The notes below the pieces were generated by a model that saw nothing but the letters and a program-made list of their open reading frames with translations, searched no databases and had not been told where the DNA came from. The position numbers were made by a program, and so were the translations under genes. A stretch of 64,000 bases of DNA from Octopus sinensis (taxonomy: Eukaryota). Shown one piece after another: positions 1-64,000 of the stretch. Position 1 is the first letter of the stretch; each line of letters starts with the position of its first letter. Location of the stretch: positions 992,001 through 1,056,000 of the forward strand of contig NC_043005.1 in the NCBI RefSeq assembly GCF_006345805.1, in the 5' to 3' direction.

Positions 1-1121
1 ACAACTATTGTGTGAAAAGTGAGAGGTTCAGTGGCTGAGTGCAAAAAGTATTTGTTAATTAACTGATAATAAGTTGCAATTTCAAACCTAATTGATTACA
101 CTGAGCTGAATCTCAGCAATCAAAGAGAATCTCTTGATTAAAGTCCCTAATTTTAAAAAATGAGTCAGAAGTTATGTGCAAGGAAGGTTAAATAGACTAG
201 GATTAGCTTCTCTCTATCTGAACATTGTACTGTTTCCTCTCAGACTGGAGACACATCGTTAGTGACTCTAACCTTATTTAGAAAGTGCATACTACTAAGA
301 AACTGCTACATTTTCTTGAGAACCTTTAAACCCAATACAAATTTAGGTAAGAACAAAAGAGAATTCTTCACTTCAATAATCAAAAAGAAAATTTTTAACA
401 TAACCACAGTTTTCTTTTAAGACAAAATTTGATGGTTTTTCTATTTGGTTTTGGGGGTTGAATTATCAATATATAACCTGGAGAAGGTATTAGTGTCTTT
501 CAAATTTGAAACCACTCAACCATGAAGCCATTAATGTTTGTATTTATCTGCCAGTTGTTTCCTACACAAGCTGCAAAATGTTTCGATTATAAGCAACTCA
601 CTATACATTATCGTTATTACTTTATTGACTCTCAATAAAGCATTTTAACTTCAAAGTAGATGCTTTAAAGAAGACCAGATCTCTGTTTTTTAATGACTAG
701 AGCAAATAAATTTCTATGCTTTGACTTGGAACTACAAAGTGCCTTAATCATTCAGTTCCTACTTGATGAACCAAATGCTGAGACATGACTTAACAGCAGC
801 AACAAAAGAAGAGCCTGGAATCGGACAAAGTCCATTCTGAAGAGTTTTCTTTCCACTTTGTTAATAAGTTTCTACAATCAACAATAAAATAAATTCTCAA
901 TATCAATTCTAGAGTAACTGTCATATATGTATAAGAGGAGGCATAACTAGTATTATAATGCTGCCAGGGTTGAATTTGCCTTTCATATGTCAGGGATACA
1001 ATAAAATATGAAGTACTGGGAGGGATTGGAAGATTGAATTGAGCTGTTTTTCAAAAATGCCTTTTGCAAAAGTTAGAAATTACAATTAAAGCAATGGAGT
1101 AGAAGACCCAGATCAGTGGAC

Positions 1122-1203
1122 AAAGTGGTTTGTAGTGTTTAGGGATATCCATAAAGGACCTAAAGTGGTTTGTAGTGTTTAGGGATATCCATCAAGGACC
1201 TAA
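1122..1203. repeat. 40-bp tandem duplication (2 copies, 1 mismatch)
   Basis: aaagtggtttgtagtgtttagggatatccat(a/c)aaggacct occurs twice. Confidence 0.9.
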
Positions 1204-2674
1204 GTTCAAATTTTAATTTTTCTCTCACCAGAGTTAATAAAATGTGTTTCTGTCATGTACAACCTTTGAATCAGTGATTGTTGATTCTTATTTTATATTG
1301 GAATTGGTAAACAATAGTGTTGTTGGTTATAAGTTTGAACAGGTTAATCAGAATTTTTGACAGCAGCACTGACAACCAGATGTCTGTAAGTTGATGTCAA
1401 ATACCTCATTAGTAAATCACTAGTTTTCCCCCATTTTGCGGGAGGACGTTTATCTTCACTGAAAAATATACATCTCTCAATGAAATCTCACTTGCAAGGT
1501 ATAGGCCAACCTGAGATTAGGGTAGAAGTCACTTGTCTGAGATATGCAATGACATTTTACTTGGAAGCATGAAGTTGTGAAAAGAACTTCTCCACAGAAC
1601 AGCCAAGCCTGCAGTGTCCGTACAAGTTGGTTAGATTATTGAATTCCATCTTTTTAAATTCAGACTTCAAATCCTGTTCAAGTTAACTATATTGTTCATC
1701 CCCAAGGGACAGTCAATAAAATGTGTACCAGTAATATAATTGCAATGACTGAATCACTTGACCCTTTCCATCAATTTGTAGCTGTTGTCAATGTATCATA
1801 TCACCAGTATTGATTCTGGTGTGTTAATATCATGGTCATTATTTGTTATCTTTATGAAGAAATTATTAAGGAGGTACAGCTCTTCAGGATTGTGGCATAA
1901 AATACATTACAATATTTAGTTTTGTCTCTCTTGGCACCAAGTATATACATAGCTCATCGAGGTTCACTTAGGCTTCATCTGTATCTCATGTTGGCATGGG
2001 TTTGATGCTCTTCCTGACAGCAACCACTTCCTTTTTCTTCATGTCACTAGCACCAGTCAGGCTGGCAAGATTATGAAGATAGAGGAACAAATGTGCTAAG
2101 AAGATGTGGTTAAGTTGTGAGAGGAAGAGCTGCAAAGGAGCAGAATGACTACTGAGAGAGGAGGGTGGTGGGCATTGAAAAGTGAAATAACTGAGGTGTT
2201 ACAGTAGACTTTCCAGGTACGAATGGGTAGACAGGAATGGGTGAGGCAGGGACGTTAGAAGTGAATGTGTGGAGAAAAGGACGGGGCAGCTGAATAAAAA
2301 TGATGCTGTAAACAGGAGGACAAAAGAGATGAGATGCTGATGGATAAGGAAGAGAGGCAGGTGGAGTGTACGAGGAGAATGAGTAGTGGTGAGGGAGGAG
2401 AGATGATGATTTGGTGGCATTGGGAAATGTATGGGTGATCAATGAAGGTAAGGATGGAGATCAATGAAGGTATGGATAAAAAGTAAAGTGGTTCTGTACA
2501 AAAAGGAGGGAGCAAGGAAAAACTGAAGCAATTCATATTTCATCAGGATCAACTTTTCATCTTTCCAAGATTCCTAAATTCACTTCCAGTCAAGTGTCTC
2601 AATTGACTTAAGCAACTGTCATTCCCCACCCCAAATTTCTGGCCTTATACCTATTATTATTATTATTGTTATTT

Positions 2675-5225
2675 TTAGTTTTAGGGAGGTGAATTGGTAA
2701 AGGGCTGGACAGTTTGCTTTGCAGTGTTTACTAATATTTCTTTAACAGTTCAAAATCTGCCAACATCAACTTTTGTTTCTCAACTTTCTGGAGTTAATGA
2801 AATTAGCAAAAGGAGTTATTTGACTAAACTTTGTTAAAATAACAGGGTTTGTGGCAAAGTACAATTATCATCCCCAATAAATCAGTTTTCTTTATATGTT
2901 CTACCCTCATGTCAATCTCAATTTCTCCAACACATTTCTCAAATCTAATCGTTAATGCTCCTAATGAACCCCCCCTCACCACCAACTACTGCAATGACAG
3001 TTACTTTCTTCTTTATTGCCCACATTCATGCAATCTCATCTTTCAGTGGATTCTTGTACTTCTCAATCTTTTCCAGTTATTTATCATCCACCCATACACC
3101 CCTGGCTATGGCAATATCTGTGATCTTGGTTTCCTTCATCATTTTATCAGCAACAATAATGTCTGGTCCCTGAGCACCAATCACAAAAACACACTGGAAT
3201 GTAAGATTCCACAACATCTTATACTCATTATTCTCAGTGATGCCTTCTAGTTTATGCTTGCACAATTTCAATGTCATTTCAAGACCATTCTCCTCACGCA
3301 CACTCCAATGAAAACACCTAACTACATTATCATGCTTCTTTCTGTATTCCTTTTGAGCCAATTTGCTACACTCATAATATGTGAGACTGTTTCACTTTTG
3401 ATGGCACACATTCTACCAAGGGGCAATTCACTACTCTTATCTATTTGAAACTTAAGATCCCTTTAGGTAGATAGCCCTACTTGATCTGTAGAAAAGGTGT
3501 GGGTAGAAACTCCATAAGATGCACCTGGTGTAAGCTTTGGACACATAAAAGGTACAACAAGATCAAAAGAAGGTTATCAGGGGAACTAGCTTTTGTATGA
3601 GGATGATGCAGAGGTACAATAAAAGGTTAAAATGTGCAGAAAATAGATTCCATTAACTGCCAGGGGGCCAAGTTAGAGGTAGTAGAAAGCTTCCATTATC
3701 TAGATGACCAAGTTAGTAGTGAAGGTGGATGCTCCGAGAGCATAGCTGTGAGAATAAGATTAAGCTGGGAAAAGTTCAGAGGGCTCCTACCACTGCTGGC
3801 AACAAAGGGCCACTCCCTCAGAGTGAAAGGCAGATTGTTTGATGCCTGTGTGTGAACAGCTATGCTACACAGCAGTGAAAAAAGGGCTGTGATGACCGAG
3901 ACTTTTAGCAAGGTACTGTGCTTGAGAGGGCCCATCAAGCCGAGTGAAATCATAGTCTTGGTAACTGACACCCATGCTGGTGGTACATAAAGAACACCTT
4001 TCGAGCATTGGTCCACATGGAGGCAAAGTGGCTGTGTTCCTTTCAAGTGTTGGGCCTCACAGAGGCAAATACCGAGGCCTTTGGCATTATGTCATGCTCG
4101 AGAAGAAGACCTATCTTGCCCAGCAAAATCACAGTTGTGGCAGATACCAGTGTCATGCAAATGGCACCTGTGCTGGTGGCATGTCAAAGCACCATTACAT
4201 TTTCAAAGTGGTTGGTATTAGGAAGGGCATCCAGATGTAGAAAACTATGCCAAATCAGACTGGAGCCTGGTACAGCCTTCCAGCATTCCAGCCTGGTCAA
4301 ACCGTCCAACCCATGCCAGCATGGATAACTGATGTTAAATAATGATAATTTTGTTAATATTCCTAGCAGTAACAACCAAACGTTCAAACTGCTGTTCGAT
4401 GTACCATCCCAGACATTTTCCTCATTGGCAACACAGCTTTTGCATTCTTTTTACCTAGGCACATACAGTCTATCGATATTCCTTTTAGGGTGCAGTTTCT
4501 TGTTCATTGTCATCACTTTCCTGGTTTCTATCCATTTCCTCAAGCTTGTTCTTTGTCCAGCTAACAACACCTGTGCCATATTGCATTTAAGAGACAGCCC
4601 ATGACTAATTTGCTTTTCCTGGAGTATTCTCACCTAAGGCTTTCCATCATCTTGCTCACCTTGATTTTGTCATACTCTGAAATACCCAGATATTTATCTC
4701 CATCTACCTCAGCATCCTTCATTGTTTCGCTGCATCAATCATGTTACTTCCTCTTATTTTTATGATAAACACGGCAAACTTATTAATCTCAAATTCCATC
4801 CTTATATCCTTACTGATTATTTGCATTGTTGAAAGCAAACCATTTATTTCATGCTCACTCTTACTGAAAATCTTTAAGTCAGGTGATTCAGTTTTTTTCT
4901 TCATTTTTCAAGGTGTACCTTGATGTCACTTTTTGCAATATTGGTGTCAAAAGGAACAGACAAATCACAAATAGCAATGATGATAGAATATCTCCTTAAA
5001 ATATGCCTCTCCTGATACTGACCTTGGCTAAAAATTCTCCACATGATGTGGTCCCTTTATTCCAGTTCTTCACTGTTCTCCTGATAAAATTCAAAATGTT
5101 AGGCCCCAGTGCAAACTCAAGACTTTCTAAAATCCAAGAATAGGGACCATGTCGTAAGCTTTCTTATTACTGATCCATGTCATACTGAGACTAGTAGGTC
5201 TTTTCTAAAAATCATTCAATCAATC

Positions 5226-5227
<2 letters not shown>
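2675..5227 (-). mobile_element. Degenerate R4/Dong-like RLE-type non-LTR retrotransposon (RT, zinc knuckle, restriction-like endonuclease), interrupted at about 3455-4335
   Basis: Minus-strand remnants KKAYDMVP, GDILSSLLFVI, DLKIFSKSEHEINGLL..SKDIRMEF, LHPKRNIDRLYVPR, RMC..ETVSHI, AQKEYRKKHDNV..HW, PDIIVADK..ITDIAI, EKIEKY; many stops and frameshifts. Confidence 0.75.
3455..4335 (+). mobile_element. RTE-clade LINE 3' fragment (PHD-finger remnant, RT C-terminus, 3' UTR), internally deleted
   Basis: ICRKGVGRNSIRCTWCKLWTHKR, KLEVVESFHYL, WEKFRGLLPLLATKG; same 3' tail (AACCGTCCAACCCATGC) as the other copies. Confidence 0.85.

Positions 5228-5281
<54 letters not shown>
5228..5281. repeat. (TTA)18 microsatellite
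   Basis: Direct reading. Confidence 0.97.
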
Positions 5282-5282
<1 letters not shown>

Positions 5283-5465
5283 GGCAATGAGCTGGCTGAA
5301 TCCTTAATGAGACAAAATGCTTAGTGAAATGTCTTTTGGATCTTTACATCCTGAGTTAACTTAGCCTTTTATCCTTTCAGTACTGAGATTGATGTAATTG
5401 ACTTTCCCCCTCCCCCTCAAGACTGTTGGCTTTCTACCAAAATTATGAATTATTATTATTATTAC
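5282..5465 (+). mobile_element. Decayed tRNA-derived SINE (same family as 37434-37664)
   Basis: aaggcaatgagctggctgaatc head, GCCTTTTATCCTTT core, (ATT)n tail. Confidence 0.65.
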
Positions 5466-5998
5466 TCTTGTTATATGTTTAGCCTGTTTACATTTGAACA
5501 TCATAACTATCCATCTAAAAGCTTTATTTAATTAGTATTTAGTCCCTAGTTAATAGTTTTATAGCAAACATTAACAAACTGTACTAAGGGCCTAGTTACT
5601 AGACTGGGGTAAAGCCACACCAAAAACATTTACCATATCAACTCTACTGCTACCTTTGTTAACGAGACAAGAACAAAGCATCTCTCATGAAAAGTAATAA
5701 AAAAGACACACACAAAACAAACAGAGAATAACCACAACAAGGTTTGAAACAGGAATCCAACTCTCAGAAGCCAGATATCTTAAGCTCTAGAAGCCACCAA
5801 GCCTCCATATAACTACAGCAGTCACAAAATAGCCAAAGAATTTCTTTTTGTCATTTATTTTCAACTCTAAATGTTTGTATAGAATTTTGTTTGTTAATTT
5901 GAAATCCTTCCAAAGAAACAAAAGACCGAAAGAAAAGAAAGATGAAAGGAAACAGATGTTTTAAAGTGAAAGGAAGAATAAGGATTGGTAAAACTCAC

Positions 5999-6044
5999 CA
6001 TGGTATACTCGCAGGATGGCTTCACAGACAAATTTGTACTGACT
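5999..6044 (-). CDS. PTPN4: PTPN4-like exon (Q-loop end): SQYKFVCEAILRVYH
   Basis: ttttgtag acceptor; followed by a G|gtgagt donor (46 nt), or read-through to TAA at 5961-5963. Confidence 0.92.
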
Positions 6045-6376
6045 CTACAAAAGAAAAGAAAAAGAAAGAAAGGAAATGAAATCTTCAGGTTGTGTTTGTT
6101 TCTAGTTTAATCAATAACTCTAACAACATAAAAGAGCTGAGTGTCAGAAGAATTGCTTTGCAGTATTTCTCCTGACTCTTTCTGCTCTCAGTTGAAATCC
6201 TGCTCTGCTCAACTTTGCCTCTCATCTGTCTGTAGTCAATAAAATAAGTCAAGAATGTAATCGACTAATGCCCCCTCCCCTCAAAATTAATGGCTTTGTG
6301 CCTAAATCAGAAACCTTTTTTATCCTCCTCAATCATTATAATAATAAAGATGGAGGACAGAAACAACTGAGTCTTA

Positions 6377-7938
6377 CCGTAAAAACCCATGTAATTTATG
6401 CACTTTTTTTCACAAAAACAAAAATAAACTTTAATGGATGTGTAAATTACATGAGTAGATTGTTTCCAGAATTTTAAAAAATATTTTTTTGTTGAAAAAT
6501 GACATTCGTACTGGAAGTTGACTCATTTAATGTCAGAATAGGTTGTTACAGAAAAAATATAATGAAGTTGACTTTTATTAATGCTGGATGGTATAATGCT
6601 TACTTTTTCTGAATAAATTTACTAAAACCATTAAATGGTTAACTACTTTTTGAAGTTTGATGTTCATGCTAGCAATTACGGTCCAGGCCATATTTTACAT
6701 GGCTTGGAGTTTCTACTTATCACTATGGAGCCCAGCAATTTCCTTAAATAGATCAGTTTTACTCCCCTTCAGAAGTCTACTTTGTGTTTGCCTTCAGGAA
6801 GCTATTGCTTGCTCTCTCCATGTTTGAACAATGAAATTCATCACTGCCAGCATCGCCACTACCAGATCTTACTGCATCTAACGTTGAGGACAACATCATA
6901 ATTCATCCTTGCACATGTAAACTCAATAAGTGAAGATGACTCAGCATTCCGACAGAAACCTTCATTTACCATATCCAATGTTTAATGTCGTTTCACATTC
7001 ATGTCGAGTTCTGCAGCAATCTCATGTTCTCTTCGTAGAACACTTGTAATGTATGTATTACCAGTTCTTTTGGTAGAGTAGAATTTTGCTATTCTTCTTT
7101 ATGTCCCCTCACAGACGTGTATATTCTAGCAAGTCTCTTCTTAAATTTTGCACCTCTCCTGTTCAATAAACACTGAGTTAAATTTGCAAAGCTGTTTATT
7201 TTCTCCTTTCGATTTTTAATGTTTGTTTTAGTGGGTTACCAAACTATCAGTTTGGTCTCCCAGCTAAAATGGTAATGACAAATTCTTAAGCTTGCTTTAC
7301 ATTTTGTAAGTGTGAAAGGAATTAAAATTTCGATACTCCATATCAAAGGTTCCAACAAGAATAGGCAGAAAATCAGAGCTTGAGACAAGAAGACACTTTC
7401 GACCAATCAGAATTCTGTTTACATAATCAGTTTGATCGGTCACCTTCCTCTGTCGGTTGAGTAAAGTGTCATCCAAGCTGATGTTTATTGGTAATTAAAC
7501 TATTTTGCAACACCTGTGCATATTTATCAGCTTTGTTTTTGTTGATAAGAATTATCAACAACTTTTCCTGTGATCGTGATTTAAGAAGGCATACAGCAGT
7601 ATGCTAAAGATCGGACATAATCTCTTGTGGGCAAGAAATGTAAAATAAAGTTTATTATAAACAACACAAACACTTTGTAATTTAATAAGTTTTAATGTGA
7701 TACCTGTTGAACAGAAATTATTTTTATTTAATGAAAATTTAATAAAATCTAATCATAAGTAAGTGAAATTATGCTAAATACAACTAAATTGAAAACCTTT
7801 TTTCCCCTGGCCATATCAGCAATTCTGAAAACTTTTGAGTGCAAATCTTACATGAGTAGAAGGTATTTTTAACAATTTTTATCTTGAAAATCACCTGTGT
7901 AAATTATACAGGTGTGCAAATTACACGGGTTTTTATGG
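6377..7938. mobile_element. Tc1/mariner-superfamily (Tc2/pogo-like) non-autonomous DNA transposon, long copy
   Basis: TIR CCGTAAAAACCCATGTAATTT ... AAATTACACGGGTTTTTATGG; TA on the left; both ends align with 41913-42724. Confidence 0.8.
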
Positions 7939-9426
7939 AAAATGACTTGTAGTAATTATAATCATTTATACTCTCAGTTCAAATCCTGTTGAAGTTAATT
8001 TACTTTGCTTTTATCCTTTTGGAGTTCAAACAATAAGTGCCAATCAAATGCTACAGTTCTATCTCAAAATTTGTGGTCTTGTGCTAATGTTAGAAGTTAT
8101 TATTGTAAAAGTAATGGAGTAACAAAAACGTCTACCAAAATGTTCAGCGATATTTTATGATGTCTCTTCATAATATGAATTGAAATCTAAACATTTATCT
8201 GCTAGTGGAGAGGTTTCAATGTAACTTGTTCTCTGTAAACTTGTGTCTGTGTATTATGCAAGAAATTGGCATCATCCTAACTAACATCCTCTACCATTAA
8301 AAGAGGCTGAGAAAATATTTAAGGGCATCATTGAACAGTACTATATGCATTATGATATCCAATAGTCACTGTTATGCTTGTAAATTTAAACTGGGGTTAA
8401 TTTACCTTAACTGAGCAGAACTCAAAAAATAAATCAACTCTACCTGTTCTCTAATAAAACATTGCAATTGTAGCAGTTAAGTGGCCAGTTTTTAATGAAG
8501 TGAGTCTCAATAATTAACTAGAACCATTTCACCCAATTATCTTGTGAAAGGCATTAACATTGCAATTGTTTTCCCTCATCACCAATTTACTTAACTTATT
8601 ATCAGAAAAGATAGCAATACCATATTCAACAAAATGAAAAAAAATCTCAACTTTTAACGTAGCACTTGGTATTTTCAATTTTTGAAATTTTATACATCAC
8701 TGTTTTTTCAAAAAATTTTTCTTTCACATTTATATATCAATGTTAGCAAAGGTTCAGTTATTGTACAAATTTCAATATATGGTTCCTAACCAAACACTGC
8801 ATTTTAAAATTCTAGTGCTGAGTTTGGTAAATCAAATGGTGATCAGATATATTATCATTTGCAGTGAAACATTCTTGGCACATTAGCTGTTCTTTGTTGG
8901 ATTCATCCATTGACCCTTTATAGAGTCATCTTAGGGTACAGGAATAGCCCTGTTAGCTCAAATGTATGGCATGCGGGTAACTAATTGAATGGTTGGAGTT
9001 ATGTAAACTCATCTAGCATATCGGATTCAGTGGAATCCAATATTTTGCCATTTGATTACATTTCAGGCTGTAACCTGATTCAGTGTCACATCCATGATAT
9101 TAAATTTTTGGAGTCATCATCATCATCATCGTTTAACATCCGCTTTCCATGCTAGCATGGATTGGACGGTTTGACTGAGGGCTGGCGAACCAGATGGCTG
9201 CACCAGTTTTTTTTATCTTTCACAGCTAGAGGAAATCTTTGGAACAGAAAACATTTAACTCTGAAGTCAAGACTGATCCTAATTTTAAAAAGACTGGAGG
9301 TTTTAAAATAACATCATTGCAGTAGTAGTATTTGAACTTGGTGATTCAGATCTTATAGAAATTTAAGAGAATTACTTTAGCTCTAACATAATATGCCATT
9401 TCTCACCAACATATTTTTATACTTAC

Positions 9427-9562
9427 AGCTGTCTGTATAAGCATTGCTCGCTGATCTCTCATCTGGCGTACAATTGCAAGAGGAAATACAGTTTGATTGG
9501 CTTCCACTAAGCACATAGCCGTTTCCATCGTAATTAGAACTCCTGTCCGACCAATTCCAGCG
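9427..9562 (-). CDS. PTPN4: PTPN4-like exon (P-loop): (S)[45 protein letters not shown]
   Basis: ttttctag / gtaagt; 136 nt, phase 2-0; completes [11 protein letters not shown]. Confidence 0.97.
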
Positions 9563-10298
9563 CTAGAAAAGGAAACAAAGGCAAAAAAGATATTTCAATG
9601 ATTAGAAACAGAAAGCAGGATAAAAAAGATTAGATAAATAAAAAAAAATCACTGGTTTTAACATGAAATTATCCTTTATCATTTGACAGATGAGAACTAG
9701 CTTCATAAGATTTGGTTTCGCTGGCTTTCTACAGATCACTCAATTAATCCTGGTTTTGGCAACCCTCTCTTACTAGCTTTTTCGATCAATAGCATTTGAC
9801 CCTCTTGTATACATCACAGTCAATGCATCTGAAACCTACTGAAATTTACACAGTAAATAAGACTTTGATGTTCACCCAGTAAGAAAATATAAACCGAAGC
9901 GAATAAGCATGCTCTGGGAGTGAAGACAATCTTATGTAAAAGTCGTTCAGCTTTTATGTTTGCTGGTTGGTTGATTATCAGCAGCCAACTTTGACACATA
10001 TAACAATATCAAGCAAAAACACTGTAAGCTAGTGTTTGGAGTCAGTCAGTCTGATATGGAAAATTACGACTGTAGTAAGCAATGACTGAGACAATGAAAC
10101 AAAAATACAGGCTGACTAGAACTTTCTTATTTGGTTAGTTTCCTCACTTTAAGCACCTGTCTGGTTTGCAAGGATTTAGTCAGCTCAGGATTTGATTATT
10201 TTAAACATGTCAAGCTCTACAAAGTCTTTTCATGTTCGATGGCTTTCTCTCAATGGGGGAATCTATATTTATATTGGGTTACTTTTTCTTGGGTGTTT

Positions 10299-11287
10299 GA
10301 AGACGTATCTAAACAGATACGTCTTCAACCATCTTAACCCCTGACGGAGAAACATCATCTTTCTCAATCAAAGCCGGAATACTGCAGGGAGACACACTCG
10401 CCCCATTTCTCTTCATCATTGTCGTTGACTATGTGCTACATATGTCAATTGATACCATTTCTAGCAAGGGCTTTGAAATAAAACCTAGAAGTTCCAGATA
10501 CCCAGCTGAATACTTAACAGACACTGACTTTGCTGACGACATCGCTCTTATCAGTGATTCTCTCTCCAATGCCCAGTCTCTTTTACAATCTCTCGAACAA
10601 GCCTCAAATTGTGTAGGTCTTTACCTCAATGAGGCCAAGACTAAATATATAAACAAGTGCCTGTCCAACAGTGATTGCATCATCCATACTCTCAACAGTG
10701 CGCCTTTAAATATGGTTTCTGATTATAAATATCTTGGGTCATACATATCATCATCTGGAAAAGACTTTCTAACTAGAAAGGGTATGGCCTGGTCAGCCTG
10801 TAATGACATGCATAAGATCTGGTCATCAAATCTAAGTAGAGACTTCAAACTTGAAATCTTCAAAGCCACAGTCGGACCAATTCTACTATATGGCTCAGAA
10901 ACCTGGACGTTATCAAAGAAGCTTGAGAGGCGGTTGGATGGAACCTACACTCGCCTCCTTATGAGAGCTCAAAATCTCTCGTGGAAGCGTCATCCAACCA
11001 AAATGCAAATATATGGGAAACTACCACCTGTGTCATCTCTTGTGAAAGGTAGGAGAGTCCAGTTTGCTGGACATTGTTGTAGAGCTGAAAACGAGGCAAT
11101 TTCTACTCTTCTCCTCTGGAAGCCATCTACTCGCAATACCAGAGGGTGCACACTCTCCTACCCTGATATAATCTCCAGGGATACAGGCATCCAGCAACAG
11201 GACCTCCGTAATGCTATGATAGAGCGTGAAGTCTGGTGTAGCATGGTAAATTCCATTGTCTCGACCACGGTCGAACAATGATGATGA
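10299..11287 (+). mobile_element. 5'-truncated non-LTR retrotransposon (RTE/RTEX-like RT, open frame about 10310-11281)
   Basis: TPDGET, GILQGDTLAPFLF, DFADDIAL, KYLGS, LLYGSETW, QFAGHCCR; (TGA)n tail; 10-bp TSD TTGGGTGTTT at 10289-10298 and 11288-11297. Confidence 0.92.
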
Positions 11288-11552
11288 TTGGGTGTTTTCT
11301 GAGGAACACACAGATACCACACACACACAGTGCAGCAGATGATAAGGACTTGGGGGGGGGGCACAGATATTGTGATTTTTCTTTTCTTTATTGTGTTTCT
11401 ACTTATTGTTTGCTTTCACAACAGTGAAATGAAATAATGACCATTCGAGAGTCTTACAAGCAGATGCTGATTTTGGAAAGATTAACTTATTGACTAGCTT
11501 TACATTAAGAAGATATGCACAGTTGAAATAGTGAAGAACATAAAAGACCTAC

Positions 11553-11701
11553 CTGCAATGCACCACAGTAGGCTCAACCATTCCAATCCTATTCTTCCGA
11601 ACCCGGATCACAAAATCTAAAAAGTCAGCCGGATCATCAGGTACACCATGATCTGGCCAAGCAATGTACTGCATATGTTTTATATGTCTCTCTTGGTTAG
11701 T
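11553..11701 (-). CDS. PTPN4: PTPN4-like exon (WPD loop, catalytic Cys): TNQERHIKHMQYIAWPDHGVPDDPADFLDFVIRVRKNRIGMVEPTVVHC
   Basis: cttgtag / gtaggt; 149 nt, phase 0-2. Confidence 0.97.
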
Positions 11702-12748
11702 CTACAAGTAAATAAATGCCATATTACATACATTAAAGAATTTAAGAAAAAATTTATTAATTTCAGACAGAAACAAAAACATTGAAGGTAGTGTAAGGAA
11801 TTCAGTAAATACTAATAAACTTCCAACAGCCAAGTTCTCTGACTTGAAGCCATTCCAACCCATCTTTTTCATGTTTCTACCTGTTTTTTTTTTCCTGCTG
11901 GTACAGGTTTGACAAAACTTGAAGTAATACTCTATGACTGAGTGTTCTTCTTGTTGCTATCTTTGCACAATAAACCACTCAATGGTCAGATATGTTTTTA
12001 CAGCAGGTATAGGCAATGACATCACTATCTAAACACACATGCCAACTGCAGGCTTCTGTATAGTTTCCATCAAATTTCTCCCCCGGGTGTTTGCCAGCTT
12101 GAAGCTGGCACCACACAGCAAGATCAAACCTGAAATAACATGGTTTGCAAAATCAAATTCTTAACAATACAACCATGGCCCTCCTGAGCAATATAGAAAA
12201 GTAGCACATCTGTGTTACGGAAAACTATAATGTAGTGTAGAGGTACTTAGAATTCAAACTCCTGATATCTTCGTAATGAGAAATAGCTCTTGACCTTGAA
12301 CTCATAAAATGTCTGTAGCATGCTTCTAAAACATTTAAAAATTGTTTATTTCTGAAAAATCTTCATGCACACATGACACACACACATTCTAGATTAACCA
12401 GCAAAACATAATCAGCTTTTTAAGCAAGGTTGCACTCATTAGCACTTAAAAACTCAAACCCACAAGAAATCTCATTTCTGCTTTCACTACTCTGCACTTG
12501 ACCCCTCTGAACATCTTAATTACATCAGTCCCATGTTAAAGTCTTCTTGTCCCCAGCACTTTTGCTCAATCCTTCCTTCCTATAGCTGCAATTATCTTGA
12601 CCATCTGACCCATACCTTCTGGTCCAGTTAACCTGCAACAATTCAAACAAATTTCAACCAATTACCTTGAACATTTAGTCTAAGAGAGTCTGAAACGGGC
12701 TATGGGAACTGATAAACGAATACTACAATCACACAATACCAAACTTGC

Positions 12749-12877
12749 CTCTACATGTGTTAATGTGAATTCTCTGAAAGCAAATGATATAGTTTCTTCT
12801 TCTTTGACACAAGTGATCTGTAAAATGCCAAAGTCAGTTGTTTCGTATAAGTCCGGCCAGTATTGGTGGCATTTCAC
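12749..12877 (-). CDS. PTPN4: PTPN4-like exon: VKCHQYWPDLYETTDFGILQITCVKEEETISFAFREFTLTHVE (GC donor)
   Basis: cattgcag acceptor; donor AG|gcaagt; 129 nt, in frame with the next exon; KCHQYWP motif. Confidence 0.93.
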
Positions 12878-14244
12878 CTGCAATGGAGAAGAAACATTAG
12901 TTCTTGGTGTTAACACAAGTGTGTGGAGAGGGAATGAGTGAAAGGACAAACAGCAAAAACATTGAGAGGAAAGTAAAACCAAATCAAAAGGAATAGAAAC
13001 AGTGAAGCTGTCAAATCTGTGCCAGCGATCGTCATAAAGCTAACCATCAACTTTTTACAATGTCAGCCACTGTGGAAATTTTTTTTTGTCTTTTTCCATT
13101 TTTCCATCTCTGAATTGGCAACAATGTCTGCTATTTCTTTTAATGACGTCCAGACAATCCATGATTATAGATATGTTAGTAAGTTTAGTGTGATTGAAAA
13201 CATATTATGTGGACTGGATGCAAAAGAGGTATGTTAATGTTTGAATGAATAGTTTGTTCTCTCTCTCTCTCTATGAATTTCATTTACTTTTCACATGTAT
13301 GGCAACCCACAGTACAAAGGTACATGATGACAATTTTAGGTCCCTACAGTGTCATGGTCATTATTAATATCACCAACTGTTCAGTGTTCCAGCCAAAAAG
13401 GGAGCCTCAGTACAAGTGCATGCCTATTAAAAATAGCAGTCAAATTTCCCTCAAATGACACCTTATCATAGTCAAAAAAGAAACATCACATTGGCGAATG
13501 CATTTCTATACAGATGTGGAATCTTGAAGCACTTGCACGTTATTTCACGAGCAAGCTGTTTTGTGATTGGATCAACTGGAAGCTTCACCATTGTAATCGA
13601 TGGCGTGCCAGTTATATATAATGGACAGCAGGACTGGAGGAGCTTTGAGCACTGGTCTGCTTAACTGGGACAGATGGGGATGGCAAAATAAACAGCAGAA
13701 GAATATATAACGTTTCATTTTATTTATTTATTTATTGCAGAGATTAATATAAAGCTGAAGTATTGTTAAAATTAATTGAAATATTTTTGCAATAAAGCTA
13801 ACCTCTACAGTTACGTTCCTGAGTTCAACAAAGTATTTTATATCAAGACAAGAAACTAATTTGGTTCAATATTTTACTGCACAAAGAAAAGATTTAACCT
13901 TTAGAGTTATCACAAATTTTTCATTAAAATATTTTTATCTCTGGTGAATTAATATGAAACCAAGAGTAAGAAAACCAAAGTCCTATAAAGAATTCAGTTG
14001 GCAATCTGTAACTGCCCTTCAATGATTTCTAAATTTGCTACAAAATTTTTGGAGTAGTTTTAATTAGTTCAATTAATATCAGAATTTGACTGTTTCTTGT
14101 AGGCTGGAAAATTGTTCAATTTTATTGAACTAAATTCCTGCAGCATATATTTCAACAACGTGGCTCTTCTTATCAAGATGGCCAAAGTTAGGGCAAAGTT
14201 TTTTTGATGTGCCATGCATGACATTTGCTTTTGATGTATTCCTT

Positions 14245-14600
14245 CTTATACTTGCTTCAGTCATTGGGCTGTGGCCAGGCTGGGGCACTGCCTTGAAAGG
14301 TTTCACTTGACCCAAGTACTTATTTTTTTTAATGTCTGGTCCTTATTTTATTGGCTTCTTTTCCAGAAGCACTAAGTTACAGAGATGTAAACAAACCAAC
14401 ATCGGTTGTCAAGCAGTGGCAGCAAGAACACAAAGACACACACATACACATGTCTATACGATAGGTTTCCATACAGTTTGCATCTATGAAATTCACTCGC
14501 AAGATCTTGGTTGGCCCAAGTCTACAGTAGAAGACACTTGCCCAATGTGCCATGCACTGGGTCTGAACATGAAAGCATGTGGCAGCAAAGTGAGCTTCTG
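14245..14600 (-). mobile_element. Decayed CORE-type SINE(s)
   Basis: Reverse complement contains GGGCAAGTGTCTTCTACTGTAG..GCCAACCAAGATCTTGCGAGTGAATT; similar to 37208-37380 and 54030-54360. Confidence 0.6.
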
Positions 14601-15793
14601 AATCGTACAGGGATGCCTGGATCTATGATTCCTGACAGTAATTAAAGAACGAACAACCTTCATTTCCTACTACATCAAAGCATTTGAAATTTTGTAGCAC
14701 AAATTATAAAGATGGTAAAGAGTCAAAGTTCTTTATTACAACCAGTTCAGTCTTTCACAATGCAGCATCATCAGCTGGCATGGGTTAGACAGTTTGACTG
14801 GAACTGGTAAGCCAGGGAGCTGCACCGGGCTCCAATCTGATCTGGCAGAGTTTCTACAAACAGATGCCCTTCCTAACATAAATGGCAATTTCTTTGAGAA
14901 ATCATTAAGGTGAAAACTTTCATCAACATTATCATCAGCAGTAGCATGATAAACTAAATCCACAACCAAGTTTTTTTTTTAATCTTCCATTGGAATCAAA
15001 ATTCTTTCATGTTGCTAATCATCATCATCGTTTAACCTCCGCCTTCCATGCTGGGCATAGGTTGGACAGTTTCACAGGAGCTGGCCAGGCAAAAGACTGC
15101 ACCAAACTTCTGTGTCTGTTTTGGCACACTTTTTTATGACAGGATGCTCTTCCTAAAACCAAGCACCCCACAGAATGGACTGAGTGCTATTTACATGCCA
15201 CCAGCATAGGTGAGGTCAGCTTTGGCATAGTTTTTATAGCTGGATGCCCTTCCAAATATCAACTACTTTACAGTGTGGACAGGGTCACTAATATAAAGAA
15301 CCTTTGAAAGGGGACAGGGCATTGGAGGAGGTAATCTTGTGTCAGGTGATGAAAGGTTAGAGTGTGACAAAGAGAGAGAAACAGGTGTCTTGCTGTAGAG
15401 GAGGTACATGGTTACCTGGCTGGAGAGAGAGAGAGATAGAGAGAGAGAAAGCGAGAGGGAGAGAAAAGAGAGTAAACAAGAATGGGGATAGAATGTTGTA
15501 AAGGAGATATATGGTTAGCCAGCCAGAGAGAAGAGCAAGGGAAAGAGAGAAAATGGAAGAGAGCAAGAGGAGAGAATAGGAGAGAGATGGCAATGAAGTG
15601 CCAGGGTAAACTCACAAGAGACAGGGATTAGAGCATAGAAGGGAAGGAAGAGAGAGATAAATGGTGGCAAGTGCCAGGGAATACCATCAAGGTATGGAGG
15701 TCATAATACAGGTGGCAGGGTATTGCCGATAAAGGCGTGAAGCAACATGATCATATTTCATATGGCAAAACGAAAAATTATTTCAGTACTTAC

Positions 15794-15856
15794 ACGTCCC
15801 CTTTCTACTTTTGTAGTTAACATAACAACCAATGTACAATGTTGTTCCCAAACCAT
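15794..15856 (-). CDS. PTPN4: PTPN4-like exon: MVWEQHCTLVVMLTTKVERGR
   Basis: tctttcag / gtaagt; 63 nt; MVWEQ..VVMLT motif. Confidence 0.96.
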
Positions 15857-15954
15857 CTGAAAGAATTGTAGATAATAAAAAAAAAATTAGACAATATTAC
15901 CAAAAAGGCAATGAAAGAATGAAAGAGACAATCATGAATACTGTAACTATAACT

Positions 15955-16835
15955 GAACAGCTCCTACCTCTGCTGGCAACTAAAGGCCTCTCAGTCAGGA
16001 CGAAAGGTGGATTGCATGATGCATGTGTGTGTGAAATACCATGCTACACAGCAGTGAAACATGGGCCATAAATGGTGAGGAAATGCGTAGGCTTGAAAGA
16101 AATGAAGCTAGCACGATCAGCATGAGAAGCATGAGATGTGGTGTGCAAGAGAGACGACTGTGCTGGGATGGCCATGTGGCGAGAATGGATGATGAAGACA
16201 GCTGTGTGAAGAAGTGCCACTCCCTAACTGTAGAAGGAACCTGTGTAAGAGGTAGACCCAGGAAGGCATGGGATGAGATGGTGAAGCATGACCTTTGAAC
16301 ATTGGGCTTCAAAGAGGCAATGATAGGAGAGAGGGACCTTTGGAGATATGCTGTGATTGAGAAGACCCAGCAACTAAAGTGAGATCGCAGGTACGCATGT
16401 CCGGCCCTGTTAAGAATACTCCTGAGGTGTCAGGTGATATGATATGTTTGAGAAGACCTGTTGAGTCAAGTGAAACCAATATTGTAGCTGGGGCCAGTGA
16501 CCCCTGGCTGGCTCCCATGCCGATAGCACGTAAAAAGCACCATCCAAACGTGGTCAATGCCAGGACCGCCTGACTGGCTCCCGTGTCAGTGGCATGTGAA
16601 AAGCACCATCTGAATGTATTCGATGCCAGGCTCATTTTACTGGCTCCTGTGCTGGTGGCATGTGAAAAGCACTCACTACACTCTCACAGTGGTTGGCGTT
16701 AGGAAGGGCATCCAGCTGTAGAAACATTGCCAGATCAGACTGGAACCTGGTGCAGCCATCTGGATCGCCAGACCTCAGTCAAACCGTCCAACCTATACCA
16801 CCATGGAAAATGGACGTTAAATGATGGTGATGATG
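15955..16835 (+). mobile_element. RTE-clade LINE 3' fragment with 3' UTR
   Basis: LLPLLATKGL, MLHSSETWA, RRLCWDGHVARMD, GRPRKAWDEMVKHDL, DLWRYAVIEK; three hairpin modules; GACGTTAAATGATG tail. Confidence 0.88.
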
Positions 16836-17547
16836 ATACACACACACACAATCAAACATTCGCATACATATTCATATACACCTATGCATGTTTGAGTGTA
16901 TCAATGTGTGTGCACACAAATGCTTGTTTACATCTTATAGATCAACAAAATCAGTAAAATATGTTTTCTTTTACTTTGAAAAGGAAATAAGGGTTTGCAA
17001 TAGAAAAGGCAGGTAAGGAAAAGGAAGAAAATGAAAGTGTATGCATAATCATTCACATAACATTTATATAAACATTATACGAACGATAATATTTTGAAAA
17101 TGAAAGTGTTTAATATTTAATTTCATATCATCATCATCGTTTAATGTCCGTTTTCCGTTTTAGCACGGGTTGGACGGTTCAACCAGGGTCTGGGAAACCA
17201 GGAGGCTGCACCAGGCTCCAGTCTGATCATATATATATATATATATATATATAATTGTACATATGTGTGTGCTAGAAAGAGAGAGTGAGGGAGAGGAATT
17301 GATAAAGTAAATACATTTTAAGCTTAAAAATTTGGGGTTTATTTCAATTAAAAGTGTGTTTGGAGCCAGGCCTTTAAATGCAGTTGCCTGTCACTGCCAT
17401 TCTCTCTGTTGTTTTATTCTTCCCTGCAAGCGTCACCGACAGGAGACTCTTTGCCTTCTATTATAAGTAAGATATCTACACATGTGAATGAATAGAGCTA
17501 TAAAAGTTAATGAAAGCGTAAATTTAATAAGGATCAAATGAGCTCAC

Positions 17548-17631
17548 CTGCCAAAAGTCAGCACATGTGTTAGGTAATGGACCTTGAGCGGCAATATATC
17601 GATTGATGATGCCAGATCCGGGAATTTCCAT
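17548..17631 (-). CDS. PTPN4: PTPN4-like exon: [28 protein letters not shown]
   Basis: ccttcag / gtgagc; 84 nt; YIAAQGP and DFWQ motifs. Confidence 0.96.
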
Positions 17632-19000
17632 CTGAAGGAAAGAAGATGAATGTAGAGTTGCAATAGTTTTTAACATAGAAAATCATTTAAATATTGCGTG
17701 TGATCTCTATAAGACTTGTATCAGCTGAATCTACAAGATGATGAGCTTTTGGTTGAAGAGGTATGAATTAGTATTCTGTTATTGGCACAGAGCACTGCCT
17801 TGGCTCGAGCACTAACATGTTCACTAGTTTGGGAGTCTACAATGTAAAGATTGGGTCCCCTTACATCACAAAGGGATAGTGGGTTACTAACATTTCAAAC
17901 TAGATGCATATAACCCTAATAATGCCCTACAGAAAGCTATGAACACATACATTTTCAATTTATCTTTACTAAAAACTACACTTCATGTCTTCTATTTTAT
18001 CTTTCAAAACACGAACAGCATTTCAATGAGATTCTTCTGTAGTGTTCTTCCGTTAAAACTCATTTCATTGCTACGATAAGTCAGTCTAAGTTTATAAATG
18101 AGTTGTTATGGCACTTCTAAATTATCTCAAGTCGGTTGCTGTTACATTGCAAAAGATTTTAGAAGACTGTTTTGTTCGGATGTTGAGGTTTTACTGAATA
18201 CAACAAATTACTAGCTGTAGCTATAACCACCGAACGTTGTGGTCATAGTAACCCAGGTTTGAAACCTAATCATAACAGAACACAAGCCAATGTGGACGTC
18301 TCTATGCAGTTAGAAATATCAGTCATATTTTCTGTAAATCACACCCTAATGTCTTAACAAAATGAAGGAGACATCGCATATGGTGTCCTGGATGTGTTGA
18401 TAAAATAGCTGTGGGATGGTCACAGCTACAACATCTTTGATCACAAGTTTGTTGGGCAGAGCTGGATTAAACAACAACTAGTCATCAGTTATTTCAAAAG
18501 TGTCAGCAACAGAAAAGAAAGGTGCTGTTGTGTTTTGAACAGACACGATGTTAATTATCATTGGAATAGATGACAAGGAAGGTCAACTTCACCGTACTCA
18601 ACACTAAATGCTAATTGATATATTTAAATGTTAATGTTCAGTTTTGTGATTGACAGTGTCAAGATTAAATATCCCTCTCTATTGTATTGATACTTTACCA
18701 TCTAAATTCATTTTGCTCAAGACATCAGACTTCTACAAGAAATGTGAAGATTACATATGAAACCCATTCAAAAGGGAATTACAGTAATAAATCAGCAACT
18801 GTTTTAAATAATTTATAAAAACCCAAAATTGAAACTTTTCAACAAATGCAATTAGCACTTTCTGCTTTTGATCCAGCAGACAGTGTTAACCTAAGCAATA
18901 GACAGGAAACAGGAGTTCAGACTCTGTAAAGAATCAGCTAACTCCTTGATTAGATGAAGTTTTTTTTTTAACAAACAGAAAATGAAAAAAAAAATCTTAC

Positions 19001-19068
19001 ATTTACAAAGTTGGCATTTATATAGTCCCCATTTTGACTACCTTTTAATATCACTCGGGTCTGGTCAT
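19001..19068 (-). CDS. PTPN4: PTPN4-like exon: (Y)DQTRVILKGSQNGDYINANFVN
   Basis: ttttctag / gtaaga; 68 nt, phase 1-0; DYINAN motif. Confidence 0.96.
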
Positions 19069-19564
19069 CTAGAAAATAAAAAGTTAAAATGATTTTTAAG
19101 AAAGGAAGTCATAATACAAAATTTCAAGTATTTTCAATTCCCATGGTCTGTTAATATTTGAGTTTAATCTTTTCACAGAGAAACTCCATCTTTACATGTT
19201 GCAACCACACGATCACATTCTTCGATAATAACAAAAGCAAAACGAATTTCTGTGTGTCACACTTTGAACTCCTCTCTCAATGACACTTCTACTATTCCTC
19301 ATGTCGGGGTGAGAGTAATAGTAGGCATAAAGATGGTAATGGGATGATAGTAATAGTACTGAGCTGTAGCTGTGGTAGAGGTGGAGGCGACGGTAATGAT
19401 GGTGGTATGGTAGCCGAGGTGGTCAGGGATGATGGTGACAGTAAGTGATGTGAAAGGCAGAGGTGATGGTGGTGAAGTCAAAGATATTGATGGTGGCGGC
19501 ATCAGAAGTCTGAAAGGTGTGTGTATGGCAATTGTGGTGGTGATGGTGGTTTAAAACAATCAAC

Positions 19565-19599
<35 letters not shown>

Positions 19600-19609
19600 A
19601 AAACAAACG

Positions 19610-22600
19610 AGGAACTGCTTTCAAAATTTATCGTACAGAATACATTAAGTGTCATTGTAGGGCCCAGTGCCCAATGAAGAGCCTGCCACAGGAGCGAGCT
19701 AAAAAGCCACCCTATTGGGCAGCTTTTGAGATAGTAATAGAAATAAAATGAACAAGGAACTGCTTTCAAAATATATCGTACAGAATACATTAAGTGTCAT
19801 TGTAGGGCCCAGTGCCCAATGAAGAGCCTGCCACAGGAGCGAGCTAAAAAGCCACCCTATTGGGCAGCTTTTGAGATAGTAATAGAAATAAAATGAACAA
19901 GGAACTGCTTTCAAAATATATCGTACAGAATACATTAAGTGTCATTGTAGGGCCCAGTGCCCAATGAAGAGCCTGCCACAGGAGCGAGCTAAAAAGCCAC
20001 CTTATTGGGCAGCTTTTGAGATAGTAATAGAAATAAAATGAACAAGGAACTGCTTTCAAAATATATCGTACAGAATACATTAAGTGTCATTGTAGGGCCC
20101 AGTGCCCAATGAAGAGCCTGCCACAGGAGCGAGCTAAAAAGCCACCTTATTGGGCAGCTTTTGAGATAGTAATAGAAATAAAATGAACAAGGAACTGCTT
20201 TCAAAATATATCGTACAGAATACATTAAGTGTCATTGTAGGGCCCAGTGCCCAATGAAGAGCCTGCCACAGGAGCGAGCTAAAAAGCCACCCTATTGGGC
20301 AGCTTTTGAGATAGTAATAGAAATAAAATGAACAAGGAACTGCTTTCAAAATATATCGTACAGAATACATTAAGTGTCATTGTAGGGCCCAGTGCCCAAT
20401 GAAGAGCCTGCCACAGGAGCGAGCTAAAAAGCCACCTTATTGGGCAGCTTTTGAGATAGTAATAGAAATAAAATGAACAAGGAACTGCTTTCAAAATTTA
20501 TCGTACAGAATACATTAAGTGTCATTGTAGGGCCCAGTGCCCAATGAAGAGCCTGCCACAGGAGCGAGCTAAAAAGCCACCTTATTGGGCAGCTTTTGAG
20601 ATAGTAATAGAAATAAAATGAACAAGGAACTGCTTTCAAAATATATCGTACAGAATACATTAAGTGTCATTGTAGGGCCCAGTGCCCAATGAAGAGCCTG
20701 CCACAGGAGCGAGCTAAAAAGCCACCTTATTGGGCAGCTTTTGAGATAGTAATAGAAATAAAATGAACAAGGAACTGCTTTCAAAATATATCGTACAGAA
20801 TACATTAAGTGTCATTGTAGGGCCCAGTGCCCAATGAAGAGCCTGCCACAGGAGCGAGCTAAAAAGCCACCCTATTGGGCAGCTTTTGAGATAGTAATAG
20901 AAATAAAATGAACAAGGAACTGCTTTCAAAATATATCGTACAGAATACATTAAGTGTCATTGTAGGGCCCAGTGCCCAATGAAGAGCCTGCCACAGGAGC
21001 GAGCTAAAAAGCCACCCTATTGGGCAGCTTTTGAGATAGTAATAGAAATAAAATGAACAAGGAACTGCTTTCAAAATATATCGTACAGAATACATTAAGT
21101 GTCATTGTAGGGCCCAGTGCCCAATGAAGAGCCTGCCACAGGAGCGAGCTAAAAAGCCACCTTATTGGGCAGCTTTTGAGATAGTAATAGAAATAAAATG
21201 AACAAGGAACTGCTTTCAAAATTTATCGTACAGAATACATTAAGTGTCATTGTAGGGCCCAGTGCCCAATGAAGAGCCTGCCACAGGAGCGAGCTAAAAA
21301 GCCACCTTATTGGGCAGCTTTTGAGATAGTAATAGAAATAAAATGAACAAGGAACTGCTTTCAAAATATATCGTACAGAATACATTAAGTGTCATTGTAG
21401 GGCCCAGTGCCCAATGAAGAGCCTGCCACAGGAGCGAGCTAAAAAGCCACCTTATTGGGCAGCTTTTGAGATAGTAATAGAAATAAAATGAACAAGGAAC
21501 TGCTTTCAAAATATATCGTACAGAATACATTAAGTGTCATTGTAGGGCCCAGTGCCCAATGAAGAGCCTGCCACAGGAGCGAGCTAAAAAGCCACCCTAT
21601 TGGGAAGCTTTTGAGATAGTAATAGAAATAAAATGAACAAGGAACTGCTTTCAAAATATATCGTACAGAATACATTAAGTGTCATTGTAGGGCCCAGTGC
21701 CCAATGAAGAGCCTGCCACAGGAGCGAGCTAAAAAGCCACCTTATTGGGCAGCTTTTGAGATAGTAATAGAAATAAAATGAACAAGGAACTGCTTTCAAA
21801 ATATATCGTACAGAATACATTAAGTGTCATTGTAGGGCCCAGTGCCCAATGAAGAGCCTGCCACAGGAGCGAGCTAAAAAGCCACCCTATTGGGCAGCTT
21901 TTGAGATAGTAATAGAAATAAAATGAACAAGGAACTGCTTTCAAAATATATCGTACAGAATACATTAAGTGTCATTGTAGGGCCCAGTGCCCAATGAAGA
22001 GCCTGCCACAGGAGCGAGCTAAAAAGCCACCCTATTGGGCAGCTTTTGAGATAGTAATAGAAATAAAATGAACAAGGAACTGCTTTCAAAATATATCGTA
22101 CAGAATACATTAAGTGTCATTGTAGGGCCCAGTGCCCAATGAAGAGCCTGCCACAGGAGCGAGCTAAAAAGCCACCTTATTGGGCAGCTTTTGAGATAGT
22201 AATAGAAATAAAATGAACAAGGAACTGCTTTCAAAATATATCGTACAGAATACATTAAGTGTCATTGTAGGGCCCAGTGCCCAATGAAGAGCCTGCCACA
22301 GGAGCGAGCTAAAAAGCCACCCTATTGGGCAGCTTTTGAGATAGTAATAGAAATAAAATGAACAAGGAACTGCTTTCAAAATATATCGTACAGAATACAT
22401 TAAGTGTCATTGTAGGGCCCAGTGCCCAATGAAGAGCCTGCCACAGGAGCGAGCTAAAAAGCCACCTTATTGGGCAGCTTTTGAGATAGTAATAGAAATA
22501 AAATGAACAAGGAACTGCTTTCAAAATATATCGTACAGAATACATTAAGTGTCATTGTAGGGCCCAGTGCCCAATGAAGAGCCTGCCACAGGAGCGAGCT

Positions 22601-25600
22601 AAAAAGCCACCCTATTGGGCAGCTTTTGAGATAGTAATAGAAATAAAATGAACAAGGAACTGCTTTCAAAATATATCGTACAGAATACATTAAGTGTCAT
22701 TGTAGGGCCCAGTGCCCAATGAAGAGCCTGCCACAGGAGCGAGCTAAAAAGCCACCTTATTGGGCAGCTTTTGAGATAGTAATAGAAATAAAATGAACAA
22801 GGAACTGCTTTCAAAATATATCGTACAGAATACATTAAGTGTCATTGTAGGGCCCAGTGCCCAATGAAGAGCCTGCCACAGGAGCGAGCTAAAAAGCCAC
22901 CTTATTGGGCAGCTTTTGAGATAGTAATAGAAATAAAATGAACAAGGAACTGCTTTCAAAATTTATCGTACAGAATACATTAAGTGTCATTGTAGGGCCC
23001 AGTGCCCAATGAAGAGCCTGCCACAGGAGCGAGCTAAAAAGCCACCTTATTGGGCAGCTTTTGAGATAGTAATAGAAATAAAATGAACAAGGAACTGCTT
23101 TCAAAATATATCGTACAGAATACATTAAGTGTCATTGTAGGGCCCAGTGCCCAATGAAGAGCCTGCCACAGGAGCGAGCTAAAAAGCCACCTTATTGGGC
23201 AGCTTTTGAGATAGTAATAGAAATAAAATGAACAAGGAACTGCTTTCAAAATTTATCGTACAGAATACATTAAGTGTCATTGTAGGGCCCAGTGCCCAAT
23301 GAAGAGCCTGCCACAGGAGCGAGCTAAAAAGCCACCTTATTGGGCAGCTTTTGAGATAGTAATAGAAATAAAATGAACAAGGAACTGCTTTCAAAATATA
23401 TCGTACAGAATACATTAAGTGTCATTGTAGGGCCCAGTGCCCAATGAAGAGCCTGCCACAGGAGCGAGCTAAAAAGCCACCCTATTGGGCAGCTTTTGAG
23501 ATAGTAATAGAAATAAAATGAACAAGGAACTGCTTTCAAAATATATCGTACAGAATACATTAAGTGTCATTGTAGGGCCCAGTGCCCAATGAAGAGCCTG
23601 CCACAGGAGCGAGCTAAAAAGCCACCTTATTGGGCAGCTTTTGAGATAGTAATAGAAATAAAATGAACAAGGAACTGCTTTCAAAATATATCGTACAGAA
23701 TACATTAAGTGTCATTGTAGGGCCCAGTGCCCAATGAAGAGCCTGCCACAGGAGCGAGCTAAAAAGCCACCTTATTGGGCAGCTTTTGAGATAGTAATAG
23801 AAATAAAATGAACAAGGAACTGCTTTCAAAATTTATCGTACAGAATACATTAAGTGTCATTGTAGGGCCCAGTGCCCAATGAAGAGCCTGCCACAGGAGC
23901 GAGCTAAAAAGCCACCTTATTGGGCAGCTTTTGAGATAGTAATAGAAATAAAATGAACAAGGAACTGCTTTCAAAATATATCGTACAGAATACATTAAGT
24001 GTCATTGTAGGGCCCAGTGCCCAATGAAGAGCCTGCCACAGGAGCGAGCTAAAAAGCCACCTTATTGGGCAGCTTTTGAGATAGTAATAGAAATAAAATG
24101 AACAAGGAACTGCTTTCAAAATTTATCGTACAGAATACATTAAGTGTCATTGTAGGGCCCAGTGCCCAATGAAGAGCCTGCCACAGGAGCGAGCTAAAAA
24201 GCCACCTTATTGGGCAGCTTTTGAGATAGTAATAGAAATAAAATGAACAAGGAACTGTTTCAAAATATATCGTACAGAATACATTAAGTGTCATTGTAGG
24301 GCCCAGTGCCCAATGAAGAGCCTGCCACAGGAGCGAGCTAAAAAGCCACCCTATTGGGCAGCTTTTGAGATAGTAATAGAAATAAAATGAACAAGGAACT
24401 GCTTTCAAAATATATCGTACAGAATACATTAAGTGTCATTGTAGGGCCCAGTGCCCAATGAAGAGCCTGCCACAGGAGCGAGCTAAAAAGCCACCCTATT
24501 GGGCAGCTTTTGAGATAGTAATAGAAATAAAATGAACAAGGAACTGCTTTCAAAATATATCGTACAGAATACATTAAGTGTCATTGTAGGGCCCAGTGCC
24601 CAATGAAGAGCCTGCCACAGGAGCGAGCTAAAAAGCCACCCTATTGGGCAGCTTTTGAGATAGTAATAGAAATAAAATGAACAAGGAACTGCTTTCAAAA
24701 TATATCGTACAGAATACATTAAGTGTCATTGTAGGGCCCAGTGCCCAATGAAGAGCCTGCCACAGGAGCGAGCTAAAAAGCCACCTTATTGGGCAGCTTT
24801 TGAGATAGTAATAGAAATAAAATGAACAAGGAACTGCTTTCAAAATATATCGTACAGAATACATTAAGTGTCATTGTAGGGCCCAGTGCCCAATGAAGAG
24901 CCTGCCACAGGAGCGAGCTAAAAAGCCACCTTATTGGGCAGCTTTTGAGATAGTAATAGAAATAAAATGAACAAGGAACTGCTTTCAAAATATATCGTAC
25001 AGAATACATTAAGTGTCATTGTAGAGCCCAGTGCCCAATGAAGAGCCTGCCACAGGAGCGAGCTAAAAAGCCACCTTATTGGGCAGCTTTTGAGATAGTA
25101 ATAGAAATAAAATGAACAAGGAACTGCTTTCAAAATATATCGTACAGAATACATTAAGTGTCATTGTAGGGCCCAGTGCCCAATGAAGCCCTGCCACAGG
25201 AGCGAGCTAAAAAGCCACCCTATTGGGCAGCTTTTGAGATAGTAATAGAAATAAAATGAACAAGGAACTGCTTTCAAAATATATCGTACAGAATACATTA
25301 AGTGTCATTGTAGGGCCCAGTGCCCAATGAAGAGCCTGCCACAGGAGCGAGCTAAAAAGCCACCTTATTGGGCAGCTTTTGAGATAGTAATAGAAATAAA
25401 ATGAACAAGGAACTGCTTTCAAAATATATCGTACAGAATACATTAAGTGTCATTGTAGGGCCCAGTGCCCAATGAAGAGCCTGCCACAGGAGCGAGCTAA
25501 AAAGCCACCCTATTGGGCAGCTTTTGAGATAGTAATAGAAATAAAATGAACAAGGAACTGCTTTCAAAATATATCGTACAGAATACATTAAGTGTCATTG

Positions 25601-28600
25601 TAGGGCCCAGTGCCCAATGAAGAGCCTGCCACAGGAGCGAGCTAAAAAGCCACCCTATTGGGCAGCTTTTGAGATAGTAATAGAAATAAAATGAACAAGG
25701 AACTGCTTTCAAAATATATCGTACAGAATACATTAAGTGTCATTGTAGGGCCCAGTGCCCAATGAAGAGCCTGCCACAGGAGCGAGCTAAAAAGCCACCC
25801 TATTGGGCAGCTTTTGAGATAGTAATAGAAATAAAATGAACAAGGAACTGCTTTCAAAATATATCGTACAGAATACATTAAGTGTCATTGTAGGGCCCAG
25901 TGCCCAATGAAGAGCCTGCCACAGGAGCGAGCTAAAAAGCCACCTTATTGGGCAGCTTTTGAGATAGTAATAGAAATAAAATGAACAAGGAACTGCTTTC
26001 AAAATATATCGTACAGAATACATTAAGTGTCATTGTAGGGCCCAGTGCCCAATGAAGAGCCTGCCACAGGAGCGAGCTAAAAAGCCACCCTATTGGGCAG
26101 CTTTTGAGATAGTAATAGAAATAAAATGAACAAGGAACTGCTTTCAAAATATATCGTACAGAATACATTAAGTGTCATTGTAGGGCCCAGTGCCCAATGA
26201 AGAGCCTGCCACAGGAGCGAGCTAAAAAGCCACCTTATTGGGCAGCTTTTGAGATAGTAATAGAAATAAAATGAACAAGGAACTGCTTTCAAAATATATC
26301 GTACAGAATACATTAAGTGTCATTGTAGGGCCCAGTGCCCAATGAAGAGCCTGCCACAGGAGCGAGCTAAAAAGCCACCTTATTGGGCAGCTTTTGAGAT
26401 AGTAATAGAAATAAAATGAACAAGGAACTGCTTTCAAAATATATCGTACAGAATACATTAAGTGTCATTGTAGGGCCCAGTGCCCAATGAAGAGCCTGCC
26501 ACAGGAGCGAGCTAAAAAGCCACCCTATTGGGCAGCTTTTGAGATAGTAATAGAAATAAAATGAACAAGGAACTGCTTTCAAAATTTATCGTACAGAATA
26601 CATTAAGTGTCATTGTAGGGCCCAGTGCCCAATGAAGAGCCTGCCACAGGAGCGAGCTAAAAAGCCACCCTATTGGGCAGCTTTTGAGATAGTAATAGAA
26701 ATAAAATGAACAAGGAACTGCTTTCAAAATATATCGTACAGAATACATTAAGTGTCATTGTAGGGCCCAGTGCCCAATGAAGAGCCTGCCACAGGAGCGA
26801 GCTAAAAAGCCACCTTATTGGGCAGCTTTTGAGATAGTAATAGAAATAAAATGAACAAGGAACTGCTTTCAAAATATATCGTACAGAATACATTAAGTGT
26901 CATTGTAGGGCCCAGTGCCCAATGAAGAGCCTGCCACAGGAGCGAGCTAAAAAGCCACCTTATTGGGCAGCTTTTGAGATAGTAATAGAAATAAAATGAA
27001 CAAGGAACTGCTTTCAAAATATATCGTACAGAATACATTAAGTGTCATTGTAGGGCCCAGTGCCCAATGAAGAGCCTGCCACAGGAGCGAGCTAAAAAGC
27101 CACCTTATTGGGCAGCTTTTGAGATAGTAATAGAAATAAAATGAACAAGGAACTGCTTTCAAAATATATCGTACAGAATACATTAAGTGTCATTGTAGGG
27201 CCCAGTGCCCAATGAAGAGCCTGCCACAGGAGCGAGCTAAAAAGCCACCCTATTGGGCAGCTTTTGAGATAGTAATAGAAATAAAATGAACAAGGAACTG
27301 CTTTCAAAATATATCGTACAGAATACATTAAGTGTCATTGTAGGGCCCAGTGCCCAATGAAGAGCCTGCCACAGGAGCGAGCTAAAAAGCCACCTTATTG
27401 GGCAGCTTTTGAGATAGTAATAGAAATAAAATGAACAAGGAACTGCTTTCAAAATATATCGTACAGAATACATTAAGTGTCATTGTAGGGCCCAGTGCCC
27501 AATGAAGAGCCTGCCACAGGAGCGAGCTAAAAAGCCACCTTATTGGGCAGCTTTTGAGATAGTAATAGAAATAAAATGAACAAGGAACTGCTTTCAAAAT
27601 ATATCGTACAGAATACATTAAGTGTCATTGTAGGGCCCAGTGCCCAATGAAGAGCCTGCCACAGGAGCGAGCTAAAAAGCCACCCTATTGGGCAGCTTTT
27701 GAGATAGTAATAGAAATAAAATGAACAAGGAACTGCTTTCAAAATATATCGTACAGAATACATTAAGTGTCATTGTAGGGCCCAGTGCCCAATGAAGAGC
27801 CTGCCACAGGAGCGAGCTAAAAAGCCACCCTATTGGGCAGCTTTTGAGATAGTAATAGAAATAAAATGAACAAGGAACTGCTTTCAAAATATATCGTACA
27901 GAATACATTAAGTGTCATTGTAGGGCCCAGTGCCCAATGAAGAGCCTGCCACAGGAGCGAGCTAAAAAGCCACCCTATTGGGCAGCTTTTGAGATAGTAA
28001 TAGAAATAAAATGAACAAGGAACTGCTTTCAAAATATATCGTACAGAATACATTAAGTGTCATTGTAGGGCCCAGTGCCCAATGAAGAGCCTGCCACAGG
28101 AGCGAGCTAAAAAGCCACCCTATTGGGCAGCTTTTGAGATAGTAATAGAAATAAAATGAACAAGGAACTGCTTTCAAAATATATCGTACAGAATACATTA
28201 AGTGTCATTGTAGGGCCCAGTGCCCAATGAAGAGCCTGCCACAGGAGCGAGCTAAAAAGCCACCCTATTGGGCAGCTTTTGAGATAGTAATAGAAATAAA
28301 ATGAACAAGGAACTGCTTTCAAAATATATCGTACAGAATACATTAAGTGTCATTGTAGGGCCCAGTGCCCAATGAAGAGCCTGCCACAGGAGCGAGCTAA
28401 AAAGCCACCTTATTGGGCAGCTTTTGAGATAGTAATAGAAATAAAATGAACAAGGAACTGCTTTCAAAATATATCGTACAGAATACATTAAGTGTCATTG
28501 TAGGGCCCAGTGCCCAATGAAGAGCCTGCCACAGGAGCGAGCTAAAAAGCCACCTTATTGGGCAGCTTTTGAGATAGTAATAGAAATAAAATGAACAAGG

Positions 28601-29499
28601 AACTGCTTTCAAAATATATCGTACAGAATACATTAAGTGTCATTGTAGGGCCCAGTGCCCAATGAAGAGCCTGCCACAGGAGCGAGCTAAAAAGCCACCC
28701 TATTGGGCAGCTTTTGAGATAGTAATAGAAATAAAATGAACAAGGAACTGCTTTCAAAATATATCGTACAGAATACATTAAGTGTCATTGTAGGGCCCAG
28801 TGCCCAATGAAGAGCCTGCCACAGGAGCGAGCTAAAAAGCCACCCTATTGGGCAGCTTTTGAGATAGTAATAGAAATAAAATGAACAAGGAACTGCTTTC
28901 AAAATATATCGTACAGAATACATTAAGTGTCATTGTAGGGCCCAGTGCCCAATGAAGAGCCTGCCACAGGAGCGAGCTAAAAAGCCACCCTATTGGGCAG
29001 CTTTTGAGATAGTAATAGAAATAAAATGAACAAGGAACTGCTTTCAAAATATATCGTACAGAATACATTAAGTGTCATTGTAGGGCCCAGTGCCCAATGA
29101 AGAGCCTGCCACAGGAGCGAGCTAAAAAGCCACCTTATTGGGCAGCTTTTGAGATAGTAATAGAAATAAAATGAACAAGGAACTGCTTTCAAAATATATC
29201 GTACAGAATACATTAAGTGTCATTGTAGGGCCCAGTGCCCAATGAAGAGCCTGCCACAGGAGCGAGCTAAAAAGCCACCCTATTGGGCAGCTTTTGAGAT
29301 AGTAATAGAAATAAAATGAACAAGGAACTGCTTTCAAAATATATCGTACAGAATACATTAAGTGTCATTGTAGGGCCCAGTGCCCAATGAAGAGCCTGCC
29401 ACAGGAGCGAGCTAAAAAGCCACCTTATTGGGCAGCTTTTGAGATAGTAATAGAAATAAAATGAACAAGGAACTGCTTTCAAAATATATCGTACAGAAT
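19610..29499. repeat. Intronic satellite array: 68 x 145 bp plus a 32-bp partial unit
   Basis: Unit aggaactgctttcaaaatatatcgtacagaatacattaagtgtcattgtagggcccagtgcccaatgaagagcctgccacaggagcgagctaaaaagccacc(c/t)tattgggcagcttttgagatagtaatagaaataaaatgaaca; 68x145 - 2 (two 1-bp deletions) + 32 = 9890 bp, matching the span. Confidence 0.99.
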
Positions 29500-30449
29500 G
29501 ATGACATTGATTTTACTTGTTTTCCAAGATGCACAAAACTTCAAAATCTAAAACTCTTCAAGTGTGTTTGTCATGTTTTCCTTCAAAAATCTGCAGCATG
29601 AAACTGTAATCCCATTTTTCTCTAAATTTTTATCTCATGAACAATGTAAAGCATCAAAGAAACTCTTTTGTAAATTTCTCATGTAGCTCTTCATCATCAT
29701 GCTTGTAATTTTTTCCCCAAGATGGCACAGGATGATAGCCAAATATATTCACCACAGACAGATCTCTGCTATCTCAGCTGTGGGAACAACAAATTCAAAC
29801 TAAATGTCACTAATACAGCCAGAACAAATTACCAATAGCAGAAAAGCTTGTATAACTGCTGAGGTTCAAGCATTTACTCCACGTCAAATTTGAAAATGGT
29901 GAGGCACTAATTAACACTGCACGACCACTGTTTTGGCATGGGTTCTACAACTGGATGCCCTTCCTTAATTTACAGAGTGTACTAGGTGCTTTTTACATGG
30001 TACTAGCAATCCTCTTTGCAATATTCTTTCTACTTCTCAAAAAAAAAAAAAGAGAAAGAAAGAAAGAAAGAAGAGAAAATGTATCAATAGATACATACAA
30101 GTATGTGTATATATGTTGGTATTACAACACACACATACAAATACTCAACAGACCACATATTGCCAGTCACATTTTTAAAATTCTTTTGTCAATATTAGCT
30201 TTGGTTGGATGGTTGGGTCATTTCTGGTATTTAATCAATTATTAGAGCAGAAACTGTTTTTGTTTCCAAGTCTAATATGAAAGCAGTAAAGCATCTCTCA
30301 GATCAACAGACCAAAACAATCAGAGATAATTTGTCATGACTAAAATTACAAGCCTTCATATGCCACTACTATCTGTTTAGTACACACTGAAAATATCTAA
30401 TTTCACTTAACATTACTAGATAATTCTCGTTGAAATACATATAAAGGCA

Positions 30450-31972
30450 GGGTTCTAGGAAAGTTCACCACAAACATTTTTGAAGCAGGAAAATTTGCCT
30501 TGGAATTTTGGCTGTAGAAAAGTTTGTCGCAAAAAAGAAATGAGTTGTCCCCCTTGGTGTATAATTGTTTCAACCAATAAGAAGTGGGTAAAGCAATTGG
30601 ATCTTGTTAATCAGAAAATCAGCCCCCTTTAAATTTGCTTGGATTGTTTTCAATTTTGGTGTATCGTAAATTAAAGAATTTGATGTTATTTGGAATTAAA
30701 TTTGGGAAATTTTAGCCAATCAACAGACGGTGAGGCATTAACAGCTTGTTACCATGACAACCGCACGTTTTGTTGATTCTTCACACCATGACATTCAATT
30801 TACCTGTGTTTTGTTTTAATAAAAATTTATAGTTATCAATTAGAATTTTATTGTAGACTTTTGCGTCGGATGTCTTAATATTTTACATATTTTCCATATA
30901 TTTCGTCAACCACCCCTTCCTCTCGGAGTGGTTGGCGTTAGGAAGGGCATCCAGCTGTAGAAACACTGCCAGATCTGACCGGCCTGGTGCAGCCTTCGGG
31001 CTCCCCAGACCCCAGTTGAACCGTCCAACCCATGCTAGCATGGAAAACGGATGCTAAATGATGATGATGATGATGATGATGTTTCTCTCTTTACTTTTTC
31101 CGTGTTTTTCTGTTTTTTATCCACATTCAATCCATTTAATTGTATCACTCTGAAGGAAATTTTGAAAACAGAGGTGGATGCAGTAAATTATTTGAAAGAA
31201 AAGGGTGTTAGCCCTAAAAAACGAAAAAAGAAAGAGGTGCAGTAAATCTAGGTCCAACATGAGTAAGAAAGTGATTCATGGGAATTTGCACTGGCGGTAC
31301 ACTAGCAATGGTTGCAACGAGTGCCTTTCAGAATGAGCCCCAGGTCAGGCCAGAATGAGCCATTCTGTATTTTTATTGAAGATGTAGGACAACATTATTT
31401 AATGTGTCCTTCATTTTTAGAATATTAGAGCATAGTGTGAGGGAAATTTGGCTGTTATTTCTAGCAAATTGAACAACCACACAGAGATTACTTCATCGGT
31501 TCATTTGCTGATGTGTATAAGTAAACAAAAACTAAGGGAAATGGATCTTCATTTGTTTCTAGGATGATCATTCCAGTTGTATGATCAACTGAACTGGTTA
31601 CACACATCAACCTTCAAAGGATGAAAGGCAAAGTCCACCTAGGCGCAATCTGAACATTTCCAATATGTTTTTTTCACTTTATTTCCCATCTATCTTATAA
31701 ACAAAGTTAAGATCATCAACTAATTTCACAGCACCTCTGCTAGTTCCCACTTGGCAGACACCATTGCAATGGGTTGACCACACAAAGAATATTGTCAAAT
31801 GAATAAAGAAATTGCTTTACTCCTTCTTATTGCTTGAAATAATAATATACCGGCACGGGGGTGGGGGGATGGAGCCCTCTTTTGTTTTGCAGTAAAATTT
31901 CCTATGCAGCGAACTTTTCTACAGCTAAAAACCCTGAGGTGAATTTTTCTGCAGCGAACTTTCTGGATACAG
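30450..31972 (+). mobile_element. Degenerate Merlin/ISXO2-like DNA transposon with 8-bp TSD
   Basis: TAAAGGCA at 30442-30449 and 31973-31980; imperfect subterminal inverted repeats (GCTGTAGAAAAGTT / AACTTTTCTACAGC); remnant ILKTEVDAVNYLKEKGV..RCSKSRSNM..HWRY..GC. Confidence 0.6.
30915..31080 (+). mobile_element. RTE 3'-tail fragment nested in the Merlin-like relic
   Basis: GGAGTGGTTGGCGTTAGGAAGGGCATCCAGCTGTAG...AACCGTCCAACCCATGCTAGCATGGAAAACGG...(GAT)n. Confidence 0.85.
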
Positions 31973-32515
31973 TAAAGGCACTTATGGTAGCTTTAAGATT
32001 AAAAAAGGATTGAGCTATTGACAAAATAGTCATGAGTTCAAACTTTGTTGCAGCCACTGGCAAAGTATATTACTCACTGTACCAATATTTTCAGGTTAAG
32101 CAATGGCTTTGTGTGCATTTACCATTTCAATAATGTCAGAGAGATTGCAATTCTAGACTTGGAGCTATTCCTGTCTATTTTTAATAAGTTCATTTCTACG
32201 TTTTGCAGTTATTAGTAAAATGAGTGTCAGTGTAACAGCAAGGGATTGAAACTCATTTGAATCTAAAGGCAATGTTAGTAGTACTTATGTGAGACAAGGA
32301 AGCCTCTATTTATGACTAGAAATAGCAGCAGAAACTCTTCCTCAAACCAAACCCCACCATCTTAAACAAGTAAGGACATGTTGAATAATGGTAGTCCTAG
32401 TTAGCTCTAAAGACTGGATGCTCATAACTAAAATGTCTTTGGTGATGTGTTTCTTCAAATAGTTTCATCTGGGGTTAAACAAGAACAAACATTTAACCTT
32501 GGAAGACTGAAAAAG

Positions 32516-32761
32516 CCAAACCTCTCTCTGTCTGGATACTGTTTTAAGGTATTTAAGGTATTTAAGGTATTTAAGGTATTTAAACCAAACCTCTCTCTGT
32601 CTGGATACTGTTTTAAGGTATTTAAGGTATTTAAGGTATTTAAGGTATTTAAACCAAACCTCTCTCTGTCTGGATACTGTTTTAAGGTATTTAAGGTATT
32701 TAAGGTATTTAAGGTATTTAAACCAAACCTCTCTCTGTCTGGATACTGTTTTAAGGTATTT
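32516..32761. repeat. Nested minisatellite: 69-bp unit containing 4 x AAGGTATTT; 3 units plus 39 bp
   Basis: Identical copies of ccaaacctctctctgtctggatactgtttt(aaggtattt)4aaa. Confidence 0.97.
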
Positions 32762-32806
32762 TCCATAAAAACAAGTGAGTAAACAATATATTAGAACAAC
32801 ACTTAC

Positions 32807-32897
32807 AGGGTGACACATCTCTGTATCTGTTCTTTGAGATGTTGGCGGGTAACCTTGCTGCATTCATTGTCAGGCCATGCTTTTTTCTATAAAGTTG
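32807..32897 (-). CDS. PTPN4: PTPN4-like exon (PTP start, KNRY motif): QLYRKKHGLTMNAARLPANISKNRYRDVSP
   Basis: ttcaacag / gtaagt; 91 nt, phase 0-1; KNRYRD pTyr-recognition loop. Confidence 0.96.
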
Positions 32898-33735
32898 CTG
32901 TTGAATAGAAGAAAAAGAAAAAGAAAAAAAAAGATACATAGTTGAGAACATATTGAAGCTGAGAGCAGAAATTACATGAAAGACTGATGACAGTAAAGAT
33001 ATACAGATGTTGATCTTGGGTCACTTCTTGTGGCATGAAATGAGTTTTGTTTTTTTGTTTATAACAAGTCCTGCTGACACCTATTCTCCTGTAAATACCA
33101 AATAGGGCTCAATAATGAGAAGCTGATATTAAGATACTATTCAATATGAATTATTACATGTGAATATTTATGGATACACAGGAGGGAGCAACTGGTTCAG
33201 TGACAAGGGTGTTGGTCTATTAATCAATTTTCTAGAGTTTTCTTTGCATTCTTAGCAGAGACACAATTCACTCAACCAAAATGAAGGTAGCTCTGTAAGC
33301 AATGGAAGAACTGTATTTGATGATTGAATGTCCCAGCTTCCAATACTAAATTCAAATATTCTCGTAGTTACAAATGCTGTGATTGTTATTTGGCACCAGG
33401 CCAGCTTTGAACCAGCAAATACATAATCAAAGGTATTCCAGCTATAATCGTCTTGTAAAGTGTTCAGGCATAAATTATCTAGAAATATACCATCCAACTT
33501 GTTTTTACTTTTCAAGATGGTATGGTGTGGTTTGAGGAAAAATTGGCTGCTATTTCTAATAGAGTGAGATATTGCATGGAAGCTCCCTCATTAGCTGTTT
33601 CACTGGCTTGGAGAAGCAATAACCCATTGGTATTGGATCACAATTGAAAATATCAAGTATTTGGTTGAATGAACAGGAGTGAAAGAGTTAGCAGTTTTTG
33701 CGAGGAAAGACAAGATCAACAGAAAACGTTTAGTT

Positions 33736-33824
<89 letters not shown>
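33736..33824. repeat. Compound (GT)n(GA)n microsatellite
   Basis: Direct reading. Confidence 0.95.
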
Positions 33825-33826
<2 letters not shown>

Positions 33827-33868
33827 TTAATGTGGGACTTGTGTATATAATAATAGCTTTTCACTTAC

Positions 33869-34026
33869 TTCAAACTGTGCCATGGCAGCCCCACTCTCCA
33901 GACTCTCCTGCAGGAGCATCATGGAGGCCTGGAGAGTGTTGGCCCCAGACATGGTACTTGCTATTTGGTGTGTCTCAGGTATATACATCAAGTCTGGTTC
34001 TTCAGCATTATCTTCACTAACATAAA
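33869..34026 (-). CDS. PTPN4: PTPN4-like exon (PDZ-PTP linker): VYVSEDNAEEPDLMYIPETHQ...LQESLESGAAMAQFE
   Basis: ttttgcag / gtaagt; 158 nt, phase 1-0, frame-compatible with both neighbours. Confidence 0.94.
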
Positions 34027-35299
34027 CTGCAAAAACAAGTAACAAAATCTGTTTAATATTCAATAAAAGACAAATTAAAAATCCATTTCTTTACTTCCCC
34101 AGTTTTTCTACGGATGAATAGATGAAGCTTCCCAGACCCCTAATCTCATCTTTGAAGCATGCATTAATAATCTTTATACCTGTATCACATTAACATTGGC
34201 TTCATCTCTGAGCGTTGTAAGGGTTCTTGTTCATAGATTGCATACATGGCCTCTAGACTGCATCTATTATTTTCAAGCAAAAGTGGAAAAGTACCCGGCT
34301 GCAGAAATCAAGTGCAAATGACAAGTACAAGTAGTGGCTCACTTGGATCATGGTGACCATCCAGTAGAATCCAGCACGGAAAGTGGCAGTAAAATGATGA
34401 GGAGGGAAACGGGAGTAATTTTCTTATCTACTGGAGCAAGGAATAAGACATCTAATGCTGATCAAAAAGTTAAGCTTTATTGAAATGAAGAAGCTTTAGT
34501 AGTGGCTGTAGTAAGGGGATTGCCCTGGAACAGGGGACAACCCTCCAGCCCATGGGTTTATTTTGGGTAGTTGTTTCTGATGAGGGTTTTACAAGGTCAG
34601 AGTGCAAATCTTACCTTAGCCTCTTTTAGTTGCATTTTATGACATGCAGAAGAGACTTTGGGTCTCTTCTTTGACATGCTGATCCCCATACAGTGCATTA
34701 GAGCAATGTGAAGTGAAGGGTTTTGCTTAAGAACACAACAGATCATGAGTACAGATCACCCCAACCACTTGGCCAGGCACCTTCACATTGAAATGCAATG
34801 GAGATAGGAAATATTGTAAGTACAAAACCTAAAAATGGGATTATTCATTTTACATCTATTTTCCTAGGCTAGCATGGGTTGGATGGATACATATTAAGGC
34901 AATTTTACAATTAGGTCTCCTTCCTGTCATTAATCCTCACCTGTTTTCCAAGTAACTCATTTTTGATTAATGCTTTTCATGTAAGGACATGGAATTTAAA
35001 CACACACACACAAACACATATGTATACAATGGGCTTCTATAGAGTTTTTGTTAATGAGTTTCCCTAGCAAGATATTGGTGGATCTGAGGCTACAGTAGAA
35101 GACTCCTGTCCAAGGTGCCAATGCAGTGAAAACTGAAGACCATGTGTAACAGCCAAACTTTGCATCGTGGAGTCTGGTAAAATTGTAATAGGCTTTTTAA
35201 TAAAGACTCATCTTTGATGTTAATTGGTTCTTGTATCTGAAAACTGTTACCTCCACCTGAATCCGTGGTTCCGAAACAAATGGCTGCTTAGATGACAAG

Positions 35300-37150
35300 G
35301 AAAAACTGGTGGAAGTTGTGCTTGTTGTTACAACTTGTGTTCTTTACATTTTCCTTCAGCTATTTTATTTCTTTTGACTTCACAATGTCAGTTCAGGTGT
35401 TGATAGAATGATGCCAATTGAAACATTTCTGGTGGGGTCAAATCTGCCATATCTTTGACTCAGTTCCAGTTGCTTTGATGGTAAACTTTAGCTGGTCTTT
35501 GTAACAGTGGAAAGGAGGACATCCTTGTGGTCTTTTCCCAGTAGTGAATTCACTAAAGAGGATTTGATGAGGAAATATCTTTCCCTCACTCTCACCACAT
35601 GTCCTGACCATTGTAGCCAGAGCTTTAAGATGGTGGATTCAATACTTTGATGTGTGTGATAGAAAGTAGTAGTGTTATCCTCTGCACACTGAAGCTCTAA
35701 GGGGTTGGCAAGTCACTGAAATCAAAACCTGGCTATATTCAATATTCTGCAATAAACCAAAAAACATTGCAGAAAATCATTAAACGAAGAGCACAGGTGC
35801 AAGAATGCAATCTTGCTTCAATCCGAATGCAATTAGGAACTGTTCATAAAGTTTGTTTTGATGAAAAACACAACCTGATGTACCATTGTGCAATGTTGAA
35901 ACCATCTTCATAGCATTTCTTGCATTGTCACAAGCTTTTTGACCAACTGTAGAAAATAGGGAGAAGTGTTTTCTATTTTCTCTGCCCTTTTCTTCCATGG
36001 AAAAATCATGAAATCCACATTGAACTTTGGGAAGAATTCTAAAGAAATCTATAAGGTTAGGAACTAAGCTCTAGGTGAATAACTGTTTAAAACTGGTCTT
36101 TGAAGATAGCATTTTAAGCTTTGAACTGTCGTATTTTTCTTTGATATAGTAATGACTGTTAGTTCCTTGGACTGTCTTCAACAATTTATGTTTGTGATGA
36201 TAAAACAATTGTTCTGGTACCAAGGACATTTTTCTTGTCTCATTCTCCAGAAGGTGTCAATGCTAGAAAAGTGGATGCATTCTTGTGGTTTTCATCAATT
36301 GGAACTGAGTGTTAGTGATAAAAGTGGGAGCATTTTTAAGGGAAGCCAAAGAGAAGATTCACACCAACACTACAATCCAATACTTTCTTTACTAATGCCA
36401 TCTTAAAGCTGATTATCTCCTTAGAGTAGAACTTTATTTCTTGATGATACTTTCAAAATGGTGTTAGTTGTCAGTAAAACTGGTTTTCCACACCTTTGTT
36501 AGCATCAAGAATTGGAGCATAAGCTGAAATGAGTGTAGTAGTGTTGAGGAACACAGAGAGAGTCATAAGGTATCCACTGATGTCAGTTTGAGCTAGTTGA
36601 TGGAATTAAGTGACCCTACAACAAACAAAACCAACTCCTTGAATTCTATTTTCTCTTTCCTCTTCCTCTTTCCAAAAGAAAATGTAACCAGAACTTGTCT
36701 CATCAATTTTCTTTTCTTCCTGGAAGCAATGTTTCACATAGGGTAATAATGTCAATGCTGATGATGAGAAAGTTCTTTTGAAACAAGGGCTACATGTTGT
36801 GGCCTCTCCATGTTGTTTATATTAAAAAGTATTCTTATTCAGGTTAGTAGATCAAGATTCAGTGTCCTTAGAGTTTCAACTGCCTGAAGGACAATCTGTT
36901 AAGTTTGGTTGCCCAGTCAAGAACCAAAGAAACGATTGTGATTTTTAGCCAACATTTTCTAGTCTTCCCTGTTAAGGGCATTGATATTCCAGAATAGCCC
37001 TATCCAGATACAGATGTAGAATCAGAACTTCAAAGTAACCACTAGGCCCTGAGATGGTAACTGTCACACATCTGCTACTAATGTACAGTTCTAGAGTAGA
37101 CACTTCAAGCAACAAGAAACCCATTTTCACTGTTCGTGTTCCATTACTGT
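35300..37150 (-). mobile_element. Highly degenerate RTE-BovB-like LINE
   Basis: Minus-strand remnants QCGF, EEKGREN, STLHNG..GLKQDCILAPVLF (compare GVKQGCVLAPTLF), PHQILFSEFTTGKRPQG..YKDQLK; boundaries approximate. Confidence 0.6.
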
Positions 37151-37207
37151 TAGATTTTTCAAGTAAAATAAAGAGATAAAAATAAATATAAATATAAAAT
37201 ATATAAG

Positions 37208-37380
37208 TGTAGGTATGGCTGTGCAGTAAGAAACTTGCTTCCTAACCACATGGTTCTGGGTTCAGTCTCACTGTGTGGCACCTTGGGCAAGTGATTTTTG
37301 GTATTGTCTTAACAGACCAAAACCTTGTCAGTGAATTTGGCAGATGGAAATGGAAACTGAAAGAAGCCTGTTGCTTGTGT
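37208..37380 (+). mobile_element. CORE-type tRNA-derived SINE
   Basis: GGTTCAGTCTC B-box-like motif followed by GGCACCTTGGGCAAGTG (CORE-like) and GGAAACTGAAAGAAGCC. Confidence 0.7.
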
Positions 37381-37399
37381 GTGTATGTATGTATGTATG

Positions 37400-37433
<34 letters not shown>

Positions 37434-37435
<2 letters not shown>

Positions 37436-37659
37436 CGGCGAGCTGGTAGAAACGTTAGCACGCCGGGCGAGATTCGTAGCCGTATTTCGTCTGTCGTTAC
37501 GTTCCGAGTTCAAATTCCGCCGAGGTCGACTTTGCCTTTCATCCTTTCGGGGTCGATAAATTAAGTACCAGTTACGCACTGGGGTCGATGTAGTCGACTT
37601 AATCCCTTTGTCTGTCCTTGTTTGTCCCCTCTGTGTTTAGCCCCTTGTGGGTAGTAAAG

Positions 37660-37664
<5 letters not shown>
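37434..37664 (+). mobile_element. Young, CpG-rich tRNA-derived SINE inserted in (TA)n
   Basis: A-box-like GCTGGTAGAAACG, B-box GAGTTCAAATTCC, central GTCGACTTTGCCTTTCATCCTTTCGGGGTCGATAAATTAAGTACCAG (Meta-domain-like, from memory); (TA)n on both sides. Confidence 0.88.
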
Positions 37665-37724
<60 letters not shown>

Positions 37725-38544
37725 TGCATGCATATGTCTTTGTTTGTGTTTGTCTTCCACCATCATTTGACAATCAGTGTTGGTGTGCTTATGTCTCTGT
37801 AACTTAGCAGTTCATTGAAAAAGACTGATAAAATAAGTACCAGACTTGAAAAAAAAAAAACAAAAAACAACAAAAGACTACGGTTGAGTTGTGACTGATA
37901 GCTGCAGAGTCTAATGACTGAAACAAGTAAAAGAAAGATATTGATAAAAATATGAAAGCTTTCAAGAACTGGTTAAAATGTTGAAAGAAATGTCAACTGG
38001 AAGATATTCCGATAGAAATGGATTCCTTTACAAGGTAGCTTAATTTGTCAGGGCACTGAGAGATAAGACATTAGGGTTTTAGGACCACACCTAGTAGAAG
38101 ATATGAATGAGACAAGCAGTGGAACTACAATAAATTGCTCCTGACTTGGTTGCAGCCTTGAGTAAGACCTTGTTAAGCTTAGTTCTTTTGGTGTTGCTCT
38201 CATCTGCTCGTTCAAATGAGATCAACCATTGTTATCTATAGCCACTTGCACTGGCACTGGAGTCTTGAAGGAGATCGGTCATGTTCACTTTGGGTTCTCT
38301 TCTATAATCTTATTGTTATGGGTGACCCTAAATTCTCAAGGACATTACTCTCAGTGTTCTCAGACCATGCAAACCGTTTGCTACAGCAAGGAATTACCCT
38401 CAGAGGGTAACACAATATAACAAAAACAAATATGTAAGACAAACAGTTACATTCCATAGTCCAAGAGTAGTCTTAACACTGCTGTAAGATGATCACTATC
38501 AGACATAAGTGGCATGGAGATATTATAAAAATAACACTGAACAG

Positions 38545-38546
<2 letters not shown>

Positions 38547-38591
<45 letters not shown>
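38547..38591. repeat. (GT)n microsatellite
   Basis: Direct reading. Confidence 0.95.
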
Positions 38592-38594
<3 letters not shown>

Positions 38595-38641
38595 ATGGAC
38601 TGACTGGAGCATGTAAAAAAACTAATAGAAAAGGAATTTAC

Positions 38642-38711
38642 CATTAGGTCTAATAATAAGAGCTAATTCTCCTGAATGTGTCTCCCGAGACGCTTTGATA
38701 AACATCACAAC
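38642..38711 (-). CDS. PTPN4: PTPN4-like exon (PDZ end): VVMFIKASRETHSGELALIIRPN
   Basis: ttatcag / gtaaat; 70 nt, phase 0-1. Confidence 0.95.
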
Positions 38712-39561
38712 CTGATAAAGAAAGGAAATGAATCACATTAATACATTTATGGTTAAATCTTTTTATTGTTAATTAAATTGATCTTTAGCAAAACTGTAAT
38801 TAATTGAACATCTCACAGTGACCCACTAATTTCATGCAACATATATCCTGTGATGGTGAAAAGTAGCAATGAGGTTGCAACATCGCTGTTTTGGGCATGT
38901 GGTGGATGAAGATAAACTTACACATTAAAATAACTGTAGCATCCAATCACTTTTTGGGTCGAGATAATGTGCTCAGTTGTCCAGAGCAGATCCAGAGGCA
39001 TCTAATCTACTAGGCCATGATCTATTATTCCACTTTGTTTACATATTTTACAATTACAACTTAATTTAAAACAATTCAAAGTGGACTTGAGTGAAACTAA
39101 AACTTGTCTAGTAACATACCCTGCAACATACCCCAACACTGTCAAGTTAATAGTATAGCTTGCTTCTAAGTCAGATTGAAGACTGACTTTATCAGTGAAT
39201 AGAATGTAATTTGCAACCTGACAGCTTCATAGAACTTGGTAATTCTAACAAGACTATTTAGATTTATTTGATAACATATAACAAAAATAAACTGATTTCC
39301 ATCTCAGCAAACCAATTCAAGTTTTATCAGCATAAACCTTAATACATATTCTAGTGAATTAGGCCAGTCCTAAAAAAATAAGTCACTGACATTATACAGT
39401 TAATCTGTTAAGGGAATGAAATTACTAAAATTCTCAAGAGATCTGCTGTGATAAAACTACAAATCTGCATTAAAAGAGACCAAACCAGATCAGTGTAGAG
39501 CCGCACTGATCTCAAAATGGTATAAAAAGAATAAAAAAATATACAGTTATAAGGCACCTAC

Positions 39562-39705
39562 CTGTTCATGAGTGTGTTGAGAAACATCACGGCCATTTAT
39601 AAATAACACTTGGTCGCCCTCGTTTAGCCGAGGTATACATAAATCTGCTGGGGTATTGGGTGCCACCCGAGAAACTATGATGGGCATACACTGGTCAGAT
39701 CCACC
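39562..39705 (-). CDS. PTPN4: PTPN4-like exon (PDZ): [48 protein letters not shown]
   Basis: tttttag / gtaggt; 144 nt in frame; PDZ core typical of PTPN3/4. Confidence 0.96.
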
Positions 39706-40046
39706 CTAAAAACAAGAAGGAAAAGAAAACATAGTAATTGTAAAATTGGGATTTTTCAACTGTTTCAAAAAATCCCCCAAAAGCTAAGTATGTAAAGAAT
39801 TGGGTAGTAGTAGTAGTAGTAGGTCAAGCTTAACAAACACCAACAATCAGAAAGATATCATTTTATTTTTATTTTTTGACAATGGGAAAATGGAAGGCAA
39901 ATTCATTAGCCAAAACTACTGAAATATTCTGCTGATTTAGCCACAGACAATGTAAATAGTTTCTTATTTGGGCACAAGATCACAAGAGACTGAACAACTT
40001 TCTTAAATTGATCCAAGTAATAGTTTATCAGCGTTAGAGAATTGTA

Positions 40047-40879
40047 CGAGGTGGTATCAACTACTTCCTGGACTAGTTCTGTAGCATGCCAACAAATGGC
40101 AGCACATGGTTGCATGTGCACAACGAGAGTTAGCAGTGACCTTCATGGGGCACTCTGCTGAGTGACATCACTGTGTTTACTTTGAAAGTTGTGAAATTTG
40201 CATTTTTGTGATCGCATGTGTGTATGCTGTAGTCTGTGATTTTGTTGGAGCAAAGAGCCAACGCAGCAGTCATCACAATGGAAGAGCCCTTCATCTCCAC
40301 AAGTGAAGAAGGCATGACAGAGCCACAGCTCAATCAAGAGCATGCTCAATGGTTTTTTCAACATCCGTGATATTGTGCTTAGAGAATTCCTCCCCAGGGC
40401 CAGACCATCAATTGAGAGTTCTACTGTGATGTTTTGAGGCATTTGAGAAGCGTTTGAGGGAGGACATTTGGTGAAAGCAACCAGATCTGTGCAGTGTGAA
40501 AAATTAGATTCTTTACAACAAAAATGCACCCTGTCATCAAGCTCTCCTCATTTGTGGATTCCTTGCCAAAAACACCATGGCATCACTTCTACACCTGCCC
40601 TATTCACCTATGGAATTCTGTCTCTTCCCTAAAATATGACAGCAGCTCTAAGGCTGCTGCTTTAGCACCATTGTCAAGATTCAGAGTGAATCACAGAAGG
40701 ACCCTTGACTTACTTATGGAAAATAGCTTCCAGGCCAGATTAAAAAAATGGCAAGAATGCTGGGACCAGAGTATTGCTGCACAACATGGCTATGTTGAAG
40801 GAGATGATGCTAAAACTTAGGTAAGTAAGTTATTTTTTATCAAACACAACTAGTCTGCAAACTTTTTGATACCATCTTA
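40047..40879 (+). mobile_element. Internally deleted mariner element
   Basis: TA-flanked TIRs (CGAGGTGGTATCAACTACTTCCTGGACT / AGTCTGCAAACTTTTTGATACCATCTTA); remnants SSQWKSPSSP, IKSML..FFNIRDIV, GQTIN.EFYCDVLR, NAPCH, PYSP, YVEGD. Confidence 0.88.
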
Positions 40880-41912
40880 TAAAACAACAAAGATGAACTG
40901 AGAAAATAAAGTGACACAATATCAAACAATATCAAATATTTGTTTGGTACACTACTCATTCAGCCATTCACTCTCTAACTGTAAAAATGATAATTATAAT
41001 AATTTCCATTTTTTTTTCTTGTGAGTTTTTTGTTGAATAAAAAAATTCTATTCAGTCATGTAGCTCAATTTTCCAAATTGGATCTTGGAACTAAGGTTAC
41101 AAATTGACACTTTATTTAATATCAAGGGGATGTCTATCAAGGACCATCTCAGTTCACACAGCATCAGGCTATGCTATAAGATGTGTAGCATAAATAGCTG
41201 ATATATAGAGAGGCCTAATTTAGCTGAATAGACAGGGGGGGGGGGGAGAGAGAGACTGATTCTTCATTCAAATTTCACGGGTTAAAAACAAAATTGTGCT
41301 CTGAATGTTTATAAATGTTTGCAACTAATATTAATGCTGACTTTGAAAAATGTTCATTTTTAACCATCTTGCTTGATTTTTGTGAGACAGAAATACTGTA
41401 CATCCGGTAAAACCAGAGCTGTGATGAAATTATGTTCTGCAGAAAGCCATGGCATTGTTCCTTCCAGATTATGAAATGACATGGAAGGCCGTTGTCTGAA
41501 TTCCAGAATGGAAACAACAAGATTTTCTAAGGTTATGGAATTGATTTTATTCAATGAATCATATATGCGGATACCAAATTAAGTTTTTTCTCATATTTGC
41601 TTTTATGGGGGCAAGAAAAGTCTTTATCTAATTAACAATTAAATGATGTGACTTCTAAGTGAAGAAAATGCTAAAATAATGCTAATTACTTTTGTTTCAC
41701 TTGTGATTCTTACACTTTGCAGAAACAATGAAGCAACAGAACTGATTTAGTGAAAAAGTTATATTTTCTGGACTTTAAACTGAGAATTGGAGACCAGGAT
41801 AAGGATTGGGCACCTTGTGAGGATGGGCAACTGGAAAAAGGAAGAAACTAGAATTTGGAATACAAATGATTCGGAAAGAATCTAACCATCTGATACAAAC
41901 TTTTTCTGTTTA

Positions 41913-42724
41913 CCGTAAAAACCCATGTAATTTCCACATTTCTTTTTCACAAAAATAAAAATGAACTTTAGGGGAGTAGGTCATTTCCAGATTTTTTTTT
42001 AGAAATGTACAAAACTGAACTATTCGTACCCGAAGTTGACTCATTTAATGTCAGAATAGACTTTTATAGAAAAAATAACGGCTTAAATATAATGAAGTTG
42101 ACTTCTGTTTATAATGGATGGTATAATGCTTACTTTTTTTGTATAAATTTACTAAAAAACCATTAAATGGTTAACTACTTTTTGAAGTCTGACATCATGC
42201 TGGTAATCACAGTGTGAGCCATATTTTACATATTTTACTCAGTGGAGTAAAGTGTCATCCAAGCTGATGTTTATTGGTAATTAAACTTATTTTGCAACAC
42301 CTGTGCATATTTATCAGCTTTGTTTTTGTTGATAAGAATTATCAACAATTTTTTCTGTGATTATGATTTGAGAAGACATACACCAGTATGCTAATGATCA
42401 GACATAATCTCTTGTGGGCAAGAAATGTAAAATAACGTTTATCATATACAATACAAACACTTTGTAATTTAATAAGTTTTAATGTGATACCTGTTGAACA
42501 GAAATTATTTTTATTTAATGAAAATTTAATAAGATCTAATCATAAGTAAATGAAATTATGCTAAATACAGCTAAACTGAAAATATCTTGCCCCTGGCTAT
42601 ATTGGCAATTCTGAAAACATTTGGGTGTGAATTTTACATGAGTAGAAACCTTTTTTAATGATTTTTATTCTGAAAATTACCTGTGTAAATTACACAGGTG
42701 TGCAAATTACATGGGTTTTTATGG
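41913..42724. mobile_element. Tc2/pogo-like MITE, short copy (812 bp)
   Basis: TA|CCGTAAAAACCCATGTAATTT ... AAATTACATGGGTTTTTATGG|TA; deletion derivative of 6377-7938. Confidence 0.88.
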
Positions 42725-42839
42725 TAGCTAATACTAAAAGATTTTAATACTTAAAACAAAGTGAAAATTTGGCATCAGCAATCTGACCAGAATCTGCCAG
42801 TGATGAGATTCCTGTGCTCATTTACAAAGTGAGTATTGA

Positions 42840-43850
42840 CCGAGATAGGGAAAATATATACAGGAACCAGATGACAACTTGCTGGACGGATGATGACTGA
42901 AGTTATGTTGAAGAATCAATTCCAGAGAAATTCTCAGAAAATGAATGACTTGGTTCGTTATTCAGACCTGTCCTCAGAGTTGCTAGCCTCAAGACTCGCT
43001 GAAAAAAACACTTGTTGCATCTAAATGTTACAATATCATTTTACTGCAAAAGACACAAAGCATTTTTATAGTATTTTAGTGAATAAGATTTTTGTGTATG
43101 GTAATATTATTGAACCTGCCTTAAATGAAATGGTTGTGAAAAACTAATCTCCTGATGGCTAGAGACTTTTAAGTGATAGTTCAAAGTGAAGTTTGAAGTA
43201 TGTTCTTCTCCACGATGGGAATGAATTTGGTTCAATTCTGATGGCTCACTCAGTGAAGGCAAAATAGAAAGTGTGAAACACGTTTTGAATGTGATAGCCT
43301 ACAACCATCATGACTGGATCATATGCATAGATCTGAAGATGTTTTGATTTCTCCTTGGGCAATAGAGCAGGTGTATGAATACCCATGCTTTCTTTGCTTG
43401 TGGGACATTAGAGTAAATTCTGAACTTTGATAGAGAAAGGATTGGCCAACAAGAGCTCAAATGAATGTTGAAAACACAAAACAAAATGAACATTATAAAT
43501 TAGCCATTAATTGACAAAAACAGAATTAATTTCCCTCCCCTTCATATGGGTTTAATGAAACAATTTGTGAAAGGAAGGGGACTGCATTGATTATATTTAT
43601 AGAGTTTTTCCAGGGTTTAATGAAGAAAAATTGAAGGTTGCTATTTTCAATGGATCACAAATGAGAAAGCTTCTCGGGGAACCAGAATTTGTGCTTTCCA
43701 TGAACGAAGCTCAAGTAACTGCTTGGAATATACTTGCAGAGGTTATGACCAAATTCTTTAGAAATGTAAAGCACAGCAGCTCGACACTGAAATGGTAAAC
43801 CATTTAATTCACAATTTCTATGCCCTTTGCTGTAACATGTTCAAGAAATT
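42840..43850 (+). mobile_element. Degenerate DNA-transposase fragments, probably Chapaev3/CMC-like
   Basis: Remnants NDLVR..SELLASRL and EEKLKVAIFNGSQMRKL..AW..V..FF.N.K..CCNM; family assignment from memory of these motifs. Confidence 0.45.
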
Positions 43851-43922
43851 TTGGCAAGAACTCCAAAGCTGCATAGAATCAAATGACTTCACTCTAAACT
43901 CTTCATCTAGTACAAGGGTCTC

Positions 43923-44088
43923 CAAAGCGGTCGATATCGACCCCTGGGGGTTGATGGGACTATTCAAGGGGTTAATAGATGCACATCTACTTAATTATAT
44001 TTATTTTCTTGTACATGCCTTGGGGGGTTGATGAGAGGTCAAAGGTTCCATGAAAGGGTCAATGGTCTAAAAAGTTTGGGGACCCCTG
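43923..44088. mobile_element. hAT-type MITE (166 bp)
   Basis: TIRs CAAGGGTCTCCAAA / TTTGGGGACCCCTG; near-8-bp TSD ATCTAGTA / ATCTAATG. Confidence 0.7.
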
Positions 44089-44773
44089 ATCTAATGAGAC
44101 ATGGCCATTGCTTATTCTATACAACACTTATTCATGACACTTTCCTCCAGTGGTACTGACAATACAGATCTGGGCCCCATTCATTGACTCTGAGTAAAGT
44201 AGGATGAGAGAATTATGGCTATAAGTTAATCAGCAATTGGTGTATTTATTCAATTCATTACAGTGTAAGCAATTATCAAAAGTAATGAGTATTATTTCTC
44301 TCTGTTGTCATAAAACCAAAGCAAAAATGGAGAAAGTCATTATTGAAGTAGAATGGCTACACGTAATTAAACTACATGTAATTAGACTAGTTCAACATAA
44401 TTAATCTATGTCTCTTGTATAAAGCAAAATAATTCAAAAGAGTTCTTATTTTCCATATCTAATTTTCGTATGTTATAAACATGGTCCATGTATCATATAA
44501 TTTGGAAAATACTGGATCAGTGTTGAATAAATAAATTAAACAATAACTGTGGGTTGGGTTTTCTACCAGAAATTTATATTTGAAGGAAGCTTTTTATTTT
44601 TTTTTCAGACCATGTGAAATTTTTCCCGTAAAAAAACAAAAAACAAAATAAAAACAGAGGTGAATCCAGCATGATTGGAAGTTAGAGATGAAACAAGCTG
44701 CTGCTGACAATATAGTACGATTCTCTACCCTGCTAAGATGCTTAGGATTAGCATGAAACACAATACTACATAC

Positions 44774-44863
44774 CTTCACATTAAACCCAAATTTCCCTTG
44801 TTCATCCGGTTTCATTTTGATGGTAACTAATCCTTGACTGTCAGTATAACCATTGCCATTTGA
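44774..44863 (-). CDS. PTPN4: PTPN3/PTPN4-like phosphatase exon (start of PDZ): SNGNGYTDSQGLVTIKMKPDEQGKFGFNVK
   Basis: ttttag acceptor and gtatgt donor; 90 nt, phase 0-0; MKPDEQGKFGFNVK resembles the PTPN4 PDZ start as I recall it (MKPDENGRFGFNVK). Confidence 0.93.
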
Positions 44864-45974
44864 CTAAAAGAGAGAAAAAAAAAGCATATATGAAACTTAA
44901 AAATACATTAAAAAAATTCATCAGAAGAAATTACAATTATCAAATACCAGTTACACAATAGTATTAATTACAACTATGTAAAATAATGAAGTTTATTCAA
45001 GCTATTGTGACTTTGCCATCTTTAATGATGTTATTGAAAGTCATTTATCCCTTTTTTTAGTCAAAGAAAAAAAATCTTCTTCTGGAGGAAGGTGAGATAC
45101 ACTGAAAGAAATATTAAGAATTAAAATAATTGATCTTTTCTAGTGTGTATTAGATAGCCCAATGTGATGGCGAGTTTTTTGTTAAACAACCCTTTCGTAA
45201 TCAATTCCCTGCTATCAACATTTCATCGTCCCTTATAAGTCTCAGATCTCTTGATTTGGTAGGTAATTATTCATTTATTCATTAATAATGACTAACACTA
45301 TCAACATTGTTGGATTGAAGAGTTGACAGACAAAATATTCTGTTGGAATAACACATTGCCTGAATATCTGACAGTCCCTGGATCCTGTACACACGTGAAA
45401 GGAGATATGTAGCATTTAGGGTCTTACATCTTCAGAATTTACAAACTTATGGTCAGTTCACATCTATTCATTAACAAAACTTAATTATTCACAAAACTAG
45501 AAAACATCAGTTTGTCAAGAAATAACAGGTGTCATGTTATTTAGTTTCATACTAAGTTTGTTTAAACCTTGCTGACAGGTGGAGAGGCACCTGCAATACT
45601 TGCTTCTCTCTATGAAGCATTATGATTAGCAACAAGTCTTAAAAGTTTAGAAATAACAAGAAATTCAATTTTTATTTTTCAGAGTGTGTATGGTTACATA
45701 AATAACTGTTATTATACATACATAGACAATAATTACTATGGAGATCTTGTTTGACATGAATAGCCATGTGTTTAGGCCACCCAATCTTTTATACTTTTTG
45801 ATTTTTAATTAATTTTTATATGAGTAAAGTAGTGGATGTTAAACGAGGATGATGAAATTAAAAATATTAATTATTAATTTATAGATATGTAATTTTATAT
45901 TCTGTGTCTGCATAAATTAATGTACTGGTGAAAACTGTGTGTGTTTGTGAGTGTATATGCATATCAAGTAATCA

Positions 45975-46005
<31 letters not shown>

Positions 46006-47653
46006 CTACATATACAAAGTAGCTGAGTGGTAGAGCCACTAAAACTTCAGATAGATTTCTTTGTAATAATTGTTCTAGATCCGTTTACTCTGAGTCGAAA
46101 TTAAACCAACTTTGCTTTTCATCCATTCATGGTTGATAAATAAGTACCAGTTCTGTACTGGGGCCAATTCTTCTCTTTTTCTAACTCTCCCTTTCTGAAA
46201 GAAATTGACTGTATTTAGACCTGGAGATAAATGGTTTTTGCCAGACTGAAAATGTCTGAGACATACCTGAGACGCTAACCATCTCCAACCACTCCAACAG
46301 ATGGTTAAGGGATACAGCAATACATATACTATCTATTTTTGTATACCTATAGCTACATATCTATATATACATGTATGTGTGTAAAAATATATACAAAAGT
46401 ACATATATGAATTTTTCATAAAGCAAAACAGTTATTTACAGTAAAAAATAATTGGTTCAAAGAAAAATGTATTTTTATAGTATAAAAAACAAAACAAAAA
46501 ACTGAACAACGATGAATTCTAGGGTGGGTCTACATGGATACCTTTCCTGTGACAGCTTCTCAGTAATGAAAACAGTAAAACAAAATTCATAATCACCAAA
46601 TGAAAAAGTTTTTAAACATTTAGCAGCAACAATAACAACAATAATGTGATTTAAAGAGACCAACAATAGATAAATAAATAGACATAGACAATACTTCACT
46701 CTCCTCTGCTAACAACGTTACCCTGGTGTCTTTCTAAACTAGACTATATACAAACAGCATTATTGTTCATGTGAAAAGAGAATCAAAAGAGAATTTTAAA
46801 AACTCATAAAATCATGAATACTAACAAAATGATTCCTGAAAATATTCGTATCATCATAGGGAAAAAAGAATCTCATTACAGATTGTAGGTATATAACGGT
46901 TACGTCGCTATGAAGAAGGCAGAACAATTGTAAAGTAGAGTGGAGTGATTTTGCTTTTATGGGGATTAACCAGAAACTCAGCTGAAAAGAAGCACTCCTA
47001 GTCCCACATAATAAGTTTTCTAAACTGTCAACTGCTGATATAATTCAATGCATTCATACACAATTTGAAACTTCTAAATATAGAAGAATGCCCAACAGCT
47101 ATTTCACAACATTTTCATAATGAATCAACAACCTTCCTGGGGAAGGTAAAAATGAGGGTGGCAAAGGGACGAGGGGGGGACTTGACTATTTAATTGAAAG
47201 AAGTAAGTAACAGGAAAAAACATTACTAGACTGCTAAAGCCTGTAACTTACAGCAGTAAAGAAAATTAATCATTTCACATCACTGCATGAGAGAGTGTGT
47301 GTGTGTGTGTACGTACAGAAAGATGTGCAAAAAAACGTAGTTTGTTGAGGGAGCATTATGAAATTAGAGTATGAAAATAGCTAGAACACCGACTGAAAGC
47401 TTCTTTGATGAGCTGCATTTATAGGTTTACCAAAGTAAAACTGATGAAGAAAGGAAATAAAAAGACAGGTCCATTATTAACCATCAATTATTTCTTTCAA
47501 CTGATTTTCAATGATGATCAGGAGTACTGGGGGGAAACCTATCGAATCCTCAATTATTACAGTTTACTCATGTGTTACAAATTTTGAGCTTCAATATTTT
47601 ATTTCCTAATTTTTAAATCACAAAAGCTTTTATGCCACTTGGAGTCATTCTAC

Positions 47654-47689
<36 letters not shown>

Positions 47690-48727
47690 GGGTGGTAAGA
47701 AAAGGAGTGAGTGTTAACTTGTTTCAATTCTGGTTGTTACTGCTCCTTCAATTTGAAATTTAACAACTAATACCAACAGCAATGACAGTGTTTCATGAGT
47801 GGTTGGACAAAGCTAGGTGGAGGTGGTGAGTCTACTTCTAGTATAATGGATGTCATCAGAAGAAGAAAAACTCAACAAATACAACATTGATTGACATCTG
47901 ATCTGAAGAAATGAGAAGATATGATATCAAAGACAAGAAAATATAGAGAGAGACGCAAAAGATGAAATAAATAAAAAGAAGAAAGGAATAAAAAGAAATA
48001 AAAACGCAAATGTAGAAGGAGAAAGTAGGGATCAATTAAGGTCTTTCATTCTGTTTACCATTAAAAGAAAAAAAAACAACAAAAAAAAAACCAAGCTTTT
48101 TTTTCTGTAGATTAATTTTAATAAATTGGCTACAGACATAGACTGGGTGGTACCAAACTCCAAAGCAATGCACCATTCCTGCTAACTTTCGATTTAACAT
48201 TTATTTTTCCCAGACGAACTGTCTTCTATCATAATTAGTGGAACAATATTGAAAATATACTTATATCAATTAATAGTTGCGAGGTGCAGCTGGCAACAAA
48301 GAAAGAAGCTGCTGGAATAATTTAGGAAATTTGAAACAGAATAATTTACTTCAAATCTTAACCAGCTCAGCTCTTTCTTTCTCCGTGATTAGTAAAACAT
48401 CTACAAGTGAGGTTGGGCCTCATGTTTCTGGTTATTGATTTGACAGGGTGACTCATGTACAACCTTAGAGTCTTGAGCTAAAATAAGAGAGTCCACAAGA
48501 GCAGGAGAGACAAAGAGAGAGGTATAAACAGCAAGAGTTTTTAAATATTTATTTAGAGAGTATTCCATGAATATTATTTCATCTGTGAAACTAAAGAAGA
48601 GAGCAAATATAATTTAGTAAGTGGGATTTGGTGAAGATGTAACATGACAAAGGATGAGTATCTGCAAATGTAACAGGAATTGAAAGCAGAATATATTTAT
48701 ACAGATGATAGCTGAATGTGAATGCAA

Positions 48728-48768
<41 letters not shown>

Positions 48769-49039
48769 AATGAAGAACAAACACAAAAACAAAACAACGC
48801 AAGGTTATGGTACATGTAAAATATTAGCAGACACTCAGGAAAGAAAGATGGTTTAACATTTTGAGCAAAGCTCTTCTTCAGAAACAGAGGAAAGTCCAAT
48901 ACAAATGGAAGATGGAGGAAAAAATCACCAATGATTCACATGTGGTTACATTTTGAAAAATGTACATATATATATAGCTAAACCGTCCAACCCATGCTAG
49001 CATGGAAAACGGACGCTAAATGATGATGATGATGATGAT

Positions 49040-49330
49040 CACCGTGATCACCGTGACCGACCAGGCTATCAGATGTTGATACACATCGCTGGTCACAATG
49101 CGCTTCAGATGTTTTAGCCTTCAAATGATGCCATCTCGCTGGCTAAGCGAGCAAGCCAACAGAAGAAAGAGTGAGAGAAAGTTGTGGCAAAAGAGTACAG
49201 CAGGGATCGCCACAAGACCCTGCTGGAGCATCGTGGAGCTTTAGGGGTTTTCGCTCAAAAAACACTCACAACGCCCGGTCTGGGAATCAAAACCGCGAGT
49301 CCGCTGCCCTAACCACTGGGCCATTGCGCC
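49040..49330 (-). mobile_element. tRNA-derived SINE (head GGCGCAATGGCCCAGTGGTTAGG)
   Basis: A-box TGGCCCAGTGG and GATTCCC B-box-like motif; shares head and middle with 51105-51477. Confidence 0.8.
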
Positions 49331-49332
49331 TC

Positions 49333-49385
<53 letters not shown>

Positions 49386-49389
<4 letters not shown>

Positions 49390-51058
49390 TCATCATCATC
49401 ATCATTATCGTTTAACGTCCGTTTTCCGCGCTAGCACGGGTTGGACGGTTCGACCGGGGTCTGGGAAGCCAGGGGCTGCTCCAGGCTCCAGTCTGATCTG
49501 GCAGAGTTTCTACGGCTGGATGCCCTTCCTAACGCCAACCACTCCGTGAGTGTAGTGGGTGCTTTTTACGTGCCACCTGCACAGGTGCCAGGGGGGGTCC
49601 GGCATCGGTCATGATCGGTTGGAGCTTTTAACGTGCCAGCGACACGGAAGCCAGCCAACGTTCGGATGGTCTTTTTATGTGCCACCGGCACAGGAGCCAG
49701 TCGGGGTGGCGCTGACATCAGCCCGGGTCTTTGCAGTCACAGCATATCTCCTGAGTGTCTGTGGTATCTATTGTCCCTGTGCATCTGCCGCACATGAAAG
49801 CTATCTTATCTGTTAATTTCCCTTTAATGTTGCTGCACCTCTTGTGCGCCCATAGCTTACATTGGGTGCATTTTATGGAGTTTCTACCTACACCTTTCCT
49901 ACAGATCGAGCAGGGCCACCTGCCCGAGGGGGTGTGTGCTGAGTTCGCCTTTCTGCTTACTATAACTTTGGTCTTTGCTACATTTACTCTAAGGCCCTTT
50001 GATTCTAACCCTTGCTTCCACACGCGAAATTTCTTTTCTAGTTCCGGTAGTGATTCTGCTATGAGAGCCAGGTCATCAGCATAGAGGAGCTCCCAAGGGC
50101 ATCCTGTTTTGAATTCCTCTGTTATTGCCTGGAGGACTATGATGAATAAAAGGGGACTGAGGGCTAAGCCTTGGTGCACACCTACTTCTACCCGGAATTC
50201 TTCACTATATTCGTTGCCAATCCTAACCTTGCTGACAGCCTCTCTGTATAGAGCCTGTACAGCCCTTATTAGCCATTCGTCAATCTCCAGTTTCCGCATC
50301 GACCACCAGATAAGGGAATGGGGAACCCTATCAAAGGCTTTCTCCAAGTCCACAAAAACTATGTAGAGGGGTTTATCTTTAGCTAGGTACTTCTCCTGCA
50401 GTTGTCGGACCAGGAATATAGCATCAGTGGTGCTTCTACCCGGCACAAAACCGAACTGCATTTCATCTAAGCAAATTCTCTCCCTAATGAGATGGGTTAT
50501 AACCCTCTCTATGACCTTCATCACCTGATCCAACAGTTTGATACCCCTGTAGTTATTTCTATCTAGAGCATCACCCTTACCCTTGTAGCAGTTAACTATG
50601 GTGCTGCTATACCAGTCATTGGGTATGACTCCATTATGAACTACCTGGTTTACAATGTGGGTGACTAGGCCATAGCCCACATAGCCAGCTATTTTAAGCA
50701 TCTCAGCAGTGATTCCTGATGGGCCGGGGGCTTTACCCGGTTTCATATCCTTAATTGCCTTAACTACAAGGGAGCTGTCTATTCGGGTAGCTGGTCCCTC
50801 TACTGGGTCAACATTTGGCAGGCTCTCCTCCTCCCATTCATTCAGCAGTCTTTCATAATGTCTTCTCCAAGCCTCTTTCTTTTCACTAACAGTAAAAGCA
50901 AGTGCCCCATCATCCATGCGGACACATTTCTCTCCTGTAACATCACTATTTTCTCTGACACACTGTCTGGCAATCCGAAATACCTCAGCTCTTTGGTCCT
51001 CACGTCGCTGGACATTGGCAAACTTCTTTTCTGCTACATCTTTGGCTATGTATACCTG
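49386..51058 (-). mobile_element. RTE-clade LINE: RT domain and PHD finger (open frame about 51058-49718), internal deletion, full 3' UTR
   Basis: APGPSGI, NYRGIKLL, QFGFVPGRSTTDAIF, FVDLEKAFDRV, GVHQGLALSPLLF, YADDLAL, then C-x2-C-x10-C-x2-C-x4-H-x2-C...C-x2-C; 3' tail ends in (GAT)n. Confidence 0.95.
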
Positions 51059-51104
<46 letters not shown>

Positions 51105-51106
<2 letters not shown>

Positions 51107-51477
51107 TGGCACGCCTTTGGTTATGATGACGAGGGTTCCAGTTGATCCGATCAACGGAACCACCTGCTCATGAAATTAATGTGCAAGTGGCTGAGCACTC
51201 CACAGACACATAACGTTGTTCTCGGGGAGATTCAACGTGTCACAGAGTGTGACAAGGCTGGCCCTTTGAAATACAGGTACAACAGAAACAAGATGAAAGA
51301 CTGAGAGAAAGTTGTGGTGAAAGTATACAGCAGGGTTTGTCACCTCCCCTGCCTGCCAGACCCTTGTGGATCTTTAGGTGTTTTCTCTTAATAAATACTC
51401 ACAATTCCTGGTCTGTGAATTGATACCGTGATCCTACAACCATAAGTCTGATGCCCTAACCACTGGGCCATTGTGCC
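51105..51477 (-). mobile_element. tRNA-derived SINE (head GGCACAATGGCCCAGTGGTTAGG), different 3' tail from 49040-49330
   Basis: A-box, shared GAGAGAAAGTTGTGG..TACAGCAGGG block on the plus strand, distinct tail. Confidence 0.75.
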
Positions 51478-51890
51478 TCCACACAAGTTACATATAATTG
51501 ACAAGAACCCAGTCATAACACAGAAAAGAAGTGATGGTTGGATGGAAAAGGCAGAGAGTGTAGGTTGATATCCTAACAGAAGAAAGGAAGTTGGTGTGTG
51601 AAAGTAAGGATATAACTTTGATACTGCCATGACATCTGAAATAACTTGAAACAATTGTGTCATAGTGAAGGCATGATAACCCTTTAAAACACACATTAGA
51701 TATCTTTTACTTGTTTTAGTCTGTGGCCATGCTGGAATACCCCCCTTGAAAGGTTTAGTCGAACAAATCAACCCCAGTCCTTATATTTAAGTGTGATGCT
51801 TGTGCTGTCAGTTTCTTTTACTGAACTGTTAAGTTATGGGGATGTACACAAACCAACATTGGTTATGAAACAGTGGTAGGGGATAAACAG

Positions 51891-51921
<31 letters not shown>

Positions 51922-52508
51922 GGGCTTATTTCAGTTTCTGCCGACCAAAATCCACTCAAAAGGCTGTAGCCGACCTGGGCCTATAGTAGATGACACTTGC
52001 CCAAGGCGCCACACATTATGACTGAGCCTGGAACCCAAACATCTAACCACAGAGTTGCACTGCTACACATATACCATTAGATTCAGTTTTATTTTATTCT
52101 GTAATAATGTTTCTTTATGTATCAAAGACTTTCACTGCACACAACCAAGCTACTGCTACAATTCCACCTGACTGCAACTGCATCAGTGACCGTTTCATAG
52201 ATGTACTTCAAAATTTTGAGACTTTATAGTTAATAATACAATTAAGCATTAACGAAACACAAATTAAACAGTCTATGTGCTTCAAATGGTTATCAAAATT
52301 CTTTCATATAATAATAAAAGAAGGAGTGTGTTAAAACAAGGAGATAAGAGAATGTCTGGCTTAGCAGTGGAGTTTCTTCTAACCAGGACATGACTAAAAC
52401 TAAAAATAAAACAATGCATTTTTGACACTTATATCAGCCATTTACACATTTTTAAAAACCAAAATGAAAAATAAAAAGCTTTCACTCTGTTGAGAAAGGC
52501 CAGCAATC

Positions 52509-52541
<33 letters not shown>

Positions 52542-52969
52542 ATGTATACACACACATACACTCGTGTATGTGTGTTGGAAAGCGGACGTTAAATGATGAT
52601 GATGATATATGTATACTAGACAAAAAGAAAAAGAACAGATGTCAACTGTAATAGAGAGGCAAACTGAAGGAAAAGTTAGGACGAAAGGTTTGAACAAGAA
52701 AATATAGGATGTAAGAGATAAAAGATATTCTAAGTAAATGATGTCAACAAGACTACCAAATCCATTCCACTACAGAAAAAATAAATGATAAAGCAATAAC
52801 AATAGATTATACCACCTGATTGGGTCCATTACATCTATAACTATATCTTTGTCATCATTAATTTCATTTACAAGAAAAATAATAAAAATACCAAAAAGAT
52901 ATCAATGAAAATAACTAGAAAAAGAGATTTTTTCTTGAAATTGAAAAGGATATTTAGGGATTTCTGGAT

Positions 52970-53016
<47 letters not shown>

Positions 53017-54029
53017 TTAAACATAACTGTATGTAAAGTAAATTAGCTGGTATCAAACTAAAACTAAGTTCAGGTTCAAATTCAAGTAACTTCATCTCAT
53101 CTCACCTGCAAATGTTCTGGAAACAGCTGCCAACGCAAGTTCTTCTCTGTAGCATTGATCCAGCTACTGCTTTGAGAAGAGGCAAAAGTATTCCTCTTGC
53201 CTATCAGTTTTAACATTAGGATTTTGGCCCCTTCCCCAAGCAAAACTGAACAGAACTGCTCTATTTCATTTGAAATATTTAATGCAATAATTATAACTAT
53301 AGAAGTACTGGTAGTGTTGTTGTTGGTGGTAGTGGTGGTGGTAGTAATAGTAGTAGTAGTAGTAGTAATTGTTATATTACCAAAGCTCTTACAAGGATTT
53401 ACTTCCGTCTTAAACTACAATTGTAAACAATTCATTGCAAACTTCATCATAACCGAACATTTTCCACCAAAAACCTCTCCCTAATTCTCCTGCTCTTCTC
53501 AATTTTCTTTCTCTTCCCACAACATCTCTTTCACTTACTCCTATCCCTCACCTCTCCTCTCTCTCTCTCTGGCCAGCCAAGGAAATGTTTCAAATGTAGT
53601 TGACAAACGAAAGCCAAACACTTTAGCTCAATAACATTTAAACAGCATGAAAATCAAAACAAAAAACAGTTCCTTTTATCACAAGGAAGCACACTTGCAA
53701 GGCACCAGCTGCTGCTGATAATATTCAGTCTGAATTATTCACTACTAAAAACTGTTGAATCAACATAAAAAGAACTTGATTACTCTTTTGTTTTCTACGA
53801 TAGCTTTGGGTTAACCAAAGACTTATGGAAAATGAAAGCCCATCATGCATAATCTATACATAAATATGTATATATGTGTGTGTGTGTGCATGGGATAGAA
53901 TTATGAACTAACAGTTTGATAAGTGCATTGGCACAAAAACTCGGGGCCCCTGAGTCACTAAATTCAAAGTTCATAAAGTATAAAATATACAGGCTCTGTT
54001 TTATATATTGAGTAATATTTCTCCTGTTT

Positions 54030-54360
54030 GTAAAACCATACATATTTGCTTCCTAACCATACGGTTCAGTTCCACTATCTGGCACCATGGGCAAGAGTTT
54101 TCTGCTGTAGCCCTGGGCCAACCAAAGCCTTGTGGGTAGATTTGGTACATGGAAATTGAAAAGGAGTCCATCATGTATATATGTATGTGTGTTTGTCCCC
54201 CACCACTGCTTGACGACAGGTTGGCTTGTTTGTGTCCATAAATTCGTGGTTCAGCAAAGGAGATCATCAATAGGGTACCAGACTTCAAAAAATAAGTTCT
54301 AAAGTCAATTTGTTCAAATAAATCCTTCAGGGTAGAGGACAACATGGCTGTGGTACAAGG
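54030..54360 (+). mobile_element. Decayed CORE-type SINE
   Basis: GGCACCATGGGCAAGAG..GGGCCAACCAAAGCCTTGTG..GATTTGGTA. Confidence 0.6.
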
Positions 54361-55044
54361 ACTGAAACAAGCAAAAAATTCACACACCCACATAGCAGCA
54401 TCTTTCAACATTCTGCTGTGCTCCAAAGTCAGTTTTAGCTGGATACCCTTTCTAATGCTAACCACTTTACAGAGTGTGCTGGGTGCTTTTTTTTCATGGT
54501 ACCAGCCCTGATGAAGTTGTGGCTGGCAAGGTCAAGATCCTTACTGACAGGGGAGGGGCTACAGTAGAACTGAAGGTGGCTTTCTGCAAGGTTATGAAAG
54601 GTTAGAATATGAAAGCAGAGACTGGGGGGAACAGGTTTCTTGCTGTTAAGGAGACTACACAGAGGGTGGGTGGAAGTGATTAGCATGGAGAGCAGAAAAG
54701 AGAGATAATGATGGCAGTGACAAGGGTCGGCATGGGCCCCTGGAGGGGTGGAAAGGGGAAGATTGGCTGGGTAGCAACTGTAGATGGTTAGAGATGGGGT
54801 AGAGGAGTACATATAGTAAATGATGAACAAAAAGATGAGGGGCAGTGCAAGGGATTGATAATAAATATGACTTGGAAGAAAGATGGGGGAAAGCAGAAGG
54901 GGATTAGAAATTGGAAAGGGTTTAGGGGTAAATGTAGTGAATGGTGGCGGGGTAATTAATGATATGAGGTGAGAGGAAGATCTGAGGGCAGGGAAATAAG
55001 TGCTGATAGGCAGTACAAGAGGTGTGAAGAGCAGCAGCAGCATC

Positions 55045-55270
55045 ATAATAATAATAATAATAATAATGGTTTCACATTTTGCCACAACAATAGCAATTTT
55101 GGGGGGAGGGGATGAGTTGATTACACTGACCCCAGTGTTCAACTGGTACTTATTTTATTGACCCTGAAAGGGATGAAAGGCAAAGTCGACCTTGGCAGAG
55201 GTTGAACTCAGAACATAAAGACAGACAAAATGCTTAACGCTGTGCTAACGATTCTACCAGCTCACCATAT
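55045..55270 (-). mobile_element. tRNA-derived SINE with (ATT)n tail
   Basis: Reverse complement reads GGTGAGCTGGTAGAATCG..GAGTTCAACC..GTCGACTTTGCCTTTCATCC. Confidence 0.8.
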
Positions 55271-55825
55271 AGTGGACATGAGAAAGATGAAAGGAAGGGA
55301 GATAGCTGTTGGGTGGGTGGGCTGCATGAGTGTGAGGGCAGAGTGATAGGTGTATGATAATGTGGGTGAGTCAACAGGAAGTGATTCAGTAAAAAGGGAG
55401 AGGAGAGATAATTTGGCAGCAGAGAAGGAAAAAGTAAGTGAAAAGAGTGAATGTTAAGAATGAAGGACGGATGTCAAATGAAATGGTTCCAAGGGAGAAA
55501 GGTAGGTGATATCAGAGAAAAGATGAAGAAATATATGCCATTCTGCACTCAATAAATTACAACCACAGAATCCCAAGTGATGGAGAAAATCAGAGATAGA
55601 GAATGAAGTGGTGGAGAAACACCAGCCACCCTGGTCCTTTGTCATTTCTTCATTGAGATCAGCCTTCCACTTCATCCCATGTCTTTCTAACTCTTCCTCT
55701 TCTACAAGTTCTATCCAACTTAAGCAATTGGTACTTCGTTATACAGCTGTCATATTCCTATACATCACATGCTCTGCAGTCTCCTTTCATGCCCACTACA
55801 TCTGATTCCTGTCATATATATATAT

Positions 55826-56275
55826 ATCATCATCATCATCGTTTAACGTCTGTTTTTCCGTGCTAGCACAGGTTGGACGGTTCAACCGGGGTCTGGGAAG
55901 CCAGTAGGCTGCACCAGACTCCAATCTGATCTGGCAGTGTTTCTACAGCTGGATGCCCTTCCTAATGTCAACCACTCAGTGAGTGTAGTGGGTGCTTTTT
56001 ACGTGCCACCAGCACAGGTGCCAGGGGAGGCTGGCAGCGGCTATGATCGGTTGGTGCTTTTTATGTGCCACCAGCACAGAAGCCAGTCAAGGCGGCGCTG
56101 GCATCAGCCACATTCGGATGGTGCTTTTTATGTGCCACCGGCACAGGTATCACAACTACTGTTTCCATTTGATATTTATTTCGATGTTTATGTACTTGAC
56201 TCAATAGGTCCCTCAAGCACAGTAGGTCATGTGCCAGCGGCACAGAAGCCAGCCAAGGCAGCGCTGGCACCGGCC
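55826..56275 (-). mobile_element. RTE LINE 3' UTR fragment with repeated hairpin modules
   Basis: Multiple GTGCC(A/G)CC(A/G)GCAC modules on the plus strand; CCGTCCAACC tail on the minus strand. Confidence 0.8.
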
Positions 56276-56789
56276 ACTATACATACATACAAAACTTGGA
56301 GAACAGAAAGGGCTAGTTCAACGAGTCGTGTTCTGTCCTCACCTTCGAAACACGCATGGAGTCGAACCGGGGACAGCTGATGAAGGGGAATTTTCCTTGT
56401 GTTGTTTGTCTTGTACTCTGTTTTTTCGTTGTTAAAAAAAAGGTCCGTTTCCATGTTTGTTTTTACGTTTTCGTTTCTCGTTGAGTTCTACGTCTATTTG
56501 TGGTGTCCTGTACTCACGTATATATATTTATATATGCATGTATATATACATGTAGATGTAGGTATGTACATATATGTATGTATGTATGCATATATTTTAT
56601 TTATTAAATTATATATATGTATATACATGCAGGGTGTCCATAAAGTCTTTTCACAATTTAAGAGATGTATTACAAAGACAATTGATAAGATATCTTAATT
56701 AGACTTGTTCTATTGTACTCAGTGGTTTTTGAAGTTGTGGATTCTATTTGTCACGTTGCCCGCAGACAGCTTTTATCGTGAAGAGAAAT

Positions 56790-57492
56790 AATGTGTGCAT
56801 TCACAACAGAGTGTAAGCACCCTGAGAGAAAAGTTGGACATAAGAAGCATGAGATGTGGTGTGCAAGCGAGACGACTGCACTGGTATGGTCATGTGTTGT
56901 GTATGGATGAGGACAGCTGGGTGAAAAAGTGTCACATCCTAATAGCGGGGGGAACCTGTGGAAGAGGCAGACCCAGAAAGACCTGGGATGAGCTGGTGAA
57001 GCATGACCTACGAATGCTGGGCCTCACGGAGGCAATGAAAAGCAGCCAAGACCTTTAAAGATATGCTGTGCTTGAGAAGATCTGGCAAGCCAAGTGAGAC
57101 TGTAACCATGACCTATGCCAGTGCAGCATAACCAGCCCATTTAAGAGTACCCTTCAATCATTGGGCAATAAACTGTATTTGAGAAGACCTGTTGAGGCAA
57201 GTGAAGTCATTGCCATGGCTGATACCAATGCCGCCTGACTTGCTCCTGTACTGGCGGCACATAAAAAGCACCATTTGAACATTGTTGTTGCCAGGGTCCC
57301 CTGACTGGCTCTTGTGCCAGTGGCATGTAAAAAGCACCCACAACACTCTTAGAGTAGTTGGCATTAAGAAGGGCATCCAGCTGTAGAAACCTTGCCAGAT
57401 CAGATTGGAGCAGCTGACTGGCTTGCCATTCCTCAGTCAAACTGTCCATTCCATACCAGCATGAAAAGTGGACGTAAAATGATGATGATGAC
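56790..57492 (+). mobile_element. RTE-clade LINE 3' fragment with 3' UTR
   Basis: LREKLDIRSMRCGVQARRLHWYGHV, GRGRPRKTWDELVKHDL, RYAVLEK; tail GGACGTAAAATGATG. Confidence 0.88.
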
Positions 57493-57529
57493 GATATATA
57501 TACATACATATATATAAATATATACATAC

Positions 57530-57584
<55 letters not shown>

Positions 57585-58619
57585 GAGAGAGAGAGAGAGA
57601 TAGAGACAGAGACAGACATAGAAAAAGCAAATCAATTTTAAACATAAACCTGATGAGTCGATATTTTCTATTATTGGTACAATAACATTGATACTATGCG
57701 TTCTTTTGCATATTATATAATACTAGCATTAAAGACCCATCGTTGCTGGGTCATAGTGCTAGTGCATGTATATATGTGTATATATATGTGTACATATTAC
57801 ATGTACATCTATATATATATATATACATCTACACATAAAATACAAAGTTATATCTTGATATCGCTAGTGATATATGCACACATGTGCATACATACCAATT
57901 AAAAAAGTTACATAACCCACCCACCTCCATGAAGTGTGTTTAACAGGACACACGGAGAGACATGCTCAGAGATTACAAAAAATATTTTACGGGTTTTTGT
58001 GTTTTTTATTCCTTCTATTTTGGCTACAATCCAGCCTACCTCTACTTCTGGGGGAACATTTAAAATTTTTTTCCAGGACGTCCTACGTCCCAGATATAAA
58101 GGTAAAATTAAAATATTTCCACTTTGCAAGTTCGAGTCGAGTACTCCCTTGCACCCTCCGTTGACTCAAACCTTGCTTCTATTGTGGAAAATTTACCGCC
58201 TCTGATTAGATACCTTTCATAGTCGCACCAAGACACTTTTCGAAGGTGCTTTCCTCCATGTGTTCAAATCTTCGTTTTTCTCTACATTGTATACTTTATA
58301 GACAATAGTCTTTTCTTTAATTTAATTTTTTATTATCCATCTGGACTATTCCATTTCTGCATGCTAATTTTATTTTTAATTTATTCCCATTCATGTGAAA
58401 CCACTTATTCAAGTTCAAGTCATTGATGCAATTTTATACCAATTGCTATTTTTACTTTTTTTTATGTTATGATTATATTATACTTTAGTTTGATTTTAAT
58501 TATTACTTACTACATATAATTCAATTGTTATTACTATTTTTATTGTTAAAGTGAAAGTATCTGACATAAAATAGAGAAATGTTTTTGTTTCACTTTTAAC
58601 TGAAATAGTGGAGAAGATA

Positions 58620-58806
58620 TGATATTGCTATGGGCTCGCTCTAGGCAAGAAGTTGAACAATTTTTTTGCCCATGAAACTACATGGACCCTAAGTAAGGCA
58701 TGTGTAAAATTTGAATGAAATTGGTTGTGTAGTTCTCAAGTTTTAGGGATTCACACAGACAGACAGACAGACGGACACAGATTCTCAGTTTTATATATAT
58801 AAAGAT
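58620..58806 (+). mobile_element. Possible Helentron-associated (DINE-1/HINE-like) element end
   Basis: (GACA)n GACGGACA followed by TTTTATATATATAAAGAT, a layout typical of HINE ends; 5' boundary unclear. Confidence 0.4.
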
Positions 58807-60403
58807 TAGTGGAACGATAATATTCTGATAAAATGTCGACATCATAAAATGAATTTCTCACTCTGTTCTCCTTGTGAATATATAATCTCTATAAATGTTA
58901 ACAGTCCATCAGCAAAGCAATCCATTTCTGTTTTATAATAGTATCTGATAGCTGATACCCATGGATAGGCTTAGTAAAGCAAAGTCCAAACAGAATTTAT
59001 ATATATACACATATACATGCATGCAAGTAGTCATTAGTTTGAGATAAGAAAAAAAAGAAAAGAGTAACTAACTAATAGATGGGACTTGAACTTTATACCT
59101 GTTGCTTGCCAGGCAACTGTGTTACTAATTGATTACACTGTCGGAGTATGATTTCCCTTCTTTCCAAAATTAAGTACATATGTTCAAAATCTCTACCCAT
59201 GACCACTTGCAGATTCATCTGACCAATCTAGTACACATCCCACTTTTCATTCTCAGCAATAACTAATGGCCAAGGGTAAAAAATTTCACATTGATATTTT
59301 AGTTTTCTATCTTGGGATTCACATGGACAACATTGATTTACTTTGATTTACAATAAGTCTTTGAGGTTAATTCTTTCCCTAATAGTTTGAAGTTGATTAT
59401 TGTTGAAACATTAAATCAAAATATAACAAGTTAGACATTACTTGAAATAACTTCATCTCTGAGTATAATGTGTTCATAAAATTACCAGTGACACACAAGA
59501 GACATGCTTATAAAAGCTTATTTGAGAACCAATAAAAGGGTTAAATCTAAGATTATTTTGTCAAATGTAATGCTTATCTATTCACATTGTTTTGAATTAA
59601 TCATGCATTATCTCATTGTTTCGAGATCTCAATGATGCAATTGTTTATTTCTAGAATGATATTGTAGGGTATGTGTGAGGGGTCAGATCTGGCTGGTTTT
59701 AACATGAAACAAGCAGAATATTTGGGTCCGATTTGACTGGTCCAAATGTTGAAGGGTTAAAGAGTGCAATTCCAAACACACAATTTGGAAATAGATCACA
59801 ATTTCAGTTTTATTCATTTACACATAAATGAATTTATTTGACAATAACAAATAAATCTGTAGGCATGTTAGGATATGATATCTTGAACAGAATATTAAAT
59901 TATTAAAACTACATACACACTTTAGTGTAGACTGAAAAATAATTTTAGAGAATGGATATGGATGCAATTATATTTTTTAGCTTTAAGTGAACCAATGTTT
60001 TAAGAGAACATTTTGTCCTATCCTTCCTGAATACTGACGGGTGTGTTCATAAAATCAATAATTGGTGTTACTACTGCTATCGAACACTAAACTAATTTCA
60101 GTGCAGGTGCAGTCCAGGTGAAATAGAAGGGATTGATTCTATTTTGACTACTACTCCAACAGTGAACAATGAGCCATGATGTTAGTGAGTGAGACAGTGT
60201 CTAGTTGCCTTAACTGAGATCAGACCATTTGCTTTTTCAAATTGTTAATATACTTGCAGAGAAATTAAATCACAACTAAGATGGAAAACTGCAGAATCCC
60301 ACTGGTAGTCAATTGAGAGTTACAGTGATATGAGAGCAACAGAGAGGTAAAAAACAGAATGAAGAAGAGTATTAATGATAGGGAGATTGGAATAGTAGAT
60401 ACT

Positions 60404-60636
60404 TATTTCTTTGCTACCCACAAGGGGCTAAACACAGAGAGGACAAACAAGGACAGACAAACGGATTAAGTCGATTATATCAATCCCAGTGTGTAACTGG
60501 TACTTAATTTATCGACCCTGAAAGGATGAAAGGCAAAGTCAACCTCGGCGGAATTTGAACTCAGAACGTTAAGACAGACGAAATACCGCTAAGAATTTCG
60601 CCCAGCATGCTAATGTTTCTGTCAGCTCGCCGCCTT
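60404..60636 (-). mobile_element. tRNA-derived SINE with perfect 18-bp TSD
   Basis: Same family as 37434-37664; TSD ATTGGAATAGTAGATACT at 60386-60403 and 60637-60654. Confidence 0.93.
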
Positions 60637-61031
60637 ATTGGAATAGTAGATACTGTATTAGTGGTGACAGCAATACTATAACTTGTGATGTAAGTGACAG
60701 GATAGAAATAATGATGATTAAGATAATGTAGACAGGGTTGTGATTTGTGGCAGTTGAAGACAATATACTGGCCACCCACACACATTTCTTCCTCTGCCAA
60801 TACCGCAAGCATGAGCATTGCCCCAACATTTACTAAAATTGCTGCTACTAACCACCAGACCTGTCCCTCTTATCAGACAAACCTTTTTTTAGTCACAACT
60901 GCTGTGCGCCCTACTTCAAAACAAATATATACAACAAAGATAAAGGTCTTCATGAAAAAAAAAAAAACTTGAAAATTCCAAACTTCAATTGATACACTGC
61001 TAAACAGAATTTTAACTGGGCTGAGGAAAGT

Positions 61032-61039
<8 letters not shown>

Positions 61040-61122
<83 letters not shown>
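61040..61122. repeat. (GAAA)n(GA)n microsatellite
   Basis: Direct reading. Confidence 0.95.
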
Positions 61123-61123
<1 letters not shown>

Positions 61124-63149
61124 ATGTTGCATGCACACTCCTGTGCATGAATATGAGTCAAGTAATTCAATTAAAATGTAGGTGTGTGCGGCAACACTGG
61201 TGGGTTAGGTTGAGCTCCAGTATGAAAGTATCACATGACAGATAAACTGAGAAATCGAATGCCTTCGATGGGAAATAGCATGGTCACTATTATCGAAAAT
61301 CCTGGTTTCAGAGGGGCACAAAACAATTCAAATTAACTGAAAGCTTTTGATAAGGTTGACCATCACATCAATGCAGCCAGTTATGCTGTGTTTTCTGATG
61401 GAATAGCTTAGTGGTCAGTCTAAATAGTTAGCTATCAGGGCTAGTTTGAATGGTTGAATAAAAATGTCCTCTTTCATTGTGTCTCTATGTAGCTGATTGT
61501 TGGGCTGCAAGTGTTGATAGGTATTCTGTTATATTAGCAAATGTGCATGACACTATTATAATGGTGTCAGGCACGACAGAAGCTGCAGCAGTTGGCATCA
61601 TTCTAAACAAATTAGAAAGAGCAACAATACTGATGCTGGTGGGAAAATATTCCTCTCAAATTCCTTTATCCATTCCAGATGCCCTTGCACAAGCTTCCAA
61701 GTTCTAAATCTACACAGAAATTAACCAGCTCAACAAAAACAATGCTTGCGGAAGAAAACTGTCAGTCTTGCTTGAATTCTAATGGATTGCAACTTTGTAA
61801 TTAAGAAAGAAACAAAAATTACGAGTACTCATTCTATTACACACCAAACTTCGATGCACAACCATTTCATGAGTAAATGCAGGTGAGACCCCCCCCCCTT
61901 TTATGAATAGAATGAGTTGACAGCCTTACACAATTCTTTACCACAGCTAATGGCTTCATGATATTTAAATTCATTTCATACTTCTGCTTCACACTGTGTT
62001 GTTCATAATGAATGTGTGCACGTGCATGCACACACACACAGAAATGCAACTCCATTCTTTCAATTTTGACAAAATTTAAAAGAACAAAATCATGAGATCA
62101 AAATAAGAAATTAGAGAAGTGAAAATAAAAAGAAACCAAAAGCAAACAAATTTGAAGGGGTTGTAAAATGAATATATAAGAAAATTAGCATAAACATAAA
62201 CAAAATACATTTATTGTTAACGCATTCCTTATTCTAGTGTGTATGTGTGCATGTGCATTCATGCACACTTGATTTTTAATTTAAAGAAATTAAATCTTCT
62301 CTTAGAAATTGACTCCTTTTATAAATAAATAAATAATTTTGTAAGCCATGTATAAAAGAATAATTGTTGTGATTCGATTTGTAGCCAACCACAAAAACGG
62401 ATTGGGGTTCAATTAGTCGAACCAATTGCAGTATATTACTGGAACTATTTTATCAAACCAAAGTGATGAAAGGCAAGGTCACTCTCTGACAAGGATTGAA
62501 CAAAGAACAATGAGGTTTCAAGAATAAAACTCAGAAAGCATTGAATCTTCTTTGCTAGTGTTGTTTATGATAAATCTACTTTTTTATATGGCAATACAGA
62601 TTTATTTTTAGATTGGAACAAAACCATAAATTTGTAGAAGACAAGCATTGTCAACTGGACAGACTCTAGTACATGCATGTCAATCTCAGATGATGAGTGA
62701 CTGGCCACAGCAACCCACATAGGATTGAACCTAGAACCCAATGATCTAAACTAATAATGTTAGATTTTTAATCTGCTGCATTACTTCATCACTTTCTGTG
62801 TCAAAAAACAGAAAAAAAAAGGAAATGGTAGGAGAATGAAAAATAAATAACAAAAATCAAAAAAAGGTTTAACAAATATTTCCAAAATATAAAAAAATAA
62901 AGAAAACAGTAAATATGTTGATAAAAAGAAAGTAAAAACCACTTCAATTGCACCAAGATGCAGTCAAGTTGAAAAGAATTAAGAAACATTCAGAAGGAGA
63001 GGGAAACAAGGCAGCAAATTTGGAAGCAATTCAAATCAAATATTTCATTCTCAAGCAAAAGAATGCAAAGCATTTTTGGTGGGTTTTAAAAAAAAATTTC
63101 ATCTTAAAACAGACACAGAAAAGAGCATTGGAGAGAATATTCCACACAA

Positions 63150-63188
<39 letters not shown>

Positions 63189-63365
63189 GGGCCATGTGCT
63201 GGCAGAATCATTACAATAAAGGACAAAATGCCTTGAGGTAATTAATTATTCCACTTTTTTCTGAGTTCAAATCCCACCACGGTTGATTGCCCTTTATCCT
63301 TCCACAGTTGATAAAATAAGTACAAACCAACTAGGGTTGACCTAATTGACCATTCCCTCCCTTAG
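63150..63365 (+). mobile_element. (ATT)n followed by a decayed tRNA-derived SINE
   Basis: GTGCTGGCAGAATC head, GAGTTCAAATCCC B-box, GCCTTTATCCTTCC..GATAAAATAAGTAC core. Confidence 0.65.
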
Positions 63366-64000
63366 AGTCGAATTTTCCCTTTAAACTCTTGAATATTTAT
63401 GAAAGAGATTATGAAGGACAAGGTTTACTGACCAGTGCCGTAGAGGATAATAACTTTAGTCTTCAGCATCCTCTAAGAACATACTAAAGGAGCCAGAGGA
63501 TGAGAGTTATCTGTACAATGTTGTTTGTACTTATTTGATCAACTTACACATTAATAGAAAAATAATGTTGAAAGTAAAAAAAATCAATAAAAGTGGTTTT
63601 GAACTTAAAAATGAACTTTGATGGTGTTGCCTGGCCAATTGAGTTCTTTACTAATTATACAAACAACACATCAGGAACAACAAGTGTGAAACTGCACCAA
63701 CAAGGGAACCTTTATACAGTTGTTTGCCTTGCTAGGAATAGCAGCTGATTTTCTCTCAATGGATACCCTACCAGCTGAAAAAGGCACCCAGAAAATGAGC
63801 CATAGACACAAAAATATAAATGATTATTGTGGGTGTGCTGAGTCATAGCTAACCTGAAGTTAAGGAATGTCTACCAAAATAATTTGGATAACTTGTACAG
63901 GAAAACTAAAATTTACATTCACTAACCCCCATCTTCCAGCAGTGTCACGATGGCAAAGAAACAGGTGGAATGAAAAATAGATAAAATTGCCTTTACTTAA

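What the first reader, a model, noticed from the sequence alone, without database searches (positions are those of the whole stretch)
19610..29499. 9.9-kb, near-perfect 145-bp satellite filling most of an intron of a signalling phosphatase gene
Seen: 68 units plus 32 bp take up about 72% of intron 19069-32806, with flanking exons frame-compatible across it. Apart from two recurrent sites there are only a few private changes (C>A near 21605, 1-bp deletions near 24257 and 25188, G>A at 25025). The unit matches nothing else in the window. Inference: a very recent expansion or strong concerted evolution. Being intronic, it is copied into every pre-mRNA, so it is a candidate for a length-polymorphic cis-regulator, a local heterochromatin or small-RNA source, or a multivalent RNA scaffold. 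This is the most unexplained structure in the window.
Basis: partly seen in the sequence, partly recalled or inferred. Interest (0 to 1): 0.75.

Follow-up and report, generated by a model that had tools for sequence, protein, structure and literature searches.

The report
Young 145-bp satellite array in a phosphatase intron
A 9.9-kb run of 68 almost identical 145-bp copies really does fill 72% of one intron of a PTPN3/4-type phosphatase gene, but everything testable points to an ordinary, recently amplified non-coding tandem repeat rather than a new functional element.

Summary
A 145-bp tandem array lies at 19606-29499, with 68 units plus 36 bp and 99% matches. It fills 72.0% of intron 19069-32806 of a minus-strand PTPN3/PTPN4 orthologue. 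The intron splits the catalytic-domain motif NRYRDVSP|YD.

Only two sites recur (position 107 C/T, 31:37; position 23 T in 8 units), and there are five private lesions. The unit matches no Rfam family, tRNA, protein family or other sequence in the window, and nothing in the public collections I could scan. Neither strand folds better than shuffled sequence. The flanks are unique, with no transposon hallmarks.

In a related animal the orthologous intron is about 0.6 kb and has no satellite, so the array is a lineage-specific gain.

The common C/T variant is arranged like a random shuffle, with no higher-order repeat. That fits a collapsed or polished consensus, or short-tract gene conversion. 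Reads are needed to decide.

The only canonical AATAAA lies on the strand antisense to the gene, which fits a tolerated passenger.

Verdict: a real, young, satellite-type intronic tandem array. It is a new member of a known kind, with no evidence for the proposed regulatory or RNA-scaffold roles. Interest is low to moderate.

The parts
19606..29499 (.). 145-bp tandem array: 68 units plus a 36-bp partial unit. Consensus (+ strand): AACAAGGAACTGCTTTCAAAATATATCGTACAGAATACATTAAGTGTCATTGTAGGGCCCAGTGCCCAATGAAGAGCCTGCCACAGGAGCGAGCTAAAAAGCCACCTTATTGGGCAGCTTTTGAGATAGTAATAGAAATAAAATG
   Evidence: TRF; unit-by-unit table. There are 7 distinct sequences among the 66 full-length units, with counts 30, 26, 6, 1, 1, 1, 1.
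19069..32806 (-). Host intron: 13,738 bp, phase 1, GT...AG. It would be 3,844 bp without the array. Neighbouring introns of the same gene are about 1-3.4 kb.
   Evidence: Splice junctions read directly; exon map by tblastn with P0001.
32807..32897 (-). Upstream exon of the PTPN3/4 orthologue: QLYRKKHGLTMNAARLPANISKNRYRDVSP(Y). This is PTP motif 1.
   Evidence: PDB matches
19001..19068 (-). Downstream exon: (Y)DQTRVILKGSQNGDYINANFVN
19565..19599 (.). (GA)n microsatellite abutting the left edge of the array, 6 bp before unit 1. On the gene-sense strand it lies just 3' of the array.
   Evidence: TRF; sequence
19847..19872 (-). One example (unit 2) of the per-unit hairpin. It forms only on the gene-sense RNA: AAAAGCUGCCC-AAUA-GGGUGGCUUUU followed by a further U. 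It has 11 pairs including 2 G.U in units with C at position 107, and 10 pairs in units with T. Variable site 107 is the loop-closing pair.
   Evidence: Fold; stem test, 17 of 1000 dinucleotide shuffles reach 11 pairs; it is the cause of the weak Phe_leader terminator hits. Marginal, and possibly chance.
25025..25025 (.). G>A in unit 38, which removes that unit's ApaI site and gives the single 290-bp spacing.
22651..24389 (.). Units 22-27 and 28-33: a possible 6-unit (870-bp) block duplication. Both blocks carry the same two-site haplotype pattern, including the rare T23 variant twice.
   Evidence: context test 235 of 5000 shuffles, p about 0.05; the generic tandem test is not significant

Best explanation
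This is a genuine, evolutionarily young, non-coding tandem array of satellite type. The monomer is of nucleosome length. The array was gained in this lineage inside a pre-existing, ancient intron of a PTPN3/PTPN4 (PTP-MEG) orthologue.

A single 145-bp sequence was amplified to about 68 copies. The mechanism was either unequal sister-chromatid exchange or replication slippage, or rolling-circle amplification followed by reinsertion. The event was recent enough that only about 0.06% private differences have accumulated.

The array is transcribed passively as part of the pre-mRNA, in the orientation that lacks a canonical poly(A) signal, and is removed with the intron. Its only shown effect is to lengthen that intron 3.6-fold. 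It is most likely a length-polymorphic, selectively near-neutral passenger.

Shown: structure, homogeneity, position, orientation, absence from a relative's orthologous intron, and absence of known RNA, protein or transposon signatures. Inferred: recency, amplification mechanism and neutrality.
For: - Array and variants.
- Exact intron and intact flanking exons with consensus splice sites.
- The host gene's PTP domain is complete, with all catalytic motifs present across nine exon pieces.
- The orthologous intron sits at the same codon (RD[I/V]SP|YD) in contigs L001-L003 of a related animal. There it is only about 0.58 kb and has no similarity to the unit.
- No Rfam family at gathering score anywhere in the window, and nothing better than E 0.46 in the array. 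No tRNA.
- No Pfam family or homologue for the array's 78-aa ORF.
- Fold energies are not different from shuffles.
- Flanks are unique in the window, with sharp junctions and no significant partial units.
- SINE copies in the same intron are 70-87% identical to their relatives, against more than 99.4% between array units.
- Both CpGs of the unit are intact in the consensus, and no unit carries a change at either CpG.
- AATAAA occurs once per unit on the + strand only, antisense to the gene. The sense strand has none.
- Intronic and euchromatic satellite-like arrays are a described class: PMC5844308, PMC4675708, PMC7492417, PMC7719264.
Against: - I could not search the host genome, so I do not know whether the unit is locus-specific or a copy of a genome-wide satellite.
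- The roughly 50:50 C/T variant at position 107 is arranged like a random shuffle (34 runs against 34.7 +/- 4.1 expected). Simple unequal exchange would be expected to leave clustered or periodic variants. Only one possible 6-unit block duplication is seen.
- The copy number is non-integer (68.25) and the edges are sharp. This argues mildly against simple in-place duplication of a resident 145-bp segment.
- With 68 copies at over 99.4% identity, the array is longer and much cleaner than the euchromatic arrays described in oyster (29 monomers at most, 8.5-21% diversity; PMC7492417). It is an extreme member of its class, or the assembly has cleaned it.
- Neutrality is assumed, not tested.
Confidence: 0.55

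Rival explanations
1. The array is a euchromatic outpost of a genome-wide satellite family, for example a pericentromeric one. A homogeneous multimer, already homogenised elsewhere, was excised as extrachromosomal circular DNA and inserted into the intron at a break next to the (GA)n tract. This is the mechanism proposed for TCAST multimers in Tribolium and for alpha-satellite copies in human euchromatin.
For: - Sharp junctions with no significant flank homology, a non-integer copy number and no degenerate edge units.
- A microsatellite directly abuts one edge.
- The high homogeneity resembles heterochromatic arrays, and homogeneous euchromatic multimers are explained this way in PMC5844308.
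- The monomer is of nucleosome length.
Against: - No second copy or fragment in the other 54 kb of the window.
- No match to 25-33-mers of the unit in the metagenome, viral or prokaryote-genome collections, or in paper full text.
- No word-sharing ORF in the 5.8-billion-protein collection.
- All of these are weak tests, because the host species itself appears to be absent from those collections. The best same-gene hits are only about 80% identical.
Confidence: 0.2
2. Part of the picture is an assembly or polishing artefact. The locus holds a real tandem repeat, but the copy number is misestimated, or the near-perfect identity and the random C/T pattern come from consensus building. Two routes would do this: a collapsed diploid consensus of two haplotype arrays, one with C and one with T at position 107, or short-read polishing with multi-mapped reads, which erases rare variants and assigns common ones at random.
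For: - The position-107 variant is 31:37 and arranged indistinguishably from random, with no periodicity at lags 1-20. That is what per-unit majority calls at a heterozygous or multi-mapped site would give.
- Two of the five private lesions involve 1-bp deletions, a typical long-read error type.
- Only 7 distinct unit sequences exist among 66 full units.
Against: - There are no Ns or gaps.
- At 9.9 kb the array is within the span of ordinary long reads.
- Private substitutions sit at irregular positions, and there is a possible 6-unit block duplication marked by the rare T23 variant. Both suggest that real positional information was kept.
- Other tandem repeats in the window are also perfect, so high identity is not peculiar to this array.
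Confidence: 0.15
3. The array is a functional cis-element of the phosphatase gene. Options are a length-dependent modulator of transcription elongation or splicing, a nucleator of local heterochromatin or small RNAs (TCAST1-like), or a multivalent RNA platform presenting 68 copies of the sense-strand hairpin plus U-run to an RNA-binding protein.
For: - An 11-pair hairpin followed by U5 forms only on the gene-sense RNA, because it needs two G.U pairs. It is reached by only 17 of 1000 shuffles.
- The orientation avoids sense-strand AATAAA.
- The array ends 537 nt from the 3' splice site.
- Precedents exist for satellite repeats modulating nearby genes (PMC5844308 citing Feliciello 2015; PMC12653875).
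Against: - No conservation evidence at all. The relative's orthologous intron lacks it.
- The whole-unit fold is not better than shuffles on either strand.
- No Rfam family.
- The hairpin's p value is marginal after allowing for two strands and two variants. The commoner T variant weakens it, and one private change (21605) breaks a pair.
- Orientation alone has a 50% prior.
- Extreme youth means selection has had little time to act.
Confidence: 0.07
4. The array is the expanded central tandem-repeat region of a non-autonomous mobile element (Helentron/HINE, 'pearl'-type or MITE-like), which typically carries 140-180-bp repeats next to a microsatellite.
For: - The monomer length of 145 bp falls within the 140-180 bp range typical of such elements.
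- A microsatellite directly abuts one end, which resembles the Cg_HINE architecture in PMC7492417.
Against: - The flanks are unique in a window that contains at least 10 copies of other repeats.
- There are no terminal or subterminal inverted repeats or palindromes beyond chance-level 14-21-nt matches, and no target-site duplication.
- 68 monomers at over 99% identity is far outside the at most 29 monomers and 8.5-21% diversity reported for such elements (PMC7492417).
- The adjacent repeat is a dinucleotide, not the mostly 4-nt (range 3-8 nt) motifs described there.
Confidence: 0.05

Closest known systems
Euchromatic, gene-associated satellite-like tandem repeats of Tribolium castaneum (Cast/TCAST families; PMC4675708, PMC5844308)
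   Same: Monomers of roughly nucleosome length, tandem arrays in euchromatic gene regions and enriched in introns, non-coding, no consistent flank motifs. Rolling-circle or eccDNA spread is proposed. Homogeneous multimers are interpreted as recent arrivals and are copy-number polymorphic.
   Different: Those families are multi-locus by definition, and their dispersed copies are 10-20% diverged. Most are single repeats or short multimers. Here only one locus is known, with 68 copies and over 99.4% identity. Whether other loci exist could not be tested.
Helentron-borne satellite-like arrays of the Pacific oyster (Cg_HINE; PMC7492417)
   Same: 140-180-bp monomers, arrays in or near genes, and a microsatellite adjoining the array.
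   Different: Cg_HINE arrays have conserved transposon flanks with subterminal inverted repeats and a 3' palindrome, at most 29 monomers (mean under 5) and 8.5-21% diversity. None of these flank features was found here, and this array is far longer and cleaner.
Satellite-containing gigantic introns of Drosophila Y-linked fertility genes kl-3 and kl-5 (PMC6508621)
   Same: Tandem satellite DNA makes up most of an intron of a functional gene and has to be transcribed through.
   Different: Those are megabase-scale arrays of simple 5-7-bp satellites in testis-specific genes, with a dedicated expression programme. This is 9.9 kb of a complex 145-bp unit in a broadly conserved signalling gene.
Human intronic VNTRs and macrosatellites, and alpha-satellite copies dispersed in euchromatin (PMC7719264, PMC8744678)
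   Same: Intronic tandem arrays that are length-polymorphic and sometimes associated with expression differences. Insertions are lineage-specific and datable by comparing orthologous loci.
   Different: The sequences are unrelated. Dispersed alpha-satellite copies are mostly single repeats or short arrays derived from a known centromeric family. No parent family is known here.

Membership tests
Satellite-type tandem repeat (satDNA-like array) | Head-to-tail tandem copies of a monomer of 100 bp or more | tested here: met
   Period 145, 68.2 copies, 99% matches; spacings 145 x65
Satellite-type tandem repeat (satDNA-like array) | Non-coding: no protein or structured-RNA gene in the unit | tested here: met
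   The 78-aa ORF has no Pfam family and no homologue. No Rfam family, no tRNA, and fold z scores are not significant.
Satellite-type tandem repeat (satDNA-like array) | Family abundant in the genome, at many loci or in heterochromatic blocks (classical satDNA sense) | not testable with these tools
   The host genome is not searchable here. There is only one locus in 64 kb, and no hits in the collections scanned.
Satellite-type tandem repeat (satDNA-like array) | Intra-array homogeneity higher than that of dispersed repeats (concerted evolution or recent amplification) | tested here: met
   Mean pairwise difference 0.56%, or about 0.06% excluding the two recurrent sites, against 13-30% for SINE copies
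Transposon-borne central tandem repeats (Helentron/HINE, MITE-like) | Conserved, repeated flanking segments with terminal or subterminal inverted repeats, or a 3' palindrome | tested here: not met
   Flanks 19070-19605 and 29500-29927 are unique in the window. Only chance-level inverted matches of 14-21 nt were found. A 64-kb window is a limited test.
Transposon-borne central tandem repeats (Helentron/HINE, MITE-like) | Microsatellite adjoining the repeat array | tested here: inconclusive
   (GA)n at 19565-19599 abuts the array. It is a dinucleotide rather than the mostly 4-nt (range 3-8 nt) motifs described in PMC7492417, and GA runs are common throughout this window.
Tandem arrays of RNA genes or ribozyme-bearing satellites (5S, snRNA, SL RNA, hammerhead satellites) | The unit matches the covariance model of an RNA family | tested here: not met
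   No match at gathering score in the window. The best sub-threshold hit has E 0.46 and is to a bacterial leader terminator hairpin.
Gene-modulating euchromatic satellites (TCAST1 type) | Repeat-derived siRNA and H3K9me3 spreading that changes expression of the neighbouring gene | not testable with these tools
   This needs small-RNA, chromatin and expression data from the host.
Satellite-filled gigantic introns (Drosophila kl-3/kl-5 type) | Intron expanded to 100-kb or Mb scale by satellite DNA | tested here: not met
   The intron is 13.7 kb, of which 9.9 kb is array.
PTPN3/PTPN4 (PTP-MEG) phosphatase, the host gene | Class I PTP catalytic domain with the NRYRDVSP, WPDHGVP and [10 protein letters not shown] motifs, closest to PTPN4/PTPN3 | tested here: met
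   Motifs read in exons. The best PDB matches are PTPN4 2i75 (E 2.8e-78) and PTPN3 (E 2e-68), ahead of receptor PTPs. Named homologues are PTPN3/4/ptpmeg.
PTPN3/PTPN4 (PTP-MEG) phosphatase, the host gene | N-terminal FERM and central PDZ domains | tested here: inconclusive
   A PDZ-like exon piece (GLVTIKMKPDEQGKFGFNVK) lies at 44597-44863 on the minus strand, but the fragment is too short for Pfam. The FERM exons would lie beyond the window.

The most novel reading that the evidence does not exclude
The array is not a passenger but a young, lineage-specific regulatory module of the phosphatase gene. Its 68 sense-strand hairpin-plus-U-run units, or the array's chromatin, would act in a copy-number-dependent way on elongation, splicing or local silencing. 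Array length would then tune PTPN3/4 dosage between individuals.
Probability: 0.05. Interest if true: 0.6.

Novelty: new member of a known kind. Interest (0 to 1): 0.25.

Why it matters
As it stands, it matters mainly as a caution and a marker. It is a clean example of how a conserved gene's intron can grow 3.6-fold in one step through tandem amplification. It is probably also a highly length-polymorphic locus, useful for genotyping.

It is a good test case for assembly quality in tandem repeats as well. The random C/T pattern predicts either haplotype mixing or short-tract gene conversion.

It would matter more if the unit proved to be the seed or an offshoot of a genome-wide satellite, which would catch satellite birth or dispersal in the act. 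It would also matter more if copy number correlated with phosphatase expression.

Tried and rejected
- **Known RNA gene or ribozyme satellite: rejected.** Rfam at gathering score (whole window) and at E up to 10 (array) gave nothing credible. ARAGORN found nothing.
- **Pol III/SINE-like unit: rejected.** By eye the unit has an A-box-like GGGCCCAGTGC (2 mismatches) and a poor B-box-like GGAGCGAGCTA (4 mismatches). It has no similarity to the window's SINE family and no tRNA-like hit, so I dropped it.
- **Stable RNA structure of the whole unit: rejected.** z = -0.11 (sense) and -1.05 (antisense).
- **Nucleosome-positioning ~10-bp AA/TT periodicity: not present** (611 of 2000 shuffles).
- **Coding potential: rejected.** The 78-aa minus-strand ORFs follow from the low A content of that strand (5 against 9-10 stops per frame per 435 nt). 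They have no Pfam match, no homologue and no exact record.
- **Higher-order repeat: none.** Autocorrelation at lags 1-20 is flat, the runs test gives p about 0.5, and the longest repeated haplotype substrings are not significant.
- **Origin from flanking sequence: not supported.** Junction alignments are not significant. The in-register match of the GA-rich left flank to the unit's purine-rich tail (16 of 21) is explained by composition.
- **Transposon flanks, TIRs or TSD: not found**.
- **Species identification: failed.** Neither the PTP exons nor the LINE reverse transcriptase found a same-species or same-genus protein. The best matches were about 80% per exon and 73% respectively. The host is an invertebrate animal that I could not name.
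- **External copies of the unit: none.** Two metagenome scans, two viral scans, one prokaryote-genome scan and one full-text search were all empty. These are weak negatives, because the host taxon seems to be absent from those collections.
Full report
**1. Is it there?**

Yes. Tandem Repeats Finder reports a single array at 19606-29499: period 145, 68.2 copies, 99% matches, no indels at its resolution, score 19473. That is by far the strongest repeat in the window.

An anchor-motif scan gives 65 spacings of exactly 145 bp, one of 144 bp, and one of 289 bp where the anchor itself carries a deletion.

Cutting the array into units gives 66 units of 145 bp, two of 144 bp and a final 36-bp partial unit.

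- The last is a 1-bp deletion plus a substitution (GAAGAGCC>GAAGCCC).
- The two recurrent sites are unit position 107 (C in 31 units, T in 37) and position 23 (T in 8 units).
- The 66 full-length units comprise only 7 distinct sequences, with counts 30, 26, 6, 1, 1, 1, 1. Mean pairwise difference is 0.56%, nearly all of it from the two recurrent sites.
- GGGCCC occurs once per unit: 67 sites, spaced 145 x63, 144 x2 and 290 x1, with only four other sites in 64 kb.

**2. Where is it?**

The gene is on the minus strand.

- Reading the reverse complement, the upstream exon (32897-32807) ends ...KNRYRDVSP with donor CCCT|GTAAGT.
- The downstream exon (19068-19001) starts after TTTTCTAG| and reads (Y)DQTRVILKGSQNGDYINANFVN.
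The array makes up 72.0% of it.
- The joined exons match the PTPN4 catalytic domain best (PDB 2i75, E 2.8e-78), then PTPN3 (E about 2e-68), ahead of receptor PTPs. Named database relatives are PTPN3/PTPN4/ptpmeg.
- tblastn with the closest homologue (P0001) maps nine exon pieces from 33988 down to 5979, with every catalytic motif intact (motifs).
- Neighbouring introns are about 1-3.4 kb. Without the array this one would be 3.8 kb.
- In the sense direction the array begins 3.3 kb after the donor and ends 537 nt before the acceptor.

**3. What is the unit?**

Nothing known.

- No Rfam family reaches its gathering score anywhere in the window.
- With permissive settings, the array's only hits (E 0.46 or worse) are to a bacterial leader whose terminator hairpin resembles a hairpin plus T-run in the unit.
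- There are no tRNA-like genes.
- Neither strand of the unit folds better than dinucleotide shuffles: z = -0.11 for the gene-sense strand and -1.05 for the other.
- The 78-aa ORFs on the minus strand have no Pfam family, no exact record and no word-sharing protein among 5.8 billion. They exist because that strand is A-poor and so has few stop codons.
- There is no ~10-bp AA/TT periodicity.
- Outside the array the window has no significant match to the unit (blastn word 7, best E 0.18; nhmmer none).

**4. Flanks and junctions**

- The immediate flanks (19070-19605 and 29500-29927) are unique in the window.
- The rest of the intron holds two copies of a SINE-like family (29928-30008 and 30920-31081), which has at least 10 copies in the window at 70-87% identity.
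- Neither junction shows a significant degenerate partial unit. Inverted repeats near the junctions are at chance level. I see no target-site duplication.
- A (GA)n tract (19565-19599) abuts the left edge.
- The edges are therefore sharp and the copy number is non-integer (68.25).
- This argues mildly against simple in-place duplication of a resident 145-bp segment. It is compatible with insertion of a pre-formed multimer, or with later boundary deletion.

**5. Arrangement of the variants**

This is the one feature I consider unexplained.

- The C/T variant at position 107 is close to 50:50. Its order along the array cannot be told apart from a random shuffle: 34 runs against 34.7 +/- 4.1 expected.
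- Autocorrelation is flat for lags 1-20, so there is no higher-order repeat.
- Combining both sites, units 22-27 and 28-33 share the pattern 'aacacb', which includes the rare T23 variant twice. That hints at one 870-bp block duplication, but the support is marginal: the context test gives 235 of 5000 shuffles, and the generic tests are not significant.
- A common variant scattered at random through an otherwise identical array has two possible sources:
  - (a) Consensus building. This could be a collapsed diploid consensus in which one haplotype array carries C and the other T. It could also be polishing with multi-mapped short reads, which erases rare variants as well and so exaggerates homogeneity.
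  - (b) Pervasive short-tract gene conversion.
- Unequal crossing-over alone should leave clusters or periodicity.
- This cannot be resolved from the sequence. Single-molecule reads would settle it.

**6. Comparison with a relative**

- A protein hit from the PTP search (P0043) led to genomic contigs L001-L003 from metagenome assemblies of an unnamed animal. Its exons are about 80% identical to ours.
- The same intron exists there at the same codon (RDISP|YD). It is only about 0.58 kb, and no part of those loci resembles the unit.
- So the intron position is old and the array is a lineage-specific gain.
- I could not identify the host species. Neither the PTP exons nor a 446-aa LINE reverse-transcriptase ORF found a same-genus protein.
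- For that reason the empty searches for the unit in the metagenome, viral and prokaryote collections and in paper full text are weak negatives.

**7. Age (inference)**

- Excluding the two recurrent sites, there are about 4 substitutions and 2 single-base deletions in 9,894 bp, or about 4-6 x 10^-4 per site.
- Assume a star-like expansion and a typical invertebrate mutation rate of 1-5 x 10^-9 per site per generation. The rate is my assumption from general knowledge, not measured for this species.
- That corresponds to roughly 10^5 generations, give or take several-fold.
- Sequencing errors would make the array younger still, whereas ongoing homogenisation would allow it to be older.
- Both CpGs of the unit are intact in the consensus, and no unit carries a change at either CpG.

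**8. Consequences for the gene**

- The canonical poly(A) hexamer AATAAA occurs once per unit, but only on the + strand, antisense to the gene. The sense strand has only AATAAG. The pre-mRNA is therefore spared 68 canonical poly(A) signals. That fits a tolerated orientation, although the prior for either orientation is 50%.
- The best sense-strand 5' splice-site-like sequence is weak (AAG|GTGGCT).
- A hairpin of 11 contiguous pairs forms only on the gene-sense RNA, because it needs two G.U pairs: AAAAGCUGCCC-AAUA-GGGUGGCUUUU, followed by a further U. Only 17 of 1000 shuffles reach this length.
  - Variable site 107 is its loop-closing pair, so T-variant units have 10 pairs.
  - After allowing for two strands and two variants this is marginal. 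The stem is also too short for a miRNA-type precursor.
  - I record it but do not build on it.

**9. Comparison with what is known**

Satellite-like arrays in euchromatin and introns are well described.

- Tribolium Cast/TCAST families are enriched in introns. Their homogeneous multimers are read as recent arrivals spread through circular intermediates (PMC4675708, PMC5844308).
- Oyster Helentron-borne arrays have 140-180-bp monomers next to a microsatellite (PMC7492417).
- Human alpha-satellite copies occur in euchromatin and introns (PMC7719264).
- At the extreme are the satellite-filled megabase introns of the Drosophila Y-linked genes (PMC6508621).
- Our array fits this class in monomer size, non-coding nature, position and lack of junction motifs.
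- It fails the tests for transposon-borne arrays (no repeated or structured flanks) and for RNA-gene or ribozyme arrays.
- It is unusual within its class only in degree. It has 68 copies at over 99.4% identity, against at most 29 monomers and 8.5-21% diversity in oyster. The assembly caveat applies to that comparison.

**10. Verdict**

- The inference of recent expansion or homogenisation is reasonable and is supported by the comparison with the relative's intron.
- The functional suggestions have no sequence support and remain untested.
- The best explanation (confidence about 0.55) is a real, young, near-neutral satellite-type array riding in an ancient intron.
- The main alternatives concern its origin (an offshoot of a genome-wide satellite, about 0.2) and its fidelity (assembly or polishing effects, about 0.15).
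- A regulatory role is possible but unlikely on present evidence (about 0.05-0.07).
- Novelty: a new member of a known kind. Interest: 0.25.

Noticed in passing
window 32516-32761: A second perfect (100%) tandem repeat in the same intron: 69 bp x 3.6 copies, each holding a nested 9-bp repeat (TTTAAGGTA x 4.6). It starts only about 45 nt downstream of the exon's donor site in the sense direction. This is another very recent tandem duplication in this intron.
   Followed up: partly
window 30920-31081, 29928-30008, 16681-16837, 49388-49550, 55826-55983, 57346-57495, 4207-4349, 9114-9206, 17123-17228: A SINE-like dispersed repeat of about 160 bp with at least 10 copies in the window at 70-87% identity. 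It is much older than the array. Some copies adjoin degenerate 66-67-bp tandem repeats (16493-16672, 55991-56146). The family was not identified.
   Followed up: partly
window 49721-51058 (-) and 10313-11278 (+): Two LINE-type reverse-transcriptase ORFs. One is 446 aa with RVT_1 plus a weak PHD finger, and the other is 322 aa with RVT_1. The second lies inside another intron of the phosphatase gene. The best database relatives are only 50-73% identical and give no host species.
   Followed up: partly
L001 8334-8912; L002 5193-5782; L003 1119-1694: In an unnamed related animal (ENA metagenome assemblies) the orthologous phase-1 intron at RDISP|YD is only about 0.58 kb. Exons e-g of our gene are fused there into one 351-nt exon. 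Intron positions are therefore partly conserved, while intron sizes differ more than 20-fold.
   Followed up: partly
window 19847-19872 and the same position in every unit (unit positions 97-122): A hairpin plus U-run that is specific to the gene-sense strand, with 11 pairs including 2 G.U. It contains variable site 107 and the private change at 21605. It is marginally unusual (17 of 1000 shuffles) and is the cause of the weak bacterial-terminator Rfam hits.
   Followed up: yes
window 19278-19297 and 30273-30287: Each flank holds one short inverted match to the unit. One is 20 nt at 80% to unit positions 33-52, and the other is 15 nt at 87% to unit positions 11-25. Both are at chance level (E about 7.6 for the 11-mer seed), but they are symmetric enough to be worth noting.
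   Followed up: partly
window 33753-33824, 61033-61122, 38547-38591, 51061-51104, 5228-5281 and others: Many long, perfect di- and trinucleotide microsatellites: (GA)36, (AGAG)22, (GT)22, (AT)22, (TTA)18. This points to a genome, or an assembly, in which simple repeats are abundant and very clean.
   Followed up: no
window 19300-19560: The 260 bp to the left of the (GA)n tract is a degenerate GGT/GAT-rich low-complexity stretch (GGTGATGGTGGT-like). The array therefore sits at the edge of an already repeat-prone, purine-rich segment.
   Followed up: no
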